In this document: piece by piece, positions 1 to 64,000 of the stretch | Layout: each line of letters starts with the position of its first letter | Numbering within the stretch: position 1 is the first letter of the stretch | Assembly: GCA_964590635.1 (NCBI GenBank) | Contig: CAZPYX010000001.1 | Coordinates: 550-64,549 of the forward strand | DNA: 64,000 nucleotides | DNA from: an uncultured Bdellovibrio sp. | GTDB lineage: Bacteria > Bdellovibrionota > Bdellovibrionia > Bdellovibrionales > Bdellovibrionaceae | Direction: 5' to 3' | The notes under the pieces: generated by a model | Seen by the model: the letters and a program-made list of their open reading frames with translations, nothing else | Database searches by the model: none | What the model was told of the DNA's origin: nothing | Translations under genes and position numbers: made by a program

Positions 1-794
1 ATTCCTGAAAGTTCATGGAACCTTTCCAAAGTAGCATGCGGAGCAGAGGCTGTTGCAAACAACACCGTTACCTTATTGGCTTTGGCTGCATTTGCCACTT
101 GAGCAATGCGGGCAGCAGAAGGAGGCATGCCTGGCTTCTCTTCTAAGGATCCAGCTGACTCTAGACCGTAGGTTGCAAAGAAGTAAGTGAACTCTTTGTG
201 GTACTCCATGACCTTTTCTTTTTTTATTTTCTTCTGAGTTGCATCATGAAGAGCGGTCATCTGTTTTTTGAAAGTATCATAATTTTTCTCAAACACAGAT
301 ATTTTGTCAGGAGCGACTGCGGAAAGAACCTTCAACACCTCGGTACCTGCTTCTGCAAGTTTCAAAGGATCTGTAGAGAAATGAGGATTGCCATGAGGAT
401 GAACGTCACCTAATGAACGATCGACAACTCCCGATGGAACTTCCAAAGGCTTTACGGTGCGACCCAGTTCACAAAAACCCAATCCACCGGGTTGGACTTT
501 GGCATTTCCGGCTTTATCCATAACTTTTGGTAGCCAACCAATTTCAAGATCCAGTCCGATGGCGCATACGACATCAGCCTTGCGAACTTTAAGGATATAG
601 TCAGGACGAGCATCTGAGTAATGTGGGTCTTCACTGCCCGAAAGCAAAGAAGACGTTTCGACTTCATTGCCGCCAATGGCACGAACAACCTCAGCGACGT
701 CAGGCAACGTTGCCACCACTTTGATTTTTGCTTGGGCCAAAGTTGCAGTGGTCGATGCGAATACGAATGATAAGGCTAGTAAGATATTTTTCAT
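1..794 (-). CDS. Metal (Zn/Mn) ABC transporter substrate-binding protein, ZnuA/TroA family; 3' end runs off the window
   Basis: Manual translation, absent from the ORF track because it is partial: MKNILLALSFVFASTTATLAQAKIKVVATLPDVAEVVRAIGG..GSEDPHY..GDVHPHGNPHF..YHKEFTYF. Signal peptide and metal-ligand His motifs; AAAGGT RBS just after the upstream stop. Confidence 0.9.
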   Translation of the reverse strand, partial: MKNILLALSFVFASTTATLAQAKIKVVATLPDVAEVVRAIGGNEVETSSLLSGSEDPHYSDARPDYILKVRKADVVCAIGLDLEIGWLPKVMDKAGNAKVQPGGLGFCELGRTVKPLEVPSGVVDRSLGDVHPHGNPHFSTDPLKLAEAGTEVLKVLSAVAPDKISVFEKNYDTFKKQMTALHDATQKKIKKEKVMEYHKEFTYFFATYGLESAGSLEEKPGMPPSAARIAQVANAAKANKVTVLFATASAPHATLERFHELSG

Positions 795-806
795 GTGTGA
801 ACCTTT

Positions 807-1871
807 CTAAAACGCGTGGGCAGGATGTGCGCCCAGGATAGCGATGAATTGAAGCTCTAACTTTCTGTCGATTTTATCCGCTTCTTGCGCAACATTCTGA
901 ACTTCATGCGTGTAAGCGATTCGCCAAGTTGAGAACTCACTGGTTTTAAATGTCAGTGTCGGCACAAAGGCGTAATCCAAGTTTTTTTGTCTGTCGTTCG
1001 TGCCTTCGAAATTTTGAGATAAATCAGTAAATGCATCTACGCGAAGACCGAAGGCCCAGTTTTCATTAAAGCCATATTCTGGATAAATATAAGCGCCAAT
1101 TTCTTCGCTGCGATTTGTTTTTGCGCTATTTTGATTTTGATACCAAATTTCTGATTGAAAGAACCAGCGATTGAATTTGCCTTCTTTTTGTTTGAATACG
1201 AAATCCAAACCAGTTAGCTGAGTCCACAAACCTTGAGAATCAGAACGACTTAAATAAGTCGCGCCCATTTGCAAACCCTTGTCAGTTCCCAGATCAAGAA
1301 AAGTGATGGGATGAATGTAGACAACGGGGCTGTCAGGTTTTGCTCTGACACTTTTTTCGCCCCATTGATATCCATCCGTTACGCCCATGGTGATATCCCA
1401 ATAGCTATCTGTCGGAAGAAGATAGCTCATTTCTAAACCGGTATCGTGAATACCTTCCTCTGCGAAGAATTCTTTTTGCACGCGGGGAGCAGAAATAAAG
1501 GGCCAATCATGTTGATGGAATTGATTCAGGCGTCCAACTCCCAAGAAGAAAGTTCCCGCTTTAAAGCGAAAGCCCGGGAATAATTTCGTTGAACTGATAT
1601 ATCCCTCATGAAGCTCGGCCTTGTATTCGCCATTTTCATTGTGAGCTGCGAAGTTGATCAAAGCATCGAAGTAGGGATCCACAGCGCCATAAAGCATAAA
1701 TTCAGCAGAGCGAATTTGCAGCTGATTGTCACTGGAATCATCGAAGTCCATGGGGGCAACGGCATCGATCGCGGCAGAAAAATTTAAGTTCTGCACCAGG
1801 GGAGCTTGCGTCTGGGCAAATGCTTTGGGAGTGAGGGCTATGAAGATAAGTAAACCTAAAAACTTGCGCAT
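807..1871 (-). CDS. Outer-membrane beta-barrel, putative zinc-uptake receptor
   Basis: Signal peptide, amphipathic beta strands, FHQHDW motif and C-terminal GAHPAHAF, typical of barrels encoded with ZnuA-like genes; co-oriented with the binding-protein gene. Confidence 0.75.
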   Translation of the reverse strand: MRKFLGLLIFIALTPKAFAQTQAPLVQNLNFSAAIDAVAPMDFDDSSDNQLQIRSAEFMLYGAVDPYFDALINFAAHNENGEYKAELHEGYISSTKLFPGFRFKAGTFFLGVGRLNQFHQHDWPFISAPRVQKEFFAEEGIHDTGLEMSYLLPTDSYWDITMGVTDGYQWGEKSVRAKPDSPVVYIHPITFLDLGTDKGLQMGATYLSRSDSQGLWTQLTGLDFVFKQKEGKFNRWFFQSEIWYQNQNSAKTNRSEEIGAYIYPEYGFNENWAFGLRVDAFTDLSQNFEGTNDRQKNLDYAFVPTLTFKTSEFSTWRIAYTHEVQNVAQEADKIDRKLELQFIAILGAHPAHAF

Positions 1872-1968
1872 GTTTCCTACTGTCTGTGGGTTTCTTGAGT
1901 CTCACTTCAAAAGCCAGTGTGAACCTCTGCTTTTGAAGATCAACTTGTTTCAAATGGTGTTATGCTAG

Positions 1969-1985
1969 TTGCAAGTTACTTGCAA
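1969..1985. promoter_or_regulatory. Zur/Fur-like operator palindrome
   Basis: TTGCAAG-tta-CTTGCAA, a perfect 7-3-7 inverted repeat upstream of the zinc-uptake genes; resembles the TGCAA-n-TTGCA Zur motif as I recall it for deltaproteobacteria. Confidence 0.6.
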
Positions 1986-2076
1986 TAAAATTAATAGAAA
2001 CACTGCGTAAGCAACTTCGTGTTGCGCACGAAAAGGTTCCTTGCGGGGGTTCCTTAGCTCGACTATGTAAGGGAGC

Positions 2077-3348
2077 ATGATGACAAGCTTTTTAAGAGTC
2101 TTTTGGCCCGAATCGGCAACCCGTATTCAAGGGGTGATTCACTTTCGTTGGATTGCCATTGTCGGTTTGATATTTGGGGCTGTTCCCTTACTTCAAGTAG
2201 GTTATTTACAAAAGACGCAGATGCCTTTTTTGATGGCGGTGATTGCTTTGCTTGCGGTCTTTAATGGTTTGACTCAAGGGATTTGGAGCAAACCGTCAGC
2301 ATCGCAAGAGTCACGAATTTTATTTGTGCAATTATCTGTCGATCTTTTAGCTGCGACTGGGTTGTTATTTGTCAGTGGCTCAGCCAACAATCCTTTTGTC
2401 TTCGTGTTGTGCATTCATGCGTTCCTAGGGGGAATGCTTTTGCGCGGCTATCGCAGTTTGATCTTTGGTTTCTTGGTGCTCTTGTTATTATCGATTCTGC
2501 AGTCAGAGACATTTCAAGACGCCAAGATGACCGTGAATGTTGATACCAGAGAATTGTATTTCCAATTCTTAGCTCAATGGACTGTGATCATCGTTGCATG
2601 GATCGTGGCCTATCTTTTTGCAAACCTTTTGGAAAAACAAGAAAAGCGCATACGTTCTTTGCAAGAACGTCAGCTGAAGGCGGATCGCCTGAAATCCCTG
2701 GGAGCATTGACGGCGGGTTTTTCCCATCAAATGGCCACGCCTTTGAATGCCTTGAAGCTTCGTATGGATCGCGCCGCTCGTAAGTCCGCGCAACAACCGG
2801 AAATTCAAAATGAATTGTCACAGGCTCAAGAATCTTTAAGTGAGTGCATTTCGGTTTTTCATCATATGGCTGGGGTTTTTTCCAATTCAACAGGCGGAGA
2901 CCTTCAGAAGATCAAAGTGAAGTCTTTGGTGTCGGATATTCTTAAAGCCTGGAAACAAGACAATCCTCAAGTGGCAGTGGAAACTCACTTTCAAGAGGAA
3001 GAAGTTTTTTGCCAGATTCAAGCCTTGGCATTTTCACAAACTCTTTTTGATCTTTTAGACAATGCAGCTGAGGCTTCAAATTTTAAAGAAGCTATTTCTT
3101 TGCGACTTTTCACCGAAGGACAAACTTTATCATTGGAAGTGATTGACGCGGGAAAAGGCCTTTCACGAGAGATCATCTCAAGATTAGGCGAACCCTTTGC
3201 AACAGATAAAGAACATGGCAATGGTCTGGGCATTTACACGGCACAGATGTCGGCGCAAGCAATGGGCGGAGAATTTTCTTTGTTTAATAATAAGTCAGGC
3301 AAAGGTGCGACAGCTCGCTTGTCGATTCCTCAGGAAGGTTTGACATGA
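2077..3348 (+). CDS. regB: RegB/PrrB-family sensor histidine kinase
   Basis: About six TM helices, SGSANNPF (GGxxNPF-like), H-box AGFSHQMATP, Cys in SECISVF, N box LLDNAAEA, DAGKG, GNGLG. Confidence 0.8.
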   Translation: MMTSFLRVFWPESATRIQGVIHFRWIAIVGLIFGAVPLLQVGYLQKTQMPFLMAVIALLAVFNGLTQGIWSKPSASQESRILFVQLSVDLLAATGLLFVSGSANNPFVFVLCIHAFLGGMLLRGYRSLIFGFLVLLLLSILQSETFQDAKMTVNVDTRELYFQFLAQWTVIIVAWIVAYLFANLLEKQEKRIRSLQERQLKADRLKSLGALTAGFSHQMATPLNALKLRMDRAARKSAQQPEIQNELSQAQESLSECISVFHHMAGVFSNSTGGDLQKIKVKSLVSDILKAWKQDNPQVAVETHFQEEEVFCQIQALAFSQTLFDLLDNAAEASNFKEAISLRLFTEGQTLSLEVIDAGKGLSREIISRLGEPFATDKEHGNGLGIYTAQMSAQAMGGEFSLFNNKSGKGATARLSIPQEGLT

Positions 3349-3869
3349 AAATTGCGGTGAAAAAACTTTTGCTTGTCGAGGATGACAAACGTCTCCGCTC
3401 GGTTCTTCAGGAAGAACTCACCGAACGTGGTTTTGAAGTTCAAGCTTTTGCAGAATTGCCGTCTTTAAATTCTATCCAAGCTCCTGATGGGGCCCTTCTT
3501 GATTTGCGAGTTGGGCAAGAAAACGGTTTGGATCTAATTGATGGTCTTAGAAAGAAATTTCCAGGCATTCGCATTGTTGTGATGAGTGGTTTTGGCAGTG
3601 TGGCCTCCGCCGTGAAGGCTATGCAATTAGGGGCAGAGAATTTTTTAGCGAAGCCAGTGACGCCAGATATGATTGCAAAAGCTTTTTCGAGTGAGAAAGT
3701 TGCCGAGTTATCCGAAGAAGAATCGGAAATTTCCTTGGCTCGTATGGAGAGGGAATATATCGATTATGTCCTGCAAAACTCAGATGGCAATATCACGCAA
3801 GCTGCCAAAAAATTAGGTCTTCATCGTCAAAGCCTGCAAAGAAAATTGCGCAAGAATATTCCAAAGTAA
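3345..3869 (+). CDS. regA: RegA/PrrA-family response regulator
   Basis: REC domain (VEDD, LLDL, LAKP) plus C-terminal EREYIDYVL..GNITQAAKKLGLHRQSLQRKL HTH; overlaps the kinase stop by 4 nt. Confidence 0.85.
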   Translation: MKIAVKKLLLVEDDKRLRSVLQEELTERGFEVQAFAELPSLNSIQAPDGALLDLRVGQENGLDLIDGLRKKFPGIRIVVMSGFGSVASAVKAMQLGAENFLAKPVTPDMIAKAFSSEKVAELSEEESEISLARMEREYIDYVLQNSDGNITQAAKKLGLHRQSLQRKLRKNIPK

Positions 3870-4015
3870 AAATAGACCAAGCAGATCAACACTGTAATGC
3901 AGCAGGTTGGGGTTGTGACTTTTTTGTCGCTTTTCTTTTAAGCCCTCTGTGGATTTTGAAAGAGTTGACAGGTTTTTCGGCAGGTCCATAATGGCGGAAT
4001 TGCGAGGGCTAAAGC

Positions 4016-5713
4016 TTGGAAGACAAAGTTGCAACTAAAAGACCACTCTCTATTCCCTATTCTGGAACCGCATTGCTGGAGATTTCTTTATTAAATAAGG
4101 GAAGCGCCTTTTCAGAAGAAGAGCGTGTTAATCTCAAACTTTTGGGATTGCTGCCGCAAACAATCGAAACGATCGAAGAACAAGAAAAGCGTGTTTACAG
4201 CCAGTATCGAGAATTTAAATCCGATATCAATAAGCATATTTACTTGCGCAGTATGCAAGACACCAATGAGACTCTGTTCTATCATCTTCTTGATAATCAC
4301 TTAAGCGAGATGCTTCCAATCATTTATACTCCAGTGGTTGGCGAGGCTTGCGAACATTTTTCTGATATTTACCGAGCGGCCCGTGGCCTTTTTATTTCGT
4401 ATCCAAACCGAGATCATATTGATCAGATGTTGGCGAACGTGACCAAACAAAATGTGAAAGTCATTGTCGTCACAGACGGTGAGCGCATCTTGGGCTTGGG
4501 GGATCAGGGTATCGGTGGTATGGGCATTCCTATTGGGAAGTTAGCGCTTTACACTGCTTGCGGAGGAGTCAGTCCAGCTTACACCTTGCCGATTGTTCTT
4601 GATGTGGGAACGAACAATCAACAGTTACTGAATGATCCTTTGTACATGGGATGGCGTCATCCCCGTATTACTGGCGAAGAATATGACAAGTTCGTCGATG
4701 CTTTCATCCAAGCGCTGAAACGTCGCTGGCCTAATGTTCTTCTTCAGTTCGAAGATTTCGCACAAAAAAATGCCGGACCATTGTTGAATCGCTACCGAGA
4801 CGAAATTTGTTGTTTTAACGATGATATTCAAGGAACGGCTTCTGTCGTGTTGGGTTCATTGATTGCAGCGAGTCGTGCGGCGGGAAGTCGTTTGCGTGAT
4901 CAGACGGTCGCATTCTTGGGCGCAGGTTCAGCGGGCTGTGGCATTGCCGAACAAATCGTCGCAGAGATGCAAGCTGAAGGACTGAGTGAATCAGAAGCTC
5001 GTGCACGAGTGTTCATGGTGGATCGATTTGGTTTGTTGACTGATAAGATGCCAAATCTTCTCGACTTCCAAGAAAAGCTTGTTCAGAAAAGCGAGACTCT
5101 TGAAAATTGGAAGATTGAAAAGGACGCGATCTCGTTACTTGAGGTCGTAAAAAATGCGAAGCCCTCTGTTTTGATTGGTGTTTCCGCACAGCCAGGTCTT
5201 TTCACGGAAGAGATCATCCGCACCATGCACCAAAATTGTAAGCGTCCCATTGTGATGCCGCTATCAAATCCGACTTCGCGAGTGGAAGCCCGCCCGGAAG
5301 ACATCATTCAATGGACCGAAGGGGCTGCGTTGGTTGCAACGGGAAGTCCATTCACTCCGGTTCAGTACAATGGTAAAAGTTATCCCGTTGCCCAGTGTAA
5401 TAATTCATATATTTTCCCTGGAGTAGGACTTGGCGTCTTAGCTTCTGGAGCACGTCGTGTGACGGAATCCATGATGATGGCAGCAAGTCGTGCCTTAGCT
5501 GAATGTTCACCGCTTGCAAAAAAAGGTGACGGAGCTTTATTGCCGGCGATTGATGATATTCAAAAAGTTTCACGCATCATTGCCTTTAAAGTCGGGAAAG
5601 CGGCGCAAGCAGCTGACGTTGCTAAAGTCACATCGGATCAAGAGCTAGAAAAGTCTATTGAAGATAATTTCTGGAAGCCTTGGTATCGCAATTATAAGCA
5701 TGTTCCAAAATAG
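4016..5713 (+). CDS. maeA: NAD-dependent malic enzyme (MaeA/SfcA type)
   Basis: [54 protein letters not shown] motifs; 565 aa; TTG start. Confidence 0.95.
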
Positions 5714-5721
5714 ACCTTATG

Positions 5722-5770
5722 AAAAGGCTTAGAGCCAGCGCTTTCGCTGCTCTAAGCATTTCTTCTTTTA
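5722..5770. terminator. Hairpin between convergent genes, probable terminator
   Basis: GCTTAGAG(C)CAGCG / CGCTGCTCTAAGC stem with a 5' A-run and 3' T-runs. Confidence 0.55.
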
Positions 5771-5777
5771 AAATTAA

Positions 5778-6074
5778 TTATGAAGGAGTGGAAACTCCTT
5801 CGGCAGATTCTTGTTGTTGCATTTTGTGATGATGGCTATGCATTTTGAAGCCCGCTTCGGTCATGCATTTCTGTATGACAGTCCGACTTTCCTTATCTAG
5901 GCGTTGACCAGATCCCTTTTCAGGAAGAGTGATATTATTTTTTGCCGCACATTGTTCGAAGGCGGCATGTCTTTGCTCGCGACGTGTTTCTGCTCTGGCG
6001 ACCGGCATAAGATACAAAGACAATAAAGCCATTCCTAAAAAGTTTACGAGACGTTTCTTGCTAAGTGTTTTCAT
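5778..6074 (-). CDS. Small secreted helical protein with two Cys and a His-rich tail
   Basis: Signal peptide ending PVARA; mature part has two Cys and MHSHHHKMQQQ. Confidence 0.75.
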   Translation of the reverse strand: MKTLSKKRLVNFLGMALLSLYLMPVARAETRREQRHAAFEQCAAKNNITLPEKGSGQRLDKESRTVIQKCMTEAGFKMHSHHHKMQQQESAEGVSTPS

Positions 6075-6584
6075 AAAAAAACCTTTCTTTTGTTAGGAGC
6101 GTCAAAGGGGCCCAAGCTTTGGCGCCTAAAAGCTGGGCCTTGATAAAATGTTAAAAGCAGATTTTGGAACAAGCGTGGAAGAGCAGGATGAGACTTAAAA
6201 TAAATTATTTGCAATCTAAGTGATCCGAGAACGTAGTTGCATTATTAGTCTGAAGAAATCCTCAAATTTTAGAATCTCTTTACTGACTATGAACTTATAG
6301 GGATTTTAATACGTACGTTCTTGCTATCATCTTGTCTCATGTTGACTCAAGTTATGGGCCAGTCTTGTGATGTTGACCTATTAGGGGCGCATACTAAAGT
6401 CTGATGGCACCACATTTGAGTTTTTAATCCGACTAAGTTCAATTTTAAAATCACGGGTCCCACATGGGTGACGATGGTTCTGTCAATTCGTCCTATGTGA
6501 CTGGTAGAGGGCGAGTCACTTCAGATACAACGAGCTCGGCAATATATCGGTGACAAGGTTGCTATCGTTTGGAACTAAAATTTT

Positions 6585-7130
6585 TTAGAGATTTAATCCA
6601 ATGTTGTTCGCGAAAGACTTTCTGCGGCTTTCGTTAAAGAAATATTTAAGCTCGACCAGAAAACGAAATCTTTCGTGGATCAACATAGAGCTTATAACAA
6701 ATCCTTTTTTCAGTTTTGGAATAAGTACGGCGGCATTGTTCGGATGATGTGTACTTGTCACCACCTGAAAACCATCTTCTTTGATTTTTTCTAAAAGACT
6801 TTCCAAGAATAACGAATAGATCTTTTTATTCTGATACTGAGGCAGAATCGCAGAGTTTTGCATATAGTAAGTTTCTGGATCTGAAGAGTATCCATAATGC
6901 CATCCAACCACCTGAGAGCCAGAGTAAATAACGACGCGAAGGCGATATCGCTGTTCGGTCCTTCTTCTTTCGGTAATTTTATTTTTAGTCTCTAGATCTT
7001 GGGGTGCTTCAATGGCAGTGTTCGTGCGATTGCCAAACACCTTATCAAAATATTGATCAAGGACGGGGTTGAGTTCTTCAACAGTAACTTCTTTGAGGTG
7101 ATAGCCTTGGCCTAAATCTTTTTGGTACAT
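6585..7130 (-). CDS. GNAT-family N-acetyltransferase
   Basis: VVGWHYG, SAILPQYQNKKIYS (motif A-like) and NAAVLIPKLKKGF; 181 aa. Confidence 0.7.
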   Translation of the reverse strand: MYQKDLGQGYHLKEVTVEELNPVLDQYFDKVFGNRTNTAIEAPQDLETKNKITERRRTEQRYRLRVVIYSGSQVVGWHYGYSSDPETYYMQNSAILPQYQNKKIYSLFLESLLEKIKEDGFQVVTSTHHPNNAAVLIPKLKKGFVISSMLIHERFRFLVELKYFFNESRRKSFANNIGLNL

Positions 7131-7176
7131 AGTGAAGCTCCCGATGGGGATGAGAGTATTTATGAAGGTCTCTGAA

Positions 7177-7204
7177 AATAAAAAAGGCGCCTATGTAGCG
7201 CCTT
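7177..7204 (-). terminator. Intrinsic terminator after lspA
   Basis: AAGGCGC-tacatag-GCGCCTT followed by a T-run on the minus strand. Confidence 0.65.
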
Positions 7205-7697
7205 CCTCTTTTTCTTTTTTCTTGTTCTCGATGAACATGAGTAGCAACAAAAGTCCCACTCCGCCAACAATGGCCATGTCGGCAATATTGAAGGCTGGCC
7301 AGCTCCACTTGTTGTAAAGATGGAAGTCTGCGAAGTCGATCACGTATCTGAAGCGAATACGATCAATGTAATTACCGATGGCGCCACCAAAGATACTTGA
7401 AAGAGCGATGATTTGCTTTGTGTCTGAATCCTTCACTCCGCGCAAAATGCCCAAGATGATAATCAAAGCGATCGGAGGCATGGAAAGGAAGAACAATTCG
7501 CGGAAAGACGGGTGGCTTTCTGCAAGGAAACCAAAGGCTGCGCCGAAGTTTCTAACGTAGGTCAGGTTGAAGAAATTCGGGATAACAATGACAGATTCGC
7601 CCAAGTGAAAGTGTGTGTGGACGTACATTTTTACAACTTGATCCAAAGCGATTAAAAAGCCAGAGATCGCTAGTAGCCAAATATATTTTTTCTTCAT
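7191..7697 (-). CDS. lspA: Lipoprotein signal peptidase II
   Basis: LDQVVK, NFGAAFG, GAIGNYIDR, VIDF, WPAFNIAD motifs. Confidence 0.97.
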   Translation of the reverse strand: MKKKYIWLLAISGFLIALDQVVKMYVHTHFHLGESVIVIPNFFNLTYVRNFGAAFGFLAESHPSFRELFFLSMPPIALIIILGILRGVKDSDTKQIIALSSIFGGAIGNYIDRIRFRYVIDFADFHLYNKWSWPAFNIADMAIVGGVGLLLLLMFIENKKKEKEEGAT

Positions 7698-7757
7698 GAA
7701 GCCTCTACGCAGAAAATTGAGACCTCAACTATAACTGAAATTCCTGAAGGATTTAAG

Positions 7758-8369
7758 CTATTTCAGCATCCCTTTGGACTTCACATAGCCGATTTTAATC
7801 AGCATACGGACGACCTCTAGGTCAGAACTCAAGTTTAGCTCTTCTTTGACTTCCTGAATCATCAGGCGAGTACCGCAGTCCAAGGCATCCATAAGGCTGC
7901 CGGAATGGGTGGTGGCTGTCACAGTTTTCTCTGTGTAAGAGACCTGTGTTTGAGTTGGCGCCGACTGAACCACAGATTGAGTGATGGTTTGGTGGTGCTG
8001 AGGTTGGTGGTGAACTGTATTCGAGATAGGTGTCACTTGAGGTGCTGGAGCCGTTGCCGTCATAGTAGCCATTGTCGCAGTGGCAGACATAGTCGCTGGT
8101 CCTGCTGAAGTGGCTCCAACATGAATCGCAGGACGATCTAGTTCACCCATCATTCCTGCGAGGCTCTTAAGCTCATTTTTAAAGTTTCTGATGCTAGGGC
8201 GTTCCAAAACACTATCGCCATCGCGACCAGCCTTAAGGTAAAGGCTCACCAAGATATCCGGAGTCGTAGCGATCTCCTTGATAGAAGAATCCTGCGTCAT
8301 TAGCCATTGATAGGCCTTAAGCAGAATATCTTTGGTGTATGCCTGTGGAGGCAACGGGTTCATGGTCAT
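7758..8369 (-). CDS. Hypothetical protein with a low-complexity Thr/Ala/Gln linker
   Basis: 203-aa ORF with normal coding pattern; two apparently globular ends joined by a low-complexity middle. Confidence 0.75.
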   Translation of the reverse strand: MTMNPLPPQAYTKDILLKAYQWLMTQDSSIKEIATTPDILVSLYLKAGRDGDSVLERPSIRNFKNELKSLAGMMGELDRPAIHVGATSAGPATMSATATMATMTATAPAPQVTPISNTVHHQPQHHQTITQSVVQSAPTQTQVSYTEKTVTATTHSGSLMDALDCGTRLMIQEVKEELNLSSDLEVVRMLIKIGYVKSKGMLK

Positions 8370-8590
8370 GTTTGGAATTTTCCCCTCGAGCGAGTTGGTG
8401 AAACTACAGATTCAATTCCGGTGAGTCAACGTGAACACTACGCAAAATAAAAACTATTGCTGCTCAAAAAATACGCACTACTACATGTGGAGGATAAAAC
8501 CGGGTTACAAAACTAGAGGCGCTGCGGAAAATTGATTTTTCCCAAATTCTTTTTCTTGCAAAAAAAATCTTCGTTTATTTCCGCCAGAAA

Positions 8591-8654
8591 GGAAAAGAGT
8601 GCCTGCTTCTTTCTCCGAGAAAGTAGCAGGCACCTTTTCCGAAAAGGTACCAGG
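8591..8654. repeat. Degenerate REP-like palindrome (GGTAC/GGTGC family)
   Basis: GGAAAAGAGTGCCTGCTTCTTTCTC paired with GAGAAAGTAGCAGGCACCTTTTCC, followed by a partial GAAAAGGTACCAGG; shares the GT(A/G)CCTGCT core with the copies at 32966 and 33619. Confidence 0.7.
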
Positions 8655-8677
8655 TGTTCCGAAAATTGTTTTGGGGC

Positions 8678-8711
8678 AAAAAAAAGCCCCGGTTTTGCCG
8701 GGGCTTTTTTT
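8678..8711. terminator. Bidirectional intrinsic terminator
   Basis: A-run, GCCCCGG-tttt-GCCGGGGC, T-run at the stop of the sigma54 regulator. Confidence 0.85.
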
Positions 8712-10236
8712 AGTTAACGTAGTCTTTTGCGACGATTCCGTATTTTTCGATCTTACGAAGAAGCGTCTTCTTCGGGATGTTGGCGTGAAGAGCCGTTTGA
8801 TTGATACGACCTCGGAATGTTTTAAGAGCTTTGATAATAAACTCTTTTTCGAAGGCTTCTTTTTGCGCATTGAAATCTAAACTTTCGTTGCCAGAATAAG
8901 GAACAATTTCTTCGCCATCAAGATCGGCAGAGTCATCGCCCATATCAGCATCTTCATCGTCACCCAAAGTGGCGTGAGCTTTGACCGCCGCTGACATTCC
9001 TGCAGAGGCAATATTCGCAGCCGTCTCCATAACAGGTGGTACATCGATCAAATTAGTTCCAGTTGCAAATAGCAAAGACTCAGGCAACGAAGCGATCGTG
9101 ATGATGTTTGTCATCTCAAGAACGAAAGCGTGTTCGATCACGTTTTCGAGCTCACGAATATTTCCCGGCCAAGCATGCTTTTTCAAAACGGACATCGCAT
9201 CTGGAGCGATTCCATTGATACGTTTGCCATGGGCAACATTGAACTTCTTGATAAAGATGTTCACCATGTGCTCCATGTCGTCTTTGCGTTCAGCCAAGGC
9301 AGGCAAGAATATAGGTACAACGTTCAAACGATAGAACAAGTCTTCACGGAATGTTCCCGCTTTGATCATGTCTTCCAGAGGTCTGTTAGTCGCGGCGATA
9401 ATACGAACATTCGCAGGGAATTCTCTGTTTGAACCTACTGGAGTGAAAAGCTTTTCTTGAAGAACGCGAAGGATTTTAACTTGCATGAGTTGAGGCATGT
9501 CGCCCACTTCATCCAAGAATAAAGTTCCGCCTTCAGCATATTGAAACTTCCCAATTTTGCGCTGATCAGCGCCTGTGAAAGAACCCTTTTCGTGACCAAA
9601 TAATTCAGATTCGAAAAGATTTTCTGGGATTGCAGAGCAGTTGATCGCAACGAATTTTTCGTCTTTGCGAGCCGAGTTAAAGTGAATTGCTTTAGCTACA
9701 AGTTCTTTACCTGTACCTGAAGAACCACGAATCAGCACTGGCGTGTCAACTTTAGCAAGACGGTGAATGATGTTAAATACCTTCTGCATTTGTGAGGTGT
9801 TGCCGATGATCTTGCGACCGGCTTCAACCATCACAGGAGCAGAGGCTGCCACATTTGAGATCAAGTTGTGAGCGTTTACAGCTTTGTCGATCAAAGCCAA
9901 CATGTCTTCGCTAGCTACGGGTTTTGCGAGATAGTTGTAGGCACCATCTTTAACAGCTTGAATAGCATCATTCAAAGTCGCATGTGCTGTCATTACGATG
10001 ACGATAATACCAGGATTGAATTCTTTGATTTGGCGAAGGGCTTCAAGACCGTTCATGCGAGGCATGTCGACGTCTAAGATCACAACGTCGTAGTTTTTGT
10101 CACCGGCTTTGATTTTCTCCATCGCATTGACACCGTCGAAAGCTTCGTCGATATCAAAACGTTGAGTGATAGCTAAGGCTGATTTTACCGAAAGTCTTAG
10201 ACCTTGATCGTCATCGACAACTAGGACCTTAAGCAT
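8710..10236 (-). CDS. NtrC-family sigma54-dependent response regulator
   Basis: REC (VVDDD, LDVDMP), Walker A GSSGTGKE, ESELFGHEKGSFTGA, FLDEV, WPGNIREL, acidic linker, Fis-type HTH. Confidence 0.95.
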   Translation of the reverse strand: MLKVLVVDDDQGLRLSVKSALAITQRFDIDEAFDGVNAMEKIKAGDKNYDVVILDVDMPRMNGLEALRQIKEFNPGIIVIVMTAHATLNDAIQAVKDGAYNYLAKPVASEDMLALIDKAVNAHNLISNVAASAPVMVEAGRKIIGNTSQMQKVFNIIHRLAKVDTPVLIRGSSGTGKELVAKAIHFNSARKDEKFVAINCSAIPENLFESELFGHEKGSFTGADQRKIGKFQYAEGGTLFLDEVGDMPQLMQVKILRVLQEKLFTPVGSNREFPANVRIIAATNRPLEDMIKAGTFREDLFYRLNVVPIFLPALAERKDDMEHMVNIFIKKFNVAHGKRINGIAPDAMSVLKKHAWPGNIRELENVIEHAFVLEMTNIITIASLPESLLFATGTNLIDVPPVMETAANIASAGMSAAVKAHATLGDDEDADMGDDSADLDGEEIVPYSGNESLDFNAQKEAFEKEFIIKALKTFRGRINQTALHANIPKKTLLRKIEKYGIVAKDYVN

Positions 10237-12109
10237 GAATACCCCCGTGCTTGATTGGCAGTTCTACCGTAAAAGTGGATCCATTTCCATAATTAGATTC
10301 TACGGAAAGATTTCCTTTGTGTAGCTCTGTAAAATATTTAGCCAAGTAGAGCCCTAGCCCCGAACCCTTGATAGGCGAACTCTTGGCATTTTTACTTCTA
10401 AAAAACTTCATAAAGATATTATTGAGCTCTTCGGCAGGGATGCCGGGCCCCTGGTCGGCGACTTGAATGACGACTTTCTCATCTTTTTCCTCGCTGCTGA
10501 CCATGATTTTCGTGTCTTCTGGAGAGTACTTAATGGCGTTCTCTACCAGATTCGAAAGAACTTGTTTCATGAGGTCAGAATCCATAGGAATTGGAAACAT
10601 TGGTTCGAGCTCTGAAACGATTTGGATGCGTTTTACTTTAGCTAAAAACTCATGCTTACGGATGACTTCTTTAAGGACGTTGTTAATGTCCTTACTTTGC
10701 AGATGAAGTTGCACACCTTCGCTCTCAATTCGACCGTAATTGAGGATGGCGCTGATGAATTTCAATAAATCATCGGCAGAGTGCTTGATCGTATCGACAG
10801 CCTCACGCTGCTGAGAGCTGACAGGGTTTGCGTCTGTCAGAATAACTTCAGTCATTCCCTGAATGCGCGCAATCGGCGTCTTCAGATCATGGGACATCAT
10901 AGAGATAAAGTTCGTCTTAAGCTCTTCAACTTGGCTCAAGAGTTTATTCTTCTGATAATATTCCCAACTACGGCGATTTTCGACAATCAAGCGGTAGGGG
11001 ATGAAGAAGTAGTAGCAGAGGAGGCCTGCCAAAAGTGGATGAGCCATTGGAATCCAGAGGCCGAAAACCCAATAGAGAGCAAAACAAACGACAGTAAATC
11101 CACCCAGGGAACCAACCAAGATCAAAAGACCTTTTGTCGGTTTCATAGTAAGGACAGTCTGAATTGTTAAGAAAGCGATAACGAAAAGCAAAATCCAATT
11201 TATATAACTAGGTAATTTTACCGGACCTGAATTGCGAATGAGGGTATCAATGATATTCGCCTGCATCTCAATGCGAGTCATAGCGGTTGGTGAACGATCT
11301 AGAGGAGTTCTAATGTACTCTTGTTCATTCAGGTTGAGATCCGTACCAATAAGAACGATTTTGTCTTTGAATCGATCTGCATTTATTTTTCCACTTAGGA
11401 CATCTTCAAATGAAGATGAGGGAAATGTATTTTGCTTATGGTAGTCGATATAAGCTTGGTCTGTATCGTAAAAGAGGAAGTGTCCACGTACATTTTCTGG
11501 AGAAATAATCTCAGGATTGAAAAGGCTAGCTAGTTGAACTTGCAACATAGGTGAGCCTTGGAATGTAAGAATCATTCTTCTTGTAACGCTATCTTTTGCA
11601 AAGTTTAGAACATCGGCTGTTTTTGGAGCCGGAACGGATTTTACTTGCTCGAGAGGGTCCGGGAGATAGAGGCTTTTCTCCTCTCCTTTAAGTACAGTCG
11701 CCTTTGATGCAACAAAAACATTTTTATTCGCTACGATGACAGCTTCCCAGCTGTTTTTACTGTCCACATTGCCGGCTGACTCATCAACTGCGAAGTCATA
11801 AACGATGGCTTTGGCGTTGGAGGCTAGGATATTTTTAAGCAGTTGCTTTTGTGCTGCCGCATCCGGAAGACCCTTAAATTTTTGAACTGTATTAGGAGTA
11901 ATATAAATGAGTTCAATTTTATCAGAACTTGGAGTAAGGAGCTTGGTTTCTACGCGAACGTCAAAAAGCCAAGATTCAATGAACTCCAAATGAAGTTGAG
12001 CGATAAGAAATGCCATCCCCACCGCGAACAGAGCTCGCAGTGCAAAAGTACGATATTGGCTTCGCTTGGAAGCTCTTAATGTCTCTTCAGGGGAGGGAGG
12101 AAGAGTCAT
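10229..12109 (-). CDS. CHASE2-domain sensor histidine kinase
   Basis: N-terminal TM; periplasmic domain with TRRMIL and FKDKIVLIG..TP..MTRIEMQANIIDTL (CHASE2-like); three TM; SHDLKTP; NLVENAIKYS; DQGPGI; GSGLGL. Confidence 0.88.
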   Translation of the reverse strand: MTLPPSPEETLRASKRSQYRTFALRALFAVGMAFLIAQLHLEFIESWLFDVRVETKLLTPSSDKIELIYITPNTVQKFKGLPDAAAQKQLLKNILASNAKAIVYDFAVDESAGNVDSKNSWEAVIVANKNVFVASKATVLKGEEKSLYLPDPLEQVKSVPAPKTADVLNFAKDSVTRRMILTFQGSPMLQVQLASLFNPEIISPENVRGHFLFYDTDQAYIDYHKQNTFPSSSFEDVLSGKINADRFKDKIVLIGTDLNLNEQEYIRTPLDRSPTAMTRIEMQANIIDTLIRNSGPVKLPSYINWILLFVIAFLTIQTVLTMKPTKGLLILVGSLGGFTVVCFALYWVFGLWIPMAHPLLAGLLCYYFFIPYRLIVENRRSWEYYQKNKLLSQVEELKTNFISMMSHDLKTPIARIQGMTEVILTDANPVSSQQREAVDTIKHSADDLLKFISAILNYGRIESEGVQLHLQSKDINNVLKEVIRKHEFLAKVKRIQIVSELEPMFPIPMDSDLMKQVLSNLVENAIKYSPEDTKIMVSSEEKDEKVVIQVADQGPGIPAEELNNIFMKFFRSKNAKSSPIKGSGLGLYLAKYFTELHKGNLSVESNYGNGSTFTVELPIKHGGIHA

Positions 12110-12136
12110 AATTTCCTTTGCGTAGTTTCTTATTTT

Positions 12137-12250
12137 CTATTTAACAGGAATACACTCATTGCCACCGCCTAAGCCAGGAGATGATCCAAAGCTAGGAGTA
12201 GTCTTAACGGGCTTTACCTTTTTAATATGTTTAGTAGTTTGAGTTGTCAT
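12137..12250 (-). CDS. Putative RiPP precursor peptide, 37 aa: MTTQTTKHIKKVKPVKTTPSFGSSPGLGGGNECIPVK
   Basis: Below the ORF-track cut-off; translated by hand. GAGGT RBS 5 nt before the ATG; ATG lies 11 nt after the radical SAM stop; TAG is 27 nt before the kinase ATG. Confidence 0.8.
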   Translation of the reverse strand: MTTQTTKHIKKVKPVKTTPSFGSSPGLGGGNECIPVK

Positions 12251-12261
12251 CGTGTACCTCA

Positions 12262-13542
12262 TTAGCAGGCTTCCCTGCATTTTTTGTAGAATAATAAAGT
12301 TGTGCCAAGCAAGTCTTGCATACGCGAGCAGAATTGTTTGTTCTTTGTATTTTTAGAGCCAGATCCTTGTTTGTGGATAAACATGCATCCTCCGCCGCAC
12401 AAGTAGCGTGCCCAGCATGTCTGGCAATTATTTTGTTCGATAAGTGAATCAGTGTACTTTTTTAAGGCCGCATTGTCCAACACGCTACCTTGTCCAACCT
12501 GTTCATTTTTTTGTCCAACGTCCCATGGGCACGTGAATAGACCATTTTTTGCATCAACAACTAAGAACGACTTTCCAGCGCCACAGAAATTCTCTGTTCT
12601 GCGTTGATCGTCTAGAGAAGAAAAAATATTATCGAAGAAGCCAATTTGTCTTAGACCGGCTTCGCCTAAATTTTCATAAGCATACTCGGCAATTTGATGC
12701 ATTTGTTGCGCAAAGATCTTGCTGCTTTTTTCGTCAGCGGCTTCAACGCCATAAGTGAATTCATATTTATCGGCCGGGAAATTGCGATAGAAGTTGTATG
12801 CTTCGATGAGGTTCATATTTTCATCATGAAAAACGCCATGCAAAGAAATCGAACCCAGTTGCTCTTTGTTTGCAAATAACATTTTTAGTCCCTCAGTGAC
12901 GATGGCAGAACTGCCCTGGCCATTCTTCAAGGGACGTACTTTGTCGTTAATATATTCCGGTCCATCAACACTTACAGTGATGTGGCATTTGATATCTTTG
13001 AGCAACTGAAGTGTTGTTTCATTGATCAAAGTTCCATTTGTGACGATCGCAAAATATGCCTTAAGGTCTTTTTCTGAGGTAAACGCCTTAACATATTGTG
13101 CAATGGCTCGAATTCCCTCTGGGTAGAGAAGGGGCTCTCCGCCAAGGAAAGTAATTTTAAAACTTTGCCCTGCAGAAAGCTGCTCTAGGAAAAATTTTAA
13201 TTGAGGCAAAGTCTTTTCAACAGAAATCTTCGTTTGTGGAGACCCATAGGTTCCGTCTCCACCGGCCGCGCAGTAAGTGCATTTCAGATTGCAAATTTGG
13301 GTGACATTGATCGTAAGGCTGCGAATACCGAATGCCAACTTTCCAGAGGAAACTTCCAAGTTGTTCTCATTGTTCCATGTAGCCAAAGATTCCTGAAGTT
13401 CTGAGTTCTTAATTTCGGAACCCAGTTCTTGCCAAAGCTCATCAGAGATCTCCGCGACTTCCAAATTTCGGGCGTGGAAAGCTATCGGAGCTTGTTGGCC
13501 CCATTTGAATGCTATGATGTCGTTTTGTCTCCGAGTTTCCAC
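12262..13542 (-). CDS. Radical SAM/SPASM peptide maturase (CteB/PapB-like)
   Basis: CNLKCTYC, FLGGEPLL, VTNGTL and a seven-Cys SPASM (CGAG..CPW..CQTC..CGGGC..C); about 70 aa of N-terminal RRE-like region. Start uncertain: the track gives 13674, but a sigma54 promoter inside that extension points to GTG 13542. Confidence 0.88.
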   Translation of the reverse strand: METRRQNDIIAFKWGQQAPIAFHARNLEVAEISDELWQELGSEIKNSELQESLATWNNENNLEVSSGKLAFGIRSLTINVTQICNLKCTYCAAGGDGTYGSPQTKISVEKTLPQLKFFLEQLSAGQSFKITFLGGEPLLYPEGIRAIAQYVKAFTSEKDLKAYFAIVTNGTLINETTLQLLKDIKCHITVSVDGPEYINDKVRPLKNGQGSSAIVTEGLKMLFANKEQLGSISLHGVFHDENMNLIEAYNFYRNFPADKYEFTYGVEAADEKSSKIFAQQMHQIAEYAYENLGEAGLRQIGFFDNIFSSLDDQRRTENFCGAGKSFLVVDAKNGLFTCPWDVGQKNEQVGQGSVLDNAALKKYTDSLIEQNNCQTCWARYLCGGGCMFIHKQGSGSKNTKNKQFCSRMQDLLGTTLLFYKKCREAC

Positions 13543-13553
13543 ACCCAAAGTGC

Positions 13554-13570
13554 TAGCAATAGATGTACCA
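13554..13570 (-). promoter_or_regulatory. Sigma54 (-24/-12) promoter for the radical SAM operon
   Basis: Minus strand TGGTAC-ATCTA-TTGCTA; GG-N10-GC spacing with one mismatch to TGGCAC-N5-TTGCW. Confidence 0.7.
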
Positions 13571-13703
13571 CTTTGAGAAATACTTGGCTGGCCGAATAAG
13601 ATGAGTAAAATCAATAATTTAGAATATATTTGGAGGTGGTATTTTGAGCCATATTTTGATGGAAGTGGGGTCAAAATGAAACTATTGCAGGTATGACCAT
13701 CAG

Positions 13704-13732
13704 CTAAGCAACAACGACCGGATTGCCGATAA
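13704..13732 (+). promoter_or_regulatory. Sigma28 (FliA)-like promoter
   Basis: CTAAG-N16-GCCGATAA with a perfect -10 box, 6 nt before ATG 13739. Confidence 0.55.
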
Positions 13733-13738
13733 GATCTT

Positions 13739-15418
13739 ATGCTTAATCACCATGTGACGACAGCCCACAACTATAAGGAATTTCCGCAATCAGTTGTCGT
13801 AAAAAATACTGTGGACGAGAAAGTTGGAGGAAGAGATGGTCGAATTCGACGATTTGTTCTTAGCATGGACGGTGAATCACTTGATTCCGATTTAGAACGT
13901 TTTCAGAAGCAATTAGGAATTGAGACCAGACCCTTACAAGAATATCAGAACTACTTTCTGTTATCTGGATCGAAGCAAATCTATTTGAGATTGTATGATC
14001 CTAAATCAATTTTGACTTTGCTGCCTGGTCAGATCGAGAAGAAGGGATCAGATCTAGCAGGGAAGATTCTATTTGTTGGAAGTCACGACCAGCATTCCTT
14101 TTATTTGCACAAGTCAATTTCTGGAAGATTTGTTTTAAATGACTCTCAATCAATGGAGTATATGATTTCAGATGCATCCTATCTTGTTAATGCTTTGGAA
14201 AATTTGCGAAGTTTAAATTATATCAAGATGCCGCCGCAATCAGTGAACGTGCTTTGGATCACGGTTTTTGTTGCAATTAATGTCTTTCTTCTATTTATTT
14301 TAAGTCCGTTTTCTTTCATTGTAGCCTCATTTGTTTATCCAATTTTATTTTTCGCTTTGAATTGTTCGATATTTGAATTTGTACAATTTAATTTAGATAT
14401 AAGTAGAGTTTTGTTCTGCGGTCTTTTAATTCAATATATAGGCGTTCCAATTTTACTAATGCGCTACTTGAGACGAGTTGACTCTGAAAAACTTCAGGCA
14501 GAGAAGGAAAGAGCTGTTGATAAGGTCAAATCACGTTTTATTGTTAAGGTCGCAAAGGCTGATCTGAGTTTGCAAATGGCAGCAAGAGTATCGCATGATA
14601 TTCGCAGCCCATTGATGGCTTTGCAGGTCGCAAATTCATTCATTAAGGGCAAGATTTCAGAAGATTTAGAATCTCTCATTCATGAATCTACTCTGAGACT
14701 TAAATTTATTGCCGAAGATATTCTCGACGGCTATCGAGAAGGAAAAGTGGGAGTACGTCCAACTGAGCGAACGGCAATAAAAGAAGTTCTTGAAGAGCTA
14801 TTGAAGTCTTACCGAACCTTGAATCCCGATGTAAAATTTGAATTAGAAGTTGCAGATAATATTGTGACGTTCATTCCCTCATATAGTTTACAAAGATGTC
14901 TTTCAAATTTATTCAATAATTCGATCGAAGCTTTTGAAAACTCATGTGAAACGGTACTTATTTCTGCCAGCCATATCGATGCGAAGAAGGGCAGCTGTTT
15001 CATTATTAATTTGCCTGAAGCTCTTTCTCGAGTTCCCTTGGCAATCACGTCCAACGTTTTAGTTGTAGAGTCTGGGCAAGAGATTTACACCGCGTTGAGA
15101 AATACCGGAAATGTATCTCTGCATATGCGGCAGGAGAGAACTGTTGAGGCAGCACATAATGCCTTGCGCGAGTTTGGTGGGAAATGGACTGTGTTCATTG
15201 ATCTCTCTTTGTCAGATGAAGAATCTGGCTTTGACTTAATAGAAGTATTGGGTGAGAGCTTTTCAGGAAAGGTAATTCTTTGTTCAGTTTTTGCAGACAA
15301 CATGGAAGTGCAAGAAATCGCAAATCGTTACGATGCACTTCTTTTGAATAAAGAACTGTTGCCTCGTTTAGAGTTGATTGTGAGTAACCAAAATTCTATC
15401 CGAGGCAATTCAACTTAG
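13739..15418 (+). CDS. Degenerate hybrid histidine kinase (partial CHASE2-like region, TMs, HisKA, truncated HATPase, atypical REC)
   Basis: DGRIRRFVL, three TM, VSHDIRSP, NLFNNSIEA then almost directly KKGSCFIINLP with no DxGxG; C-terminal VLVVES..FIDLSL..LLNK. AT-rich. Confidence 0.7.
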   Translation: MLNHHVTTAHNYKEFPQSVVVKNTVDEKVGGRDGRIRRFVLSMDGESLDSDLERFQKQLGIETRPLQEYQNYFLLSGSKQIYLRLYDPKSILTLLPGQIEKKGSDLAGKILFVGSHDQHSFYLHKSISGRFVLNDSQSMEYMISDASYLVNALENLRSLNYIKMPPQSVNVLWITVFVAINVFLLFILSPFSFIVASFVYPILFFALNCSIFEFVQFNLDISRVLFCGLLIQYIGVPILLMRYLRRVDSEKLQAEKERAVDKVKSRFIVKVAKADLSLQMAARVSHDIRSPLMALQVANSFIKGKISEDLESLIHESTLRLKFIAEDILDGYREGKVGVRPTERTAIKEVLEELLKSYRTLNPDVKFELEVADNIVTFIPSYSLQRCLSNLFNNSIEAFENSCETVLISASHIDAKKGSCFIINLPEALSRVPLAITSNVLVVESGQEIYTALRNTGNVSLHMRQERTVEAAHNALREFGGKWTVFIDLSLSDEESGFDLIEVLGESFSGKVILCSVFADNMEVQEIANRYDALLLNKELLPRLELIVSNQNSIRGNST

Positions 15419-17367
15419 TGAACTTTAAACTCACCGGTTTCGTCAGTAAACAAGCGAAGATCAAAAGAGCGGTCGGTGATGACGCGTTGGATGTACATGA
15501 GGGACTTATACAGCTCTTCTTGGTCGAAATTGCCGAAGCGATAAGAGATTGTATCTACGCCTTTTGCAGAGAAAGTCATTTCGTAAGCAATCAGAGATTG
15601 AACTTGGTTGGCGGGGATTAGTGATAACAGGAAGCCACCACCATATTGCTGCCAAAGAGGGAAGTCTTTAAGTTCCTTGAATGACTTGTAACGAGCTTCT
15701 GAGGTTTCCGCAGGATTGAAGATCACTGCCAAAGACCTTGCGACATATGAGATGTCCAAATCATAACGATCTAAACCAAATGATCTGTTGTCATCGCCGT
15801 AAGGACCTTGCTCGCGGGGTGGCATTTTTGGGGTTCCATGGGTTTTGATGAAGTTATAAAGACGTACTTTCGCCAATGGATAGTCCAATGTGGGAATCGC
15901 ACGCAAAGCATTTGGATGGAAGAAGATCTCGTTACTAAAGTAGCCATTGACGTGACTGCCATTAGAGAAATCCCATTTTTTCCAATCAATGCGTGCATAT
16001 TCTTCGGCTGGGATCACGGACTTCACGTGTTCTTGGATGTCTTTGTAGTCACCCTTTGAAACGTTCTTCATCTTCATTTCACGGCCCAGTGTTAATGCGA
16101 CAAAGTCGCGAATGATCCAACTGTCGTCAGAAGAGAAAAGCATATTCGTCGTGATGCGATTTTCATCTCCGAACAATCCAAAGATAGCTTTCACTTTCTT
16201 GTTTGTTTGGAATGTATCCATGATGTATTTTTGCTCTTTGTCGTCGCGGTCCACGTGTACCACTTTATTTTGCGCATAAGTAGAGCCCGCTTCAAAACGC
16301 AGAATATTCAAACCAAATTTGAATGAAGAATCCGTGCTTAAAGATTCGTTGGAACCTTTGAAAATGCGATCAATTCGACGTTTGAAAGGCTCGAGTTCAT
16401 GATCTTCTTTTACGATATCTTCAACAACTGAAAGATCTGTTAACAGATCTTCTTTAACAACAGCACTTTTTTCGATCGGGTTGATAAACGCAAGATCTTT
16501 AAAGCGTGTTTTCTTGTGAATAAGATCGTTGTAGGCCTGTGCCGCTTGGGAATTATTGAGGTCAAAGACATAGTCTAGCATGAAGAGATTGTTCGCACTT
16601 CTGCCGGTACCAAGGATGAGTGGATCTAGATCGATCCAACTTTTGATTCTATTATCTAAGTATTTGAAACCAACAATTTTGAAGTTTCCAAAGTTGACGT
16701 TGCCGTCAGCTCCCATGCCTTTTCCGCGAATTGCGATGAGCTTCACACGCAGCTTGTTGTTGGACATTCTAAATGTATGAATTAAGAACTCACCAGAGAC
16801 ATACGCATGAGTAGAGGCTCCAACATTGCCGATGGCCGTTAAAGGTGCATTCGCACCGAGCGAAACCACAAAGGAAAGTTTGCCAGTCATGGCGACGAAA
16901 TCCCCTGGATTCAAATTGCGAATGGCTTGCTCTGCAGAAAGCGGTAAGTTCTTAGGTCCATAGGGTAAAGCAGTTAAAGAGTCGACTTGCTTCTTAAATT
17001 GACGGGCAAAAATGATCTCTGAGTTATTATTGATTCCGAATCCTAGAGGCAAGTCATTGCCATCAATAAAATCCCCTGGATTTGCATCAAGGTCTAATGA
17101 GTATCTGTCGAGACGGGTGTAATAACCATCGACATAGGAAGGCTCAGATTGGATTTTGTATTTAATCGCAGCAGAGAGTCCATCGAAAACGTTGGCATCG
17201 ACGATGTTAACTGTAGCTCCAACTTTTTGTTTTGCGATGATGTTCTTAACTCGCGTGGCAACCTTAGAGGGCTCGAGGAAATCAAGACCTCCAGCATGAG
17301 CTGGTAACGCCGAAAATAACAGACCCGATGATAGGGTCACAGATAGTACATGTTTGGCGATAGTCAT
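15415..17367 (-). CDS. Secreted hypothetical protein, 650 aa
   Basis: Signal peptide ending PAHA, GGAGG RBS, no family recognised. Confidence 0.85.
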   Translation of the reverse strand: MTIAKHVLSVTLSSGLLFSALPAHAGGLDFLEPSKVATRVKNIIAKQKVGATVNIVDANVFDGLSAAIKYKIQSEPSYVDGYYTRLDRYSLDLDANPGDFIDGNDLPLGFGINNNSEIIFARQFKKQVDSLTALPYGPKNLPLSAEQAIRNLNPGDFVAMTGKLSFVVSLGANAPLTAIGNVGASTHAYVSGEFLIHTFRMSNNKLRVKLIAIRGKGMGADGNVNFGNFKIVGFKYLDNRIKSWIDLDPLILGTGRSANNLFMLDYVFDLNNSQAAQAYNDLIHKKTRFKDLAFINPIEKSAVVKEDLLTDLSVVEDIVKEDHELEPFKRRIDRIFKGSNESLSTDSSFKFGLNILRFEAGSTYAQNKVVHVDRDDKEQKYIMDTFQTNKKVKAIFGLFGDENRITTNMLFSSDDSWIIRDFVALTLGREMKMKNVSKGDYKDIQEHVKSVIPAEEYARIDWKKWDFSNGSHVNGYFSNEIFFHPNALRAIPTLDYPLAKVRLYNFIKTHGTPKMPPREQGPYGDDNRSFGLDRYDLDISYVARSLAVIFNPAETSEARYKSFKELKDFPLWQQYGGGFLLSLIPANQVQSLIAYEMTFSAKGVDTISYRFGNFDQEELYKSLMYIQRVITDRSFDLRLFTDETGEFKVH

Positions 17368-17410
17368 CGCACGGACCTCCGAATAAATCTGCTTAAACGT
17401 TGCAAATCAT

Positions 17411-17426
17411 TGCAAGTGAAGTGCCT
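17411..17426 (-). promoter_or_regulatory. Sigma54 promoter for the 650-aa protein gene
   Basis: Minus strand AGGCAC-TTCAC-TTGCA, GG-N10-GC, 43 nt upstream of the ATG. Confidence 0.65.
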
Positions 17427-17580
17427 CTTTAAAGAGGTTTTTATTATCACTCGCAGTCCAAAGGATTTCTTAAATACTCGGTCTGTCGAAAAGTTAAACA
17501 GAGATTGAAGAGGGCGGTGGGTGGAATTGACGCAAACTTCAACCAAAAGTAAGTCCGTACCTTTTGCGTTTTACTAGCAA

Positions 17581-17598
17581 AATTGGGCTAGCCCAATT
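17581..17598. promoter_or_regulatory. Perfect 18-bp palindrome, possible operator
   Basis: AATTGGGCTAGCCCAATT, 11 nt upstream of the ferredoxin ATG. Confidence 0.4.
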
Positions 17599-17609
17599 AG
17601 CATGAACTT

Positions 17610-17867
17610 ATGAAGATCAAATTTGTTGTTGATGGAGTGGAAACTGAAGTTGAGGCGGAGTCAGGAAGAAGTCTTCTTGATATTGCTTTGATTGCGCGAC
17701 TTCAGCCGCCATACTCTTGTCTCGAGGGAAATTGTGGAACCTGTGAGGCCGTGATCGAGAGCGGGAAGACCACTGAAGACAAAATTGGCAGTGTCACAGT
17801 TCGCACTTGTCAGGCAGTACCTAGGTCTGACTCTCTGACAGTAAATTACGATAAGGTCGAGACATAA
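17610..17867 (+). CDS. 2Fe-2S ferredoxin
   Basis: PYSCLEGNCGTC..RTCQA plant-type cysteine pattern. Confidence 0.9.
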   Translation: MKIKFVVDGVETEVEAESGRSLLDIALIARLQPPYSCLEGNCGTCEAVIESGKTTEDKIGSVTVRTCQAVPRSDSLTVNYDKVET

Positions 17868-17915
17868 ATAATATGTGTTTGATTCGCGTTTTTTACCGGG
17901 TATTCTGACAGCTCT

Positions 17916-18896
17916 ATGTCTCTCAGAATAAAATTTTGGGGCGTGAGGGGATCACTTCCTTCATCACCTACACCGACGGAATGGACATATCATATTGAGG
18001 GAGTTATTCGTAACTTCTTCTCAATGGGCTATCGTGATCTTTCTCAGGTTTCAAATTATATCAAAAGTGTCCCCGAGCCCGTTATAGGTGGCTATGGCAC
18101 GGCAACGACTTGCGTAGAACTTTCCAGTGCAAAGTCACAAATCATTATTGATGGTGGCAGTGGCATTCGCACTTTGAGCGAGTCGATCATGAGAGGCACC
18201 TCTGGCAGAGCAAAAGGTCCTTTCCATATTTTTATGACTCATTTTCATTGGGATCATATAATTGGATTGCCGTTTTTTACTCCGCATTTTATTCCAGGAA
18301 GTGAAATTCATTATTATGCGGTTCAGAGTGATCTTGAGCAGTTAATCCGCGGAATTTTCAAGAAGCCTTATTTTCCAGTTCCCTTTGAAGCTTTGAAAGC
18401 AAAAATCCACTTCCATATTTTGGAGCCTCGCAAGCCCATTCAAGTCGATGATTTTAAAGTGACTCCTTATCAGCTCGATCATCCAGATCCTTGTTGGGGT
18501 TACAAGGTAGAGTCCGGTGGAAAAACTTACGCGCATTGTGTGGATACAGAAGGAACCCGCGTGACTCCTGAAGAGTTGGGGCTGGATCTTCCCTTGTATC
18601 AGAATGTCGATGTGATGTATTTCGATGCTCAGTACACTTTGCCAGAGTTGGCGGAAAAAGCGAATTGGGGACATAGCGCTGCTCAAGTAGGGCTTGAAAT
18701 TGCGTTACGTGAAGGGATTCACAGAGTGCTATTCGCACATCATGATCCGGGCGCTCGTGCTGAACACGTGATGGAGCTAAAACGTCAAACAGGTGAGTAC
18801 TATCAGTCTTTGATGTCGAAGGTTTCCGAAAATAATGAGCAGATCAAAGAAATCGTTTGGGACTTCGCGCACGAAGGTCTTGAGATTAAACTTTAA
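17916..18896 (+). CDS. Metallo-beta-lactamase-fold hydrolase
   Basis: WGVRGSLP, IIDGGSG, THFHWDH, LDHP, FDAQY, WGHS, HHDP motifs. Confidence 0.9.
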   Translation: MSLRIKFWGVRGSLPSSPTPTEWTYHIEGVIRNFFSMGYRDLSQVSNYIKSVPEPVIGGYGTATTCVELSSAKSQIIIDGGSGIRTLSESIMRGTSGRAKGPFHIFMTHFHWDHIIGLPFFTPHFIPGSEIHYYAVQSDLEQLIRGIFKKPYFPVPFEALKAKIHFHILEPRKPIQVDDFKVTPYQLDHPDPCWGYKVESGGKTYAHCVDTEGTRVTPEELGLDLPLYQNVDVMYFDAQYTLPELAEKANWGHSAAQVGLEIALREGIHRVLFAHHDPGARAEHVMELKRQTGEYYQSLMSKVSENNEQIKEIVWDFAHEGLEIKL

Positions 18897-18960
18897 TATA
18901 GTTTCCAACGCTTCAAAGTTTTTAAGCTATGAAGTAAATCCGTCACTCATATTCAAAATT

Positions 18961-19545
18961 TCAAACTGGAGACAGTGTCACCACACTTATTCCGATGGCT
19001 TTGCTTGTTCCTTTGTTGTGATAGGAGTGGGCTGAGTCCCCTGGGAAAGCCAATACGTCACCAGCCTTGACGGTGAAGCTTTCGCCTGACACAGAGACCG
19101 TCATTTCACCTTGAACACAGTGAAGGTACTCTTTGGACCCAGTTGAGTGGGGAACACCTCCCATGCGAGCACCCGGTTCAAGTTCAACGCGATCAATTGC
19201 CATGCCTGGAATGGGATCGGGCAGCAGTTTGTAAACCATGACGTTGCCAGATGATCTTTTATTAAAAGGAATATCTGCTTTAGTAATCAATTTCGTCCGT
19301 GATCTTGGCGTGGCCAACAACTCTTCAAAAGGCACCTGAAGGGCCGAACAAATTTTTGTAAGATTTTGCAAAGAAGGATTGCCTGTACCGCACTCCATAT
19401 TCGCCAATGTCGAGCGAGGAATTTTAGCAAGCTTTGCTAATGCCGCTTGAGTGAGCTTTCTTTTCTTTCGTAATTCGAGAATATGAAGAGATAAATTTTT
19501 GGAAAGGACGTCATAGGATAGTTCCATCTCACTAGAATCAATCAC
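18961..19545 (-). CDS. XRE-family HTH plus cupin transcriptional regulator
   Basis: LTQAALAKLAKIPRSTLANMECGTGNPSL HTH; cupin with PHSTGSKE and HSY. Confidence 0.9.
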   Translation of the reverse strand: MIDSSEMELSYDVLSKNLSLHILELRKKRKLTQAALAKLAKIPRSTLANMECGTGNPSLQNLTKICSALQVPFEELLATPRSRTKLITKADIPFNKRSSGNVMVYKLLPDPIPGMAIDRVELEPGARMGGVPHSTGSKEYLHCVQGEMTVSVSGESFTVKAGDVLAFPGDSAHSYHNKGTSKAIGISVVTLSPV

Positions 19546-19559
19546 ACTCTGAGAGAGGT

Positions 19560-19600
19560 CAATATATTGGACATATTTATATTAAAATTCCAATATATTG
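19560..19600. promoter_or_regulatory. Paired palindromic operators
   Basis: CAATATATTG at 19560-19569 and 19591-19600 (31-bp period) between the divergent XRE gene and sodB. Confidence 0.55.
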
Positions 19601-19721
19601 TCCAAATTCTATCTGAATAACCACCCCTAGCTGTCAGGGCTGCCGCCTGTTAACTTGAGCTCTAAGATCTCAGTTAAATTTAGATCTTATTAAATAAATC
19701 TCAACTTTGGAGAATACGACA

Positions 19722-20312
19722 ATGACATTTACACTTCCCGAACTTCCTTATGCTAAAGACGCTCTTGTGCCTCACATGTCCATAGAGACCTTGGAATATC
19801 ATTATGGAAAGCATCATAAAGCTTACGTTGATAACTTGAACAATCTTGTTCCTGGAACTGAATTTCAAAATATGGACTTGGAGAGCATCATCAAGAAGTC
19901 TTCGGGTCCGATCTTTAACAATGCGGCACAAATTTGGAATCATACTTTCTTTTGGAATTGTCTTTCGCCGCAAGGCGGGGGAGATCCCGCTGGCAAGTTA
20001 GCAGAAGAAATGATCAGCTCGTTTGGTTCGACTGAAAAGTTTAAAGAAAAGTTTACGGAAACTTCAGTGAAACATTTTGCATCGGGTTGGGCTTGGCTGG
20101 TTTTATCCAAAGAAGGAAAGCTTGAAATTATCAGCTCCAGTAATGCGTTGACGCCTCTGACAGAGGGACACACACCACTCTTGACTTGTGATGTGTGGGA
20201 GCACGCCTATTACATTGATCATCGCAACAGTCGTCCGAATTTTCTAAATTCATTTTGGAGAATCGTGAACTGGCAATTTGTCGGCGAAAATCTTTTGAAA
20301 GTCCGTAAGTGA
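19722..20312 (+). CDS. sodB: Fe/Mn superoxide dismutase, probably Fe-type
   Basis: [29 protein letters not shown]; start moved to ATG 19722 after a GGAG RBS. Confidence 0.93.
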
Positions 20313-20316
20313 AATA

Positions 20317-20349
20317 AAAAAAGGAACCGATTAAGGTTCGGTTCCTTTT
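20317..20349. terminator. Bidirectional terminator between sodB and the PBP gene
   Basis: AAAAGGAACCGA-ttaaggt-TCGGTTCCTTTT. Confidence 0.8.
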
Positions 20350-22643
20350 CTGAAGATTAATTCCACGGATGTGGGATCGTTGGGACCTTGAATGGCTCCA
20401 AGAGCTTTCAAGGTTGCTTCATCCAAGGTGACTTTTTCAGTGCCTTCGGCCCAAGGGAAGTCATCTGCTGGATATCGCGTTCCCACTTTTTTCATAAAGT
20501 TGATCCAAACGGGAAGAGCGCCGCTTGTCCCTGTAAGTTTGTGCGGAATATTGTTGTCATACCCAACCCATACAACGGTCGTTAAATACGGTGTGAATCC
20601 ACCGAACCAAGCATCTTTGTTGTCACTGGTTGTTCCCGTTTTTCCGGCAGCAGGATTTAAAAATCCACTGAGTGTCACTGATCGAGCTGTCCCCGAAAGA
20701 ACAGTTTGTTTCATCATGCTAACTAAGCTTGAAACAGTGGCAGGGTCCTCGACTTGTTGAGGTGCTGGATCATGCACATACACTTCGCCATTTTCAGAGT
20801 TCAAAACTTTACGAATAAAGGAAAGTTTTGTTTTCTTTCCTAAAGAGGCCAAGGTCATATAGCTTTGCAGAACTTCTTTGGGATACATTTCGAAAGCGCC
20901 CAAAGTCAAAGAAGGGAATGTTTTGAGTTCTGACTCCACACCCATTTTGTGAGCGATGTCGACGATATTTCCCAAGCCCACAGCCAATCCCAGCGATGCC
21001 GTCGCCGCATTGAGAGAGTTTTTTAAAGCAAAAAACATAGGCACAGTTCCAAAATACTTTTTGCCATAATTTTCAGGAGACCAAGATTGTCCTTCGTACT
21101 TCGTTGTGAACTTCTCGTCCTTCAATAAAGTGATCGGCGTATATGGTTTGCCTTCTGGAGTTTCATTCATCAGAGCTGTCAGGTACACAAAAGGTTTCAT
21201 GATGGAACCGATTTGACGATGTCCATCAATCGCACGGTTGAACTGTGTCATGCGATAGTTGCGTCCTCCGACGACCACGCTGACCAGTCCCGTTTTGTTA
21301 TCACCGACAAGGACACTGCCTTCAAGAGTGTTGCCTTTTTCCTTAAGGCCCTTGAGATACTTATTTCCTTTTTCCAAGCTGTCCAGGTGATTGCGCAAAG
21401 ATTCTTGCGCCACTTGCTGTGCTTCAAGATCAAGGGCGGTGAAAATCTTCATTCCCTCCGGCGACATTTTCATGCTGTCCATCTGCTTGCGAACGGCATC
21501 GAGATAGTAAGGAGCTGTCTCAGTCGCTAAAGAAACGGGAGCACTTGGCAGCGGTGTGCGATCCGCAATATTTGCCTGTTCGGCAGTGACAAACCCAAGA
21601 CCCTGCATTTTTTCGAGCACCAAATGGCGGCGGCGTTCAGCATTTTCAGGTTTTTTGAATGGATTGTATAAACCTGGGCTGTTGACGATGGCCGCTAGCA
21701 AAGAGCATTCACTGAGATCTAGGTCGCTGACCTCTTTGTTGAAGTAGTGTTTTGCTGCTGAGCCATAACCACGAACCTGGAAAGAACCATTTTGCCCCAT
21801 GTAAATCACATTGAGATACGTTTCCAAGATTTCGTCTTTACTGAAGCGGGATTCCAAAAGAATCGACATGACAAATTCATTGAATTTACGTTTCAGAGTT
21901 CGTTCGCTGGTAAGAAAGTAGTTTTTTACTAATTGCTGAGTGATGGTGCTGCCACCTTGAGCCGTGCGTCCGTGAGTCAAATTTTTTAGAAGGGCACGGA
22001 AAATACCTTTGTAGCTGACTCCACCATGTTCTAAGAATTGAGCATCCTCGATGGACATGATCGCGTTCAAACACATCGGTGGAACTTCCCCGAGTGTGAT
22101 GGTCTTCTGCATTAAAGGTTCGTTGCCAATGTATTGAGCAAGAAGAGGAGCTTCACCGAGCAAGGACGGTACTTCTTGAAAAGGGGCGCCTTTGAAAACC
22201 TGCGAAATCAAATTGTCCTTTTGCAATACAAGAACCTGGATAGAGCTATCAATCTGATTTGTCGCGACGTCCTTATTCACCCAGCCAAAGCATTGCGCTT
22301 GTTCTTCGCTCAATGTGACTTGCAAGCGGGCGGCACACTCTTCGCGAGTTGCAACGAAATAATCCCCTGGAAGAAGGCGTTGATCATAGTTACGACGGCG
22401 ATAAGATTCCCTTGTGAACTGAGACTCGAGATCTTCGATTTTCAAAAGAGTTCTTGCTGTGAAGGTCGGAGGAGATGCGTAGTATTCCGTCGGGATTAAG
22501 AACTTTTTTGACTCTAATTTTTGAGTCATCTCTTTCTCTAGAGAAAAGTAGGAATAGACGCCAATCCCAAGGCCTGTGATGATCACAAGCGTCACAAGGA
22601 TTGTAAAACAAATTAAAATGGTCTTTAATCGTGATCGCAACAT
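20331..22643 (-). CDS. mrcB: Class A penicillin-binding protein (PBP1B-like)
   Basis: TGase motifs IEDAQF and GGSTITQQLVKN; TPase SIMK, SLN, KTGT; start moved to ATG 22643. Confidence 0.9.
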   Translation of the reverse strand: MLRSRLKTILICFTILVTLVIITGLGIGVYSYFSLEKEMTQKLESKKFLIPTEYYASPPTFTARTLLKIEDLESQFTRESYRRRNYDQRLLPGDYFVATREECAARLQVTLSEEQAQCFGWVNKDVATNQIDSSIQVLVLQKDNLISQVFKGAPFQEVPSLLGEAPLLAQYIGNEPLMQKTITLGEVPPMCLNAIMSIEDAQFLEHGGVSYKGIFRALLKNLTHGRTAQGGSTITQQLVKNYFLTSERTLKRKFNEFVMSILLESRFSKDEILETYLNVIYMGQNGSFQVRGYGSAAKHYFNKEVSDLDLSECSLLAAIVNSPGLYNPFKKPENAERRRHLVLEKMQGLGFVTAEQANIADRTPLPSAPVSLATETAPYYLDAVRKQMDSMKMSPEGMKIFTALDLEAQQVAQESLRNHLDSLEKGNKYLKGLKEKGNTLEGSVLVGDNKTGLVSVVVGGRNYRMTQFNRAIDGHRQIGSIMKPFVYLTALMNETPEGKPYTPITLLKDEKFTTKYEGQSWSPENYGKKYFGTVPMFFALKNSLNAATASLGLAVGLGNIVDIAHKMGVESELKTFPSLTLGAFEMYPKEVLQSYMTLASLGKKTKLSFIRKVLNSENGEVYVHDPAPQQVEDPATVSSLVSMMKQTVLSGTARSVTLSGFLNPAAGKTGTTSDNKDAWFGGFTPYLTTVVWVGYDNNIPHKLTGTSGALPVWINFMKKVGTRYPADDFPWAEGTEKVTLDEATLKALGAIQGPNDPTSVELIFRKGTEP

Positions 22644-22742
22644 ACACGTAGCGTAGTACGAAATTGTGTTCGAAGCAAAGCTCGGATGTAATTTGTCTGG
22701 TCTACACTCCAGCTTTGCTGGAGGAGATTGAAAGGATCGTTT

Positions 22743-23387
22743 GTGGCTAAGAAGAAATCTTCTGCTAAGCAAACTAAGCAAGTCAAAAAAGCTTCTCCAA
22801 AGAAGGCCGGGAAAAAGGCCGCTCCGAAAAAGAAACCAGTTGTAAAAAAAGCTGCACCTAAGGCTGCGACTAAGAAAAAAACTGCTCCAGTTAAGAAAAC
22901 GGCGAAAAAAGTAGCTCCTAAAAAAGCGGCGACGAAAAAATCACCGGTGAAGAAGGCAGCAGCGAAGAAGTCAGCTCCAAAAAAGGCAACGAAGTCAGCG
23001 GTTAAGCCCGTTGCTAAGCCTAGCTCTGCAAAACCTGCGAACCAACACTTGTTAAGAGCAGTTGCTCCAGTAAAACAACTGGATTTGAGCAATTTCGTGA
23101 CTCCGTTGGATGATCGTTTGATTGTTCAATTGTCGGGTGCGGAAAAAATGACAGCAGGTGGTTTGTACATTCCTGATACTGTTTCTGATGTTTCAGGTAA
23201 TTTGCATGGCACAGTGGTTGCCGCAGGCCGAGGTCATGTCAGCAAAAAAGGCCATCTTCGTCCCATGGACGTCAAGGTCGGAGACAAGATTGTCTTTGCT
23301 GAGTACGCAGGATCAAAAATCAAAATTCAAAATGAAGACCTTGTCATCATTCGCGAAGGCGACGTGATGGGCGTGGTTGCAAAATAA
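22743..23387 (+). CDS. groES: GroES co-chaperonin with an N-terminal Lys/Ala/Pro-rich histone H1-like extension
   Basis: C-terminal PLDDRLIV..TAGGLYIPD..VKVGDKIVFAEYAG..IIREGDVMG; about 100 aa of KKAAPK-type repeats; AAAGGA RBS before GTG 22743. Confidence 0.88.
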   Translation: MAKKKSSAKQTKQVKKASPKKAGKKAAPKKKPVVKKAAPKAATKKKTAPVKKTAKKVAPKKAATKKSPVKKAAAKKSAPKKATKSAVKPVAKPSSAKPANQHLLRAVAPVKQLDLSNFVTPLDDRLIVQLSGAEKMTAGGLYIPDTVSDVSGNLHGTVVAAGRGHVSKKGHLRPMDVKVGDKIVFAEYAGSKIKIQNEDLVIIREGDVMGVVAK

Positions 23388-23397
23388 GGGATAAAGA

Positions 23398-24819
23398 ATG
23401 TTGAACGCAAAATTGATTAAAGTTTTGGGTCTTTCCATTGCCTTGATGTCTTCCACTGCGGGTGCGATGTCTTTGGACTGGAGTGGTGGATACCGCGCTG
23501 AATGGACAGAGGTAGATAAACCTTCATTGGGATCTCCTACTGAAAGAAAAGCTTACGGCACAAATTTCTTGTACTTGAGCCCAAAAATCATCGCGGCTGA
23601 TGGAATCAACATCAATACTCGCTTTGATATCTTGTCGAATTCTTTCTATGAAAATTCTCAATTGGGTGAAATCTGGGGTTTGAATAGCAATACTCCCCAC
23701 GCAAACTCATCGAACCAAGGCAGTTCTTCAGTTCGCGTCAGTCAATTGTATTTGACTGTGAACCAAGAGTTCGGCGCCTTGATGGTGGGGCGTGTTCCTT
23801 GGGAGTTCGGTATCGGCATGACCTATAATGCAGGTAAAGGAGCTTTCGATCACTGGTACGATACACGTGACATGATTGCCTACAAAATCGTTGTGGGTGA
23901 TTGGTTTGTGATGCCAATGTTGGGTCGTCAACAGGCTCAAGATTTCGGTCAAGGAAACACAATCAGCACGATGGGTGTTCAGCTTCAATACGAAAATACT
24001 GAAAACAAATCTTTGATCGGCGTTTATATGGAACAGAAGAAAGGTGCTGTGACGGCACTTGATTATTCTGCAAGCCAAATTGCGGCTTACGGCGCTAATG
24101 GTGCCGCTCCAAATGCATTAAACGAAACAACGACAAGCTTTGTTTTGGGACGTGGATTTGACAGTTTTGGTTTCAAAGTTGAAGCGGCTTTCCTTCAAGG
24201 TGAGACAGGCTTAGTGGATGCGTTCAACGATGACATCCGCTTGGGTGGATACGGTATCGCAGCTGAGTTGTACTTCCCGCGTGCACAATCTAAGTGGGAC
24301 TGGAGAGTAAAACTTGGTATGGCAACGGGTGACGATACGAATTCAACTAGCTTCGGTGGGTTTGCGTTCAATCGTAACTACGAAGTCGGTATGTTGTTAT
24401 TCAATCACCGTTTAGGTGGTGGACCAGACTTCCTTCAAACAAACACTGTGAAGCCGTCAACTGGATCCAACGGTGCTGCTTTGAACGTTGGAAATTCTGC
24501 TGACGATGAAAGCGTAAGTAACTCCGTTTATCTTGCTCCTTCAGTGAACTACACTTGGACAGACAAACTTGAATTGAGAAATACAGTTGTTTGGGCTCAA
24601 TTGTTGAACACTACGAAAAATTCTGTTGATGCAAAAAAAGATTTAGGTCTAGAATGGGATATCGAATTGGTTTACAAGCCGCATGAAAGAGTTCAGTGGG
24701 TGAATCAGATCGGGTTGCTCTTCCCTGGTGAAGCTTGGAAAAATGGTACAGGCGCCGGTGGAAACTTGAGCAACGATTTTACATTTGGATTAGCAAGTAA
24801 AGCCGCCATCAGCTTTTGA
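23398..24819 (+). CDS. Outer-membrane beta-barrel protein
   Basis: Signal peptide, many amphipathic strands, C-terminal Phe; 473 aa. Confidence 0.75.
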   Translation: MLNAKLIKVLGLSIALMSSTAGAMSLDWSGGYRAEWTEVDKPSLGSPTERKAYGTNFLYLSPKIIAADGININTRFDILSNSFYENSQLGEIWGLNSNTPHANSSNQGSSSVRVSQLYLTVNQEFGALMVGRVPWEFGIGMTYNAGKGAFDHWYDTRDMIAYKIVVGDWFVMPMLGRQQAQDFGQGNTISTMGVQLQYENTENKSLIGVYMEQKKGAVTALDYSASQIAAYGANGAAPNALNETTTSFVLGRGFDSFGFKVEAAFLQGETGLVDAFNDDIRLGGYGIAAELYFPRAQSKWDWRVKLGMATGDDTNSTSFGGFAFNRNYEVGMLLFNHRLGGGPDFLQTNTVKPSTGSNGAALNVGNSADDESVSNSVYLAPSVNYTWTDKLELRNTVVWAQLLNTTKNSVDAKKDLGLEWDIELVYKPHERVQWVNQIGLLFPGEAWKNGTGAGGNLSNDFTFGLASKAAISF

Positions 24820-24890
24820 TAACTACATGATTGCAACTTGTACGACAGCTTGATGACATACTAAAACATCTTGTTTGGTGGTGAGCAGGG

Positions 24891-24927
24891 CCCGGGGGGG
24901 CGCAAGTCCCCTCGGGATTTTTTTTGC
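24891..24927 (+). terminator. Intrinsic terminator
   Basis: CCCGGGGGG..CCCCTCGGG stem followed by a T-run. Confidence 0.55.
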
Positions 24928-24958
24928 CCAAAATCCGAAATCTCCCTACAATCTAGGC

Positions 24959-25645
24959 ATGAGATATCTTCTTTTAATTCTGGCTCTGACTTCTTTCACA
25001 GGTTGTATTCATAAAAAACCGAAGGGCCCAGCAATGAGAACCTTTCAAATGAGCCCAGTTCCCCTCAGTCCCTATCACTGGACCGTTGAATATGATGGCG
25101 GAGGACAGGTTTTATTCAATCCAGATGGCAGCGGCGACTTGGTTTTTCAACCTCAACAGGCAAAAACTTCGGCGCAGACTTTTGCCACCTTATTATTGTT
25201 GAAAGACACATTAAATAGACCTCTTAAAAATTATGCTGTGAAAATTGAAGTCACCACGGAAAGGCAACTACGTTCATCGACACCTAATGAGTGGGAAGTT
25301 TTTTGGTTCTTTGGAAACTATCAAAGAGGTTTAAACAAAGATAAAACGGCGAACTATTTTTTGCTTAAGCCAAACACCGGGGCGGAGCTTGGCCGCGTGT
25401 TCGAAGAAGTGGGACAGCATTTTCTAAGGACCGACGAATCAAAAGATTTAAAAATTGGCGAGCGCGCCACTTTCATCATTGTAAAGGAAGGCGGGCATTT
25501 TCAAGTGTATAAGAATGGCTCCGAAATCATAGACTACCAAGGCGAGCAAATGCCTGAGGGTTTGTATGATCAAATGGGAGCATTGGGGCTTTACTCGGAA
25601 GATGCGTTGGTGCGCGTTCACTCCTTTGCTTATCAAGCATTATAA
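24959..25645 (+). CDS. Hypothetical lipoprotein, probably beta-sandwich
   Basis: MRYLLLILALTSFTGC lipobox; start moved from 24875 to ATG 24959. Confidence 0.75.
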   Translation: MRYLLLILALTSFTGCIHKKPKGPAMRTFQMSPVPLSPYHWTVEYDGGGQVLFNPDGSGDLVFQPQQAKTSAQTFATLLLLKDTLNRPLKNYAVKIEVTTERQLRSSTPNEWEVFWFFGNYQRGLNKDKTANYFLLKPNTGAELGRVFEEVGQHFLRTDESKDLKIGERATFIIVKEGGHFQVYKNGSEIIDYQGEQMPEGLYDQMGALGLYSEDALVRVHSFAYQAL

Positions 25646-25654
25646 GGAGATTCT

Positions 25655-26023
25655 ATGAAGCAAATTTTATTGTCCTTGGTCGCAACTTTTATGCTGACAG
25701 GTTTGGCGCAAGCCAGTGAATGGACACCGGTGCTTTCCTATACGGCAATGGAAAATTCTCCGTCTTATCGTGATGTTCTTATTCATAATCCAGGAACCTA
25801 TTCAGAAGTGCGTTTGCAAATGAATGGTGCAGGTTACGTCGATCGTTTCGATACTATTTCCCATGTTTTGTGGGGACGGGAAGTCGACGGATTGTCTGGT
25901 CACTATGAACGTGGAGAATCACGTACAGCTTCGTTTGATAGTCGTCAAGTGCGCTGGGTGCGCCTGTATGTGCGTTCAACACCTCCAGGTCAACCCGTGA
26001 ATGTTCAAGTTTGGATGAGGTAA
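25655..26023 (+). CDS. Small secreted hypothetical protein
   Basis: AAGGAG RBS, signal peptide ending AQA, 122 aa. Confidence 0.8.
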   Translation: MKQILLSLVATFMLTGLAQASEWTPVLSYTAMENSPSYRDVLIHNPGTYSEVRLQMNGAGYVDRFDTISHVLWGREVDGLSGHYERGESRTASFDSRQVRWVRLYVRSTPPGQPVNVQVWMR

Positions 26024-26024
26024 T

Positions 26025-26708
26025 TTATTGAAGTTGCCAAGCTGGAGATTCGCAGATTTGTAAAATCACGGCTCTCCAGCGGTTTGTCGTATTTTCTGTA
26101 GGGGCAATGGTGCGATCTAGTTCAATCAAAGAACTGACGACATTAGCCGGGGCATCATCTCCGCGATAAAACATTTCATAAATTTGTGCGATGGCTGCTG
26201 AAGTTGGCGCAGTCGGTGGATTCGTAACTTTTTGCAGAACAGCGGAAATCGCTTGATCTGTCCCTAAGATATTTTCGCAAACTTGCACGTTGAATGACTG
26301 ACGAACGGTATTGTCTTCTGACTGATAGGGAAGATTCGCATTCACGATGGAACCTCCGCAGTCTTGTCCTCCGTAAGAGCCGTAGGGATCACAACCTTGT
26401 CCGAATTGGGCTCCTTTATAAAACACCCATTGATTGATGATGCCTTCTAAATTTGGAACCGGAGTTGATGCAGAATAAAAAACTTCTCGCAGTAAAGCCG
26501 CCACATAGGTTTTATTCACCATTTGCAAACGTTGAGTTGGAAGAACGGCGGTTTTTTCTGAGGGATGACTGACGTCATTCAATCCCATTGAAGGTGCTGT
26601 TGAAGATGAATCCATGGCGGCAAAGCCACCCGCTTGACCACAGTTTTGATATAACTGAGTAAGGACCAGTCCAATAGCGGCCGCGAATAAGAGTTTTTGT
26701 TTCTTCAT
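26025..26708 (-). CDS. Hypothetical lipoprotein-like protein
   Basis: Hydrophobic N-terminus ending LYQNCG; last gene of a tight three-gene operon. Confidence 0.75.
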   Translation of the reverse strand: MKKQKLLFAAAIGLVLTQLYQNCGQAGGFAAMDSSSTAPSMGLNDVSHPSEKTAVLPTQRLQMVNKTYVAALLREVFYSASTPVPNLEGIINQWVFYKGAQFGQGCDPYGSYGGQDCGGSIVNANLPYQSEDNTVRQSFNVQVCENILGTDQAISAVLQKVTNPPTAPTSAAIAQIYEMFYRGDDAPANVVSSLIELDRTIAPTENTTNRWRAVILQICESPAWQLQ

Positions 26709-26709
26709 C

Positions 26710-28401
26710 TTACACCACGATTTTTGTTGGGTAGTTAATTTTCACAACATCACCGTTAAGTTCGGCAAGAGGTCTTGCTAAATTCTCGTAAGGATTTTTC
26801 GGTACTCTTAAGAATGCTGCAACCGTCGAAGCTGCGGCAGTCGGAGTGGGTTGGCCTTTTTGATTGTAATCATCAATAGGAGCCGCCAAACCTTGAGTTC
26901 CTTGATAGCCGCCACCGGGCCCAGAACGACGAATATTTCCTACGACAAAGGGACCATTTTTTATAGCGCCGGAATAAATGCTGGTGATCATTTGGTTGAA
27001 GCCATGATCACTGCCAGAACCATCAGAACGAGCACTTCTGCCAAACTCTGACATCAGTTGCACAACTGTTTCCGACCAAACATCTTTACCGTTAATAGTT
27101 GTCGCTTTTAATCGATCGATAAGTTCCAAAAGTCCCGCCGCAAATCCCCGGAAAAATGCAGTGGTGTAGAATAAGCCAGCCGCAGCGCCTGATTCATGCA
27201 TGTCGTGAATCAAATGTTCTAAGTCGGAGGAGGCGACTCCCGCTTCTTGCAAGCGAATATTTCCTGTTTCCCCCATCTGTAAATCAACGGAGGTCACTAA
27301 GCCTTTTGTTAAAACATACTCTGTCAAAGCCAAGCCTTCAGCCCAATTTTCAGGGCCAGAAGTCTCATTCAGGCTATCACGAAGATTAAAATCTTTATTA
27401 AGGATCATAGCGCGATTTTCACGGGCCATGTGCAGTTTCCAATAAGCATTTTCCTGGGAAATTAAATTCATATCACTGATGCCAGGAAGATTGCTGCCGG
27501 TTTGGCGCATACTTTGTGTGATGACATTGCGATAACGAGCTACAGCTGGTGCCCAGTAGGCATCGATGTCAGAGATACCAACCTTCATCAAGGCGGCTGC
27601 ATTTGAAAGATTCTTCTTTACGATGGCAGCTCCAGTTCGGTCGGACTTTGCGTAGGTAGCCAATCGGGCTTGAGCCAGTTCATAGGCGGCAATATTTCGA
27701 GTCTTGACATTAAGACCTGCTTTATTTGTCGGTGCACCAAAGCCCTGCATTAGATTCGTTAACGGCGCGCCTGATAGTTTGTTCAGCGCTTTGCCTTGAA
27801 CAGAAACGAAGTTTCCGAAGTCACCACGATCTGGCCATTGAATCGCTTCGAAAGTTTTTGAAGAGTTGTCAGCAGCTAGTCCGCCAATGGAGGATACTCC
27901 ACCGACGGGAGTTTGCTGAGCGCTGGCATTGAAAGGATGCCCATCCAATCCCGAGCCATAGCCTCGAATGACCATCATATTATTCAGCAAATCTTTTAAA
28001 GGCTTCATTGGGTTCGCCGTAGTGACGACGTTGTGTGAAAACATGTGGGGAACTAAAACTTTATTGTATTCAAAGGTAGAGTACATTACGCCAGAAGCGC
28101 GGTCCCCTGACTTTGTATAACATGTTGAAACCATCGGATTGGACTCGATAGATGGATCATTTGAATTAGTACGAATCCAGTGATCGAAAGCATAACGGTA
28201 AGGCGCGCCGATCATCATCACATTGACATAATTGCGAGCACCGACGATTCCTGTCGATTCAGCATGGGCTTTTTTAATGAATCCATGGGTCATCAAATTC
28301 AGAAGTCGCTCAACGGGTGTGGGAGTCAGGAAAGATCCTCCAGCAATCAGCCCGCCTTGTAAAAACTGTCTACGATCAAATTTATTGTCATTACCAGACA
28401 T
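26710..28401 (-). CDS. Tat-exported DUF1501-like protein
   Basis: DRRQFLQGG twin-arginine motif; C-terminal MSEFGRS..DHG..GPFVVG pattern. Confidence 0.7.
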   Translation of the reverse strand: MSGNDNKFDRRQFLQGGLIAGGSFLTPTPVERLLNLMTHGFIKKAHAESTGIVGARNYVNVMMIGAPYRYAFDHWIRTNSNDPSIESNPMVSTCYTKSGDRASGVMYSTFEYNKVLVPHMFSHNVVTTANPMKPLKDLLNNMMVIRGYGSGLDGHPFNASAQQTPVGGVSSIGGLAADNSSKTFEAIQWPDRGDFGNFVSVQGKALNKLSGAPLTNLMQGFGAPTNKAGLNVKTRNIAAYELAQARLATYAKSDRTGAAIVKKNLSNAAALMKVGISDIDAYWAPAVARYRNVITQSMRQTGSNLPGISDMNLISQENAYWKLHMARENRAMILNKDFNLRDSLNETSGPENWAEGLALTEYVLTKGLVTSVDLQMGETGNIRLQEAGVASSDLEHLIHDMHESGAAAGLFYTTAFFRGFAAGLLELIDRLKATTINGKDVWSETVVQLMSEFGRSARSDGSGSDHGFNQMITSIYSGAIKNGPFVVGNIRRSGPGGGYQGTQGLAAPIDDYNQKGQPTPTAAASTVAAFLRVPKNPYENLARPLAELNGDVVKINYPTKIVV

Positions 28402-28413
28402 AAAAGCCCCTTA

Positions 28414-29943
28414 TTAAGGACGGTAGTTCGCCGCGCGATAGTAGTCAGAGTTCATAATCTTCTTAATAATACTTTTCACAGACTGATTCTGATGAAGTTC
28501 AGCACCAAGCTCTTCAATAAATTTTCTGTCAGCGACGGATTCAGTGGACAGCTGCTTATTCAACTCTGCATTCTTTGGATCGGTGCGATCATACAAGGAA
28601 ACGCGAATTCCAGTGAAGTATTCGAAGTATCTTTTTGCCGCACACTGATAGTAGTCTTCCTGTTCTGAAATCGCAGTGCCCAAGCCACTCACACGAACAA
28701 CATCTTGATCAACAAGTTGTCCTGAAGAGAAGGCACGATAGCGAAGTTTTCCAGTGGGAGTTTGGCGATGGAAATTACTAACAGGTTCTGAAGGCCAGCC
28801 TGCAACGGATGCTTGGTTTTCATTGAATGTCGTCATAAGGCTTGTTGATCTTGAAGTCAGAGAAATATTTGCGAAGTTAGAATTCACAACAACTGCGTTT
28901 CTCATGGTGTAGGCCATTGGATCCAAACTTGCGTGGCACATCACACAGCTTGTCGCATTCCTAAATGGAGCACTTGAATTGCCGACCACGAACTTAGCCA
29001 CATCAGATTCGCGAAGGGCGGGTAAGGTCGCGCACATAAAAGTTTGAAAGTTTGTTTGTGACCAGCGACGAGCGACTTTCAAAGAGCCATTTGCCAAGGT
29101 CCCTTTGCCGTGACCAAAGTTCATCATAAAATAAACCGGTGTGCCTAGGACACCACCGCCAAAAGAAGTATGAGGATTAAAGGTATAGTTTAATCCGGGC
29201 TGATTGTTTCCACGGCTGTCCTGAAAGCCTTGCATGGCAATATTTGGAACCATGGCGCCATCGCTGACTGTGGTACGGATGCCATAAAGTTCACCGACCA
29301 TCGGCTTCATGAAATTCATAAGGATCAAATTATTTACGTCATTCAGATTTCCAGTGAAGGGCATGAAGTTGTATTGATTGTTGTTAAATGCGGGGTTGTT
29401 GCCAAATAGACGACGACCAGAATAGTTGGCACTCCAATCAAAACCAATTTTAGATGCCATCGAAACATCTTGTCTGAGACCTTGAACTCCAGTTGAAAGA
29501 GTCACCACATCAGAATATCGACCGCTGCGCACGAACAAAGCGCGAGTCAACGCAAGCGCAGGTTCTGTTGAATCGTAGATATCCATTGTGCCGTTAGAAA
29601 TTTCGTTATTGTTATCTTGAATTTGCTCAACCGTGTTAGCGGTAAACCAGCTGCGGTGAAAGCTTGCGAAATTATTTAATATAGAGCGTGTTTCAACATC
29701 GTCGGCAAACAGAGCTCCCGAAGTGGGGTTGAGTTCAACTCGATCCAGAAGTTCGTTGCAGGCATCAATCGCCTTTTTAGAACCCGCTTTGATTTGAGCC
29801 ATCACAGAGTTGCCAAGGGGAACGGGTTTGCCAGTAAGGTGAGAATAACAACGAGCATAGAATGCGCGTTCGGTCAGGTTTTGGGCATTAGCAAAAGAAG
29901 AAAACGATAGTAAGAGTGCTAACGCACCAAACTTTTTAACCAT
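28414..29943 (-). CDS. Secreted DUF1585/DUF1588-like protein with a CxxCH motif
   Basis: Signal peptide, RCYSHLTG, CVMCHASLDP, CAAKRYFEYFTG; usual partner of DUF1501 genes. Confidence 0.65.
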   Translation of the reverse strand: MVKKFGALALLLSFSSFANAQNLTERAFYARCYSHLTGKPVPLGNSVMAQIKAGSKKAIDACNELLDRVELNPTSGALFADDVETRSILNNFASFHRSWFTANTVEQIQDNNNEISNGTMDIYDSTEPALALTRALFVRSGRYSDVVTLSTGVQGLRQDVSMASKIGFDWSANYSGRRLFGNNPAFNNNQYNFMPFTGNLNDVNNLILMNFMKPMVGELYGIRTTVSDGAMVPNIAMQGFQDSRGNNQPGLNYTFNPHTSFGGGVLGTPVYFMMNFGHGKGTLANGSLKVARRWSQTNFQTFMCATLPALRESDVAKFVVGNSSAPFRNATSCVMCHASLDPMAYTMRNAVVVNSNFANISLTSRSTSLMTTFNENQASVAGWPSEPVSNFHRQTPTGKLRYRAFSSGQLVDQDVVRVSGLGTAISEQEDYYQCAAKRYFEYFTGIRVSLYDRTDPKNAELNKQLSTESVADRKFIEELGAELHQNQSVKSIIKKIMNSDYYRAANYRP

Positions 29944-29973
29944 GGTTTTTCCCCCTCAAAGTACCTAAGGAAC

Positions 29974-30000
29974 ATATCGGAACATTATGGAGAGGCTTGA
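29974..30000 (-). promoter_or_regulatory. Sigma28 (FliA)-like promoter
   Basis: Minus strand TCAA-N15-TCCGATAT, 30 nt upstream of ATG 29943. Confidence 0.55.
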
Positions 30001-30073
30001 AGGTTGTTCTCAGATTGAGGCGCTAAATCTGAGGATTACTGCTCCGTCTTGGTGTTTGTGGACGGAACGTCTC

Positions 30074-30106
30074 AAAAAACGAAAAACGGACCCGTCATGG
30101 GCCCGT
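30074..30106 (-). terminator. Intrinsic terminator
   Basis: ACGGGCCC-atgac-GGGTCCGT followed by T-runs on the minus strand. Confidence 0.7.
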
Positions 30107-30137
30107 GGAGGATCGAACATTGAGGGTGTCGAAGAGT

Positions 30138-31466
30138 TTACTGAGCTCTTGTTCCGCTCACCCTTCCAGACATTGCTGACATAGGTACCGCGATATATTG
30201 GACACCTTGTGAACTTGTTGCTGGAACTGAAGTGCTAGGGACTAGGTTCGGCACAACAACTTGAGCGCCGTTTGTACTAACACCTACACCACGACCTGGA
30301 GCCAAGCGAGGAGCTAACAAAGTTCCATCTGGCTGTTGAATCAAAACCGTACCTGGGTTTGTGATTGTGCCAGGGATGCTTGGATTCGCTGGGTTCATTG
30401 GTCCACTTGTGATCAACTGACCATTCACGAAGTTGTAGTTTTGCGGAGAGCTTACAAGTTGGTTGAAGATTTGATCCGCATTATTTGTGTAAGCCCAAAC
30501 TACCGGGTTCAAGTCACCGTAAGAGATGGATTGTTCTCTTAAAGAGTTGTTAGCCCATGATGTTTGGATGTTTGCGAAATTGTTTTTCGCTGCATACACG
30601 CTGTTTTGACCGTTTTGGTACATATTCATCCAGTAGCTAGATGCATTCAAATCTTTGGCATTGATCGCTGTCTGATAGTTTGTGTAGAAAGTCTTAACCG
30701 TGTTACCTGCGTAACCGATTGAAGCCGCCAAAGTCATTCCCATTCTTTGACGAAGCTCCTTCCAACCTTTTTCAGTGATCAAGTTGTCTTGAAGTGAAGT
30801 CAATTGATCAAGACCAGACTGATTTACCGTTTGGTCATCGCTGGCAATGGCTTTTGCAAGTGTTTGTTGTACGTATTTACCATAGAAGCTTGCGACTTCT
30901 TTTTGATCTACTTTTTCATCGCTTAGAACTGCAGAGATTTCATTAATACGGCAGTCCAATGTATCTGCATCGTCTTTAGCCGTGCCACATTTTTTCAGAA
31001 CTTTCTCTGTGAAAGTAAGTTTTGCTTTTACTTTTTTAACTTGAGCTTCCGGTGCTTCAACTTCCTCTTTTTCTTTTGCCGGTGCTGGAGGAGCTTTAAC
31101 AACCTTGTCGCCTTCTTCGATTTTCGCCATTAAGGCTACGTTCAAAGAGTCGATGTCTTTTGTGTTTTTATCAAATGCTACATTGAGTGTGTATTGTTTG
31201 AATCCGCATTCTTCACAGTAGCCTTTGCCTTCTGTAAGTTTTGGAACCAAAGCCAGGACTTCTTTATCACCTGTCTTAATGTACTTCACATTCGCAACAC
31301 CTTTAGATGTTGTGATTTTTCCTGGGATAACGTCATCTGCTTCGGATGCCATATCCATAGATGCAATGCCACCAGTGTGTTGATTGAAAGAAACATTAAA
31401 ACCAAGTACCAGCAATAGTGCTGATGCCATCGCCCATTTTTTTTGGGTATCAGTGAAAGTTTTCAT
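30138..31466 (-). CDS. Exported or membrane-anchored hypothetical protein, 442 aa
   Basis: N-terminal hydrophobic helix, CEEC motif, Pro/Gly-rich C-terminal tail; AGGAGG RBS. Confidence 0.85.
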   Translation of the reverse strand: MKTFTDTQKKWAMASALLLVLGFNVSFNQHTGGIASMDMASEADDVIPGKITTSKGVANVKYIKTGDKEVLALVPKLTEGKGYCEECGFKQYTLNVAFDKNTKDIDSLNVALMAKIEEGDKVVKAPPAPAKEKEEVEAPEAQVKKVKAKLTFTEKVLKKCGTAKDDADTLDCRINEISAVLSDEKVDQKEVASFYGKYVQQTLAKAIASDDQTVNQSGLDQLTSLQDNLITEKGWKELRQRMGMTLAASIGYAGNTVKTFYTNYQTAINAKDLNASSYWMNMYQNGQNSVYAAKNNFANIQTSWANNSLREQSISYGDLNPVVWAYTNNADQIFNQLVSSPQNYNFVNGQLITSGPMNPANPSIPGTITNPGTVLIQQPDGTLLAPRLAPGRGVGVSTNGAQVVVPNLVPSTSVPATSSQGVQYIAVPMSAMSGRVSGTRAQ

Positions 31467-31517
31467 AAAGTCCTCCTGTTAATAGGTCTTCCAGACCCTT
31501 TTTTCTAACTTGATGTA

Positions 31518-31535
31518 AAGCGAAGGCCGGGCCAA
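31518..31535 (-). promoter_or_regulatory. Sigma54 promoter
   Basis: Minus strand TTGGCCCGGCCTTCGCTT, GG-N10-GC, about 50 nt upstream of ATG 31466. Confidence 0.5.
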
Positions 31536-31780
31536 AACACGAGGTCCATGCCAAGGGTCTTAAGGCGCTGAAATATTTAAGGGTTCTCACGTTGAGAAAT
31601 TTTTTTCGCGGGGAGTGCTTTGTCGAACTTGTAGTGTCCCCTTCTGGGAATGAATAAAGACCTTATAATTTCATATAGTTAGAGATTTTTGCGGTGGGTT
31701 TTAGTGGCCTACGCCCAAGAGACTCTTTTGGGCACCTTTGGCTTGCCTGAAAGCGGTAAATTGAGCGATAACTCCCTTCG

Positions 31781-32962
31781 ATGAAGTTTCATTTCCCGAA
31801 GAGTCTCAAACCAGAACATATCGCTGAATCCGATTGGAACAATTGGACTTGGCAGCTTCGTCATTCCTTGAAGACGCAAAGTGATTTTGAAAAACATTTT
31901 GAGTTGAGTGCCGATGAGCGTGCCGCCTTCACTGAAGGTAAAGAGCTTTTCAATATTCGCACGACTCCTTATTATGCCAGTTTGTCTGGTGGCCCGGGTG
32001 AATCGATTCGTCAGATCTTGATGCCGCAACGTTTTGAGATTGAAGAAGGTTCACAACAAATGTTGGATCCTTTAGGGGAGCGCAAGAACAATCCGGCTCC
32101 GCGAGTGATTCATCGCTATTCAGATCGCGTTCTTTTTTTAATTACTGACATTTGCAGTGTGTATTGCCGTTTCTGCACCCGCAAACATTTTACCGGCCAA
32201 GAACAAGCGTTCATTCGCAACGAGGAGTACGAGCAAGCACTGGCTTATATCAAAAGCCACACAGGAATTCGCGAAGTCATTCTATCGGGCGGAGATCCGC
32301 TTACGGTCGGGGATGCCCAGTTAGAACGGGTATTGAGTGATCTGCGCAATATTGAACATATCGAAATTATTCGTATCGGTTCTCGCATGCCGGTTGTCTG
32401 TCCGATGCGTGTCACTGAAGATCTGGTGAAGATTTTAAAAAAGCACAAACCTGTTTTCTTGATGTCTCACTTCAACCATCCGAATGAATTAACCGCAGAA
32501 GCCGCAGCGGCATTGGAGTTGTTGGTTGATAACGGCGTTCCGGTGATGAATCAAATGGTTCTTCTGAACGGCATCAACAATCACGCTGCTTTGGTGCAAG
32601 CGCTGAATCGTCGTTTGTTGTATCTCCGTGTGAAGCCTTACTACATGTTCCAGTGCGATCCTTCCATCGGCACAGATCATCTGCGCACATCGGTCGAAGA
32701 TTCTTTGGAAATTCAAAAAGAGTTGTGGGGGCACTTGTCAGGATTGGCGATGCCAAACTTATCTTTGGACATCCCAAACGGCGGAGGCAAAACCTACCTC
32801 GTTCCAAATTTCCAAACCTCCCAAGAGGGCCTCACTCGCAACTTCACAGGCTGGGATGGCGTCGACGCCCAATACGTCAGCCCCTCACCAGACAAAATAA
32901 AAAAACCACTCCTAGGCCCTTATCAAACTGAGTGGTCTCACTTAAAAAACGGAAAATCCTAA
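31781..32962 (+). CDS. kamA: KamA-family radical SAM enzyme (lysine 2,3-aminomutase-like)
   Basis: HRYSDRVL, CSVYCRFCTRK, LSGGDPL, HFNHP, PYYMFQCD, PNGGGK (PLP lysine). Confidence 0.9.
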   Translation: MKFHFPKSLKPEHIAESDWNNWTWQLRHSLKTQSDFEKHFELSADERAAFTEGKELFNIRTTPYYASLSGGPGESIRQILMPQRFEIEEGSQQMLDPLGERKNNPAPRVIHRYSDRVLFLITDICSVYCRFCTRKHFTGQEQAFIRNEEYEQALAYIKSHTGIREVILSGGDPLTVGDAQLERVLSDLRNIEHIEIIRIGSRMPVVCPMRVTEDLVKILKKHKPVFLMSHFNHPNELTAEAAAALELLVDNGVPVMNQMVLLNGINNHAALVQALNRRLLYLRVKPYYMFQCDPSIGTDHLRTSVEDSLEIQKELWGHLSGLAMPNLSLDIPNGGGKTYLVPNFQTSQEGLTRNFTGWDGVDAQYVSPSPDKIKKPLLGPYQTEWSHLKNGKS

Positions 32963-32965
32963 AAC

Positions 32966-33058
32966 GTACCTGCTTCCTATTGGTTAAAAAAGGGAGCAGG
33001 TCGAACAAAGAATCTTAACGGTCTATGTACTTTTTTAAACCGTTAGGAAGCAGGTACC
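32966..33058. repeat. REP/MITE-like element with about 28-bp terminal inverted repeats
   Basis: GTACCTGCTTCCTATTGGTTAAAAAAG ... CTTTTTTAAACCGTTAGGAAGCAGGTAC between convergent stops. Confidence 0.85.
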
Positions 33059-33525
33059 TATCGGCCGGGTTTGTATTCGATGGTTAGGTGGGCGTAGTCG
33101 TTTTCGACTCCTTGAGAAAATGAAAGCATGTCTGCTGTGGTGAGGCTGTTGAATTGAAGCCATGTTGTTGTTGAAGAGAATGCTTTTGTCGTTGGTTGAT
33201 CGCGGTCCGTGACCCAGTACAAAACTTCGTAGGCTGTTTTATTAGCGACCTTAGATTGATATTGGCGAATGAGGAAGTGAACTCGGAACATTCTTAGCAT
33301 GTTCGTGCCTTTTCCACACCAAACATCCCAGTCCCATGCTCCAGGCTTATCAAAGACATGGGCACATTTTAAATCAATGGTTCCATCGTTCGACATGTAG
33401 TGAAAAGTCACATCGTCTTCCTTAAGTTCCTTGGTGCCGATTTCAGAGAAACCTTTTGGTGCCGCAAAAACAGAAGAGGAAAGGGTAATTACAGAGGCAA
33501 TAAGAAGTGCTTTGATTGTTTTCAT
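33058..33525 (-). CDS. Secreted hypothetical protein
   Basis: Signal peptide ending VFA, two Cys, 155 aa. Confidence 0.8.
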   Translation of the reverse strand: MKTIKALLIASVITLSSSVFAAPKGFSEIGTKELKEDDVTFHYMSNDGTIDLKCAHVFDKPGAWDWDVWCGKGTNMLRMFRVHFLIRQYQSKVANKTAYEVLYWVTDRDQPTTKAFSSTTTWLQFNSLTTADMLSFSQGVENDYAHLTIEYKPGR

Positions 33526-33592
33526 ACGAAAAGCCTACCAAGGCCAAGACAGACTAAGTAGGAAAATTTGCAGATGAAAGTCTTTTGAAACT

Positions 33593-33617
33593 AAAAAAGG
33601 GCCCCGCCGGGACCCTT
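33593..33617 (-). terminator. Intrinsic terminator of the barrel gene 33732-34349
   Basis: AAGGGTCCC-ggc-GGGGCCCTT followed by a T-run on the minus strand. Confidence 0.65.
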
Positions 33618-33618
33618 C

Positions 33619-33720
33619 GAAAGGTACCTGCTTCCTATTGAGTTAAAAAGGGAGCAAGTACATCAATATATTTTAGCAGAGCAAGTACCTTTTTAATCCA
33701 ATAGGAAGCAGGTACCTTTC
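33619..33720. repeat. REP/MITE-like element, 102 bp, 33-bp terminal inverted repeats
   Basis: GAAAGGTACCTGCTTCCTATTGAGTTAAAAAGG ... CCTTTTTAATCCAATAGGAAGCAGGTACCTTTC (two mismatches); same family as the 32966 copy. Confidence 0.9.
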
Positions 33721-33731
33721 GTCTCTTTCGG

Positions 33732-34349
33732 TTACCAGATAACTGAGAAGTTCAAGATTGCTACTTCGATACCCATGTCGATGTCACCTTTTTTAACAAA
33801 GCGAAGTTCCGGAGCGTAGCTAACGTTGTTCCAAAGAGCGAAACGTTTACCGCCGCCGAAGAAAAGACCAAATTTAGTTTCATAGTCAGTTTCTCTGTCA
33901 TTCAATACAGAGTACAAGCCAATACCAGCTTTTAAGAAGAAGGCATTTTTAAGATCAGATTGGAAATTGTAAGCACCCACACCCGCGATGTCGAAAAGTG
34001 TTTTGCTGTCTCCGGTAGGTGAAACCTCTTTAGAAAGCATTTGAATACGACCTTCTCCACCGACTTGGAAACCTTCTTTGAGGTAGTGAAGATAAGAAGC
34101 ACCAATGTCGATCACTGTTCCAGTTGATGCATTTTTAGAACGTTTTTCAGAAATGAACACACCACGAGTCAAAAGAGTTGTGAACTCGTTCTCATTGCTT
34201 CCACCAGCAAGGAAAGACTCTGTAGAAGAATAACTTCTTTCCACAGGAGCAGCTTTAGCTACGTAAGTATTAGACGATTTAGTTTTTGCACCGGCAACTG
34301 ACGTGAACGCCATTGCTACAGCAGCTAGGGATACGATCAACTTGTTCAT
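33732..34349 (-). CDS. Small outer-membrane beta-barrel protein
   Basis: Signal peptide, about eight amphipathic strands, C-terminal Trp. Confidence 0.8.
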   Translation of the reverse strand: MNKLIVSLAAVAMAFTSVAGAKTKSSNTYVAKAAPVERSYSSTESFLAGGSNENEFTTLLTRGVFISEKRSKNASTGTVIDIGASYLHYLKEGFQVGGEGRIQMLSKEVSPTGDSKTLFDIAGVGAYNFQSDLKNAFFLKAGIGLYSVLNDRETDYETKFGLFFGGGKRFALWNNVSYAPELRFVKKGDIDMGIEVAILNFSVIW

Positions 34350-34432
34350 CAGAGTCTCCTTATTGTGAACACATTTAAAGCGGTTTGAACCCCGAAATAA
34401 TTGTGGTTTCTCAAAAAGGAGTCAATATCTAA

Positions 34433-36718
34433 TTAAACACGTTCCAGACGAGCATATTTGACGACAAATTTCTTAACAGTATTGTCCGTAAACATAACGC
34501 TGACTTTCAAAGTATCGCCCGAGCCTTCGGTTGCATAAACAGTTCCTACACCGAAAGTAGGATGACGCACGCGCATGCCTTTGGAGTAATTCATGCCGCC
34601 AGCTCCGTCGCCATCGTAATCGGGGAAGTCTTGCGTATCGAAGTCATCTCCGCCAGTGTTGCGAGCTTTATTGCGATCCGAACCAGTGCTGCCCCATTTG
34701 GATTCGTACAAATCTCCAGAGCTATCACCATAGCGATTTACGAAACGAGGTGCCTCTGCCGCGGACTTGAATGAAACAAAACTAGGTGGAATTTCTTTAA
34801 TGAAACGAGACGGAGGATTGAATTGTTCTTGTCCCCACACGCGACGCATTTTTGTATAAGTAAGCCATAGCTTCTGACGAGCGCGGGTCATGCCGACATA
34901 AGCCAGACGACGCTCTTCTTCGATGTCTTCTGGATTTTCGCTTTCCGTCGCTCTTCCGCTTGGGAAAAGATTTTCCTCAACGCCCACTACAAATACGTAA
35001 GGATATTCTAATCCTTTAGAAATGTGCAAAGTCATGAGGGTCACTGAGTTCTGTTCTTGATTGAGCGAATCGACATCATTCACCAAGGCCATTTCTTCCA
35101 GATAAGAAATCAATGTGGCTTCTTCGCCGCGCTCTTTGGCGAACTGAGCGATGGCGTTGTCGAGTTCTTCTAAGTTTTCAATACGAGCTTGTGCTTCTGG
35201 AGACTCATCTTTTTTTAAAGCCGCTAAGTATTCCGTGCGATCCAAAACGATGTGATAGAAATCTGTCAACTTGAAGCTGCTAGAGCTTGATTGCAATTCA
35301 TCCATTAGATCCAAGAAGCGACGGATTTTTCCCGTTGTTCCTGCATTGAAGATTTTTTGCTCCACAGCTTTTTTCGCACCTTCGTACATCGTTGAGTTAT
35401 TCTGTGCAGAGAACTCTTCGATCTTATCGATCGTCGTCTTTCCGATACCGCGAGCAGGGACATTGATGATGCGTTTAAGCGCCATATCGTCAGCGGGGTT
35501 GATCGCAAGTTTCATGTAGCTCAAGATGTCTTTGATCTCCATGCGCTCATAGAAACGCACGCCGCCCACGAGACGATAGGGAATTGCAAGGGTGCGAAGT
35601 TGCTCCTCAAGAACACGGGACTGCGCATTGGTGCGATAGAAAACTGCGTAGTCATTGTAAGAGCCTTCGCCCTCATTCATCATAGTCTGAACAGTCTTCG
35701 CGACAAATTTGGCTTCATCATATTCGTTGCGCTCTTCGCGCACGTTGATCAAATCACCCTCAGGGTTTGAAGTGAAAAGAGTTTTATCTTTTCTTTGCGA
35801 GTTGTTCTTGATCACCGCGGTTGCCGCATTCACGATGTTTCCAGAAGAGCGATAGTTTTCTTCGAGCTTCACAACCTTGGCTTCAGGAAAGTCTTTTTCG
35901 AAATCGAGAATGTTTTTAATATCAGCGCCACGCCAGCTATAGATCGACTGATCTTCGTCACCGACAACGCAAAGATTGCGGTGAGCTTTCGCCAACATTT
36001 GCACGATGAGATATTGGATGTGATTGGTATCCTGATACTCATCCACCATGATGTATTGGAATTTTTCTTGATACATTTTCAAAACATCTGGGTACATACG
36101 GAAGAGGTCGTAAGTTTTCATCAACAAATCGTCGAAATCGAGACTGTTTGCTCGTTTCATTTCGACTTCATAGGCTTTGTAGACTTCGACAGTTTTTTGA
36201 TCCATCAAACGCTTTGAGCTTTTTTCCAAACCTTCGGGAGTCAGCCCCAACATTTTCGCGTTACTGATGCGAGCTTGGAAATTTTTGGCAGGATACATCT
36301 TGTCGTTGATGCTTAAAGCCGTCATAACTTTTTTGATTTGGCTCAATTGATCCGAAGAATCGTAGATCGTGAAGAACTGCTTGTAGTCCAAAAGAGTGAT
36401 GTGACTGCGAAGCACGCGCACGCAGAAACTGTGGAAGGTATTCACCCAAAGCTGTTCACGAACCATGATCCCCATGTCGCCTAGAATCTTGTAAATTCTG
36501 TGCTCCATTTCTTTGGCGGCCTTATTAGTAAAGGTCACACAAAGGATGCCGTCCGGAGCGGCGGCCCCTTGGCCAATAATGTTAGCCATACGATGAGTTA
36601 GAACACGGGTTTTTCCAGATCCGGCTCCGGCCAAAATCAAAAGGGGGCCGTTCAAGGTCTCAATGGCGTCTTTCTGGGGTGGGTTCATGTTTTTAGTAAC
36701 AAAATCAAGTATATCCAT
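34433..36718 (-). CDS. pcrA: UvrD/PcrA-family DNA helicase
   Basis: GAGSGKT, TFTNKAA, DEYQD, VGDEDQSIYSWRGA, EERRLAYVGMTRA, C-terminal RVRHPTFGVG domain. Confidence 0.96.
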   Translation of the reverse strand: MDILDFVTKNMNPPQKDAIETLNGPLLILAGAGSGKTRVLTHRMANIIGQGAAAPDGILCVTFTNKAAKEMEHRIYKILGDMGIMVREQLWVNTFHSFCVRVLRSHITLLDYKQFFTIYDSSDQLSQIKKVMTALSINDKMYPAKNFQARISNAKMLGLTPEGLEKSSKRLMDQKTVEVYKAYEVEMKRANSLDFDDLLMKTYDLFRMYPDVLKMYQEKFQYIMVDEYQDTNHIQYLIVQMLAKAHRNLCVVGDEDQSIYSWRGADIKNILDFEKDFPEAKVVKLEENYRSSGNIVNAATAVIKNNSQRKDKTLFTSNPEGDLINVREERNEYDEAKFVAKTVQTMMNEGEGSYNDYAVFYRTNAQSRVLEEQLRTLAIPYRLVGGVRFYERMEIKDILSYMKLAINPADDMALKRIINVPARGIGKTTIDKIEEFSAQNNSTMYEGAKKAVEQKIFNAGTTGKIRRFLDLMDELQSSSSSFKLTDFYHIVLDRTEYLAALKKDESPEAQARIENLEELDNAIAQFAKERGEEATLISYLEEMALVNDVDSLNQEQNSVTLMTLHISKGLEYPYVFVVGVEENLFPSGRATESENPEDIEEERRLAYVGMTRARQKLWLTYTKMRRVWGQEQFNPPSRFIKEIPPSFVSFKSAAEAPRFVNRYGDSSGDLYESKWGSTGSDRNKARNTGGDDFDTQDFPDYDGDGAGGMNYSKGMRVRHPTFGVGTVYATEGSGDTLKVSVMFTDNTVKKFVVKYARLERV

Positions 36719-36917
36719 TAGCCTTCTTCCCTAGAAAGTTCTGGGTTTTATCCCGAACCGCCCAAACTGCTCGCAAATCAACCCCTGGGTCCACTGTCTA
36801 AAAAGTGGTGAAGTTGACAAAGTTTGCTTATCCCTAAGTTTTCATTGAGAATTTCCACGAACTCGACTACAACTGTAACGCATTTAGTCATGAGCCTAGC
36901 GGACTCTCCCGTTTATA

Positions 36918-38273
36918 GTGCTTAGAGAGGATTTTGTGAAGCGCGTTTTTAGCCGAATCACAGCAGCAATTTTCATCGCGTCAGGCTTTTGCACCATGAC
37001 GACTCTCGGAGGCTGCTCCTCCAATCCTGACTCTGCAAACGTCTCAGGGGACATTAAGGTCCTTGCTCCCATGAATGATGCCAAGTCGGCGTCAAACTAC
37101 TCGTTGTCGTTTATTGAGCTGAGCGGGTTGAGCAATTTGCAGGAAGTTTCAGGTCGGTTTGTTAAGTTCTTTTTTAGTCCTCGTATTATCGACAATCATT
37201 TGAATGGCGAAGCCCCTAAGGGGAAGTTCATTCGCAACAACGATGGCAACTATATTCCAGCCAACGATATTTCGCAGCAAATGGTCGTAATCTACGCACA
37301 CATGCAACGTCTTGCTGAGATGGACAAAGAAGTCGGCGCAGAGAACGTCAATAAGTGGCCCCGTGATGTTGGTATTGGCGTCAAAGTTAAAGGCGGCATG
37401 AGAAACAACGCTTTTTATGACGGTAAAACAGATTCGATGTTGATCGTGCCGTACACTCAACAGGATCTTCCGATTGCGATCAATGCGGGAATTCTCGCAC
37501 ATGAGCATTTTCATTCTTTGTTTTATAAACTAGTTCTTAAGGGACTTGGGCAAGCGGCTTCTAATCATGATCGCGCCTTGTTTCTGCGTGAGTCAGGCAT
37601 CCAAGATCTTGAGCAGACGCCTTCTTCGATGGGACGCATAGAAGGTCGCGTGACTCCGTTGCAGCCTAATGACCAAGATTCTGAAGAAGTTCATACTTAC
37701 TATCATTCAGCTTTGTTGCGCGGAATTAACGAAGGCCTCGCGGATTTCTGGGGTTGGATGTATACGGGCAATCCTGATTTTATCGCAGCCTCACTTCCGT
37801 CAGAGAAAGTCGCTCGTTCTTTGAACGTCCGCAATGTATTGGCTGTGAATTCTCTTCCGACAGAGATTGCAATCAGAAGAACTATCGGAGTTTATATCTC
37901 TTACGATCCAAATAACGTCGATGGATCTTTGACAGGTTATGCCTATACTTTAGGAACACAGTTTTCGCGCTTCTTGAAAAGACTTTCTGATATCTCCGCA
38001 AAGTCTCACAATCTTGAAGACAAAGACGCTCGCAAAGAGATCGCGAAGTTGGTTGTTCAAGTTTTGCCATTGCTTCGTACGGATCTTGATAAGACAAGTG
38101 ACGGAAGCTACTACAGCTCTGTGCAATTCGTGAATGCTCTGGCTTCAGTGATGCCCGAGATGAATGAGCAGGAGTGCCAATACCTTGCAGAGGTCTTTGC
38201 GAACTCTTCTGGAAATGCAGATGTTAAAAAGACCTGCAAGCAAGATGGTTCTTGGAAATTGGTAGCGGAGTAG
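36918..38273 (+). CDS. Lipoprotein zinc metallopeptidase (gluzincin, M4/M36-like)
   Basis: Lipobox LGGC, NNAFYD, HEHFH (HExxH) and downstream INEGLADF; exact start uncertain. Confidence 0.7.
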   Translation: MLREDFVKRVFSRITAAIFIASGFCTMTTLGGCSSNPDSANVSGDIKVLAPMNDAKSASNYSLSFIELSGLSNLQEVSGRFVKFFFSPRIIDNHLNGEAPKGKFIRNNDGNYIPANDISQQMVVIYAHMQRLAEMDKEVGAENVNKWPRDVGIGVKVKGGMRNNAFYDGKTDSMLIVPYTQQDLPIAINAGILAHEHFHSLFYKLVLKGLGQAASNHDRALFLRESGIQDLEQTPSSMGRIEGRVTPLQPNDQDSEEVHTYYHSALLRGINEGLADFWGWMYTGNPDFIAASLPSEKVARSLNVRNVLAVNSLPTEIAIRRTIGVYISYDPNNVDGSLTGYAYTLGTQFSRFLKRLSDISAKSHNLEDKDARKEIAKLVVQVLPLLRTDLDKTSDGSYYSSVQFVNALASVMPEMNEQECQYLAEVFANSSGNADVKKTCKQDGSWKLVAE

Positions 38274-38276
38274 TTC

Positions 38277-38885
38277 ATGAAATTCATCTTGGCGGGATTC
38301 TTTCTTTTATGTTCAATCACTGCGACTGCGCAGGAGTCACGCTTAAAAACTCCTCAGTCGAATCCCGAGTCCAGTTTGCAACTTTATCCAGTGGGAATGG
38401 AATTGCGTTATGAACGCAATAACGAGCAAGACTTTCAAACTAATACATTCTGGAATTATGCTTTTGCCTATCAACGTGCGAATCTTTCGGCTCTTTTTGA
38501 GTACTCTAATTACACAGAAAGTAGCGGGAATTCCACGACCAGCATTGATCACACCCATCAAGAACTGACTTTGTGGGGACGTTGGCATTTCTTAACAACG
38601 AAAAAAGAATTGCTGCCGTTGCAAATTTCTATTTATGGCGGCTTGGGCGTTGGCGCCTATCAAGACGAAGTGAAGACCACATTTATGGGAACCTCTCAGA
38701 ATGATAAATCGGGAACTAAGGTTCTTACTGGATTAAGTCTGGGCAGTGATTTGCGATATAGCTTTACAAAAGATGTTGGTGCCATTGCTGCTATCGAAGG
38801 CCGTACTCTTTTCTCGAGTGACTTTGATCCGAACCCCACTTTCAGTGCGGTAGCTCGACTGGGAATTTTCATTCCACTGAACTGA
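38277..38885 (+). CDS. Secreted, probable outer-membrane beta-barrel protein
   Basis: Signal peptide and alternating aromatic/hydrophobic strands; 3 nt after the peptidase stop. Confidence 0.65.
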   Translation: MKFILAGFFLLCSITATAQESRLKTPQSNPESSLQLYPVGMELRYERNNEQDFQTNTFWNYAFAYQRANLSALFEYSNYTESSGNSTTSIDHTHQELTLWGRWHFLTTKKELLPLQISIYGGLGVGAYQDEVKTTFMGTSQNDKSGTKVLTGLSLGSDLRYSFTKDVGAIAAIEGRTLFSSDFDPNPTFSAVARLGIFIPLN

Positions 38886-39003
38886 GCTCGTTAAACCCTG
38901 CGCCCTCATAAGTATTCAAAATAAGTATGATCTTGACAACTATGGCATGCCCCTTGGAAATGGAGTGAACAACCATGATCTTGGGGGCCGCTTGTCGAAA
39001 CAC

Positions 39004-40104
39004 ATGACTTTACGACTGATAATTTCTTGGGTGACCGTATTATGCTTTGTCTTCTTTCTTTCTACGTGGTTGGAGGATCTTAGTTCGCCCGTAGTCTTGA
39101 CCACTTTATTTCTTTGGCTCTTCGGTGTGATCTTGTGGTCAGCGTTCGGGGTTGTACACGAAGCAGAGGAGTTGGCCTTGGCATTGGGGGAACCCTACGG
39201 AACTCTGATCTTAACTCTTTCTATCGTTGTCATTGAAGTCGCTTTGATTGCAGCTGTGATGCTGGGATCGAAGGAAGTTCCAACGCTGGGACGTGATACA
39301 ATGTTTGCGGTTCTGATGATTGTATTAAATGGTGTCGTGGGACTTGGATTGTTCATCGGAGGTTTCAAACATCGCGAGCAGTCTTACAATCTTCAAGGAG
39401 CGGCTTCTTATTTAGCAGTGTTGATTCCGTTGACCTCGATCGCATTGATCCTTCCAAACTTCACGACATCATCAACGGGTGGAACTTTGACTCCATTGCA
39501 GGCCGGGGCATTTTCGTTATTCACCATCGCCTTGTATGGAGTGTTCTTGATCACTCAAACGGGACGGCACAGAGCTTTCTATGTGCACATTGAGGAAAGT
39601 GGACCTGTGGGAATTACTTTAGCGCATTCTGGAAAAGTAGAGGGCGATAAATCTGCTTTGCACAAGCATGTGATACTGTTATTCGCAAATATTCTTCCCA
39701 TCGTATTATTATCTAAAGGTTTGGCGAAGATCCTGGATTACGGAATCGTATCGTTGGGTTTGCCAACAGCTTTGGGCGGTGTGGTCATTGCGGCGATTGT
39801 ATTTGCACCGGAAGGTATCAGTGCTTTGAAAGCAGTAGCCAGAAATGATTTGCAGCGTGCGATCAATCTTTGCTTGGGGGCCGCGACTTCGACGGTGGGA
39901 TTGACGGTGCCGGTGGTTTTGGCCATTGGTATTTTCTCAAAACAAACGGTGATCTTAGGTCTTCGTCCTACAGAGATGACATTACTGGCGATCACTTTGA
40001 TTTTGAGTTCACTGACTTTTTCAAATCGTCGCACGACTTTATTGGAAGGCTCTGTGCATATCGTGGTCTTCTTGGTTTATTTAGTGTTGGTTTTCAATCC
40101 CTAG
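39004..40104 (+). CDS. chaA: Ca2+/H+ antiporter (CaCA family)
   Basis: GEPYGTLIL..IEV and APEGISA..NLCLG alpha-repeats; about 11 TM; start moved to ATG 39004. Confidence 0.88.
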   Translation: MTLRLIISWVTVLCFVFFLSTWLEDLSSPVVLTTLFLWLFGVILWSAFGVVHEAEELALALGEPYGTLILTLSIVVIEVALIAAVMLGSKEVPTLGRDTMFAVLMIVLNGVVGLGLFIGGFKHREQSYNLQGAASYLAVLIPLTSIALILPNFTTSSTGGTLTPLQAGAFSLFTIALYGVFLITQTGRHRAFYVHIEESGPVGITLAHSGKVEGDKSALHKHVILLFANILPIVLLSKGLAKILDYGIVSLGLPTALGGVVIAAIVFAPEGISALKAVARNDLQRAINLCLGAATSTVGLTVPVVLAIGIFSKQTVILGLRPTEMTLLAITLILSSLTFSNRRTTLLEGSVHIVVFLVYLVLVFNP

Positions 40105-40113
40105 GAATTTTTC

Positions 40114-41253
40114 ATGAGCGAAATTATTGATAAGAGTCAGGCCAGACTCATTTGGTTGCATGCACAAAGACTTGAGACTTCGGCACCTTTTGGAAGTGGA
40201 GCAAAAGCCACTCGGGCCGCCATTGAACACTTGGGCTATGTGCAGATTGATACGATCAATGTCATTGAACGCAGCCATCACCATATTCTTTTCAATCGTA
40301 TTCCTCGCTATAAAAGAAAAGATCTGCATCAATCTCAAGCGATAGATAAAACAGTTTTTGAGTATTGGACTCATGCATTGGCTTATGTACCAACGAAGGA
40401 CTATCGGTTTTTTATGGGGCAGATGCTCGGAATGAAAAAGCATCCGGCTTCTTGGTTTCGAAGTGTTTCTAAGGAAGATAGCCAAAAGGTTCTTCGCCTG
40501 ATCAAAAAAGAGGGAGCGATTTCTATTCGCGATATTAACGATGATGTCTTAGTGGAAAAGAATCATCCCTGGGCCAGCGAAAAGCCATCCAAGAAGGCCT
40601 TGCAGTTAGGATTTCATACAGGGCAGTTTGTTATCAGTGAACGTGTCGGGATGTTGAAGAAGTATGAACTGACCGCGCGCCATTTTGATTGGGATAAGGC
40701 GCCTAAGGCGGCTACGGAAAAAGAAGTTTTAGAGTACCTGTTGGAAAGATCTTTGCGCTCTCAAGGATTGGTCAGTTTGGATTCAATTTGCTATTTAGAT
40801 GCAAAAAATAAATCGGCGATCAAAAAGTTGATTGAGGCCAAGGTAAAGCAGGGCACAATGCTTCCGGTTCACTTCCGCGGCGAAGAAAAGATTCAGTATT
40901 GGGTTCAACCAGAAGTTTTTGAAGAAGATCTTCAGCTGCAAGAAGAGATCACCCATATTCTATCGCCATTCGATCCTCTTATTATTCAGCGCAAGCGCTT
41001 AAAAACATTTTTTGATTATGATCATCGTTTTGAGGCGTATCTTCCGAAGGAAAAAAGAGTTTTCGGATACTTTGCGTTGCCTGTCCTGGTAGATGACCAA
41101 ATTGTCGCCTCTGTGGATTTAAAAACGGATCGCCAAGAAGGGGAGCTGCTGATTCAAAAATGGAATTGGATTGGCAAAGGAAAGTCAGCGGCTAACAAGA
41201 AGCGCATCGAAGAAGAGCTTTACCGCTTTGAAAAGTTTCAGCTAGAAAAATAA
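40114..41253 (+). CDS. YcaQ/AlkZ-family winged-helix DNA glycosylase
   Basis: YVQIDTI (QxD), FEYWTH, LSPFDPLI..R, RVFGYFALP motifs. Confidence 0.85.
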   Translation: MSEIIDKSQARLIWLHAQRLETSAPFGSGAKATRAAIEHLGYVQIDTINVIERSHHHILFNRIPRYKRKDLHQSQAIDKTVFEYWTHALAYVPTKDYRFFMGQMLGMKKHPASWFRSVSKEDSQKVLRLIKKEGAISIRDINDDVLVEKNHPWASEKPSKKALQLGFHTGQFVISERVGMLKKYELTARHFDWDKAPKAATEKEVLEYLLERSLRSQGLVSLDSICYLDAKNKSAIKKLIEAKVKQGTMLPVHFRGEEKIQYWVQPEVFEEDLQLQEEITHILSPFDPLIIQRKRLKTFFDYDHRFEAYLPKEKRVFGYFALPVLVDDQIVASVDLKTDRQEGELLIQKWNWIGKGKSAANKKRIEEELYRFEKFQLEK

Positions 41254-41254
41254 A

Positions 41255-41285
41255 AAAAAGCCTGCGTTGAATACGCAGGCTTTTT
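41255..41285. terminator. Bidirectional terminator
   Basis: A-run, GCCTGCGT-tgaat-ACGCAGGC, T-run. Confidence 0.85.
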
Positions 41286-41313
41286 CTTTATGAGCGATAG
41301 GAAGTAAGAAAGA

Positions 41314-42111
41314 TTACTCAGTAATTTTTTGAACGATCGCAGAGCCTACTTTAGCTTTGCTCAAAATCTCTGTTCTGTACGTCGCAGCTTCTTTAGGAGT
41401 TGCGAATTGTCCAACACTTACGCGGAACCAAGTTTTACCTTTAATGTTCGCTGGTACGTAGAATGCGCTGTAACCTTTGTCTTTAAGATCAGAGGCGAAT
41501 TTTTGAGCTTCAGCTTCGTCAGCATAAGAAGCAACTTGCACTGTGAATTTGCCAACAGTGTAAGCGGCAACGTCTTTTGGAAGTGAAGAAGGAACGCGTG
41601 CTTCTTTAGTAGTAGCAGTTGTTGCTTTGTGCTCAGTAGCAATTGGATTTTTACCAGCAGCGATTTCTTTAGCAGCAGAAGAAGGCTCATTAGCTTTAGA
41701 TACTGGTGTCGCTTTTTCTTTTCCGTGAGCTGGCTTTTGGGCGTCAGCTTTAGCGTCTCTTTGCTCAGCAACTGTGGCTTCGCCATGACCAGCTTCTGCT
41801 TTGTGTTCGCCGTGTTCTTCATCAGTTTTTGCAGTTTCAGTTGAAGGAGTTGTTTCATCAGCAACGAACTCTTCTGCAAGCTTAGCGATCTCTGCGTCAG
41901 TCATTGTGCCAGAAGCTTTCTTTTCGCCTTCTTCTTCATGAACAGAAGCCACTTCGCGATCTGCTTTTTCACCTTTTTGAGGTTCTAGTTGAGACAATTG
42001 ATGTTGATTGTCACTGTACTTTTTGCCAACGAAAGTTCCGATAGAGAAAGAGAGTAAAGTAAGAAAGAAAACTAATACTAGTTTTACGACACCATCGGTC
42101 TTTGCAGCCAT
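41314..42111 (-). CDS. SPOR-domain membrane protein
   Basis: N-terminal TM, charged linker, C-terminal FTVQVASY..WFRVSVGQF SPOR motif. Confidence 0.88.
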   Translation of the reverse strand: MAAKTDGVVKLVLVFFLTLLSFSIGTFVGKKYSDNQHQLSQLEPQKGEKADREVASVHEEEGEKKASGTMTDAEIAKLAEEFVADETTPSTETAKTDEEHGEHKAEAGHGEATVAEQRDAKADAQKPAHGKEKATPVSKANEPSSAAKEIAAGKNPIATEHKATTATTKEARVPSSLPKDVAAYTVGKFTVQVASYADEAEAQKFASDLKDKGYSAFYVPANIKGKTWFRVSVGQFATPKEAATYRTEILSKAKVGSAIVQKITE

Positions 42112-42243
42112 TTTTTGAATCCTCATAAGTTTAAACTCGCTTGAATGCTTAAGTTTCGGGCCCTTCCTTTGGCCGTATATCCATGTTAGCGTTAAGTCGC
42201 GTAACAGGTCAATAACCTGACGCCCTTGCCTGAAGGGGAAATC

Positions 42244-43083
42244 ATGAAAAATAGCGTAGAATCAATGAATTGGGAACAGGTCTTAGGTACGGCTATCAAG
42301 GCTGTCAGCTTAGGGCGTGAAGTGCTTCTCAATTATTTCGGCAACTTAGAACACGTCGAAGAAAAGTTCCAAGCCGGTTTGGTCAGTGAAGCTGACAAAG
42401 AATCAGAGCGTGTCATTGCGGAGCATCTCAAGAAAAATTTTCCGTCCATAGAATTTTTGGGTGAGGAGTCCTATGCGGCTGGGGCTAAGGTCCAGTGGCA
42501 AAGCGCGGGTCCCCAGGGCCGTTGGATCTTGGATCCCTTGGATGGCACCACCAACTACATTCATCGCTTTCCAATTTTTTGCATTAGCTTAGGTTTAGAG
42601 ATCAACGGAGAAATTCAACTCGCCGTGATTGATGTTCCGATGTTGAAAGAAACCTACACCGCAATCCGTGGTAAAGGCGCTTTCGTTAACGGGCGTCCTT
42701 TGAGTGTTAGCAAGACGAATGAATTCAAAGAGGCCTTTTTGGCGACGGGCTTTGTGGCAGAACACGAACATATTATTTCAGAGCAATTAAAAATATTTGG
42801 ACACATCGTGCGCAAGTGCCGAGGTGTTCGTCGTCCTGGAGCTGCCGCTTATGATCTATGTCAGGTCGCACGCGGTGTCTTTGATGGTTACTGGGAGCGC
42901 AATATTCAACCATGGGATGCCGCCGCCGGAATTCTTTTAGTCGAAGAGGCGGGGGGTAAAGTTACCACTTATAGAGGAGATAAATACAATCCCTATAAGA
43001 ACTCGATCATCGCAGGCTCTGCAGCCGTTGTAGAGCAGTTGCAGAAGGAGATTGCACCGTTTATCAGTGAGGGAACTCATTAA
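42244..43083 (+). CDS. suhB: Inositol monophosphatase family protein
   Basis: GEES, WILDPLDGTTNY, WDAAAG. Confidence 0.93.
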   Translation: MKNSVESMNWEQVLGTAIKAVSLGREVLLNYFGNLEHVEEKFQAGLVSEADKESERVIAEHLKKNFPSIEFLGEESYAAGAKVQWQSAGPQGRWILDPLDGTTNYIHRFPIFCISLGLEINGEIQLAVIDVPMLKETYTAIRGKGAFVNGRPLSVSKTNEFKEAFLATGFVAEHEHIISEQLKIFGHIVRKCRGVRRPGAAAYDLCQVARGVFDGYWERNIQPWDAAAGILLVEEAGGKVTTYRGDKYNPYKNSIIAGSAAVVEQLQKEIAPFISEGTH

Positions 43084-43094
43084 GGTGTGATCTG

Positions 43095-43132
43095 AAAAAG
43101 CAATGCCCCTTTTATCGAGGGAGCATTGCTTT
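43095..43132. terminator. Terminator between convergent genes
   Basis: AAAGCAATGC-CCCT..AGGG-A-GCATTGCTTT stem. Confidence 0.65.
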
Positions 43133-43135
43133 GAA

Positions 43136-43492
43136 TTAAGCAGCTTGTCTTGAAAAGATCGCGATGACAGAGATGCCGATAATCACCAAAGCCGTGCCCA
43201 GCCATTGTGGCAAAGTGAGGTTTTGTTTATCAATCACCATTTCCAGGAAAGTGCCCCAAAGAAATGTTGTGGCATAGATTGGAAATACAACGGAAATTTT
43301 CCCACCCAAGCGATAGGCAATTATAAAAAGAGCCATCACCACGCAAAAACTTAAAATACCCAAGAGGATATTCCAGTTCTGATAAAGTGGGATATCCTTC
43401 ATTTTAGAAGCGCCGACTTTATAAAAGTACTGTCCGCCCGCGCCGAATAAAGCTGCAATCAAATTCAAAATAATAGGAATGGTTTGATTCAT
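43136..43492 (-). CDS. Small four-TM DMT/EamA-like transporter
   Basis: 118 aa, four hydrophobic helices, ISVVFPI and QWLGTALVIIGI. Confidence 0.75.
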   Translation of the reverse strand: MNQTIPIILNLIAALFGAGGQYFYKVGASKMKDIPLYQNWNILLGILSFCVVMALFIIAYRLGGKISVVFPIYATTFLWGTFLEMVIDKQNLTLPQWLGTALVIIGISVIAIFSRQAA

Positions 43493-43514
43493 TTTTATAT
43501 TCCTTATTCTACAT

Positions 43515-44438
43515 TTAGATCATGTATTTAAATGCGTAGAAGAAAATGATGGACGTTAAAGCTAAAGAGTCGACGCGGTCCAAAAGACCACATTGTCCTG
43601 GGATCGAAGTCCAAAGAGCTTAGATATTCAGATCACGTTTGATGGCAGAGAACGTGATGTCCCCGAAGAAGCCAGTCAAGGCAATCAAAGCACCCAAGAT
43701 CATCGCTTGAATCGGAGTGGTTCCAATGAATCCGGCAAGAGTATAAGACAACGCTGTGGTTGAAAGAACGCCGCCGATAAGGCCTTCCACGGTCTTCTTA
43801 GGAGAAATCTCTGGACATACTTTTGTTTTGCCAAAGATTTTTCCCCAAGTAAATTGGAAAACGTCGTTGATTTCGGTCGCAAGAATTAAAAACAGAATCA
43901 AATGATATTTCTGATCGTGGCTCGCCAAAGTAATGTTTGGAGAATAGAGTAGTGCGATGTGTGAAAAACTAAAGACAGTCATCATCAGTGACCAATGGAT
44001 CACTCCCATGGTGCGGCTAACGTTTTCAGTCGTGCCAGAAACCACGCTGCGTAAACTCAAAGCCAAGAACACCATAACCGGGATGAATGTTAGAAACAGT
44101 GAATATTCATTGTAATAAGCAAGAAGGTATTGAATTGGAATCGCACAATAACAAATGCGTAAAACTTTTTTATGATCTTGGCTGAGGTTGTATTTGCTGA
44201 TGATTTCATGAAACGCAAAAATAGATAAAGTCATAAGACTTAAAGTGGCAACGATATCATTCATGAATAGGCAAACGGAAGCCACGGTGATCATTGCCCA
44301 CCATGAAAGTGTTCTTTCGATCAGTTCAGAAATTAATTTGCCGGGACCTTTTATCCAACGAACGATTGCAAAGATAGAAGTCAAAATAGTCAGCAAAGAA
44401 TAGATAGAGATCAACGCGCCCGAGAGTGATGAATTCAT
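43515..44438 (-). pseudogene. Phosphatidate cytidylyltransferase (YnbB/CdsA-like) with an in-frame stop, or a sequence error
   Basis: GKIFGKTK..ISPKKTVEG, GDITFSAIKR; TAA at 43620-43622, then the same frame reads ALWTSIPGQCGLLDRVDSL..MI to a stop at 43515. Confidence 0.8.
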
Positions 44439-45091
44439 TTCTCCTCCTGGCGAGAATTAAGACTTTGCGACAAGTTTGAGATACGACGAATGATCGTAAT
44501 GACAAGTCCGATAAGCAGAACCCACATAGACACATAGATAGCGTCGACGTTAAAAATAAGTTCAACCAAAGCTGCCACGGAAAGCAAAGCCATGCGATGC
44601 TGTTTTGCCATGGGACCCAGATATTTGTGACCGTTGCCGAGGGAGGCTCCCAAAGCACGAATGTAGGCAGTCATTGTCGCCAGGAAGATATTCACCCAAG
44701 TTAAGGTCATGGCAAGATCGTGACTTTGACAATAAAGACCCGCACCTAAGATAAGAATAGCATCTCCGACGCGATCTGGGACTTCATTGTAGATATCACC
44801 CACCGCAGATTTCTTTTTAAACTCGATGGCAACCATTCCGTCCATCATATTGCAAAGAAGACGAGTTTGAATTCCTAAGATTGCTAAGATTAATAGAAGA
44901 CGATTTCCTGTGGCGTGTGCAGCTGCGAAAGCCGCAAGGCCTCCAAGTGCGCAGACAATACTTAATACAGAGATTTGATTCGGCGAAATATTCGTAGTGG
45001 CAATAAGCTTGGCAAGCTTGTGAGCCCAGGCTTTATTGCGCGTCTTCAGCTCACGTCTTCCATCTAATACTTGGGCATTAGATGATTTCAT
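44435..45091 (-). CDS. CDP-alcohol phosphatidyltransferase (YnbA-like)
   Basis: DGMVA..G..NEVPDRVGD signature and GPMAKQHR; start moved to ATG 45091. Confidence 0.88.
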   Translation of the reverse strand: MKSSNAQVLDGRRELKTRNKAWAHKLAKLIATTNISPNQISVLSIVCALGGLAAFAAAHATGNRLLLILAILGIQTRLLCNMMDGMVAIEFKKKSAVGDIYNEVPDRVGDAILILGAGLYCQSHDLAMTLTWVNIFLATMTAYIRALGASLGNGHKYLGPMAKQHRMALLSVAALVELIFNVDAIYVSMWVLLIGLVITIIRRISNLSQSLNSRQEEK

Positions 45092-45529
45092 GAAGGGCCT
45101 CTGTGGGGTCAAAGCAAGCAGCATCGGACAAGTGTTTAGAGTTGGCCTTGGACTGAGGAACGAAGGCTTTGCAGAACGCGATGACAACAATCCATAAAAC
45201 GATGAGTGGAAGTAATGTCAGAAGTATGACTTTCGTTGCCATTGGAATACACCTTTGTTTTGGTTAATCTTTTATAAAGCAAAAGCCCCGCCATGGAGTG
45301 ATTTGTCAGGGTTTCATTTAATTGCCATTGGGACGCTGTTGGGAGGTACTCCCTGTCTAAGCATTGGACAGGGGGCAATAGGAGGGCATTTTTGGGAAGA
45401 CCGCTAACATTACAAGCCGAGCATTTTACGCGAATTGTTTTCAATATCTGAATTTTCTCACGACAGCTTAGGGGCTGCGTTTTAGATTGCCCCCGGTTCA
45501 AAAACATTCAAATAAATATTGGAGACTCC

Positions 45530-46321
45530 ATGAAATCATTGTTTAAGAAGGTTGTTCCGTTTGTATTTGTTATTTCTTCCGTTGCCGTCGCTGCTGGCTT
45601 TATCTCTAAAGAAGCAGTTAATCAAAAAGTTGCAGAGATCACTGCTCCTTACAATAACGAAAACACAAAGATGGAAATCAAATTCACAGATTTGAACGTT
45701 GATTCTATTCGTGCTTTGGATTTCGGTTTGAAAGCTTCAGTTTGGAAAAAAGGCCCGGAAAATGAAGTGAATTTGAAGTTGGATAACGTTCAATATCACT
45801 ATGGAGATGGTCAAAATCCAACGGCAACTGGTGCTTTGTCATTGAAGTTGGATCTTGTAAAAGCTTTTGGTCAACCGACTTTGAATTCTTTTGCAGAAGG
45901 TCTTGGAGAGATCGCTCAAGAAGTTGCCTCTACATACGGGCAAAAATATGGCGAAGCAGTGACTGTCGATGCTAAACTTGAGGAGTTGGTTAAAGATCAA
46001 CAGGGCAACGTTGTGACAGCTAAACTTCATGTCGCAGTTGTTATCGACTTCAATAAACTTCCTGCGAATCTTAAAGTGGAAGATGTTGAATTTAAAAATA
46101 TCGAGGCTGAAGTTATTGCATCTCGCGGTGGCGTTGAAGGCTCTGTAAGCCTAGTTTTAAATTCAGCAAACAAGAGCTTCCAACAAGATCAACCGGGCTT
46201 GAAAGAGCTAGTTGATAAACTTTTGAAGGAAGATGCAGAGACTTACAAATCTTTGCAGGGTTTCGCGAATTTTTTGAACTCTTTGGCTGACAGTATTGTG
46301 AAGCAAAAAGCTCAACAATAG
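45530..46321 (+). CDS. Secreted hypothetical protein
   Basis: GGAG RBS, signal peptide ending AVAA, 263 aa. Confidence 0.8.
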   Translation: MKSLFKKVVPFVFVISSVAVAAGFISKEAVNQKVAEITAPYNNENTKMEIKFTDLNVDSIRALDFGLKASVWKKGPENEVNLKLDNVQYHYGDGQNPTATGALSLKLDLVKAFGQPTLNSFAEGLGEIAQEVASTYGQKYGEAVTVDAKLEELVKDQQGNVVTAKLHVAVVIDFNKLPANLKVEDVEFKNIEAEVIASRGGVEGSVSLVLNSANKSFQQDQPGLKELVDKLLKEDAETYKSLQGFANFLNSLADSIVKQKAQQ

Positions 46322-46350
46322 TTTTATCCAAAAATAGTTTAATATAAAAG

Positions 46351-46379
46351 AAGGCTGTCCGCGGACGGCCTTTTTTTTT
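46351..46379 (+). terminator. Intrinsic terminator
   Basis: AAGGCTGTCC-gc-GGACGGCC followed by a 9-T run. Confidence 0.8.
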
Positions 46380-46452
46380 GATCACGGCTCTGGAACTTTC
46401 TCGTTTCGAGCTTTCTCTTGCCTTTGTCGTTAAGACTGCTATCGTTTTTTTC

Positions 46453-47295
46453 ATGAAACACATCTTAATTACTGGCGCATCGACGGGCATTGGGCATGAA
46501 CTGACCGCAAAATTTCTTGAGCGAGGATATTTTGTTTGGGCGGGAGTAAGAAAGCCTGAAACTTTGGCAAGCTTGAAACAAAAATTTTCAGATCGCTTGG
46601 AAGTTTTAAAACTGGATGTGACAGTAAACTCTGACATTGAAAGCGCACACCAAAAGATCGCTCAAGCTGGAGTGACTGATTTTGCGTTGGTTAACAATGC
46701 CGGAATCGCTTTAGGTGGTCCGATTGAAGCCATCGAAATAGAAGAGTGGAAAAAACTCTTCGAAGTGAATGTTTTTGGATTGCTGCGGGTGACTCAGATC
46801 TTCTTGCCGTTATTGCGAAAAACCAAGGGACGGGTTGTGAATATAGGCTCCATCAGTGGCCGCATGTCGAGTCCTTTTCTAGCTCCCTACACCAGTTCTA
46901 AACATGCCGTCCGTGCAATAACGGACTCCTTAAGACGGGAGCTACGCAGTTTAGGAGTGAAGGTCGTTCTTATCGAACCCGGTCCAATCAAAACTGAAAT
47001 CTGGGATAAATCCATCGAGAGTAGCCGCAAACTAGAAACCAAAATCTCGCCAGAGCTACAATCCGTTTACGGAGAAGCCCTAGACAATCTAGTATTGGCA
47101 GTAGAAGAGGTCGCCAGAAATGCCGTTCCAACTTCCCACGTAACTGAAAAAGTAATCAAGGCCATCGAACTAGAAAACCCATACCCCTACTACCTAGTAG
47201 GAAAAGGCATCCACCTACAAGCACTCGTCCTCAGAGTAATACCAGTACGTTGGCTAGACGCCATCTTCGCCCGAGGATTCCGCTTCCAAAAATAG
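46453..47295 (+). CDS. SDR-family oxidoreductase
   Basis: TGASTGIG, NNAG, YTSSK; start moved to ATG 46453. Confidence 0.93.
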   Translation: MKHILITGASTGIGHELTAKFLERGYFVWAGVRKPETLASLKQKFSDRLEVLKLDVTVNSDIESAHQKIAQAGVTDFALVNNAGIALGGPIEAIEIEEWKKLFEVNVFGLLRVTQIFLPLLRKTKGRVVNIGSISGRMSSPFLAPYTSSKHAVRAITDSLRRELRSLGVKVVLIEPGPIKTEIWDKSIESSRKLETKISPELQSVYGEALDNLVLAVEEVARNAVPTSHVTEKVIKAIELENPYPYYLVGKGIHLQALVLRVIPVRWLDAIFARGFRFQK

Positions 47296-47367
47296 GTACG
47301 GACACACTTATGGTGTCGCAACCGCGTCAAATAACGCGTCAGCGACACCATAAGTGTGTCCGTACCT
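47294..47367. repeat. REP-like element with a perfect 26-bp inverted repeat
   Basis: AGGTACGGACACACTTATGGTGTCGC (47294-47319) and its exact reverse complement (47342-47367), with a 22-nt spacer. Confidence 0.9.
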
Positions 47368-47373
47368 TTCGGG

Positions 47374-47670
47374 TTAGTGAGTGAACTTGCTTTTGATTTC
47401 GTCGTATTTGTGTTCGACTTTGTCGCTGAGTTTTGCCATCCAGCTTTTTGCTGTTTCATCGTCGATGTGTAGGCTGCTCATGAGGGAATGGACTTTTTTG
47501 CTGGCTTCTTCTTTTGAGAGGCCGGTTCTTTCGCAGACGAGATTGATCAGGTCGTCGGGACTTGCCATTGCTTTTTTTAATTCGTCTTCGGAGAGATTTA
47601 AATTGGAGAATTGGCTCTTCAACGCGTTGGAAATTTCACCGAATTTTCCCTGAAACATTTGAGTGTCCAT
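47374..47670 (-). CDS. CsbD-like small stress protein
   Basis: FQGKFGEISNALKSQFSNLNLSEDEL resembles the CsbD pattern; AAGGAGGA RBS before ATG 47670. Confidence 0.6.
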   Translation of the reverse strand: MDTQMFQGKFGEISNALKSQFSNLNLSEDELKKAMASPDDLINLVCERTGLSKEEASKKVHSLMSSLHIDDETAKSWMAKLSDKVEHKYDEIKSKFTH

Positions 47671-47945
47671 GGTATCCTCCTTCTCGACTTTCATCGAGGT
47701 TTCGTTGAATTAGGGCTCCTCTTTAAGGGCACTCCTCTTGCAGTGTTTCGTCAATGGAAGTAGCCGCTTTGTTTCAAAGATCATGGCCCTTACTAATTTC
47801 ATTTTGTTGTCTTTAGCGGATTTCTGACGCCAAAACTTTGACTAGCGTCAGAGAATTTTTGCATGGAAACATTTTCCTCACAGGCAAAAATTGCCTCTAA
47901 TCAAATATGTTAGAAGGCAATGAGCAGAGCTAGACCAGAGTCCTG

Positions 47946-47962
47946 TTGGCATTTGTGTTGCT
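47946..47962 (+). promoter_or_regulatory. Sigma54 promoter of the fliL operon
   Basis: TTGGCATTTGTGTTGCT, GG-N10-GC. Confidence 0.75.
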
Positions 47963-48004
47963 TAAGATTTCGGTGAGGGTGGTTTGCGTAAAGGATTTAA
48001 GTAG

Positions 48005-48031
48005 ACTTTCCTACTTCGGCGGAGCCGAAGT
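48005..48031 (+). promoter_or_regulatory. Conserved leader hairpin with GGA loop, copy 1
   Basis: ACTTTCCT-ACTTCGG-CGGAG-CCGAAGT; 25 of 27 nt identical to 52601-52627. Confidence 0.65.
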
Positions 48032-48060
48032 GCAGACTGACCAGCTCATGGAGGATGATA

Positions 48061-48594
48061 GTGGCTGAAGAAAAAGCAGCAGTGGAAGCAGCACCGGCAG
48101 CAAGCGGTGGATCTGGACAAAAGCCTATACTTCTTATTGCATTGGCAGTGATCAATATGCTCATCGTCGCGGGCGTAGGTTTCATGCTTTATAAAGGTAA
48201 GCAAAAAGAAGCAGCCGAACCTAAAATTGAACAAGTTATTAAAGGTGAGGCGGAAGCCCAACATAAAGAAGCCACTGAAGAAAAAGAAGTGGTTGGAAAA
48301 GTTGTACCACTTGAGACGTTTATCGTAAATCTTGCAGGCGCTAAAGGCCGTAAGGTTGCGAAAGTAAACATGGAACTCGAACTCAAAGGGGACCATGCCG
48401 CGGAAGAGATCGATAAGCGCAAAGCGCAGATCCGCGATATCATCATCATTATTCTTTCGAGCAAAACTTATGACGAAGTTTCTTCTCGTGAAGGTAAAGA
48501 CAATCTAAGAAATGAAATTAAAGACACTATCAATTCATTCCTGGTTCAAGGAAAGATTTCGAACGTGTTCTTCACAGAGTTTATCTATAACTAA
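48061..48594 (+). CDS. fliL: Flagellar basal body protein FliL
   Basis: TM helix, PLETFIVNL, QIRDIII..K, VFFTEF; GTG 48061 follows GGAGGA (the track starts at 48055). Confidence 0.92.
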   Translation: MAEEKAAVEAAPAASGGSGQKPILLIALAVINMLIVAGVGFMLYKGKQKEAAEPKIEQVIKGEAEAQHKEATEEKEVVGKVVPLETFIVNLAGAKGRKVAKVNMELELKGDHAAEEIDKRKAQIRDIIIIILSSKTYDEVSSREGKDNLRNEIKDTINSFLVQGKISNVFFTEFIYN

Positions 48595-48603
48595 GGCAGG
48601 ACT

Positions 48604-49614
48604 ATGAATCAGGTTCTTTCGCAAAGTGAAGTGGATGCTCTGTTAGCCGCCGTCTCTGATGGGGATGTGGCGTCTTCAGAAGCTCCTAAATCTGAAGGTC
48701 AGTCATCTAGCGGCGTTGCCAAAGTCGATGATCGTAAGATCGTATCTTATGATCTGACCAGCCAAGATCGTATTATTCGTGGTCGTCTTCCTCAATTGGA
48801 AGTTATCTACGAGAAATTCATGCGTGCTTTCCGCGTCTCTTTGTCATCGGCACTTCGTAAGATTGCGTCGATCACTTTGACCGGCACGGAATTTTTGAAA
48901 TTTGGTGAGTTCATCAATACGTTGCCAATGCCAACATGCATGAGCGTTTTACGCTTTGGTAATTTACGTGGTTCAGCTCTTTTTGTAATTGAAAGTAAAT
49001 TGGCTTATGCCTTAGTCGACAGCTTCTTCGGTGGAGCAGACCGTCCTTATACAAAAATTGACGGTAAAGATTTTACTCCGATTGAATTGCAGATCGTGCA
49101 AAAAGTCGTGGGTCTTGCGATCAACGATATGGAAGCGGCTTGGGCTTCCATCGAAAAAATCGGTTGTTCATTTGTTCGTACGGAAGTGAATCCACAGTTC
49201 GTAGGTATCGTGCCTCCAACAGATGTGGTTATTGCTTCAACATTCGACGTTGAATTGGAAAATGCATCAGGAACGATCTCAATCGTGATTCCTTATGCGA
49301 CGATTGAACCTATCAAACAAAAGCTCTCTACAGGTTTCCAGGTAGAGTCAGATCAAACAGACAAAAGACTTTGGACTTCAATCATTCAAGAACAACTTCT
49401 TGAGACTGACATGGGCATCAAAGTGAATCTCGGCGAAACGGAAATCAAATTGCGTGATTTGATGACCTTGAAAGTTGGGGACGTTATTCCACTCGATCAA
49501 GATGCATCAGGTGAGTTCGACGTTGAAGTTGAAGGCGTTAAAAAGTTCAAAGGTTATTACGGAATACATCACGGTACTGTGGCAGTCCAAGTGACTCGTC
49601 CAGTGACAAAGTAG
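48604..49614 (+). CDS. fliM: Flagellar motor switch protein FliM
   Basis: VLSQSEVDALL CheY-binding motif, YDL, EVNPQF, SpoA C-terminal domain. Confidence 0.96.
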   Translation: MNQVLSQSEVDALLAAVSDGDVASSEAPKSEGQSSSGVAKVDDRKIVSYDLTSQDRIIRGRLPQLEVIYEKFMRAFRVSLSSALRKIASITLTGTEFLKFGEFINTLPMPTCMSVLRFGNLRGSALFVIESKLAYALVDSFFGGADRPYTKIDGKDFTPIELQIVQKVVGLAINDMEAAWASIEKIGCSFVRTEVNPQFVGIVPPTDVVIASTFDVELENASGTISIVIPYATIEPIKQKLSTGFQVESDQTDKRLWTSIIQEQLLETDMGIKVNLGETEIKLRDLMTLKVGDVIPLDQDASGEFDVEVEGVKKFKGYYGIHHGTVAVQVTRPVTK

Positions 49615-49623
49615 GGGGATCAG

Positions 49624-49995
49624 ATGACAGAAGATAAACTAGATGATTTGGCAGATCAGTTATTGGCAGAGGCGTCGGGCATGACAGCAAGCCCAGCAGC
49701 TGGCAAGAAATCTGATGAGTTGAGCGGCCAAAAAGATAGAAATTTGAATTTAATTCTCGATATTCCCCTCAAGGTGACGGTGGAGTTGGGCCGTACAAAA
49801 ATGCCAGTCAGTGAATTACTCAATTTGACCCAAGGAAGTGTCATAGAGTTGAGCAAGCTTGCGGGTGAGCCCATGGAAGTTTACGTGAATGATAAATTGA
49901 TCGCCCGCGGTGAGGCCGTGGTTATCAATGAAAAATTCGGTGTGCGTTTAACTGACGTTATCTCACCGGCTGAACGCGTAGAACAACTTAGATAA
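49624..49995 (+). CDS. fliN: Flagellar motor switch protein FliN
   Basis: ILDIPLKVTVELGRT, GEAVVINEKFGVR. Confidence 0.96.
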   Translation: MTEDKLDDLADQLLAEASGMTASPAAGKKSDELSGQKDRNLNLILDIPLKVTVELGRTKMPVSELLNLTQGSVIELSKLAGEPMEVYVNDKLIARGEAVVINEKFGVRLTDVISPAERVEQLR

Positions 49996-50024
49996 TAAAA
50001 GCCAATTTAGATAAGAGGACAAAG

Positions 50025-50747
50025 ATGCGCTGGTTGTTGCCTTTACTTTTAGTTGTTTTCGCCTCCGCTGAAGCTATGGCGAACAAGTCTGTTGGTACTC
50101 AAGTGACGGAGATGCCCCCATCTTCTGGCGCTATCGTTGAAGCGGGGGACTCGTCCGCCGTAGCTTCAGCGAAGGAGGAAGCAACACCTATCGCTGCGGA
50201 AAAACCAAAAGTAGACACTCGCAAAGAGTCAGAGATTCCATTGAATCTTGATGGAAATAAAAAAGCTTCTGCAGAAGGCGGCGGATTCCGCATCCTTTTG
50301 ACTCTTTCTTTGTTGGGAGTTGTAGGCACAGGCGCATTTATCTTCTTGAAAAAATACTCAGTTCCTAAAGATAGAAAACACCAAACGCAGATAAAAGTTT
50401 TGCAACAGCATTATTTGGGTCCTAAAAAAAGCTTGGCCATTGTGCGCGTAGCTGGTGAATCCATTCTTATCGGTGTGACGGACTATAATATTTCAATGAT
50501 CAAATCATTGTCTTTGTTGGACGATGAAGTTCCAGAAGAAGCTCCGAAAAGCTTCGGTAATGTTCTAGGTGGCTTCGGCAAAAATAACGATGCTTCATTT
50601 GACGAAAATGAAGAAGCTGCTGATGAGACTCCACGCAAAAATAACAAGCGTGCTGCAAAAGATTTAGATAGCGATGAAGAGTTCGCAATTAGCGGCATCA
50701 AAGATATCGTTTCGAAACGTCTTAAAGGAATGAGGTCTTTCCAGTGA
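50025..50747 (+). CDS. fliO: Flagellar protein FliO
   Basis: TM followed by IKVLQQHYLGPKKSLAIVRV..ILIGVT; lies between fliN and fliP. Confidence 0.85.
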   Translation: MRWLLPLLLVVFASAEAMANKSVGTQVTEMPPSSGAIVEAGDSSAVASAKEEATPIAAEKPKVDTRKESEIPLNLDGNKKASAEGGGFRILLTLSLLGVVGTGAFIFLKKYSVPKDRKHQTQIKVLQQHYLGPKKSLAIVRVAGESILIGVTDYNISMIKSLSLLDDEVPEEAPKSFGNVLGGFGKNNDASFDENEEAADETPRKNNKRAAKDLDSDEEFAISGIKDIVSKRLKGMRSFQ

Positions 50748-51529
50748 GAAAGCTCTTGTCTGGCTTCCAATTTCGTCGAAGTCACTTTGCACTTTTAAGT
50801 CTATTGTTATTACCGCTTGTTTTATTGGTAAGCTCTAGCGCGTTTGCGCAGGTGACATTGCCAACGGTGAACTTGGGCTTTAAGACGACTGATAATCCAA
50901 ATGAAGTGGTGAATGCAGTTAAACTGATCTTGATTATGACGGTGCTAACTTTGGCTCCGGCGATCTTGATCATGATGACAGGATTCACTCGTATCATCAT
51001 CGTTTTGTCTTTCTTAAGACAAGCGATGGGTGTTCAACAAATGCCACCGAATCAATTGTTGGTGGGTTTGTCATTGTTTCTGACTTTCTTCATCATGCAG
51101 CCAGCTTTCAATGAGATGAATATAAATGGCATTCAACCTTATATCGCGGGAAAGATTTCCCAAGATGTTGCGGTGGAAAAAACTTTGGCTCCTCTAAGAA
51201 AGTTCATGTTCACACAAACTCGTGATGCAGACCTGGCTTTGTTTGTGAAGCTTTCAAAAATTGATAAACCGAAAACCCGTGCAGAAGTTCCGACGATGGT
51301 TTTAGTTCCAGCCTTTGTTGTGTCAGAGCTGAAAACAGCATTCCAAATTGGCTTTATCATCTTCCTACCATTCCTCGTGATCGACATTGTCGCAGCGAGT
51401 GTGTTGATGGCCATGGGTATGATGATGCTTCCTCCGGTTGTGATTTCGTTGCCCTTTAAGATCATGCTTTTTGTCCTGGTAGACGGATGGGGTTTGCTCA
51501 TCGGTTCCATGGTCAAGAGTTTCGGGTGA
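50744..51529 (+). CDS. fliP: Flagellar export protein FliP
   Basis: MTGFTRIIIV, PPNQLL, PAFVVSELKTAF, LPFKIMLFVLVDGW. Confidence 0.97.
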   Translation: MRKLLSGFQFRRSHFALLSLLLLPLVLLVSSSAFAQVTLPTVNLGFKTTDNPNEVVNAVKLILIMTVLTLAPAILIMMTGFTRIIIVLSFLRQAMGVQQMPPNQLLVGLSLFLTFFIMQPAFNEMNINGIQPYIAGKISQDVAVEKTLAPLRKFMFTQTRDADLALFVKLSKIDKPKTRAEVPTMVLVPAFVVSELKTAFQIGFIIFLPFLVIDIVAASVLMAMGMMMLPPVVISLPFKIMLFVLVDGWGLLIGSMVKSFG

Positions 51530-51537
51530 GGTGAAAG

Positions 51538-51810
51538 ATGACAGAAGAATTAGTAATTAAATTAGGTCAAGACGCCCTTAGAACAACGGCTATGTTGTCG
51601 GCTCCATTGTTGATTTCAACCTTGGTAGTTGGTTTGGCTGTGAGTATTTTCCAAGCCCTGACTCAGATCAATGAAGCGACTTTAACTTTCATTCCGAAAA
51701 TGATTGTGGTGGCTTTAGTCTTTGTCCTGGCGGGGCCGTGGATGATGGATGTGATGAGCACTTACACTGTGAATTTATTTGATAATATTGCGGTGATGGT
51801 AAGGGAATAG
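51538..51810 (+). CDS. fliQ: Flagellar export protein FliQ
   Basis: FQALTQINEATLTFIPK. Confidence 0.97.
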   Translation: MTEELVIKLGQDALRTTAMLSAPLLISTLVVGLAVSIFQALTQINEATLTFIPKMIVVALVFVLAGPWMMDVMSTYTVNLFDNIAVMVRE

Positions 51811-52590
51811 ATGATCAATTACACGGCATTGACTGAAGCACAGATTTTGCTTTTTGCGCTGATCCTTCTGCGCATGTTGGCATTTATTGTGACTTCAGCT
51901 TTTTTTGGCGCAGCTGCGATCAATGCCCCTGTAAAAATTCTCCTGGCCGTTGTTTTGAGCATGTTGATCTTCCCAGTGGTAAGAATTGGGAATGTGAACT
52001 ATCTGGCAATTTCGAATGATATTATAGGTTTAGCAATCCGCGAACTTATTGTGGGATTGGTCCTGGGTTTCTTAACCCGCCTGTTCTTCTTCGTTGTCAC
52101 AATGGTAGGGGATTTAGTGTCCATGAGTGTCGGCTTGAGTGCATCTCAGATGTACAATCCTATGATGGGAACAAGCGGAAACGTTTTGGATACGTTCAAT
52201 TCTAAAGTAGGCAAGATGATCTTTTTGTCGGACAATGGTTAACACTAGGATAAACATGCATTTGTAAAAAGTTATGAGTTGGTGCCGGTAAGTTCTTTGC
52301 AGTTAAATATTGGACCCTTTGGCGAGATCGCGCTGTTTGGGCAAATGGCATTATTGCTGACTATCAAGATGTGTGCACCAGTGATTGTGACGATCTTGTT
52401 GGTGAATCTAGCATTCGGTATCTTGGGAAGAGCAGTTCCTCAGATCAACGTCCTGGTAACAAGTATGCCGGTGACGATCATGCTAGGAATGACAGTGGTT
52501 TTTATTTGTCTCCCACTTTTAACAATGGAGATGACGGGATTAATTGAAATTACATCAAGCAAATTGTTCGATGTGATGAAACACTTATAG
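51811..52590 (+). pseudogene. fliR: fliR interrupted by two in-frame stops, or a local sequence error
   Basis: Track ORFs 51811-52242 and 52279-52590 share one frame; TAA at 52240 and TAG at 52246; read-through length 259 aa; GRAVPQINV motif. Confidence 0.85.
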
Positions 52591-52600
52591 GGTAAGGATG

Positions 52601-52627
52601 ACTTACCTACTTCGGCGGAGCCGGAGT
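52601..52627 (+). promoter_or_regulatory. Conserved leader hairpin with GGA loop, copy 2
   Basis: ACTTACCT-ACTTCGG-CGGAG-CCGGAGT; the stem change keeps pairing as G-U. Confidence 0.65.
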
Positions 52628-52661
52628 ATAACCAGGCAACAGGTTCTAGGAAGGAACTGAA

Positions 52662-53723
52662 GTGTCAGAAGATAACGGCGAAAAGACCGAAGAAGCAACG
52701 GATGCGAGACGGGAAGAGTTCCGTAAGCAAGGTAACGTTGCTCATTCAAAGGAGCTTGCGTCAGCGGTATTACTACTCGCTGCGGCCGGTAGCGTTTATT
52801 TTCTGGGTCGTTTTTTCTTTAAAAATTTCTACGAACTTTTCCAATATTCATTCGGTCCGAACATGGTCGAAATGGTCCGTAAAGGCAATTTCACAGAGGC
52901 TTTCATGATGAACGGTAAAACCGCTTTCATCTTGATCATGCCAGTGGTTGGTATTGCCGGTATCCTAGGTGTTGCGTGCTCCGTTGCACAAACGGGTTTC
53001 ATGCAAGTTGAAGACGCATTGACGCCAAAATTTGAAAAAGTAAATCCAATGGAAGGCTTCAAGCGCGTGTTTAGCATGCGTTCGATTGTTGAGGCCGTGA
53101 AGTCTTTGCTGAAGATGGGCGCGATCGGTCTGATCTTATATTATCTTTTGCGCGGTGAAGTTCATCAGATTCCTTACATGATGAGTTTCTCTGTCGAACA
53201 AATCATTTCTTATCTTGGTGCCGTGGTCGCAAAGCTTTTAGGTGGTGTCGGCGCGGTGATGTTTATCCTCGCTGCTGCGGATTACTTCTATCAGCGTTGG
53301 GATCTTGAAAAGAAAATGATGATGACGAAGCAAGAAATTAAAGAAGAACACAAACAGCGCGAGGGTGATCCTATGATCAAATCGCGCATTCGTCGTATTC
53401 AAAGGGAAATGGCCAGCAAGCGTATGATGGCCGAAGTTCCTAAGGCTGACGTGATCATCACCAATCCGACTCATATCGCTGTTTGCTTGAAGTACTCTGA
53501 TAATTTGCCAGCTCCTCAGGTCATTGCCATGGGGGCAGATTCAGTAGCTGAAAATATCAAGCAACTCGCTAGAGAGCACAATATTCCCATCGTGGAAAAT
53601 AAGCCTCTGGCTCGTACTATTTTTAAAACAATGAAGGTTGGCCAAGTAATACCACGTGAGCTTTTTGTCGCTGTGGCAGAAGTTCTTTCGTATGTTTATC
53701 GTTTGCGTAGGAAGAAAAGATAA
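52662..53723 (+). CDS. flhB: Flagellar export protein FlhB
   Basis: EKTEEAT, EGDP, ITNPTH autocleavage motif, AVAEVL. Confidence 0.97.
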   Translation: MSEDNGEKTEEATDARREEFRKQGNVAHSKELASAVLLLAAAGSVYFLGRFFFKNFYELFQYSFGPNMVEMVRKGNFTEAFMMNGKTAFILIMPVVGIAGILGVACSVAQTGFMQVEDALTPKFEKVNPMEGFKRVFSMRSIVEAVKSLLKMGAIGLILYYLLRGEVHQIPYMMSFSVEQIISYLGAVVAKLLGGVGAVMFILAAADYFYQRWDLEKKMMMTKQEIKEEHKQREGDPMIKSRIRRIQREMASKRMMAEVPKADVIITNPTHIAVCLKYSDNLPAPQVIAMGADSVAENIKQLAREHNIPIVENKPLARTIFKTMKVGQVIPRELFVAVAEVLSYVYRLRRKKR

Positions 53724-55822
53724 TGGAAGACGTTTTTCAGTTTTTAAAGAGATTCGAAAAGTATACTAAGAATACCGATCTTCTTATTGCTTTCGGTGTC
53801 TTAGCGATCTTGGCGGTGATGATTATCCCATTGCCTCCGATGCTTTTGGACATCTCTCTGACTTTCTCTCTTGCCATCAGTATCCTTATTCTTTTGGTGA
53901 GTTTATATACGCAAAAAGCGTTGGATTTCACTTCCTTCCCGTCACTTCTTTTGATGACGACCTTGTTCCGTCTGTCCCTGAACGTGGCAACGACACGTTT
54001 GATCTTGACCCATGGACATGAAGGGGAAGCTGCTGCCGGACACGTTATCGCGTCATTCGCGAACTTCGTTGTCGGTGGAAACTATGTCATCGGTTTCGTG
54101 ATGTTTGTTATCTTGATCGTGATCAACTTCATGGTAATCACGAAGGGTTCTGGGCGCGTAGCCGAAGTCGCTGCACGTTTCACTTTGGATGCGATGCCTG
54201 GTAAACAGATGTCCATCGATGCGGAACTGAATTCAGGACATATCACTGAAGCAGAAGCGCGTAAGCGTCGTAGAGCGATTGAGCAAGAAGCCGATTTCTA
54301 TGGAGCTATGGACGGTGCCTCTAAGTTCGTACGCGGAGACGCTATCGCAGGTATCATTATCACGATGATCAATATCATTGGTGGTTTGGGTATCGGGGTT
54401 ATTCAAAAAGGTCTTGATATTGGCAACGCCGCAAAAATCTACACCATGCTTACCATCGGTGACGGATTGCTTGCGCAGATTCCAGCTTTGATCATCTCAA
54501 CTGCTGCCGGTATCATTGTTACTCGTACTTCAAATTCAGATAAAGACATGGGTAGTGAGGTGACAGGACAACTCTTGTTGAATCCTCGCGCCGTGATGAT
54601 CTCTGGTGGTGTTTTGATTTTGATGGGTTTGGTTCCAGGACTTCCAACAGTTCCGTTCTTGATGATGGGCGGATTGATGTGTGGATTGTCTTGGGTGATC
54701 ACGAAATACAAAGCCGAAACAGCCGCTGCGGAAAAGAAACAAGTTCAAGATGCAGCCAATGTGCCGAAGAAAGAAAATATCGAAACGATGCTTCCTGTCG
54801 ACATGCTCGAGCTGGAAGTGGGCTATGGACTTATCAATATCGTTGAGTCAGATCAAAGTGGTGACTTGCTTGAACGTATCGTCAGTATCCGTAAGCAGTT
54901 CGCTTTGGATCTGGGGATCGTGGTTCCAAGTATTCATATCCGTGACAACTTGCAGTTGGCTCCAGGCGAATACCGCATGTTGATTAAAGGCAATAAAGTG
55001 GGCGGCGGCCTACTTCGCCCAGATTCGTTGCTTGCGATGGATCCAGGTAACGTTTCCGATCGTATTGATGGCATTCCTACAAAAGAACCAGCGTTCGGTT
55101 TGGATGCGATGTGGGTCTCACCTTCTCGTAAAGAAGATGCAGAGTTCGCGGGATACACTGTGGTGGATCTTCCAACGGTTATGGCCACACATATCACCGA
55201 GCTTATTCGTGGTCATGCCCATGAATTGTTGGGTCGTCAGGAAGCTTCAAGTCTTATTGAAAACTTTAAGAAGACTCATCCAAAAGTGGTGGACGAGCTT
55301 ATTCCAGATCTTCTTCCCTTGGGATCTGTTGTCCGTGTTATGCAAAGCTTGCTTAAAGAACAAGTTTCGATTCGTAACTTGTTAACGATCTTCGAATCGT
55401 TGGCAGACGATGCTCCACGTACAAAGGATATCGAAGTATTGACAGAAGGTGTGCGCAAGGCTTTGGCCCGCGGAATCACTGCGAAGTACACAACAGACCA
55501 GGGCAATATTCCGGTGATGACTTTGCATCCTGTGATCGAAGAATTGATTGCGAACTCTTTGCTGCAAACAGAGCAAGGTGTGCAGTTGGTGATGGACCCG
55601 AATACGGCGCATCGTTTGATCAATGAGATCGCGCGCGCGGTCGAGGGGCATCCCGAAATTGCCAGTCAGCCGATTTTGCTGACCAGCCCGACGTCACGTC
55701 GTCATTTGTATAAATTAACTTCAAGATTTATTCCGCAGCTCGTAGTCCTTTCTCATAATGAACTGACAGCGGATGCGGACGTCCAATCAGTTGCTCTTGT
55801 GGAGATGAACCATGCAGGTTAA
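53723..55822 (+). CDS. flhA: Flagellar export protein FlhA
   Basis: RVAEVAARFTLDAMPGKQMSID, FYGAMDGASKFVRGD. Confidence 0.97.
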   Translation: MEDVFQFLKRFEKYTKNTDLLIAFGVLAILAVMIIPLPPMLLDISLTFSLAISILILLVSLYTQKALDFTSFPSLLLMTTLFRLSLNVATTRLILTHGHEGEAAAGHVIASFANFVVGGNYVIGFVMFVILIVINFMVITKGSGRVAEVAARFTLDAMPGKQMSIDAELNSGHITEAEARKRRRAIEQEADFYGAMDGASKFVRGDAIAGIIITMINIIGGLGIGVIQKGLDIGNAAKIYTMLTIGDGLLAQIPALIISTAAGIIVTRTSNSDKDMGSEVTGQLLLNPRAVMISGGVLILMGLVPGLPTVPFLMMGGLMCGLSWVITKYKAETAAAEKKQVQDAANVPKKENIETMLPVDMLELEVGYGLINIVESDQSGDLLERIVSIRKQFALDLGIVVPSIHIRDNLQLAPGEYRMLIKGNKVGGGLLRPDSLLAMDPGNVSDRIDGIPTKEPAFGLDAMWVSPSRKEDAEFAGYTVVDLPTVMATHITELIRGHAHELLGRQEASSLIENFKKTHPKVVDELIPDLLPLGSVVRVMQSLLKEQVSIRNLLTIFESLADDAPRTKDIEVLTEGVRKALARGITAKYTTDQGNIPVMTLHPVIEELIANSLLQTEQGVQLVMDPNTAHRLINEIARAVEGHPEIASQPILLTSPTSRRHLYKLTSRFIPQLVVLSHNELTADADVQSVALVEMNHAG

Positions 55823-57260
55823 GAAATTCGAAGCACGTACGATGAAAGAAGCGCTTGAGATGGTTAAGACTCAGTTGGGTCCTGACGCTATCATTCTTTC
55901 AGCACGAGACAATAATAAGAGCTTCGGTCTTGTGGGTGAAGGCAGTGTGGAAATCACAGCGGCGGTTTCTGAAGAGACTTTGCAAAGAAAGAAATTTGCA
56001 GAATCAAAACTTCGTGAACAAGATCAACAAAGATTTCAGCAAAGTTCTGCACGTCAGCAGAAAGAGTTGATCACGAAGATGGTTGATAAGCACACGCAAA
56101 AGAACAAAGCGCCGACGCCTATTACACAACGTCGTTATATCGATATCGAAGAAGACGAAAATCAATACGCTCGTCAACAGCAGATTTCTGAGCAACGCGT
56201 GCGCGCTTCTGCGCAAAGAGCTTTGCATGCTTTCCAAGAGCAAGAAGAGACTTTCACGGGAACTCGCAGACAGCCTCAAGCTGCGGCACCAGCTCCTGTG
56301 GCGAAACCAGTTGTCAAAGCAGGGCCGGATCAGGAATCTGAAGCCATTCGTGCATTGAAGAATGAGATTGCCAGTTTGAAGCAAGTCATCACCCAGTTCC
56401 AACAGATGCCACAGAGCTTTGTCGGGTCTCATCCAGGTGCTGACTATGGTATCAACTATGATTTGAGCGCTATCTTCCAAAAGTTGACCACTGCGGGAGT
56501 GGCTCCTGAAATTACCGCTGATATTTTGACTCAAGCTCAAGAAACTTTGCCGGCTTTAAAATTGAAAAACAAAGCTCTCGTAGAAGCTTGGGTGGCTCGC
56601 CATGTTTTGGATGCAACTAAAATTGCGACCAATCCAACTGCTGGGAAAATCCACTGTTTTGTGGGTCCCGCAGGTGCTGGTAAAACTTCAACGATGATCA
56701 AAATGGCCAGTAATATGGTTGTTCGTGAAGGTAAGAAAGTTGCTTTGTTTACGACTGACACCTACAAAGTAGGTGCAGCCGATCAAATGAAGATTTATGC
56801 GCAAATCTTGAATGTGCCGTTCTCTGTGATTCGCACGCAAAATGATTGGCACAACTTGATGAGATACTTGGCTAACGTAGATTGCGTATTGGTGGACTTC
56901 ACAGGCTTGAGCCTTAAAAATAATGAAGAGATCCAAATGATGCGCAACCTTTTGCCACCGCAAGGATTGAATCCAAATATTCACTTGGTTCTTTCTGCGA
57001 ACTCTAAGGACGGGGACGTGACTGAATTGGGTCGTCGCTATTCTATGTTGAATTATAAAGATGTGATCTTCTCTGGTTTGGATGAGTCCGCTCAGCACGG
57101 AACTATCTATAACTTCATGAGACGTTTTGATATTCCTCTGCATTCGTTCGGTATTGGTTCGAGAGTTCCAGAAGACTATGAATTCGCAACCAAAGAACGT
57201 TTATTGGATCTTATTTTCAAAATCACTCAACTGAAACAACAGGATTCTGAAGCTGTATGA
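55812..57260 (+). CDS. flhF: Flagellar GTPase FlhF
   Basis: MQVKKFEARTMKEAL, GPAGAGKTS, TTDTYKVGA. Confidence 0.95.
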   Translation: MQVKKFEARTMKEALEMVKTQLGPDAIILSARDNNKSFGLVGEGSVEITAAVSEETLQRKKFAESKLREQDQQRFQQSSARQQKELITKMVDKHTQKNKAPTPITQRRYIDIEEDENQYARQQQISEQRVRASAQRALHAFQEQEETFTGTRRQPQAAAPAPVAKPVVKAGPDQESEAIRALKNEIASLKQVITQFQQMPQSFVGSHPGADYGINYDLSAIFQKLTTAGVAPEITADILTQAQETLPALKLKNKALVEAWVARHVLDATKIATNPTAGKIHCFVGPAGAGKTSTMIKMASNMVVREGKKVALFTTDTYKVGAADQMKIYAQILNVPFSVIRTQNDWHNLMRYLANVDCVLVDFTGLSLKNNEEIQMMRNLLPPQGLNPNIHLVLSANSKDGDVTELGRRYSMLNYKDVIFSGLDESAQHGTIYNFMRRFDIPLHSFGIGSRVPEDYEFATKERLLDLIFKITQLKQQDSEAV

Positions 57261-58087
57261 AAAGAATGAATGCTTTTGATATGTACCGTACACGCACGAT
57301 CAGTGTGACTTCAGGAAAGGGCGGAGTTGGTAAAACAACTCTGGTTGCCAACCTGGCTTTGACTTTGGCGCAAAAAGGCAAAAAAGTTTTAATCCTTGAT
57401 GGTGATTTGGGTATGGCCAACGTGGATATTCTGTTTGGTATGAGAACCAACGGAAATATGCACGATATTATCTCGGGCCGTAAAGAGATGAAGGACATCC
57501 TGACGGAAGTTTCCAAAGATGTTTTCTTAATTCCAGGTGGCAGTGGTGTGGTTGAGTTCAATCACATGAATCACTTCGAAAGAAGAGCGATGGTGGAAGC
57601 GGTCAGCTCTTTGCCATTGGGTTTTGATTATCTTCTTATTGATACAGCTCCAGGTATCGCGGAAAATGTTTTGTTTCTAAATTCAGCGGCGCAAACGGTG
57701 TCTGTTGTGATCACTCCTGATCCAGCAAGCTTTGCGGATGCCTATGCATTGATCAAAGTTCTTCATAAGCAATACAAGGTGAATCACTTCTCTATCATGT
57801 GCAATCAAGTGCGCGATGAAGAAGAGGGACTTGGCTTGTACAAGCGCTTCAACGATGTCGTAAACAAATTCCTCTACATAGGTCTTGATTATTGGGGCTC
57901 AGTTCCTAACGACGTGGTTTTGAAAAAAGCAATACAAATGCAGCGTCTCATCGTGAGACAGGATATCGGCGCAGAATCGTCGAAAGCAATTCGCCAAATT
58001 TCTATGCAGATCGAGAAATCCTCGAAGCAGATTGAGGCTGGCGGTGGCATGCAGATGTTTTGGGACCAAGTCGTTGGGTCTGCATAA
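57257..58087 (+). CDS. flhG: MinD-like ATPase FlhG/FleN
   Basis: SGKGGVGKT, DGDLGMANVD, IDTAPG, DAYALIK. Confidence 0.95.
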   Translation: MKRMNAFDMYRTRTISVTSGKGGVGKTTLVANLALTLAQKGKKVLILDGDLGMANVDILFGMRTNGNMHDIISGRKEMKDILTEVSKDVFLIPGGSGVVEFNHMNHFERRAMVEAVSSLPLGFDYLLIDTAPGIAENVLFLNSAAQTVSVVITPDPASFADAYALIKVLHKQYKVNHFSIMCNQVRDEEEGLGLYKRFNDVVNKFLYIGLDYWGSVPNDVVLKKAIQMQRLIVRQDIGAESSKAIRQISMQIEKSSKQIEAGGGMQMFWDQVVGSA

Positions 58088-58168
58088 GTGAGTTGAAAAT
58101 AGATTTCCTGAGAATTGGACTTTCAGCACGAACACCTGTTTGTTAACATGGTTTTAAGAGGGAAAAAT

Positions 58169-58954
58169 ATGGCGAAAAATGCGGCATTGTTGAAGAAGTA
58201 CAAGGATGAGCCACGTCAGCTCGCGCCGACTAAAAAAGACGACCTTATTAGGGAATATGCGCCTCTTATCAAGTTTATCGCACAGAAAATTGCTGTGCGC
58301 CTTCCTTCTAATATCGAACTTGATGACCTGATCTCTGCCGGTGTAATCGGTTTGATGGATGCCATCGAAAAATACGATTCAACTCGTGATAATAAATTTA
58401 AAACCTATGCAGAGTTCCGTATTCGCGGAGCGATCTTGGATGAATTAAGAGCTCAAGACTGGGTTCCGCGTTCTATCCGCGATAAAGCAAAACTTCTGGA
58501 TAAAACAATGATTCAGTTGGAAGCGGACTTGGGCCGTGCACCAACGGATGAAGAAGTTGCTAAACAGTTGAACTGCTCTATTGATGAATTTCATGACCTT
58601 GTAAATCAAGTTCGCCCTGTCAGCTTGTTGCCGATCGACCAAGCAACAACTTTCAGTAACACGGACAAGAAATCTATTATGGATATCTTGGAAGGTTCTA
58701 GAACGAACAGTCCGTTTAATCAGTTGAACGTAAAGAACATCAAGGAAGTTGTCGCTCAAGCCATTGAAGAATTGCCTGAAAGACAACGTTTGGTTCTTTC
58801 TCTTTATTATTATGAAGATCTGAACTTGAAAGAGATCGGACAAGTTTTACGTGTGACAGAGTCCCGCGTATCTCAACTTCATGCCCAGGCGGTTGCAAGG
58901 TTGCGTGCAAAACTTGCTGCTACCATTGGAGCTGGCGAACTAGAAATCGCTTAA
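58169..58954 (+). CDS. fliA: RNA polymerase sigma28 FliA
   Basis: DLISAGVIGL, YAEFRIRGAILDELR, LKEIGQVLRVTESRVSQLH; start moved to ATG 58169. Confidence 0.96.
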   Translation: MAKNAALLKKYKDEPRQLAPTKKDDLIREYAPLIKFIAQKIAVRLPSNIELDDLISAGVIGLMDAIEKYDSTRDNKFKTYAEFRIRGAILDELRAQDWVPRSIRDKAKLLDKTMIQLEADLGRAPTDEEVAKQLNCSIDEFHDLVNQVRPVSLLPIDQATTFSNTDKKSIMDILEGSRTNSPFNQLNVKNIKEVVAQAIEELPERQRLVLSLYYYEDLNLKEIGQVLRVTESRVSQLHAQAVARLRAKLAATIGAGELEIA

Positions 58955-58988
58955 ATTTGATTTAAGCCTAAATTTCAAAAGTGTAATC

Positions 58989-59020
58989 ATGGGAATCTGG
59001 ATTAGATTCCCATTTTTATT
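58989..59020 (+). terminator. Intrinsic terminator after fliA
   Basis: ATGGGAATCT-ggatt-AGATTCCCAT followed by TTTTATT. Confidence 0.8.
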
Positions 59021-59035
59021 TATATAAATTGCCAT

Positions 59036-59794
59036 ATGGCAAAACTAATCATTCTCGCAATGACCATACTCTTCGGTTGGCAGTCTCTGGCTTCAAACAA
59101 AACTCTTAAAGCCGTGTATCTTGAAAGTATGGAGCTTCCTCCTTTCATCAGCGGAAGTCTTCCGTCTCAGGGGGCTGCAGTCTATGCTCTGACAGAAATT
59201 TTCAAAAAAGCTGGTTATGATTTGCATGTGCGTATTGTTCCTATTCTTAGAATTCGTACTTTGCAATTCCGCGATCCCAATGTTTCGGGTTTCTTCCCTT
59301 CATTTGTTGATGATGATTTTGTTGAGGGTTTAACTTTGTCGAAATCCATTTATGAAACGCCTTGGGTTATCATTGAGCGAAAGGATAAAGTCATTCAATG
59401 GCAAGATCCCAAAGATTTGACCAAATATAAAGGCGGCAACGTCAAGGGATATACAATTCGTTCTCAGGTGAAGAAGATCTATGAAGAGAATAAACTGAAT
59501 ATTGAAGGCGCTTCTGACGACGCTTCAAATCTTTTGAAGTTGGCCAACAAGCGAATTGATTACGTATTCACAGACGCTCATATTTTTAAATTTCTGATGG
59601 CGACGGATCCACGTTTGAAGGAATATCAAAACACTTTGCAGATCAATCAGAAGATTGTTGTGATGAACCGCTACGGTGTCGCTTTTAAACAAGATACATT
59701 CAGTAAGAAAGTGATGGAGGACTTCAATAAAGTGGCTGTTCCTTCGGACTTCCAGGATCTGATTCAGACTTATTTTAAGAATCTAAAGCCATAA
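59036..59794 (+). CDS. Periplasmic substrate-binding protein (family 3-like)
   Basis: Signal peptide, ELPPF, DL..YKGGNVKGY, LLKLANKRIDY. Confidence 0.8.
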   Translation: MAKLIILAMTILFGWQSLASNKTLKAVYLESMELPPFISGSLPSQGAAVYALTEIFKKAGYDLHVRIVPILRIRTLQFRDPNVSGFFPSFVDDDFVEGLTLSKSIYETPWVIIERKDKVIQWQDPKDLTKYKGGNVKGYTIRSQVKKIYEENKLNIEGASDDASNLLKLANKRIDYVFTDAHIFKFLMATDPRLKEYQNTLQINQKIVVMNRYGVAFKQDTFSKKVMEDFNKVAVPSDFQDLIQTYFKNLKP

Positions 59795-59879
59795 TTTCAC
59801 TGACTGACAATTAGGGACACTGTTTAAGTAGTAAATAAGCGAAGGCGAGCTAGGGCATTTTAGTTCGTTTTGAAGTTGA

Positions 59880-61007
59880 ATGCTTTTTGCAAATCTTGAA
59901 GTTATGCAAAGAAGCTCATGGATTCTCATTTTGATACTTTTAGTTGCCTGTGGCGCTTGGGCTAATGAGTTCCCTTTAGAATGTGTTCGCTTCTCTTTGA
60001 ATGAATCCTTTCCACGTATTGCTCAAGGTGAAAAGTCCCAATTTTTTGTGAAATGTTCGAGTGAAAAGTCAGCCCCAGTCCCAGGGCAAGCTCGCCCTCA
60101 GTATTCAGATTTTGAGGTTAAAGAACTTCATAAGGCATTTGTCGCGATCACTGATTGTTTAGAGATCGAACCGCAACTGATTTTTCCGAAGTTGATGATG
60201 GAAAGCGGTTTCCATGTGCAGATCCAGAATCCTAAGGGTGATGCAGGAATTGGGCAGCTGACCTCAAAGGCTATTGGCGATGTTGATGCTGTTCTGCCTG
60301 CCTTTAAAAACATGATTTACGAAAGCAAAAATAAAAGTTGTCGTTGGATTCGTGCTATGACGGAATATCGTGGTCAGTTTTGGAAACCTATCTTAGGGCA
60401 AAGTAAATGCACATTGATGGCTCGACAAAGCAATCCTCTAAAAAACTTGCTATACACAGCGATTTTTCAAAAGCTTAACGAGCGCTATGTAAATCATGAA
60501 TTCGAAATCAAGAATATCGCAGGCCTCTTGCATGAGGCGGGATATCCGGAAGGTAATTATACTTCCCTCAAAAGAACTTTGGTGGCTTTAGGCTATAATA
60601 CGGGGGGAGCTGTGGCGGTCAGAAATTTGCAAGACTATCTGTTCAGTCGTATTGATTTTACTCGTCGTAAACGCATGGAATTCAATGTGGATCCAAGAGC
60701 ACTGGCGCTGGTGACTCCGGCAGACTTTGATTTTACAGCGGGATTGAAAGCGTTCAACGCTAGAAAAGATCAATTGAAAGAAGCTCTTTTATTGAAAAAC
60801 CCCAGCTTAACAGATCAGGAAGTTCAGTTAGCGATTCAAAGGCTGCTACGCAACACCTCTGCCTCTCAATATTCATTTCCGGAATGGTTGAAGGTTTGGC
60901 AAAGCCATGGTGGCCCTGGGTATGTGAGCAGTCTTGTGGATTTTTCTCAACGCCTAGATCGTAAATTCGGTCCAGGCGTTTGTTCGGATGCTAGAAACTA
61001 TCGATAA
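59880..61007 (+). CDS. Secreted lytic transglycosylase-like protein
   Basis: Signal peptide, MMESGF..GIGQLT and LGYNTG, matching SLT motifs I and III. Confidence 0.6.
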   Translation: MLFANLEVMQRSSWILILILLVACGAWANEFPLECVRFSLNESFPRIAQGEKSQFFVKCSSEKSAPVPGQARPQYSDFEVKELHKAFVAITDCLEIEPQLIFPKLMMESGFHVQIQNPKGDAGIGQLTSKAIGDVDAVLPAFKNMIYESKNKSCRWIRAMTEYRGQFWKPILGQSKCTLMARQSNPLKNLLYTAIFQKLNERYVNHEFEIKNIAGLLHEAGYPEGNYTSLKRTLVALGYNTGGAVAVRNLQDYLFSRIDFTRRKRMEFNVDPRALALVTPADFDFTAGLKAFNARKDQLKEALLLKNPSLTDQEVQLAIQRLLRNTSASQYSFPEWLKVWQSHGGPGYVSSLVDFSQRLDRKFGPGVCSDARNYR

Positions 61008-61008
61008 C

Positions 61009-61881
61009 TTATTGCAATTCTTGTAAGTTAGGAATCGAAAGCCCAGACAGTTTTTCAATTTCAGAAATACTAGTCTTATATTGTTCCCAGTCGTGTACAT
61101 TCAATGCGCCTTGCCCTGTGGAAGTTCCGCAAAGTCGGCTGTGGTCCGTGGGCTTGCTTCCATCTGCCAAAACGTTTGGCATCATCACCGAGATGACCGG
61201 AGTATTTTGATTGATATCTTTAGGTGTTTGATTTGCATCTAAGATGATCAAGATTTTGAAGTCTTTTGATGGCACAGGAATATCATGCTGAGGACCGATG
61301 GCTCCGAAATCTTCGTCGTAAACGGGGCCCGCGATAACGTAGATTTTTTTACCCTGGTGAACCAGATTGCGAGTGTACTGTTCAAGATGTTCCCAAATCA
61401 CTCTGTTTAAATAAGGTGTTTGCGGAATCATATTGCTCATCATAAAGGTCATTTCGTTATTTTTTGCAGTATCAGTGCGATCTGCTGACGGAATCTGATG
61501 TCCTCGGTCAAAGCAGCTTCCTTGATATTCGCTAGGCTCGACGGCTTTGGATCCGCTGTTTGCAAGATAAGATGCTAGATCCGTATCTTGAGCGAAAACA
61601 TTTGTTCTGCCAGAGTTGCCAAGCTGACTGGCTTCAACTTTCCAAGCGACCCAGTTCGGAGCACGACGAATTTTGTTGTAAGAGATAACGTATTGATTTC
61701 GTGAAATGATAACTTCAGAAGAGTCGCTATTAGGAACAATGCCGGCAAGATTTAAATTATCTTTTAGGGCAACGTCGCCGATGACGGCTTCGATATTTGC
61801 GGATGCTTTGCCTAAAAATAGAAAACTGAAAACGATGAGTGCAAACAACTGTGTCGAGCTATTTCTTTTCCTAAATCCCAT
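61009..61881 (-). CDS. Secreted DNA/RNA non-specific endonuclease (NUC/EndA family)
   Basis: Signal peptide, DRGHQIPSAD, SNMIPQ..LNRVIWEHLE. Confidence 0.92.
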   Translation of the reverse strand: MGFRKRNSSTQLFALIVFSFLFLGKASANIEAVIGDVALKDNLNLAGIVPNSDSSEVIISRNQYVISYNKIRRAPNWVAWKVEASQLGNSGRTNVFAQDTDLASYLANSGSKAVEPSEYQGSCFDRGHQIPSADRTDTAKNNEMTFMMSNMIPQTPYLNRVIWEHLEQYTRNLVHQGKKIYVIAGPVYDEDFGAIGPQHDIPVPSKDFKILIILDANQTPKDINQNTPVISVMMPNVLADGSKPTDHSRLCGTSTGQGALNVHDWEQYKTSISEIEKLSGLSIPNLQELQ

Positions 61882-62054
61882 GAGATCCCCCCTCATGGAC
61901 CTAAAGACTAAGCAAGGAAAAATGGAAGTTCAACAAGCTTGTTGAGGTCTTTTTCAGTTTTAATTTCTGAGCAATGTCGGAGCAATATTTTAACTCCATA
62001 TCCTATATATGAAACTTGAAGCCCTAATTCGGTGAAGTTAGGTGAGCTGAATAT

Positions 62055-63929
62055 TCAATGCGGCGCTTGAGATTTCTCGAGAGCACCTAAGAGTAAGTTC
62101 TTAAAGATCTTATCTTTGAGATTTTCAGCTTTAGTGAAGCCCATTCTTTCTAGTTCGCCCTTCCAAGATTGACCATCTGAGTTGAACCCTTTTGTCAGGG
62201 TTCTGACAAGATTTAGGGCGGAGCTGTCTTTCAGGTAAAGAAGTGCTTTCTGCAGGTTTTCTTCATTCTTGTCGAAGTCGCTACCAAAAGGAAAGCGTGG
62301 GAAAAGATCGTCATTGAAGTTTCCGATCCAATCTTGAAGTCTCTTGAGGGTGTTATTGCGAACTTTTTCAGGGAGTTCATAGGAGTTTTCAATTTTTCCT
62401 GCTTTCTTTGCCTGTTCTAAAAGCCCAGGTTGGAATTGCGAATCTGTGATGGCTAAAATGCGCTTTATAACTTCGTCATCGCTTTGACCTCTTAACGAAG
62501 CAATGCCGTATTCTGTGACGACCACATCGCGCAGGTGACGGGGGATAGTCAGATGACTGTTGATCCATTCAATATTGGATTTTACACGTTCCTTTTTTGT
62601 TCGGGTGCTTTTTAGCATAAGAATGGAATGGGAATCTGGCAGTTCCGCAGACATCGCAACAAAGTTATACTGTCCTCCAACTCCGCTGACGACTTGTCCG
62701 GATTCTAAGGTTTCTGAGGCCGCTCCTCCAAGAAGATTCAGTGTCATGCAGGTATTGAAGAAGCGCGCATTTTTTCTTTGTCGGCGTAAAGCTAATTCAT
62801 GGGGATCATAGAGATCATTTACCTTAGAGACTCGAGTCATGGAAAGACCTTCAAAATCTTTGTCAGAAAGATTGCGAAGCCACGCATAAAATTCTTTAGA
62901 ACCCAAGAAGAACGCACCATGGAGATAGCGAAAAGCCGCTTCGTCACGGTCCATAATCAGACGATTGAGGATGCCTGACCGACGAAGATGCATGAATCCA
63001 TCCATCAGCATTTCGCTGGTTCCATAAAGACCTTTTGAAAATACAGAATATTCTAAATTTAAACCATTGGGGGAAGAGAAAGAATCTTCGAAGGATCGGA
63101 TCATCGCTAGATATTTTTGATTGTGTTGATGACGTAGTAAGGTTGAATGCACAATAGCGTCGGACAAAGATCCAATGCCGATTTGTACAGTTCCGTCATC
63201 TTTTAAAAGTCGACTGGCGTGAAAACCTATCATGTGATCGACAAGTCCTACGGGCACTTTGGGAGGAGCAAAGAGCTGTTGCTGAACTTCCTCTGAAAAT
63301 ACGATGGCATCGAAGCAATCGGGATCCACCTCGGCATCACCGCCCAAGAATGGTAAGTCGGGATGAACGACGCCAACGACTAAGAGTGGCTTTTGATGCT
63401 TCTTATAGAGGTCATAGACATCTAAGCTGAGATCGGGATTGCAACTGAGGCTGAGTTTTTTGCCGTCTTTAGAGCGGGCGACAAGTTGAACCAAAACGTT
63501 GATCTCCATATTGAAAATATTTTGGGCGACATGGGTGTAGTTGAGGCTGATGTAGTTCCTTTGCGCCTCTGTGTGGTGAAGTTGAGACGCCGCTTGAAAA
63601 TAAAACTCATGAACAGTGATGTTCTTAGGAATTTTTTGAGCTTGCAAATCTTTGATGTAGTCAAGGCGGGGATAGTTGTCGCCAAAGTGTTTCTTATAGA
63701 AGGGTTCGACAAAGCGTTTTTCCAGTTCACTTTGCGGGTTGGGGATATCTAAAGAAAGAGCGGTGAAGATAGTTAGCTTTTTCTGAGGATCATTTTTTGC
63801 TTTGTTATAGATAAGATTTAAAAGCTGATTTGGCTTTCCCAACCCTAGAGGTGTCGCAAGCTGAATCTGCTCTCCCGCTTGGGAAAATATAAATTCTGTC
63901 GCCTCTTTCAAAGTCGAAAACATTTTCAT
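62055..63929 (-). CDS. Acetyl-CoA hydrolase/transferase family protein
   Basis: LGLGKPN, DGTVQIGIG, SGVGGQYNF, VVTEYGIASLRG. Confidence 0.9.
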   Translation of the reverse strand: MKMFSTLKEATEFIFSQAGEQIQLATPLGLGKPNQLLNLIYNKAKNDPQKKLTIFTALSLDIPNPQSELEKRFVEPFYKKHFGDNYPRLDYIKDLQAQKIPKNITVHEFYFQAASQLHHTEAQRNYISLNYTHVAQNIFNMEINVLVQLVARSKDGKKLSLSCNPDLSLDVYDLYKKHQKPLLVVGVVHPDLPFLGGDAEVDPDCFDAIVFSEEVQQQLFAPPKVPVGLVDHMIGFHASRLLKDDGTVQIGIGSLSDAIVHSTLLRHQHNQKYLAMIRSFEDSFSSPNGLNLEYSVFSKGLYGTSEMLMDGFMHLRRSGILNRLIMDRDEAAFRYLHGAFFLGSKEFYAWLRNLSDKDFEGLSMTRVSKVNDLYDPHELALRRQRKNARFFNTCMTLNLLGGAASETLESGQVVSGVGGQYNFVAMSAELPDSHSILMLKSTRTKKERVKSNIEWINSHLTIPRHLRDVVVTEYGIASLRGQSDDEVIKRILAITDSQFQPGLLEQAKKAGKIENSYELPEKVRNNTLKRLQDWIGNFNDDLFPRFPFGSDFDKNEENLQKALLYLKDSSALNLVRTLTKGFNSDGQSWKGELERMGFTKAENLKDKIFKNLLLGALEKSQAPH

Positions 63930-64000
63930 TCCGTAACCTCTGCTGAGATTTTAGGCCTGCATTTTGTTTATTGCAGATTTTTATTCTGCAAGCTTCTTGA

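What the first reader, a model, noticed from the sequence alone, without database searches (positions are those of the whole stretch)
8710..13570. Candidate RiPP-based peptide signalling operon: radical SAM maturase, hidden 37-aa peptide, CHASE2 kinase and sigma54 activator
Seen: four tightly spaced minus-strand genes (gaps of 11 nt and 27 nt, then an 8-nt overlap), closed by one terminator. The peptide MTTQTTKHIKKVKPVKTTPSFGSSPGLGGGNECIPVK is missing from the ORF track but has a good RBS. Known: seven-Cys SPASM enzymes of the CteB/PapB type crosslink Cys to another residue in a neighbouring peptide; the KHIKKV segment recalls the KHIK start of SCIFF leaders; CHASE2 domains are extracytoplasmic sensors with largely unknown ligands. 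Inference: the modified peptide is the ligand of the co-encoded kinase, giving an agr-like circuit in a Gram-negative predator. I know of no description of this arrangement. No exporter or protease gene is adjacent.
Basis: partly seen in the sequence, partly recalled or inferred. Interest (0 to 1): 0.93.

Follow-up and report, generated by a model that had tools for sequence, protein, structure and literature searches.

The report
Hidden peptide operon with sensor kinase
Bdellovibrio-type predatory bacteria carry a conserved operon that makes a tiny, unannotated one-cysteine peptide and its radical-SAM modifying enzyme together with a membrane sensor kinase and a sigma-54 activator, which looks like a self-amplifying peptide signalling loop, although nobody has shown that the peptide is what the kinase senses.

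Summary
On the minus strand, one sigma-54-type promoter (13570-13555) and one strong terminator (8711-8679) enclose four genes:
- a CteB-like radical SAM/SPASM enzyme (13542-12262);
- a 37-aa peptide (12250-12137);
- a CHASE2 histidine kinase (12109-10229);
- an NtrC-type sigma-54 activator (10236-8710).

The small ORF is present in all 80 related genome loci and in four more distant relatives. Every copy has a ribosome-binding site, an N-terminal (K)HIKK[VIL]KP motif, exactly one Cys and an invariant C-x-P. Gene callers mostly miss it, and no curated family covers it.

The promoter motif recurs upstream of the enzyme gene in 80% of loci, against about 1% in controls. That makes feedback through the operon's own activator likely.

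Enzyme, peptide and CHASE2 kinase stay together in the two loci where the activator is not adjacent. One distant relative has enzyme and peptide with no kinase. Peptide-core divergence tracks CHASE2 divergence weakly.

It is not a SCIFF, PapB or anSME member. The chemistry, the export route and the peptide-kinase link are all untested.

Verdict: a new single-Cys RiPP family wired to a CHASE2/sigma-54 two-component system. The autoinducer reading is plausible (about 0.4) but unproven.

The parts
13667..13686 (-). Conserved upstream block AATAGTTTCATTTTGACCCC, about 100 nt upstream of the -24 element. It is a candidate enhancer (activator-binding) site.
   Evidence: It is unique in the window. 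The same block, with at most 3 mismatches, occurs in 25 of 63 loci at a fixed distance of -102 to -115 from the promoter motif, against 1 of 63 (reverse complement) and 0 of 63 (coding) in controls. Of 26 close matches in all held DNA, 23 lie upstream of the rSAM promoter and two more sit at the same place in L020 and the window. The function is inferred.
13603..13620 (-). A/T-rich IHF-like site (AAATTATTGATTTTACTC; its reverse complement contains AATCAATAATTTA) between the upstream block and the promoter.
   Evidence: This was read from the sequence. A similar TAAGTAnTTGAnnTTACT element lies at the same place in Bdellovibrio-clade loci. It matches WATCAA-N4-TTR by eye only and is an inference.
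13555..13570 (-). Sigma-54-type -24/-12 promoter TGGTACATCTATTGCT.
   Evidence: It has one mismatch to TGGCAC-N5-TTGC. The same element lies upstream of the rSAM gene in 80% of 79 loci at score 9 or more of 11. Controls give 0% (reverse complement), 0.8% (shuffles) and 1.3% (coding).
12262..13542 (-). Radical SAM/SPASM peptide maturase, 426 aa, GTG start. It has an N-terminal RRE-like domain, CNLKCTYC, and seven SPASM cysteines.
   Evidence: Pfam finds Radical_SAM and Fer4_12. The best NCBIfam hits are all below their cut-offs: PapB 174 bits, nif11 rSAM 171, QhpD 134, SCIFF maturase 126, anSME 84.5. By sequence, CteB scores E 3.6e-41 against 7.6e-13 for anSME. The AF2 model has pLDDT 85. By fold, CteB gives TM 0.75 and anSME 0.62-0.64. 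The start comes from alignments A1 and A3.
12137..12250 (-). Precursor peptide MTTQTTKHIKKVKPVKTTPSFGSSPGLGGGNECIPVK (37 aa): KHIKKVKP leader motif, Gly-rich spacer, single Cys in C-I-P.
   Evidence: GAGG RBS. An ORF with an SD-like sequence (one weak case), one Cys and C-x-P is present in 81 of 81 loci. Synonymous codons vary at the conserved His, Cys and Pro. There is no Pfam or NCBIfam family, even at E up to 10. Only 48 matching entries exist in the 5.8-billion-protein collection, none named beyond 'hypothetical protein'.
10229..12109 (-). Sensor histidine kinase, 626 aa: TM1 (about 21-44), periplasmic CHASE2 (about 45-298), three TM helices (about 299-372), HisKA, HATPase_c.
   Evidence: Pfam gives CHASE2 5.5e-26, HisKA 1.6e-16 and HATPase_c 2.6e-28. 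Hydropathy supports the topology. The kinase follows the peptide in 80 of 80 loci.
8710..10236 (-). NtrC-type response regulator and sigma-54 activator, 508 aa: REC, AAA+ with GSFTGA, AAA lid, Fis-type HTH.
   Evidence: Pfam gives Sigma54_activat 1e-71, Response_reg 4.7e-28 and HTH_8 2.8e-6. The NtrC model TIGR01818 scores 418 bits, below its cut-off. The HTH has 94% median identity across loci.
8679..8711 (-). Intrinsic terminator closing the operon (GCCCCGG-CAAAA-CCGGGGC followed by a U run).

Best explanation
This is a sigma-54-dependent four-gene operon that couples a new family of one-cysteine RiPP to a CHASE2 two-component system.

**Shown**
- The genes form one tightly packed unit between a conserved -24/-12 promoter and a strong terminator.
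- The 27-76-aa peptide is under protein-level selection.
- The enzyme is a CteB-type rSAM/SPASM maturase with an N-terminal leader-binding-type domain.
- The kinase has a periplasmic CHASE2 domain.
- The regulator has every part of a sigma-54 activator.

**Inferred mechanism**
1. The maturase docks on the (K)HIKK[VIL]KP leader through its N-terminal domain.
2. It modifies the peptide at or through its only Cys, which lies in the invariant C-x-P. The most likely product is a thioether ring, as in its nearest relatives.
3. The product, or a fragment of it, reaches the periplasm by a route not encoded here.
4. There it acts on the CHASE2 domain.
5. The kinase phosphorylates the activator.
6. The activator binds upstream of the operon's own sigma-54 promoter and raises transcription of all four genes.

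The result would be a self-amplifying peptide-signalling loop, with further unknown sigma-54 targets as output.
For: - **Operon anatomy.**
- **Promoter.** One mismatch to the consensus in the window. It is found in 80% of 79 loci against about 1% in three controls. A position-locked conserved upstream block is specific to this promoter.
- **Activator.** All domains are present and the HTH is 94% conserved.
- **Peptide.** Present in 81 of 81 loci, with one Cys, C-x-P, a conserved leader and synonymous codon variation. One locus has tandem precursor copies (L047).
- **Maturase.** CteB is the best solved relative by sequence (144 bits) and by fold (TM 0.75, full length). The seven SPASM Cys are invariant. 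CteB has an N-terminal RRE that binds the CteA leader, and an auxiliary cluster with an open site (PMC8326336). CteA begins MKHIKIL.
- **Linkage.** The order rSAM-peptide-kinase holds in 80 of 80 loci, and the regulator follows in 72 of the 73 loci long enough to show it. The trio also holds in the distant relatives L082, L084, L085 and L086. It persists in the two loci where the regulator is not adjacent (L082, L058).
- **Divergence pattern.** CHASE2 is the most divergent part, at 39% median identity against 73% for the kinase core. Peptide-core similarity tracks CHASE2 similarity after controlling for kinase core, regulator and maturase: partial r 0.25-0.27, with 0 of 499 and 0 of 299 permutations reaching it.
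Against: - No exporter, leader protease or signal peptide is present. The peptide is hydrophilic and strongly basic.
- No conserved acceptor residue for a thioether exists. Only Cys and Pro(+2) are invariant.
- The co-diversification signal is weak. CHASE2 subsamples of 65 columns give 0.19 +/- 0.055, against 0.15 for the most variable regulator columns. Mantel-type tests also overstate significance for related sequences.
- Gene order in this whole neighbourhood is conserved. The MBL-fold gene upstream and the 203-aa gene downstream are also syntenic, so part of the linkage may be inheritance.
- A distant relative has enzyme plus a KHIKK...C-x-P peptide without any adjacent kinase (L083).
- Which activator serves the promoter is not shown.
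- An operon driven only by sigma-54 that encodes its own activator needs some basal expression, and none was identified.
Confidence: 0.4

Rival explanations
1. The two-component system controls the peptide rather than sensing it. CHASE2 detects some other periplasmic or environmental cue, for example from prey or the cell envelope. The activator then switches on the operon, and the modified peptide is an output with its own target, such as an effector, metal or redox ligand, or antimicrobial. Positive autoregulation of the kinase and regulator genes is a by-product of the gene order.
For: The same operon and promoter evidence applies. There is no exporter or protease that would mark a dedicated secreted signal. 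The enzyme-peptide pair exists without a kinase in L083, so the pair has a function of its own. A second kinase-like gene recurs next to the operon in 11 loci, which suggests other inputs.
Against: The trio rSAM-peptide-CHASE2 kinase is kept even where the regulator is not adjacent (L082, L058). That is unexpected if the kinase were only an upstream regulator. The peptide core co-varies with CHASE2 more than with the maturase. A peptide conserved across the whole group looks more like physiology or signalling than a strain-specific weapon.
Confidence: 0.33
2. The modified peptide stays in the cytoplasm. It acts there as a small cofactor-like or regulatory molecule, for instance reporting Fe-S, SAM or redox state to the kinase or regulator from the inside. 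The CHASE2 domain senses something unrelated.
For: The peptide has no export signal or exporter and is hydrophilic and basic. Radical SAM/SPASM enzymes are oxygen- and reductant-dependent (established knowledge), so product formation could itself report cell state. One distant locus has an FNR-type reductase gene diverging from the rSAM gene (L084).
Against: No cytoplasmic sensor domain such as PAS or GAF lies between the membrane region and HisKA in the kinase. Co-diversification is with the periplasmic domain, not with the TM or cytoplasmic parts.
Confidence: 0.12
3. An alternative chemistry, independent of the signalling question. The enzyme oxidises the Cys in C-x-P, as anaerobic sulfatase-maturating enzymes convert Cys in C-x-P-x-R to formylglycine. 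It may otherwise epimerise or modify a neighbouring residue. In either case it would not form a thioether ring.
For: C-x-P is invariant in 81 of 81 peptides. Position +4 is Arg or Lys in 32%, giving CIPVR or CIPVK in the Bdellovibrio clade. No conserved acceptor residue exists. anSME is the second-best structural match at TM 0.62-0.64. One source annotates a homologue as anSME.
Against: The anSME model scores only 84.5 bits (cut-off 349), against 126-174 bits for thioether-forming maturases. By sequence, CteB scores 144 bits and anSME 51. Only seven SPASM Cys are conserved, as in CteB, whose auxiliary cluster has a free site for a substrate Cys (PMC8326336). The enzyme has an N-terminal domain like CteB's. 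The anSME chains are 60-80 residues shorter and align over about 70 fewer columns. That anSME lacks such a domain is established knowledge, not a tool result.
Confidence: 0.2
4. The small ORF is not a substrate at all. It would be a translated leader (uORF) that tunes kinase translation or a chance ORF, and the rSAM enzyme acts on another protein.
For: No biochemical evidence exists. Gene callers usually skip the ORF.
Against: Amino-acid motifs are conserved with synonymous codon changes in 81 of 81 loci, and nearly every copy has its own SD-like sequence. The leader motif is shared with the CteA leader that binds CteB's RRE. One locus carries a tandem duplicate. The same peptide type sits next to the distant kinase-less enzyme.
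Confidence: 0.03

Closest known systems
SCIFF / thermocellin system (precursor CteA, maturase CteB; ranthipeptides of Clostridia)
   Same: - CteB is the best solved relative of the enzyme by sequence and by fold.
- The architecture is the same: an N-terminal leader-binding domain, the rSAM barrel, and a seven-Cys SPASM domain.
- The precursor is encoded next to the enzyme.
- The leaders share KHIK near the N-terminus (CteA begins MKHIKIL).
- Both are conserved across a whole taxon rather than being strain-specific.
- SCIFF peptides have been linked to quorum sensing (Chen et al. 2020, as cited in PMC8326336).
   Different: - One Cys instead of six.
- No match to the SCIFF precursor model.
- The maturase scores 126 bits against a cut-off of 425.
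- The host is a Gram-negative aerobe.
- The genes are co-transcribed with a CHASE2 kinase and a sigma-54 activator.
PapB/freyrasin, QhpD, nif11-type and NxxcB thioether-forming rSAM/SPASM maturases
   Same: - These are the highest-scoring curated families: PapB 174 bits, nif11 rSAM 171, QhpD 134.
- NxxcA carries a single thioether from Cys to the residue at -3 (PMC8326336). Here Gly at Cys-3 is the most conserved upstream position, in 59 of 81 peptides.
   Different: - All scores fall far below the family cut-offs.
- There are no CxxxD/E repeats and no Asn, Asp or Thr acceptor at a fixed position.
Anaerobic sulfatase-maturating enzyme (anSME) and its C-x-P-x-R substrate motif
   Same: - The enzyme has the SPASM fold (TM 0.62-0.64).
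- The substrate core has an invariant C-x-P, often followed by x-R/K.
   Different: - The sequence match is weak (84.5 bits against 349; 51 bits to 4K37).
- This enzyme has an extra N-terminal domain.
- Only seven SPASM Cys are conserved.
- The substrate is a 27-76-aa peptide, not a sulfatase.
Autoinducing peptide circuits: staphylococcal agrBDCA, and lantibiotic autoinduction such as nisin with NisK/NisR (established knowledge)
   Same: The logic matches. A precursor peptide, its modifying enzyme, a membrane histidine kinase and a response regulator sit in one unit. The promoter of that unit depends on a regulator type encoded in the same unit.
   Different: - No component is homologous: rSAM against AgrB or LanB/C, CHASE2 against the AgrC or NisK sensors, an NtrC/sigma-54 regulator against LytTR or OmpR types.
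- No exporter or protease is encoded.
- The host is Gram-negative.
- Sensing of the peptide is not shown.
Other CHASE2 sensor kinases, for example the Burkholderia BiofilmReg operon (PMC5192318)
   Same: The topology is the same: one TM helix, an extracytoplasmic CHASE2 domain, three TM helices, then the kinase core. That paper, published in 2016, stated that CHASE2 ligands were unknown.
   Different: That operon pairs CHASE2 with a LysM/FecR protein, a PAS domain and an OmpR-type regulator, with no peptide or rSAM enzyme.
Geopeptide rSAM maturase with the 'GPMC system transcriptional regulator' (NCBIfam TIGR04280 and NF038230; known to me from the model names only)
   Same: A curated pairing exists of a peptide-modifying rSAM/SPASM enzyme with a sigma-54-type regulator. 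Both models give weak hits here, at 93.6 and 139 bits.
   Different: Both hits are far below their cut-offs of 400 and 1200. No literature on that system was found in the library.

Membership tests
SCIFF precursor (six Cys in forty-five residues, TIGR03973) | Six cysteines in a C-terminal Cys-rich core of a peptide of about 45 aa | tested here: not met
   Exactly one Cys in 81 of 81 peptides.
SCIFF precursor (six Cys in forty-five residues, TIGR03973) | Match to the curated precursor model | tested here: not met
   No NCBIfam hit for any of 42 members, even at E up to 10.
SCIFF precursor (six Cys in forty-five residues, TIGR03973) | N-terminal KHIK-type leader start | tested here: met
   CteA in PDB 5WGG_B is MKHIKILNGSTLKDSLKKGGC. 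Here H-I-K-K occurs at 78, 75, 73 and 77 of 81 peptides. A profile of the peptides did not retrieve CteA, so the resemblance is limited to 4-5 residues.
SCIFF maturase (TIGR03974) / PapB maturase (NF047865) | Score at or above the curated cut-off | tested here: not met
   125.9 bits against 425, and 174.4 bits against 340.
Ranthipeptide or sactipeptide (thioether RiPP) | Cys sulfur linked to a carbon of an acceptor residue | not testable with these tools
   This needs mass spectrometry or NMR. No conserved acceptor residue is visible.
rSAM/SPASM RiPP maturase with RRE (broad class) | CxxxCxxC radical SAM motif and a seven-Cys SPASM domain | tested here: met
   C84/C88/C91 and C320/C338/C373/C376/C382/C386/C405 are invariant in 43 sequences. 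Pfam finds Radical_SAM. The Pfam SPASM model itself did not hit.
rSAM/SPASM RiPP maturase with RRE (broad class) | Leader-recognition (RRE) domain | tested here: inconclusive
   The AF2 model has an N-terminal domain of four strands and two helices. The full-length fold match to CteB, which has an RRE, gives TM 0.75, and the HMM alignment reaches into CteB's N-terminal domain. There was no PqqD/RRE HMM hit, and no RRE-specific tool was run.
rSAM/SPASM RiPP maturase with RRE (broad class) | Adjacent conserved precursor peptide gene | tested here: met
   81 of 81 loci plus 5 distant loci.
Anaerobic sulfatase-maturating enzyme (TIGR03942) | Score at or above the cut-off, and a C/S-x-P-x-R substrate motif | tested here: not met
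   84.5 bits against 349. C-x-P is invariant, but R or K at +4 occurs in only 32%.
NtrC-type sigma-54 two-component system | REC plus AAA+ sigma-54 interaction domain (GAFTGA-type loop) plus Fis-type HTH in the regulator, and a -24/-12 promoter | tested here: met
   Domains. GSFTGA was read in the translation. Promoter. Whether this regulator acts at this promoter was not tested.
CHASE2 sensor kinases | TM helix, extracytoplasmic CHASE2, three TM helices, then the transmitter | tested here: met
   Pfam CHASE2 scores 92 bits against a cut-off of 26.3. Hydropathy.
agr-type autoinducing peptide circuit | Secreted modified peptide that activates the co-encoded kinase | not testable with these tools
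   Only indirect evidence exists: operon wiring and weak co-diversification. No exporter was found.
agr-type autoinducing peptide circuit | Homology to AgrB, AgrD, AgrC or AgrA | tested here: not met
   The domain content is rSAM/SPASM, CHASE2-HisKA and REC-AAA+-HTH_8.

The most novel reading that the evidence does not exclude
A Gram-negative predator uses a radical-SAM-modified, one-cysteine peptide as an autocrine or quorum signal. The periplasmic CHASE2 domain of the co-encoded kinase reads that signal, and it feeds back through a sigma-54 activator on its own operon. This would be the first defined ligand for a CHASE2 domain and the first peptide autoinducer circuit in Bdellovibrio-like bacteria. 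It might time predator density, prey entry or the attack-to-growth switch.
Probability: 0.35. Interest if true: 0.9.

Novelty: new variant of a known kind. Interest (0 to 1): 0.72.

Why it matters
- **CHASE2 ligands.** CHASE2 domains are widespread, and a 2016 paper (PMC5192318) stated that their ligands were unknown; I found nothing later in the library. This operon offers a concrete candidate ligand encoded 27 nt from the receptor gene.
- **Bdellovibrio signalling.** To my knowledge Bdellovibrio has no peptide signalling system on record. A module conserved across every related locus examined, with a self-activating sigma-54 promoter, is a good candidate for controlling a life-cycle decision.
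- **RiPP mining.** This is an unnamed precursor family with a (K)HIKK[VIL]KP leader and a single Cys in C-x-P. Its maturase clade is discrete, at about 60 clusters at 50% identity. Annotation pipelines mostly miss the precursor.
- **Enzyme chemistry.** The minimal one-Cys core makes it a simple model for deciding what CteB-like enzymes do when no canonical acceptor residue is present.

All of this can be tested directly with standard genetics, mass spectrometry and binding assays.

Tried and rejected
1. **Plasmid origin.** There was no megablast match in PLSDB. The region is chromosomal core: lspA, PBP1A, SodB, malic enzyme and UvrD are nearby.
2. **Known RNA elements.** Rfam found nothing at gathering scores in the whole window.
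3. **SCIFF, PapB or anSME membership.** All rejected on curated cut-offs and on Cys count.
4. **Peptide profile against PDB chains.** No hit, so the CteA resemblance is limited to KHIK.
5. **Lipoprotein idea.** Cores such as GLAC, GLSC and GIAC in one clade, with lspA two genes downstream, suggested a lipobox.
   - I rejected this because there is no hydrophobic signal sequence.
   - Leu sits at -2 rather than -3.
   - The Bdellovibrio clade has GEGC or GNEC instead.
   - lspA adjacency is seen only in a minority of loci (23 of 80) and reflects ileS-lspA synteny.
6. **Upstream block as a general inverted repeat** (TTTTGNCCC...GGGNCAAAA). This holds only in a sub-clade, in 11 of 63 loci.
7. **MBL-fold neighbour as a PqqB-like processing enzyme.**
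   - It is conserved next to the operon in 62 of 80 loci.
   - It looks like a cytoplasmic hydrolase weakly similar to RNase Z or PhnP.
   - The wider neighbourhood is syntenic as well, so no link can be claimed.
8. **Other sigma-54-like sites in the window.** The total count is not above chance: 65 against 57 +/- 7. Only the site at 13570 is supported by conservation.
9. **Literature.** Seven searches found no paper on this cluster, none linking Bdellovibrio to this kind of rSAM peptide cluster, and none defining a CHASE2 ligand.
10. **Searches not run.** The nearest hits would again have been close relatives.

Full report
**What is in the window**

| Gene | Coordinates | Domains |
|---|---|---|
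| Radical SAM enzyme | 13542-12262 | Radical_SAM, Fer4_12 |
| Peptide, 37 aa | 12250-12137 | no family |
| Histidine kinase | 12109-10229 | CHASE2, HisKA, HATPase_c |
| Response regulator | 10236-8710 | REC, sigma-54 AAA+ domain, AAA lid, Fis-type HTH |

- Alignment with homologues shows that the enzyme starts at GTG 13542 and is 426 aa long. The longer TTG ORF from 13674 is an artefact.
- The regulator's stop codon runs into a perfect hairpin, GCCCCGG-CAAAA-CCGGGGC plus a U run, at -21.9 kcal/mol.
That sequence has one mismatch to the sigma-54 consensus TGGCAC-N5-TTGC.

**The peptide is real**

I fetched 80 genome loci that encode relatives of the enzyme. All are labelled Bdellovibrio, Pseudobdellovibrio or unclassified Bdellovibrionales, apart from two contigs under unrelated taxon labels that are probably mis-binned. 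Every one has a small ORF between the enzyme and kinase genes. After choosing start codons, all 81 peptides share these features:

- an SD-like sequence upstream of the start codon (one weak case);
- exactly one Cys;
- Pro at Cys+2 in 81 of 81;
- Gly at Cys-3 in 59 of 81;
- a leader motif H-I-K-K-[VIL]-K-P near the N-terminus, present at 78, 75, 73, 77, 76, 66 and 73 of 81.

The motif and the Cys are 17-31 residues apart, and 3-13 residues follow the Cys. Conserved residues use varied codons: His CAC 42 and CAT 36; Cys TGC 53 and TGT 28; Pro all four codons. Selection therefore acts on the protein.

One locus (L047) carries two tandem copies. Gene calling on an identical public contig skipped the ORF. 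A profile search of 5.8 billion proteins found only 48 such peptides, none named beyond 'hypothetical protein'. No Pfam or NCBIfam model matches, even at E up to 10.

**The enzyme**

- CNLKCTYC and seven C-terminal cysteines are invariant in 43 homologues.
- Curated family models all score far below their cut-offs. The best are thioether-forming peptide maturases: PapB 174 bits, nif11-type 171, QhpD 134 and SCIFF maturase 126. The anaerobic sulfatase maturase scores 84.5.
- Against solved structures, CteB (5WGG/5WHY) is best by sequence at E 3.6e-41. anSME scores 7.6e-13.
- An AF2 model (pLDDT 85, pTM 0.84) matches CteB at TM 0.75 over the full length. It matches anSME at 0.62-0.64.
- The model's first 60 residues or so form four strands and two helices.
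- According to a review, CteB has an N-terminal RRE that binds the CteA leader as a strand. It also has an auxiliary cluster with a free site that can take a substrate Cys (PMC8326336).
- The CteA chain in 5WGG reads MKHIKILNGSTLKDSLKKGGC.
- A profile search of 1.84 billion representatives shows a discrete family. Full-length matches run from 668 down to about 340 bits, with a few intermediates. A plateau near 190 bits of generic SPASM maturases follows, most of which align only from about residue 70.
- Two outgroup loci I inspected have unrelated genomic contexts, with no CHASE2 kinase. One has a multi-Cys precursor followed by an ABC transporter gene; in the other I found no precursor.

**Kinase and regulator**

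- Hydropathy places TM1 at about 21-44, CHASE2 outside the membrane at about 45-298, and three helices at about 299-372 before HisKA. This is the canonical CHASE2 topology (PMC5192318).
- Across loci the CHASE2 part is the most divergent, at 39% median identity. The kinase core is at 73%.
- The regulator's AAA+ domain is at 86% median identity and its HTH at 94%. The HTH figure implies a conserved DNA target.

**Transcription**

- The -24/-12 element recurs upstream of the enzyme gene in 80% of 79 loci at 9 or more of 11 consensus positions.
- Controls give 0% on the reverse complement, 0.8% in shuffles and 1.3% in coding windows.
- In the Bdellovibrio clade the element lies 28-32 nt before the start codon. 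That predicts a nearly leaderless mRNA. Elsewhere the 5' UTR is 30-95 nt.
- A 20-bp block, AATAGTTTCMTTTTGMCCCC, sits at a fixed distance of -102 to -115 from the promoter motif in 25 of 63 loci. It occurs almost nowhere else in about 1 Mb of held DNA. An IHF-like A/T site lies between it and the promoter; this was read by eye.
- This is the layout of an enhancer-dependent promoter. The operon's own activator is the obvious candidate to drive it. That step is inferred.

**Distribution and variants**

Enzyme, peptide and kinase are in this order in 80 of 80 loci. The regulator follows in 72 of the 73 loci whose contig is long enough.

| Locus | Peptide | Neighbours |
|---|---|---|
| L084 | ...KNIKLIPPKK...GPVQCLPLG... 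| CHASE2 kinase, sigma-54 regulator |
| L085 | ...KNSCVPIR | CHASE2 kinase, sigma-54 regulator |
| L086 | ...VKHIKIAKP...RRGCNPSSQ | CHASE2 kinase, sigma-54 regulator, promoter at -27 |
| L082 | MKLLVRTIRRPQVVSDPGSGCRPLGET | CHASE2 kinase, then a hybrid REC-HisKA-HATPase gene on the other strand; different neighbours |
| L058 | family type | CHASE2 kinase, then a P-type ATPase-like ORF |
| L083 | MKHIKKIKTTKKVTKSATDPGCNPIND | no kinase or regulator |

Two conclusions follow. The enzyme-peptide pair is a unit of its own. Within Bdellovibrionales it is tied more tightly to the CHASE2 kinase than the kinase is to its regulator.

One caveat applies. The wider neighbourhood is syntenic too. An MBL-fold gene lies upstream in 62 of 80 loci, and a 203-aa gene lies downstream even in L084.

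**Is the peptide the kinase's ligand?**

Evidence in favour:
- the operon wiring;
- the persistent trio of enzyme, peptide and kinase;
- the rapidly diverging CHASE2 domain;
- a co-diversification signal.

Pairwise similarity of the peptide core (Cys-8 to the end, invariant positions removed) correlates best with CHASE2 similarity (Spearman 0.45-0.49). It keeps a partial correlation of 0.25-0.27 after controlling for kinase core, regulator and enzyme, with 0 of 499 and 0 of 299 permutations reaching it. The regulator linker, the kinase TM region and the enzyme N-terminus give about 0.

When CHASE2 is cut to 65 columns the value falls to 0.19 +/- 0.055. The most variable regulator columns reach 0.15. 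I therefore treat the signal as suggestive only.

Evidence against:
- no exporter, protease or signal peptide;
- the kinase-less relative L083.

From established knowledge, PQQ is made by an rSAM/SPASM pathway and works in the periplasm without a cluster-encoded exporter. A missing exporter is therefore not decisive.

**Chemistry**

Nearest relatives and the seven-Cys SPASM pattern point to a Cys-derived thioether. However, only Cys and Pro(+2) are invariant, and no acceptor residue is conserved.

The C-x-P(-x-R/K) core recalls the sulfatase motif that anSME oxidises. Arg or Lys at +4 occurs in 32% of peptides. I rate the thioether as more likely but keep Cys oxidation as a rival at about 0.2.

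**Comparison and novelty**

The system works like an autoinducing RiPP circuit, such as agr or nisin with NisKR. It is not homologous to them. Its biosynthetic half is closest to SCIFF/CteB but fails every membership test except the leader start.

Seven literature searches found no description of this cluster, of a Bdellovibrio rSAM peptide, or of a CHASE2 ligand. All database names for the enzyme are generic.

I class it as a new variant of a known kind: a new RiPP family in a new regulatory pairing.

**Limits**

- There are no expression data, no biochemistry and no complex modelling.
- The UAS and IHF assignments are inferences.
- Mantel-type tests are not tree-aware.
- The taxonomic edge of the family and the identity of L083's host were not resolved.

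Noticed in passing
window 13542-13570 (-); L001-L024: The sigma-54 element lies so close to the start codon (28-32 nt from its first base) that the predicted transcript has a leader of only 1-6 nt. In the window the start codon is GTG. In other clades the 5' UTR is 30-95 nt and often carries an inverted repeat of the GTGACA...TGTCAC type (for example L025, L026, L033, L035, L039, L040).
   Followed up: partly
window 17916-18896 (+): A cytoplasmic MBL-fold hydrolase (HFHWDH; weak RNase Z, PhnP and cyclic-nucleotide phosphodiesterase similarity) is a conserved neighbour of the operon in 62 of 80 loci. It is usually divergent and in roughly 25-30 loci appears to lie directly next to the promoter region. 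In the window two genes are inserted between them.
   Followed up: partly
window 7758-8369 (-): A 203-aa protein with no Pfam or NCBIfam family has conserved N- and C-terminal parts and a low-complexity T/A/Q-rich middle. It follows the regulator gene in most loci, even in the distant L084 (31% identity). In L084 and L086 it precedes ileS. It lies beyond the operon's terminator.
   Followed up: partly
window 13739-15418 (+): A divergently transcribed 559-aa kinase-like protein has a soluble N-terminal part, TM helices and HisKA. Its ATP-binding domain looks truncated (N box present; no HATPase_c hit, and no G boxes recognised by eye), and it carries a receiver-like C-terminus. A second kinase gene recurs next to the operon in 11 of 80 loci, on either strand.
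   Followed up: partly
window 15415-17367 (-), motif at 17412-17426 (-): A 650-aa protein with a signal-peptide-like N-terminus and no family has a sigma-54-like element, AGGCACTTCACTTGC, 45 nt before its ATG. Homologues lie upstream of the operon in 9 loci, directly before the rSAM promoter in L027. It could be a regulon member.
   Followed up: partly
window 8594-8651: Two further near-perfect hairpins (22-nt arms at 8594-8638 and 11-nt arms at 8629-8651) lie just downstream of the operon terminator. Their function is unknown; they could be extra terminators, a REP-like element or a small RNA.
   Followed up: no
L083 5001-6503: A distant relative of the enzyme (220 bits to the family profile) is followed by MKHIKKIKTTKKVTKSATDPGCNPIND. 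It has no CHASE2 kinase or regulator. The next genes are a DUF2490 protein and an unknown 445-aa protein, and an S49 peptidase (SppA-like) gene and a HIT gene lie upstream. The host lineage is unknown.
   Followed up: partly
L082 3250-7721; L058 6001-11910: In these two loci enzyme, peptide and CHASE2 kinase are kept but the sigma-54 regulator is not adjacent. It is replaced by a hybrid REC-HisKA-HATPase gene on the other strand (L082) or by an 842-aa ORF that looks like a cation-transporting P-type ATPase by its sequence motifs, with no domain search run (L058).
   Followed up: partly
L047 3473-3707: Two tandem precursor genes (MNTKTQHIKKVKPVKAIATSTTGLSCIPIG and MKTTTTKHVKKVKPSKKSSSSTTGLACIPSGLPNSSSN) lie between the enzyme and kinase genes.
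   Followed up: no
window 22728-24819 (+): A GroES (Cpn10) gene is followed by a 473-aa ORF with no Pfam hit where GroEL would be expected. The only perfect TGGCAC-N5-TTGC match in the window (23207-23221) lies inside the GroES coding region.
   Followed up: no
L084 3839-4903 (-): In one distant locus an FNR-type reductase gene (FAD_binding_6, NAD_binding_1, 2Fe-2S) diverges from the rSAM gene. It is a possible electron donor for the enzyme.
   Followed up: no
window 2077-3869 (+): A separate PilS-like six-TM kinase and a short REC-plus-Fis-HTH regulator lacking the AAA+ domain lie about 5 kb downstream of the operon.
   Followed up: no

What the first reader, a model, noticed from the sequence alone, without database searches (positions are those of the whole stretch)
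12137..12250. Peptide architecture suggests a new crosslink type and a double-glycine release site
Seen: a Lys-rich N-terminal half, a flexible PSFGSSPGLGGG segment, and one Cys only four residues from the C-terminus. Known: characterised ranthipeptides and sactipeptides usually have several Cys, often with acceptors downstream. Inference: the acceptor is probably upstream (Asn31, Glu32, Ser23/24 or Phe21), or the chemistry is not a thioether. GG could be a C39-peptidase cleavage site releasing (G)NECIPVK.
Basis: partly seen in the sequence, partly recalled or inferred. Interest (0 to 1): 0.7.

Follow-up and report, generated by a model that had tools for sequence, protein, structure and literature searches.

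The report
Bdellovibrio radical-SAM peptide linked to sensor kinase
The 37-residue peptide is real and is the conserved substrate of the neighbouring radical-SAM enzyme in predatory Bdellovibrio-type bacteria, but its Gly-Gly is not a cleavage site; it sits in a four-gene operon with a membrane sensor kinase and regulator, so it may be a self-made signal.

Summary
The ORF exists as described: window 12137-12250, minus strand, 37 aa, with a good ribosome-binding site. It is a real gene. In 79 of 80 related Bdellovibrionales loci a small ORF follows the same radical-SAM/SPASM gene. It carries a leader K-H-I-K-K-V-K-P and a C-terminal core G-x-x-C-x-P-x-x.

- **Conserved:** Cys in 75/75 distinct peptides, and Pro two residues after it in 74/75.
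- **Not conserved:** GG (22/75) and the proposed upstream acceptors Asn31, Glu32, Ser23/24 and Phe21.
- **No exporter:** no peptidase-containing ABC transporter lies in the 64-kb window.

So the double-glycine release idea and the upstream-acceptor idea fail. The idea of unusual single-Cys chemistry survives.

The enzyme is most like the thioether synthase CteB and has seven SPASM cysteines. One thioether inside C-x-P-x-x is therefore the best guess; conversion to formylglycine, as anSME does, is the main chemical rival.

The larger result is the context. The maturase, the peptide, a CHASE2 histidine kinase and a sigma-54 response regulator form one operon, bounded by a conserved sigma-54 promoter and a terminator. 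The gene order matches agrBDCA and comQXPA. Peptide-core divergence tracks the CHASE2 sensor domain. This points to an autoinducing peptide circuit, which is inferred and untested.

The parts
12137..12250 (-). Precursor peptide gene (37 aa plus stop): leader, variable linker, C-terminal core
   Evidence: Searches give the sequence. Searches show it is conserved in 79/80 loci. One search gives the codon-level evidence of purifying selection and the SD-like sequences.
12209..12232 (-). Leader motif K7-H-I-K-K-V-K-P14, the presumed contact for the maturase's N-terminal recognition (RRE-like) domain
   Evidence: A motif of type [HYF]-I-K-K-[VI]-x-P is present in about 69/75 distinct homologues. 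Its role is inferred from CteA/CteB, where the leader pairs as a beta-strand with the RRE (PMC6231123).
12140..12163 (-). Core G30-N-E-C33-I-P35-V-K37: invariant Cys (12152-12154) and Pro at +2 (12146-12148)
   Evidence: Cys 75/75, Pro at +2 74/75, Gly at -3 48/75; position +4 is Gly in 33, Arg in 12 and Lys in 9; the tail after Cys is 3-12 residues.
12256..12260 (-). Shine-Dalgarno GAGGT for the peptide gene, immediately after the maturase stop codon
   Evidence: Read directly. SD-like sequences occur upstream of 72/79 homologues.
12262..13542 (-). Radical-SAM/SPASM peptide maturase (426 aa from GTG 13542): N-terminal RRE-like domain, CxxxCxxC, seven-Cys SPASM domain
   Evidence: Pfam Radical_SAM. 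Best NCBIfam hits are PapB 174 bits, nif11 maturase 171, QhpD 135, SCIFF maturase 126 and anSME 85, all below cut-off. Closest solved structure is CteB (E 8e-29). The AF2 model has pLDDT 89.5 and matches CteB with TM 0.78. The start follows homologue alignments. Invariant Cys are listed.
13555..13570 (-). Sigma-54 type promoter TGGTAC-N5-TTGCT (-24/-12 elements) in front of the maturase gene
   Evidence: the motif lies within 200 nt upstream of the maturase in 62/79 loci, against 0.022 expected per 210 nt. In the window alone the motif count is not above chance. RNA-seq contigs of B. bacteriovorus begin 18-20 nt after the orthologous motif.
13666..13686 (-). Conserved upstream box AATAGTTTCATTTTGACCCCA, about 110 nt before the -24 element; candidate enhancer or regulator site
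   Evidence: found at a fixed distance in 16/61 loci (the Bdellovibrio clade), background 0.003 per 170 nt. Function not tested.
13604..13621 (-). AT-rich imperfect palindrome TAAATTATTGATTTTACT about 35-50 nt before the -24 element; candidate IHF or activator site
   Evidence: similar TAAGTAATTGAAATTACT-like elements in 13/61 loci under a strict pattern (background 0.02). Weak evidence.
10229..12109 (-). Sensor histidine kinase: TM1, periplasmic CHASE2 domain (residues 33-313), three TM helices, HisKA and HATPase domains
   Evidence: Pfam CHASE2, HisKA and HATPase_c. It starts 27 nt after the peptide's stop codon. It follows the peptide in essentially all loci. CHASE2 is the most divergent part and tracks the peptide core.
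8710..10236 (-). NtrC-type sigma-54-dependent response regulator (REC, AAA+ Sigma54_activat, HTH_8); overlaps the kinase stop by 8 nt
   Evidence: It is 63-93% identical across loci and always adjacent.
8678..8704 (-). Intrinsic terminator GCCCCGG-caaaa-CCGGGGC followed by T8, starting 6 nt after the regulator's stop codon; the end of the operon
   Evidence: Read directly. The consensus scan did not list it.

Best explanation
The ORF is the precursor of an unnamed RiPP family found across Bdellovibrionales.

**Peptide layout (shown).** A conserved basic leader (K-H-I-K-K-V-K-P), a Gly/Ser/Pro/Thr-rich linker of variable length, and a short C-terminal core G-x-x-C-x-P-x-x.

**Maturase and chemistry (inferred).** The CteB/PapB-like radical-SAM/SPASM enzyme encoded just upstream probably binds the leader through its N-terminal RRE-like domain. 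It acts on the single invariant Cys. The most likely reaction is one thioether bond. The Cys thiolate would bind the open site on auxiliary cluster I. The 5'-deoxyadenosyl radical would abstract a hydrogen from a residue inside the invariant C-x-P-x-x window. The partner would therefore lie after the Cys, perhaps at +3 or +4, not before it.

**Operon (shown).** The maturase, peptide, CHASE2 histidine kinase and sigma-54-dependent response regulator form one operon. A conserved sigma-54 promoter and a terminator bound it.

**Function (inferred).** The gene order matches agrBDCA and comQXPA. The modified peptide is probably the cognate signal of the CHASE2 kinase. The regulator would then activate the operon's own sigma-54 promoter, closing a positive loop.

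The GG in this copy belongs to the variable linker and is not a processing site.

**My probabilities.** Real rSAM substrate modified at or around the Cys: about 0.8. The modification is a thioether: about 0.45. The peptide is the kinase's signal: about 0.35.
For: - **Family-wide conservation.** The leader and the C-x-P core are conserved, with a single Cys in 73/75 distinct peptides. Selection acts at the protein level.
- **Type of maturase.** All three cluster motifs are present. Best family hits are thioether or cross-link maturases: PapB 174 bits, nif11 171, QhpD 135 and SCIFF 126, against anSME 85. The closest solved structure is CteB, by sequence (8e-29 against 6e-8 for anSME) and by fold (TM 0.78 over about 447 columns, including the N-terminal domain, against 0.64 for anSME).
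- **Cluster ligands.** Only seven invariant Cys lie in the SPASM region. That pattern is linked to an open Aux I site in AlbA and CteB, whereas anSME is fully ligated (PMC6231123).
- **Acceptor identity need not be conserved.** NxxcB tolerates several acceptor residues (PMC9389541).
- **Operon.** Synteny holds in essentially all 80 loci, down to 39% maturase identity, and in B. bacteriovorus 109J. Gene spacing is 11 nt, 27 nt and an 8-nt overlap. A sigma-54 motif precedes the maturase in 62/79 loci against 0.022 expected. A terminator follows the regulator.
- **Transcripts.** B. bacteriovorus RNA-seq contigs from two studies start at 4007 and 4009 in L010. That is just after the motif (3974-3989) and at the ATG (4006). 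They run unbroken through all four genes.
- **Co-variation.** Peptide-core distances correlate best with CHASE2 (r 0.58-0.62) and with the maturase (0.56-0.58). Correlations with the kinase core, the regulator, the TM region and an unrelated neighbouring gene are 0.37-0.41. Partial r(peptide, CHASE2 | maturase) is 0.26, p = 0.0005.
Against: - No chemistry was measured.
- No residue other than Pro is conserved as a possible acceptor.
- The enzyme fails every curated family cut-off.
- The peptide has no export signal. No exporter or protease lies in the operon or the window, so its route to the periplasmic CHASE2 domain is unknown.
- The Mantel correlations may partly reflect fast-evolving sequences tracking each other.
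- Sensor domains are usually the most divergent part of kinases anyway (PMC5192318).
- The RNA evidence comes from assembled contigs of a related species, not from the window's organism, which has only DNA runs.
- Which activator drives the sigma-54 promoter is not shown.
Confidence: 0.5

Rival explanations
1. The enzyme works like an anaerobic sulfatase-maturating enzyme. It oxidises the Cys of C-x-P-x-(R/K) to formylglycine. The product is an aldehyde-bearing peptide, which might then cyclise or react further, and no thioether forms.
For: - The invariant pair Cys and Pro(+2) reproduces the core of the sulfatase motif C/S-x-P/A-x-R (motif from established knowledge).
- Arg or Lys sits at +4 in 21/75 peptides, including this one.
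- There is a single Cys and no conserved acceptor residue.
- anSME is among the significant sequence and fold hits.
Against: - anSME is a much weaker match than the thioether synthases: 85 bits against a cut-off of 349, E 6e-8 against 8e-29 for CteB, TM 0.64 against 0.78.
- The enzyme has an N-terminal leader-binding-type domain that anSME lacks. The anSME fold alignment covers about 379 columns against about 447 for CteB.
- Only seven conserved SPASM Cys are present, whereas anSME's clusters are fully ligated.
- Position +4 is Gly in 33/75 peptides.
Confidence: 0.12
2. The peptide is a genuine rSAM-modified product but not the kinase's ligand. The CHASE2 kinase senses something else, such as a prey or envelope cue, and the two-component system merely switches on production. 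The peptide would then act as an effector: an antimicrobial or predation factor, a metal or redox ligand, or an intracellular regulator.
For: - Many RiPP clusters are controlled by linked regulators without the product being the signal. The streptide-type RaS-RiPPs under shp/rgg control are an example (PMC9389541).
- No exporter or protease is linked.
- The regulator is very conserved (63-93%), as expected of a regulator with a wider housekeeping regulon.
Against: - The order maturase, precursor, kinase, regulator in one transcript is the order in agrBDCA and comQXPA (established knowledge). It is kept across the whole order.
- The peptide core co-varies with the sensor domain beyond its co-variation with the maturase, kinase core, regulator or an unrelated neighbour.
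- There is no immunity gene, which a toxic product would usually need.
Confidence: 0.3
3. One reading: the GG at residues 28-30 is a double-glycine leader end. A C39-peptidase ABC transporter cuts there and releases (G)NECIPVK. The Cys is linked to an upstream acceptor (N31, E32, S23/24 or F21).
For: This copy does contain GGG three residues before the Cys. Gly is frequent at -3 (48/75) and at -1 (31/75).
Against: - GG is absent before the Cys in 53/75 homologues.
- N31/E32 equivalents (D/E/N at -1 or -2) occur in only 34/75.
- The F21/S23/S24 region is not alignable.
- No C39-peptidase ABC transporter is in the window, nor next to the operon in B. bacteriovorus 109J.
- The leader does not resemble double-glycine leaders.
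Confidence: 0.03
4. The small ORF is not the enzyme's substrate. It could be a translated spacer or coupling element, or a small basic protein with an unrelated role, and the rSAM enzyme acts on another protein.
For: - No direct evidence of modification.
- The maturase resembles QhpD (135 bits), which modifies a protein subunit.
Against: - The conservation pattern, a leader plus one invariant Cys-x-Pro at the C-terminus with a free linker, is that of a RiPP precursor.
- The ORF always follows the maturase.
- L057 carries two tandem copies, as RiPP precursors often do.
- The maturase has a CteB-like N-terminal domain.
Confidence: 0.04

Closest known systems
SCIFF / CteA-CteB (ranthipeptide, formerly 'sactipeptide' thermocellin) two-gene cassettes
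   Same: - A short precursor next to an RRE-rSAM-SPASM maturase, with no dedicated protease or exporter.
- CteB is the closest solved structure by sequence and by fold.
- The seven-Cys SPASM pattern is shared.
- SCIFF peptides have been linked to quorum sensing (Chen et al. 2020, as cited in PMC13635244 and PMC9389541).
   Different: - SCIFF precursors carry six Cys in about 45 residues; here there is one.
- The maturase scores 126 bits against the SCIFF maturase cut-off of 425.
- The host is an aerobic Gram-negative predator rather than Clostridia.
- The cassette is fused to a two-component system under a sigma-54 promoter.
PapA/PapB (freyrasin) ranthipeptide system
   Same: Best-scoring NCBIfam model, covering nearly the full profile (2-327 of 330). 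The reaction is a Cys-centred cross-link within a short C-X3-acceptor window (PMC9413430).
   Different: - PapB needs a carboxylate acceptor (Asp or Glu) at +4, in six repeats.
- Here Asp or Glu is not conserved at any position, and +4 is Gly or the C-terminal residue.
- The score is 174 bits against a cut-off of 340.
NxxcA/NxxcB beta-thioether system of streptococci
   Same: One thioether is made from one Cys by an rSAM enzyme that activates the thiol on an auxiliary cluster. The acceptor's identity is tolerant (PMC9389541).
   Different: The acceptor there is a conserved Asn three residues before the Cys. Here nothing before the Cys is conserved except Gly at -3. The NxxC clusters are controlled by shp/rgg and include a transporter.
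Anaerobic sulfatase-maturating enzyme (anSME) and the sulfatase C/S-x-P/A-x-R motif
   Same: An rSAM/SPASM enzyme acting on a single Cys followed by Pro at +2 and, in some peptides, Arg or Lys at +4. It is a significant sequence and fold hit.
   Different: - The substrate here is a 27-73-aa peptide with a leader, not a sulfatase.
- The enzyme has an N-terminal recognition domain and seven rather than eight cluster Cys.
- It is far below the anSME cut-off (85 against 349 bits).
agrBDCA (staphylococcal AIP) and comQXPA (Bacillus ComX) autoinducing-peptide operons
   Same: - The gene order is the same: modifying enzyme, precursor, membrane histidine kinase, response regulator. They form one unit whose promoter is expected to depend on the regulator.
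- The modified residue lies a few residues from the C-terminus.
- Cys plus four following residues matches the ring size of AIP thiolactones (my own knowledge, a lead and not a test).
- ComX likewise has no known dedicated exporter (my own knowledge).
   Different: - None of the four proteins is homologous to its counterpart. The modifying enzyme is an rSAM/SPASM protein rather than AgrB or ComQ. The sensor is a CHASE2 kinase rather than AgrC or ComP. The regulator is a sigma-54 activator rather than a LytTR or NarL type.
- The host is a Gram-negative.
- No signalling has been demonstrated.
Nisin/subtilin-type autoinduction (RiPP sensed by its cluster's two-component system)
   Same: A RiPP and the two-component system that controls its promoter are encoded together (established knowledge).
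   Different: Lanthipeptide chemistry. Those clusters also carry a dedicated transporter, protease and immunity genes, none of which is seen here.

Membership tests
rSAM/SPASM thioether RiPPs (sactipeptides / ranthipeptides) | Maturase with the CxxxCxxC radical-SAM motif | tested here: met
   C128/C132/C135 of the 470-aa ORF (C83/C87/C90 of the 425-aa form) are invariant in 51 homologues. Pfam Radical_SAM scores 67.8 bits.
rSAM/SPASM thioether RiPPs (sactipeptides / ranthipeptides) | SPASM domain with seven Cys, leaving an open site on auxiliary cluster I | tested here: met
   Exactly seven invariant C-terminal Cys: C319, C337, C372, C375, C381, C385 and C404. They align with CteB's SPASM Cys. 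The link to an open site comes from PMC6231123. The cluster ligation itself was not tested.
rSAM/SPASM thioether RiPPs (sactipeptides / ranthipeptides) | N-terminal RiPP recognition element that binds the leader | tested here: inconclusive
   The AF2 model shows a confident N-terminal domain of four strands plus helices, residues 1-57. The full-length fold match to CteB has TM 0.78 over about 447 columns. No RRE-specific profile search and no binding test were done.
rSAM/SPASM thioether RiPPs (sactipeptides / ranthipeptides) | Adjacent short precursor with conserved donor Cys | tested here: met
   Cys in 75/75 distinct peptides; the precursor always directly follows the maturase.
rSAM/SPASM thioether RiPPs (sactipeptides / ranthipeptides) | Conserved acceptor residue in fixed register with the Cys (for example C-X3-D, N-x-x-C) | tested here: not met
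   No conserved side chain other than Pro at +2. D/E/N at -1 or -2 in 34/75. Position +4 is Gly, Arg, Lys or others. Position +3 is always non-Gly but variable.
rSAM/SPASM thioether RiPPs (sactipeptides / ranthipeptides) | Maturase reaches the curated score of a named family (PapB, SCIFF, QhpD, CcpM and others) | tested here: not met
   PapB 174 against 340, nif11 171 against 519, QhpD 135 against 453, SCIFF 126 against 425.
rSAM/SPASM thioether RiPPs (sactipeptides / ranthipeptides) | A C-S cross-link in the product (-2 Da per link, thiol no longer alkylatable) | not testable with these tools
   Needs co-expression or in vitro reaction followed by MS/MS and NMR.
Double-glycine leader peptides cut by C39-peptidase ABC transporters | Conserved GG/GA/GS at the end of the leader | tested here: not met
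   GG before the Cys in 22/75 peptides, and within 8 residues in 17/75.
Double-glycine leader peptides cut by C39-peptidase ABC transporters | Peptidase-containing ABC transporter encoded nearby | tested here: not met
   Every ORF of 480 aa or more in the window was scanned. All but one (15415-17367, no family match) have another assignment, and none hits an ABC-transporter or peptidase family. None was found in the 12-kb 109J locus either. The rest of the genome is not available.
anSME / formylglycine generation | Substrate motif C/S-x-P/A-x-R | tested here: inconclusive
   C-x-P in 74/75 peptides, but Arg at +4 in only 12/75 (Lys 9, Gly 33).
anSME / formylglycine generation | Enzyme reaches the anSME equivalog score and has fully Cys-ligated auxiliary clusters | tested here: not met
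   84.5 bits against a cut-off of 349. Seven conserved SPASM Cys, whereas anSME's auxiliary clusters are fully ligated (PMC6231123).
Autoinducing modified-peptide circuits (agrBDCA / comQXPA type) | Modifying enzyme, precursor, sensor kinase and regulator in one operon | tested here: met
   Gene order and spacing. Conserved in about 80 loci. Single RNA contigs span all four genes in B. bacteriovorus. A promoter and a terminator bound the unit.
Autoinducing modified-peptide circuits (agrBDCA / comQXPA type) | Operon promoter activated by its own regulator | tested here: inconclusive
   A conserved sigma-54 promoter together with a co-encoded sigma-54 activator makes this likely. No binding site has been assigned and there is no genetic test.
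Autoinducing modified-peptide circuits (agrBDCA / comQXPA type) | The peptide is exported and sensed by the kinase's extracytoplasmic domain | not testable with these tools
   Only indirect support: the peptide core co-varies with the CHASE2 domain. No exporter was found.
Autoinducing modified-peptide circuits (agrBDCA / comQXPA type) | Homology to AgrB/AgrC or ComQ/ComP | tested here: not met
   The proteins are an rSAM/SPASM enzyme, a CHASE2 kinase and an NtrC-type regulator. The resemblance is in architecture only.

The most novel reading that the evidence does not exclude
Bdellovibrionales carry an agr/comQXPA-like autoinducing circuit built from unrelated parts. A radical-SAM enzyme cyclises or otherwise modifies the Cys-x-Pro core of a small peptide. 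The product is the ligand of a CHASE2 sensor kinase. A sigma-54 activator then feeds back on the operon. If so, this would be a modified-peptide signal in Gram-negative predatory bacteria and a first natural ligand for the CHASE2 domain. As of 2016 no CHASE2 signals were known (PMC5192318).
Probability: 0.3. Interest if true: 0.85.

Novelty: new variant of a known kind. Interest (0 to 1): 0.62.

Why it matters
- **For RiPP chemistry.** This is a compact, widely conserved substrate with a single Cys. No acceptor partner is conserved, only Pro at +2. Whatever the enzyme does, it differs from the characterised multi-Cys sacti- and ranthipeptides. A simple mass measurement (-2 against -18 Da) can distinguish the two leading options.
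- **For signalling.** The ligands of CHASE2 sensor domains are poorly known. Here a candidate ligand is encoded next to the receptor in every genome of a whole order, and its core co-varies with the sensor domain.
- **For predatory bacteria.** The cassette is present in the genetically tractable B. bacteriovorus HD100, 109J and Tiberius. The peptide is UniProt Q6MI21, Bb109J_c3116 and Bdt_3279, and it is transcribed. Deletion and reporter experiments could therefore start at once. I found no paper that mentions it.

Tried and rejected
- **Protein homologue search with the peptide.** The 47-aa form found nothing because no 5-residue words were shared. I first took this to mean the family was unannotated. 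An exact look-up corrected that: several orthologues are deposited as hypothetical proteins.
- **NCBIfam and Pfam on the peptide:** no family.
- **Plasmid DNA search of the locus:** no match.
- **Literature.** Searches combined Bdellovibrio with radical SAM, CHASE2, ranthipeptide, antiSMASH, sigma-54 and the orthologues' identifiers. Nothing describes this system; only generic mentions of BGC counts turned up.
- **RNA evidence for the window's own organism.** Only DNA runs from a rock metagenome hold it. The 109J locus from the look-up of encoding contigs could not be used for run searches, so I used L010 instead.
- **Consensus sigma-70 promoter and terminator scan.** Not above chance, and it missed the obvious terminator after the regulator.
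- **Sigma-54 pattern in the window alone.** Not above chance (7 found, 6.25 expected). Its weight comes only from positional conservation across loci.
- **Rfam over the whole window:** no hit.
- **Tandem-repeat search at 8300-8900:** nothing.
- **Ideas considered and dropped.**
  - A lipoprotein signal: some homologues read G-L-A-C and lspA lies nearby, but there is no hydrophobic h-region and the Bdellovibrio clade lacks a lipobox.
  - A CaaX box: four residues follow the Cys, not three.
  - A second peptide copy in the window: none found.
Full report
**1. The observation**

Window 12137-12250 on the minus strand encodes MTTQTTKHIKKVKPVKTTPSFGSSPGLGGGNECIPVK. These are the Lys-rich first half, the PSFGSSPGLGGG stretch (residues 19-30) and one Cys (C33) with four residues after it.

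A GAGGT ribosome-binding site lies 5 nt before this ATG. It sits directly after the stop codon of the upstream gene, so the 37-aa reading is preferred over the 47-aa ORF that starts at 12280.

**2. What surrounds it**

The gene just upstream on the same strand is a radical-SAM/SPASM enzyme (12262-13542). The mechanical ORF runs to 13674, but homologues start at the position of GTG 13542.

- It carries the CxxxCxxC motif and seven invariant C-terminal Cys.
- It hits many RiPP maturase models and passes none: PapB 174 bits, nif11-type 171, QhpD 135, SCIFF 126, anSME 85.
- The closest solved structure is the thioether synthase CteB. By sequence the E-value is 8e-29, against 6e-8 for anSME.
- The AlphaFold model has pLDDT 89.5. 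It matches CteB with TM 0.78 over about 447 columns, which includes the N-terminal domain. It matches anSME with TM 0.64 over about 379 columns.

Downstream, 27 nt after the peptide's stop, a CHASE2-domain histidine kinase begins (10229-12109). A sigma-54-dependent NtrC-type response regulator (8710-10236) overlaps its end by 8 nt. A clear intrinsic terminator follows the regulator at 8704-8678.

**3. Comparative evidence on the peptide**

A scan of one genome per species returned 80 loci, essentially all Bdellovibrionales, with maturase identity from 71% down to 39%. All but one have a small ORF after the maturase gene (the exception, L074, is cut off at the contig end). L069 shows only a truncated copy and L057 carries two, so 79 peptides were curated, 75 of them distinct.

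| Feature | Frequency among 75 distinct peptides |
|---|---|
| Leader K-H-I-K-K-V/I-K-P | about 69 |
| Cys in core | 75 |
| Single Cys only | 73 |
| Pro at +2 | 74 |
| Gly at -3 | 48 |
| Residue at +3 | never Gly |
| Residue at +4 | Gly 33, Arg 12, Lys 9 |
| Exactly four residues after Cys | 33 |

The linker between leader and core varies in length and composition.

Conservation acts on the protein. In nine close pairs, 71 differing codons are synonymous and 43 are non-synonymous. Both Cys codons and all four Pro codons are used. An SD-like sequence precedes 72/79 copies.

The family has no Pfam or NCBIfam model. Some orthologues are deposited as hypothetical proteins, including B. bacteriovorus HD100 CAE78161.1 / Q6MI21, 109J Bb109J_c3116 and Tiberius Bdt_3279. 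No paper in the library mentions them.

**4.

The Cys passes and the GG fails.

- Only 22/75 peptides have GG before the Cys. Close relatives read SSDAGCIPVQ, QIEDNCIPVK and PTASECIPVK.
- The suggested upstream acceptors are not conserved. D/E/N at -1 or -2 occurs in 34/75, and the F21/S23/S24 region cannot be aligned.
- None of the ORFs of 480 aa or more in the window hits an ABC-transporter or peptidase family. All but one (15415-17367) have other assignments. The 109J locus has none either.

The double-glycine release and the upstream-acceptor ideas are therefore not supported. The broader point remains open: this is a single-Cys substrate unlike the characterised multi-Cys sacti- and ranthipeptides.

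**5. Likely chemistry (inferred)**

The maturase is closer to thioether synthases than to anything else. [quoted passage not shown]

Radical thioether synthases can be tolerant of acceptor identity. NxxcB accepts several residues at the acceptor position (PMC9389541). The lack of a conserved acceptor side chain therefore does not exclude a thioether.

Everything conserved lies at or after the Cys, so I place the partner inside C-x-P-x-x, with Pro enforcing a turn. Position +4 is either the C-terminal residue or Gly. Cys plus four residues gives the same ring size as AIP thiolactones. That comparison rests on my own knowledge and is a lead, not a test.

The main chemical rival is anSME-type oxidation of the Cys to formylglycine. 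C-x-P-x-R/K mimics the sulfatase motif. The weaker similarity to anSME, the extra N-terminal domain, the Cys count and Gly at +4 in 33/75 peptides all argue against it.

**6. The operon**

The order maturase, peptide, CHASE2 kinase, sigma-54 regulator holds in essentially all 80 loci and in B. bacteriovorus 109J.

A sigma-54-type motif (TGG-N8/9-TTGC[A/T]) lies within 200 nt upstream of the maturase in 62/79 loci, against 0.022 expected per 210 nt. In the window it is TGGTACatctaTTGCT at 13570-13555. On its own the window's motif count is at chance level.

RNA-seq assemblies of B. bacteriovorus from different studies give contigs that begin at L010 positions 4007 and 4009. One has sequencing adapter directly in front. 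The orthologous motif is at 3974-3989 and the ATG is at 4006. The contigs continue unbroken through all four genes.

This supports one polycistronic, near-leaderless mRNA from the sigma-54 promoter. The caveats are that these are assembled contigs and come from a related species. The window's own organism, from a rock metagenome, has only DNA runs.

Two further conserved elements lie upstream. One is a box AATAGTTTCATTTTGACCCCA about 110 nt before the -24 element (16/61 loci, background 0.003). The other is an AT-rich palindrome about 45 nt before it. Both are candidate regulator sites.

**7. Function (inferred)**

Modifying enzyme, precursor, membrane kinase and regulator in one self-contained unit is the layout of agrBDCA and comQXPA (established knowledge).

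The CHASE2 domain is the most divergent part of the kinase. Its median identity to the window's copy is 37%, against 69% for the kinase core. That is common for sensor domains.

More telling, pairwise divergence of the peptide core correlates best with CHASE2 and with the maturase.

| Compared with peptide core | Correlation r |
|---|---|
| CHASE2 domain | 0.58-0.62 |
| Maturase | 0.56-0.58 |
| Kinase core, TM region, regulator, unrelated MBL-fold neighbour | 0.37-0.41 |

The partial correlations point the same way:

- r(peptide, CHASE2 | maturase) = 0.26, p = 0.0005.
- r(peptide, CHASE2 | MBL neighbour) = 0.52, p = 0.0005.
- The reverse partials for kinase core, TM region and MBL neighbour are near zero.

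Rate effects are not excluded, so this is suggestive only.

The weakest point of the signal model is export. The peptide has no signal sequence and no exporter is linked. The main functional rival is that the two-component system merely controls production of a peptide with some other role.

**8. Comparison with known systems and novelty**

It works like a CteB/PapB-type thioether RiPP system. It does not qualify as a member of any named family, because it fails the curated scores and lacks a conserved acceptor register. It is laid out like agr and comQXPA without any homology to them.

I rate it a new variant of a known kind: a new precursor family with a distinct maturase subfamily, hard-wired to a CHASE2/sigma-54 two-component system across a whole bacterial order. 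As of 2016 the signals recognised by CHASE2 were unknown (PMC5192318).

**9. Verdict**

- Observation: confirmed.
- Interpretation: partly supported. The conserved single Cys and possibly new chemistry stand. The GG cleavage and the upstream acceptor do not.
- Interest: moderate to high. This rests mainly on the conserved operon context and on the orthologues in model strains, which make it immediately testable.

Noticed in passing
window 47947-47962 (+), upstream of 48055-48594 and 48604-49614: A second good sigma-54-type motif (TGGCATTTGTGTTGCT) lies about 90 nt upstream of fliL-fliM. A flagellar export cluster follows: FlhA at 53723-55822 and an SRP54-type GTPase, probably FlhF, at 55812-57260.
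   Followed up: partly
L057, gap between maturase and kinase (about 5270-5710): Two tandem precursor genes in different frames...VGLGCVPVGIR and MKLIKKVSPDKTKLLTAKGGASTTTIKAVGLECAPLGAS. Precursor duplication is typical of RiPP loci.
   Followed up: no
window 13542-13570 (-); L010 3974-4009: The -12 element of the sigma-54 promoter lies only 13-16 nt before the maturase start codon, which is GTG in the window. RNA contigs in B. bacteriovorus start at the ATG, so the mRNA would be nearly leaderless. The mechanical ORF extension to 13674 actually covers the promoter region.
   Followed up: partly
window 7758-8369 (-) and 7191-7697 (-): A 203-aa protein with no family match follows the operon's terminator in most loci. 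It has a conserved N-terminal region and a low-complexity Ala/Thr/Met/Pro-rich middle. Signal peptidase II (LspA) follows it in the window and in 109J. In 109J a siderophore-interacting-protein-like gene is inserted between the regulator and this gene.
   Followed up: partly
window 8678-8704 (-): A textbook intrinsic terminator (7-bp GC stem, 5-nt loop, T8) sits right after the response regulator. The consensus scan did not report it.
   Followed up: yes
window 13739-15418 (+): A divergently transcribed 559-aa protein has only a weak HisKA match and no recognised ATPase domain. It is present next to the cassette in only a few loci.
   Followed up: no
window 15415-17367 (-): A 650-aa protein with a secretion-signal-like N-terminus has no Pfam or NCBIfam match. 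Homologues lie near the cassette in only some Bdellovibrio genomes.
   Followed up: no
L034 and P0014 (record titles): Contigs carrying this Bdellovibrionales cassette are labelled 'Streptomyces griseus' MAG and 'Bacillota bacterium' MAG. These are probably binning or labelling errors in the public records.
   Followed up: no

Follow-up and report, generated by a model that had tools for sequence, protein, structure and literature searches.

In a 64,000-nucleotide stretch of DNA from an uncultured Bdellovibrio (hereafter the window), a sigma-54 promoter stands so close to the start codon of a peptide maturase gene that the mRNA is predicted to begin on that codon or beside it. The explanation that, taken as a whole, we hold to be quite probable is that this promoter, at 13570–13555 of the minus strand, would drive a four-gene operon that ends at a terminator at 8708–8678 and encodes, in this order, a radical SAM/SPASM maturase, a 37-aa precursor peptide, a CHASE2 histidine kinase, and a sigma-54 response regulator. 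Transcription would start at 13544–13542, on or 1–2 nt before GTG 13542, and translation of the first cistron would begin on a leaderless or near-leaderless mRNA that lacks a Shine-Dalgarno sequence, with the peptide and kinase genes using ordinary ribosome-binding sites. By inference, the operon would also activate itself.

The minus strand at 13570–13555, TGGTACATCTATTGCT, reads TGGTAC-ATCTA-TTGCT and has GG (13569–13568) and GC (13557–13556) exactly 10 nt apart, in the arrangement of a -24/-12 promoter. As the initial annotation had claimed, the motif falls within a mechanically called ORF (13674..12262, TTG start, 470 aa), and its sequence and coordinates were confirmed. A lone match is no evidence by itself, because the pattern TGGHAY-N5-TTGCW occurs twice in the window against 0.71 matches expected, a count reached in 16 of 100 shuffles; genome-wide there are 50 matches against about 28 expected. 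The significance of the promoter comes instead from the orthologues, which retain the motif at a fixed spacing ahead of the start codon, and from the 5' ends of RNAs in B. bacteriovorus HD100. Within the main Bdellovibrio clade, TGG[T/A]A[C/T]-N5-TTGC is kept at all 22 of the orthologous loci, in whose alignment TGG, AC, and ATTGC are invariant. The distance from the -12 C to the conserved start codon is 14–18 nt in these loci (14 nt in the window), and the intervening spacer of 12–16 nt is variable in length and near-random in sequence (1.3–1.97 bits). The promoter is also present in five more distant loci, from a second clade and two other families, where it is followed by a leader of about 20–35 nt with a Shine-Dalgarno sequence. 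The genome encodes rpoN (455.6 bits, cut-off 277). A sigma-70 promoter, considered as an alternative, gained no support, no sigma-70-like site being found on the minus strand between 13540 and 13740. Judged by its conservation, TGGTAC-ATCTA-TTGCT is very probably a genuine sigma-54 promoter.

The maturase was identified by Pfam and NCBIfam matches and by the orthologue alignment, and its corrected coding sequence runs on the minus strand from GTG 13542 to 12262 (426 aa). GTG 13542–13540 is in frame with the 470-aa ORF, and orthologous maturases align from residue 1 of the 426-aa form. At this codon the entropy of the alignment drops to 0.44/0/0, and three-base periodicity follows. In three orthologues (L005, L007, and L013) there are in-frame stops 1–2 codons 5' of the start, and neither the length nor the sequence of the N-terminal extension is conserved. 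The start codon is ATG in 20 of the 22 main-clade loci and GTG in the window and in L004; the homologous ATG is the annotated start in the HD100 record CAE78160.1. The NCBIfam maturase profiles leave room for about 20–55 residues before the matched region, which places the start near residue 23–55 of the 470-aa ORF. Because conservation of the coding type starts exactly at GTG 13542, we regard both the 44-codon extension and the public gene call (TTG 13614, 450 aa) as wrong. GTG 13542 is a well-supported prediction for the true start, as the later start put forward in the initial annotation implied, and the longer calls are best seen as artefacts running across the promoter. The gene model is corrected to 426 aa, rather than 450 or 470 aa, and the discarded stretch would be a spurious hydrophobic N-terminus, liable to be taken for a signal peptide. 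No Shine-Dalgarno sequence was detected ahead of GTG 13542 or of the in-frame TTG 13548, which lies two codons (6 nt) 5' of it and 8 nt past the -12 C.

Transcript ends were taken from HD100, in which the orthologous operon (loci L015/L030) has a maturase 61% identical to that of the window. No RNA runs were found for the window's own organism, the stretch occurring only in rock-metagenome DNA runs. Logan assembled RNA-seq contigs from six runs of three studies mark the 5' end there; their ends, obtained without TEX selection, scatter over 1499–1513, in coordinates that place the -12 C at 1486 and the ATG at 1501. In X4, X7, X8, and X10, the contigs begin at 1499–1500, that is, 1–2 nt before the ATG and 13–14 nt past the -12 C, and in X5 and X6 they begin at 1503, 2 nt into the ATG and 17 nt past the -12 C. 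RNA coverage upstream, at 1368–1485, was zero in four to five runs (X4, X5, X10, X6, and X8), whereas downstream of the start the depth in the same runs was 68–770. By homology, the start site in the window is predicted at 13544–13542, 12–14 nt past the -12 C, with a leader of 0–2 nt. The +1 near 13544 given in the initial annotation was thus correctly reckoned (12 nt from the -12 C at 13556), and its proposal of an almost leaderless maturase mRNA agrees with the HD100 contigs. A near-leaderless sigma-54 transcript of the window's maturase is well supported, by orthology.

Leaderless mRNAs are known from lambda cI and from many genes of Mycobacterium, Deinococcus, and archaea. Like them, the maturase mRNA has, in the HD100 orthologue, its 5' end at or within 1–2 nt of the start codon; it lacks a Shine-Dalgarno sequence, most of the unconserved spacer lying ahead of the transcription start, and the first conserved functional element of the RNA is the start codon. 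Unlike them, it would be made from an enhancer-dependent sigma-54 promoter, and the codon in the window is GUG rather than a 5'-terminal AUG. In E. coli, a 5'-terminal AUG is required for efficient 70S binding. Because GUG leaderless starts are known in other phyla, the GUG start lowers the expected efficiency and does not exclude the mechanism. According to work cited in PMC3616915, codons other than AUG initiate poorly on leaderless mRNAs in E. coli, and in Sinorhizobium meliloti 171 leaderless mRNAs have been mapped (PMC3616915). The leaderless transcripts that have been described originate at promoters of the sigma-70 type, many of which have an extended -10 (PMC4842269). Neither the Bdellovibrio operon nor sigma-54 leaderless transcripts were found described in the literature searched. 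Leaderless translation is used in the genus, since HD100 contigs of lspA, behind a TATACT -10 box, begin exactly on its ATG. A genus-wide class of leaderless sigma-54 promoters was also considered and was rejected: the other short-distance matches in the window's genome lend it no support, being a promoter followed by an ordinary leader with a Shine-Dalgarno sequence (C224), non-genes, and a match at a contig end (C124). Under the strict pattern followed by an ATG within 10–17 nt, HD100 has three sites, and a real ORF is opened only at the maturase operon.

The precursor peptide gene follows the maturase at 12250–12137 (minus strand), has its own GAGGT ribosome-binding site, and encodes 37 aa (MTTQTTKHIKKVKPVKTTPSFGSSPGLGGGNECIPVK). 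No NCBIfam model matched this peptide, although a family with the pattern KHIKK(V/I)KP...C(I/V)P stands behind the maturase in 27 of 28 loci. Next on the same strand is a sensor histidine kinase of 626 aa (12109–10229; Pfam CHASE2, HisKA, and HATPase_c) with the ribosome-binding site AAGGA; by family annotation, its CHASE2 domain is extracytoplasmic. Shine-Dalgarno sequences are therefore found before downstream cistrons and not before the first. The last gene (10236–8710) encodes a response regulator with receiver, AAA+, and HTH_8 domains, a candidate activator of its own promoter. These domains, together with a GSFTGA loop at residues 218–223 (9585–9568), confirm that the operon ends in a sigma-54 activator, as had been proposed. 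The loop was rejected as the mark of an unusual activator, since 4 of 11 activators of the genome carry GSFTGA. Directly past the regulator stop, an intrinsic terminator, AAAAAGCCCCGG-CAAAA-CCGGGGCTTTTTTTT (8708–8678, minus strand), marks the end of the operon, and the folding energy of the surrounding stretch 8600–8712 is -47.7 kcal/mol (z = -5.6). In HD100, the X7 contig (1499–6399) covers all four genes, from maturase to regulator, and contigs stop 27–61 nt past the regulator stop codon (X4 and X7, the latter at 61 nt). The operon has no gene for an exporter or a leader peptidase.

Upstream of the promoter, two conserved blocks, lying between about -95 and -140 relative to the transcription start, form an inverted repeat that we infer to be an activator-binding site (13682–13636). 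The left arm of this candidate enhancer, GTTTCATTTTGACC (13682–13669, minus strand), is present in 21 of the 22 main-clade loci, with 0–2 mismatches and at a distance of 126–142 nt ahead of the start codon, and similar blocks occur in the second clade; TTG 13674, the spurious start of the 470-aa ORF, sits within it. The candidate right arm, GCTCAAAATACCAC (13649–13636), is an inverted copy about 33 nt, or three helical turns, away and is found at -107 to -111 with 0–2 mismatches in 11 of the 22 loci, being weaker in the MEIRRQ subclade. The half-site GTnTnnTTTTGnCC is conserved near -140 and, in inverted form, near -108; by eye, TTTTGA/TCAAAA stands for TTTTGC/GCAAAA on both arms in the window. 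Between enhancer and promoter, at about -65 to -77, lies a candidate IHF-like bend site, TAAATTATTGATT (13621–13609, minus strand; the reverse complement of WATCAANNNNTTR). The alignment shows a conserved block TAA-N5-TGA(A/T)-TTACT at this position; the window matches the IHF consensus exactly there, as some orthologues do when judged by eye, and the genome has four genes of the HU/IHF family. An RNA structure was rejected as the meaning of the upstream repeat: the left-arm region has no RNA coverage in HD100, and no Rfam match was obtained.

Self-activation of the operon is plausible. The regulator gene is on the transcript of the promoter that it would regulate, as seen in the X7 contig and, in the window, from the terminator right after the gene. 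The phosphorylated regulator probably binds the repeat at 13682–13636 and, aided by a bend at the IHF-like site, would open the sigma-54 closed complex, so amplifying its own kinase and itself as in glnALG, in the gene order of agrBDCA. It is also conceivable, if rather less than likely, that the promoter and the leaderless start are real, that a different enhancer-binding protein activates them, and that the operon's regulator controls other targets with no direct feedback. Strong Sigma54_activat genes number about 14 in the genome, including the one in the operon, and the right arm of the repeat is weak in one subclade. Moreover, the repeat is not unique to the operon, because a similar inverted repeat and a sigma-54 motif precede an unrelated orphan gene for a secreted protein (contig C219). 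Against another activator, the regulator is the sole DNA-binding protein of the operon, and promoter and repeat travel with the operon across families. The RNA of kinase and regulator also rises and falls with that of the maturase: in one study the depth over the whole operon, these two genes included, was about 264 in X16 and 1–13 in X18 (>20-fold), with 557–711 in the upstream flank in both. Furthermore, operons of the glnALG type as a rule activate themselves from a sigma-54 promoter. The orphan gene was rejected as a second member of the regulon, since its protein has no homologue among 25 relatives and the co-occurrence estimate, about 0.17 after removal of the defining site, is not significant. 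A feedback loop would require a basal promoter for kinase and regulator, and none was found, the promoter scan giving results at chance level.

The near-leaderless start was weighed against three further readings. It is unlikely that the window species differs from HD100, using TTG 13548 or a species-specific promoter with a longer leader, so that its mRNA is not leaderless. On leaderless mRNAs of E. coli, GTG initiates weakly; TTG 13548 is in frame and might serve if the start site were shifted, and the start site is carried over from an orthologue of the stated identity, but the promoter-to-start spacing of the window falls inside the range of its orthologues, TTG 13548 is too near the -12 C for a sigma-54 start, and the region has neither a Shine-Dalgarno sequence before either codon nor a sigma-70-like site on the minus strand. 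Still more improbable is that the 5' end in HD100 is a processing site in a longer transcript from an upstream promoter, the conserved motif not being a promoter. RNA-seq contigs do not separate primary from processed ends, and in X12, which is from another strain, a 38-kb contig crosses the promoter, although this may be DNA or pervasive read-through. In five runs with depths of up to 770 downstream, however, no reads cover the adjoining upstream stretch of at least 115 nt, and the 5' end lies exactly 13–14 nt past a GG-N10-GC that is invariant in 22 loci. The upstream neighbour genes differ among genomes, so there is no shared upstream promoter. Finally, it is hardly credible that the motif arose by chance and that the maturase begins at TTG 13614 or 13674 with a hydrophobic extension: about 0.7 matches per window are expected and the public call does use TTG 13614, but the extension is unconserved and interrupted by stops in orthologues, the entropy changes abruptly at GTG 13542, the homologous region of HD100 has no RNA, and the NCBIfam profiles place the start well inside the ORF.

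The predicted sigma-54 operon resembles glnALG (glnA-ntrB-ntrC, promoter glnAp2) of enteric bacteria, where one transcript from a sigma-54 promoter carries an enzyme gene followed by a kinase and an NtrC-family activator, the enhancer sites lie about 100–140 nt before the start, and the architecture permits positive autoregulation. In contrast, glnA has a normal leader with a Shine-Dalgarno sequence, basal expression of ntrBC comes from known sigma-70 promoters, none of which was identified in the Bdellovibrio operon, NtrB is cytoplasmic whereas the CHASE2 kinase is a membrane protein, and the enhancer is TGCACC-N5-GGTGCA instead of GTnTnnTTTTGnCC.

The gene order is that of staphylococcal agrBDCA, in which a processing enzyme, a precursor peptide, a membrane histidine kinase, and a response regulator are read from one promoter (P2). 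The agr regulator activates that promoter, as the Bdellovibrio regulator may activate its own. In agr, by contrast, the promoter is of the sigma-70 type, the regulator is a LytTR protein, and AgrB is a membrane protease and not a radical SAM enzyme; the Bdellovibrio operon is without an exporter gene. The comparison with an autoinducer system, in which the CHASE2 kinase senses the peptide, is speculation, and sensing of the modified peptide by this kinase is a tentative idea at best. Equally doubtful, though worth stating, is a wider reading in which the sigma-54 holoenzyme is kept throughout the main clade for a leaderless first cistron inside an agr-like loop: the promoter would be tightly either off or on, weak translation of the maturase, free of a Shine-Dalgarno sequence, would be set against strong translation of the peptide, and the modified peptide, sensed by the CHASE2 kinase, would re-induce the operon.

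As in the RiPP cassettes with SPASM maturases (SCIFF/CteB and the PapB ranthipeptides), the maturase has an N-terminal leader-recognition region of about 80 residues and is adjacent to a short precursor containing Cys. The best NCBIfam scores of the maturase (PapB, 174 bits; nif11-type, 171; SCIFF, 126) are all far below the family cut-offs. The Bdellovibrio peptide differs in having a single Cys, within the C(I/V)P motif, and no model match, and the cassettes named do not include a linked CHASE2 kinase and sigma-54 regulator.

The HD100 transcripts are evidence that a sigma-54 promoter can lie close enough to a gene for its mRNA to begin at the start codon or right next to it. If this is true, HD100, which is culturable and has public RNA-seq data, would be the first tractable organism found with transcript-end evidence for leaderless mRNAs made by sigma-54. 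The analysis also defines a control region for a conserved peptide, kinase, and regulator operon, composed of a candidate enhancer and bend site, a promoter, and a start site, and the ideas of self-activation and peptide signalling can be tested in HD100.

The sigma-54 motif TGGTACATCTATTGCT lies on the minus strand at 13570–13555, with its GG at 13569–13568 and its GC at 13557–13556, a spacing of 10 nt. As the initial annotation had it, the motif falls inside a mechanical ORF of 470 aa (13674..12262, TTG start), and an in-frame GTG (13542) follows the -12 C at a distance of 14 nt. By itself the match is no more than chance would give, as the degenerate sigma-54 pattern was found twice in the window (0.71 expected) and 50 times genome-wide (about 28 expected); its weight comes from the comparison across relatives. 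In a search of 40 relatives, almost all genomes of the genus had a maturase orthologue, and when the 22 main-clade loci, including that of the window, were oriented for comparison, every one carried TGG[T/A]A[C/T]-N5-TTGC[A/T], with the -12 C 14–18 nt before one shared start codon. TGG, AC and ATTGC are invariant in this alignment, and the spacer between motif and start (12–16 nt) varies in length and is near-random in composition (1.3–1.97 bits per position). The gene rpoN is present in the window's genome, which belongs to a Bdellovibrio, the promoter-site scan found no sigma-70-like site upstream of the maturase on the minus strand, and the upstream region matched no Rfam family. A second consensus match in the window, TGGCATTTGTGTTGCT (47947–47962, plus strand), is 94 nt upstream of a 179-aa ORF that looks like FliL, which would make it a possible flagellar sigma-54 promoter, one with an ordinary leader.

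The ORF itself encodes a radical SAM/SPASM peptide maturase (Radical_SAM, 1.7e-18), whose best NCBIfam matches, to PapB, nif11-type and SCIFF maturases, score well under the cut-offs of those models. Positional entropy is 1.3–1.9 bits ahead of the homologue of GTG 13542 and drops to 0.44/0/0 precisely at that codon; from codon 2 on, it follows the low, low, high pattern of coding sequence. Three orthologues have an in-frame stop 1–2 codons upstream of this start, and the N-terminus M/V-E-x-R-R-x-x-D-I-(I/V)-A-F is kept in 22/22 loci. These three observations argue that the 44-codon extension is not coding, and with the open frame upstream ranging from 1 to 68 codons across orthologues, the extension was rejected; the later start at GTG 13542, proposed initially, is well supported. 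The start codon is GTG in the window and in one other locus (L004) and ATG in 20 of the 22, and the TTG at 13674 sits within a conserved non-coding block. Exact look-up gives the public gene call as a 450-aa protein from TTG 13614, 24 codons longer than from the conserved start and spanning the promoter; the same look-up found no record of 426-, 428- or 470-aa versions. The Bdellovibrio bacteriovorus HD100 record, CAE78160.1, begins at the homologous ATG.

The transcript data come from RNA-seq of HD100 (genome 3,782,950 bp; maturase 61% identical to the window's), for which many runs exist, and the start site is transferred to the window by orthology, as a search for RNA runs containing the window's own sequence gave none. 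At the HD100 maturase locus (L015/L030) the promoter TGGAACGCTTATTGCA occupies 1472–1487, with its -12 C at 1486, and the ATG is at 1501. The RNA 5′ ends, which are ends of assembled contigs and not TEX-validated primary ends, were at 1499–1500 in runs X4, X7 and X8 (study P2) and X10 (P4), at 1503 in X5 and X6 (P3), and at 1513 in X11 (P3). Depth was zero over 1368–1485 in X4, X5, X10, X6 and X8, and 68–770 downstream. An HD100 5′ end at 1499–1500 is 13–14 nt downstream of the -12 C, the distance expected of a sigma-54 holoenzyme start, and leaves 1–2 nt ahead of the ATG. Transferred to the window, this predicts a start at 13544–13542, and by this orthology the near-leaderless sigma-54 transcript proposed from the sequence is well supported. 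A 38-kb contig from another strain (X12) crosses the promoter region and is probably DNA or pervasive coverage.

In X7 all four genes (maturase, peptide, kinase, regulator) lie on a single 4,901-nt contig (1499–6399), which extends 61 nt past the regulator stop. The corresponding minus-strand genes of the window encode a 37-aa peptide (12250–12137, GAGGT ribosome-binding site), a CHASE2 histidine kinase (12109–10229) and a receiver/AAA+/HTH_8 sigma-54 regulator (10236–8710). Directly after the regulator stop is a strong intrinsic terminator (8708–8678), a perfect hairpin AAAAAGCCCCGG-CAAAA-CCGGGGCTTTTTTTT with A-run and T-run flanks, which looks like a bidirectional one. Contig depth, a poor measure of expression, fell from 414 to 194 past the peptide gene in X10 (L030 2962–2991) and from 771 to 371 past the kinase in X4 (L030 about 4822–4851), and X10 and X16 transcripts continued about 650–800 nt beyond the regulator; partial attenuation and read-through may be at work.

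Ordinary ribosome-binding sites precede the peptide and kinase genes; the maturase gene, the first cistron, lacks one. In HD100, a TATACT -10 box lies 7 nt upstream of the ATG of the neighbouring gene lspA (L030 8282–8297), and contigs of X7 and X10 begin exactly on the A of that ATG; B. bacteriovorus thus makes a classical sigma-70 leaderless mRNA. The lspA of the window (7697) has a GAGG ribosome-binding site instead. A strict-pattern search of HD100 found the sigma-54 leaderless layout only at the maturase operon, so it is not a genome-wide habit there. Because leaderless mRNAs of E. coli start translation inefficiently at non-AUG codons (as cited in PMC3616915), the GTG start may keep maturase output low in the window. 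A rationale in stoichiometry, plausible if hypothetical, would be that translation is weak for the catalytic maturase and strong for the substrate peptide encoded after it.

The more distant maturase loci (second clade) have a sigma-54 promoter followed by a leader of roughly 20–35 nt and a Shine-Dalgarno sequence, and the arrangement is also seen in two further families of the order. Since the promoter recurs in these groups with a leader, sigma-54 control is an old trait of the operon, and the leaderless geometry is derived in the main Bdellovibrio clade. One genome (G020) has both a leaderless main-clade copy (L005) and a leadered second-clade copy (L025) of the maturase-peptide system, so the clades would be paralogous systems, as they are in at least this genome.

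Upstream of the promoter the non-coding sequence has conserved blocks: the half-site GTnTnnTTTTGnCC (13682–13669, about -140) was found in 21/22 loci and its inverted counterpart (13649–13636, about -108) in 11/22, with half-sites of a similar kind in distant loci. An IHF-like block (13621–13609) reads exactly WATCAANNNNTTR on the other strand, and the genome has four HU/IHF-family genes. Together with the promoter, these blocks resemble a classical enhancer, bend, -24/-12 layout. The regulator is the sole DNA-binding protein of the operon, and its gene is on the promoter's own transcript (the X7 contig). The GSFTGA loop noted in it by the initial annotation was read correctly (9585–9568) and is uninformative as a sign, because 4 of 11 activators in the genome have it. 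Two samples from a single study differ across the entire operon, with its kinase and regulator genes, at about 264 (X16) versus 1–13 (X18), with the upstream flank at 557–711 in both, which indicates that the operon switches as a unit. The wiring is seen and activation itself hypothetical; that the operon is activated by its own regulator, among about 14 sigma-54 activators in the genome, is plausible and the reading we mildly favor, and that the CHASE2 kinase senses the peptide is rather doubtful.

Similar elements occur elsewhere. On another contig of the window's genome (C219, about 5190–5100, minus strand), the sigma-54 motif TGGCATATCATTTGCT is preceded by an inverted repeat, ACATTTTG-N34-TCAAAATG, resembling the operon's upstream arms, a co-occurrence that is only suggestive (p about 0.17); it precedes the gene of a 423-aa secreted protein with no homologue among 25 relatives. 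In HD100 (L034, G011:C1:631475), a palindrome, GTCTCATTTTGAGAC, stands before the sigma-54 motif TGGTATGTCCTTTGCT; many orthologues have the first half of this palindrome, GTCTCATT, ahead of the -24 element of their maturase promoter as well. In the window, AGGCAC-TTCAC-TTGCA (17412–17427, minus strand) is about 45 nt before the ATG of a 650-aa secreted orphan protein (15415–17367; GGAGG ribosome-binding site), with a divergent 559-aa kinase-like gene between this gene and the maturase operon. Two second-clade genomes (L024, L026) encode a homologue of the 650-aa protein, and there its gene ends immediately before the paralogous maturase operon and has the same orientation.

The wiring is that of glnALG with glnAp2 (sigma-54 promoter, enzyme gene, kinase, NtrC-type activator), and the gene order is that of agrBDCA (processing enzyme, peptide, kinase, regulator). 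Unlike in both, the position of the enhancer-dependent promoter here leaves the mRNA leaderless. In genome-wide start-site studies covering both leaderless mRNAs and RpoN promoters, it is sigma-70-like or extended -10 motifs that are tied to leaderless transcripts (PMC3616915, PMC4842269), and neither leaderless transcripts made by sigma-54 nor this Bdellovibrio operon turned up as described in our literature search. The present case adds transcript evidence, from a culturable species, for a sigma-54 promoter abutting a start codon, and its value is chiefly that it is directly testable in HD100.
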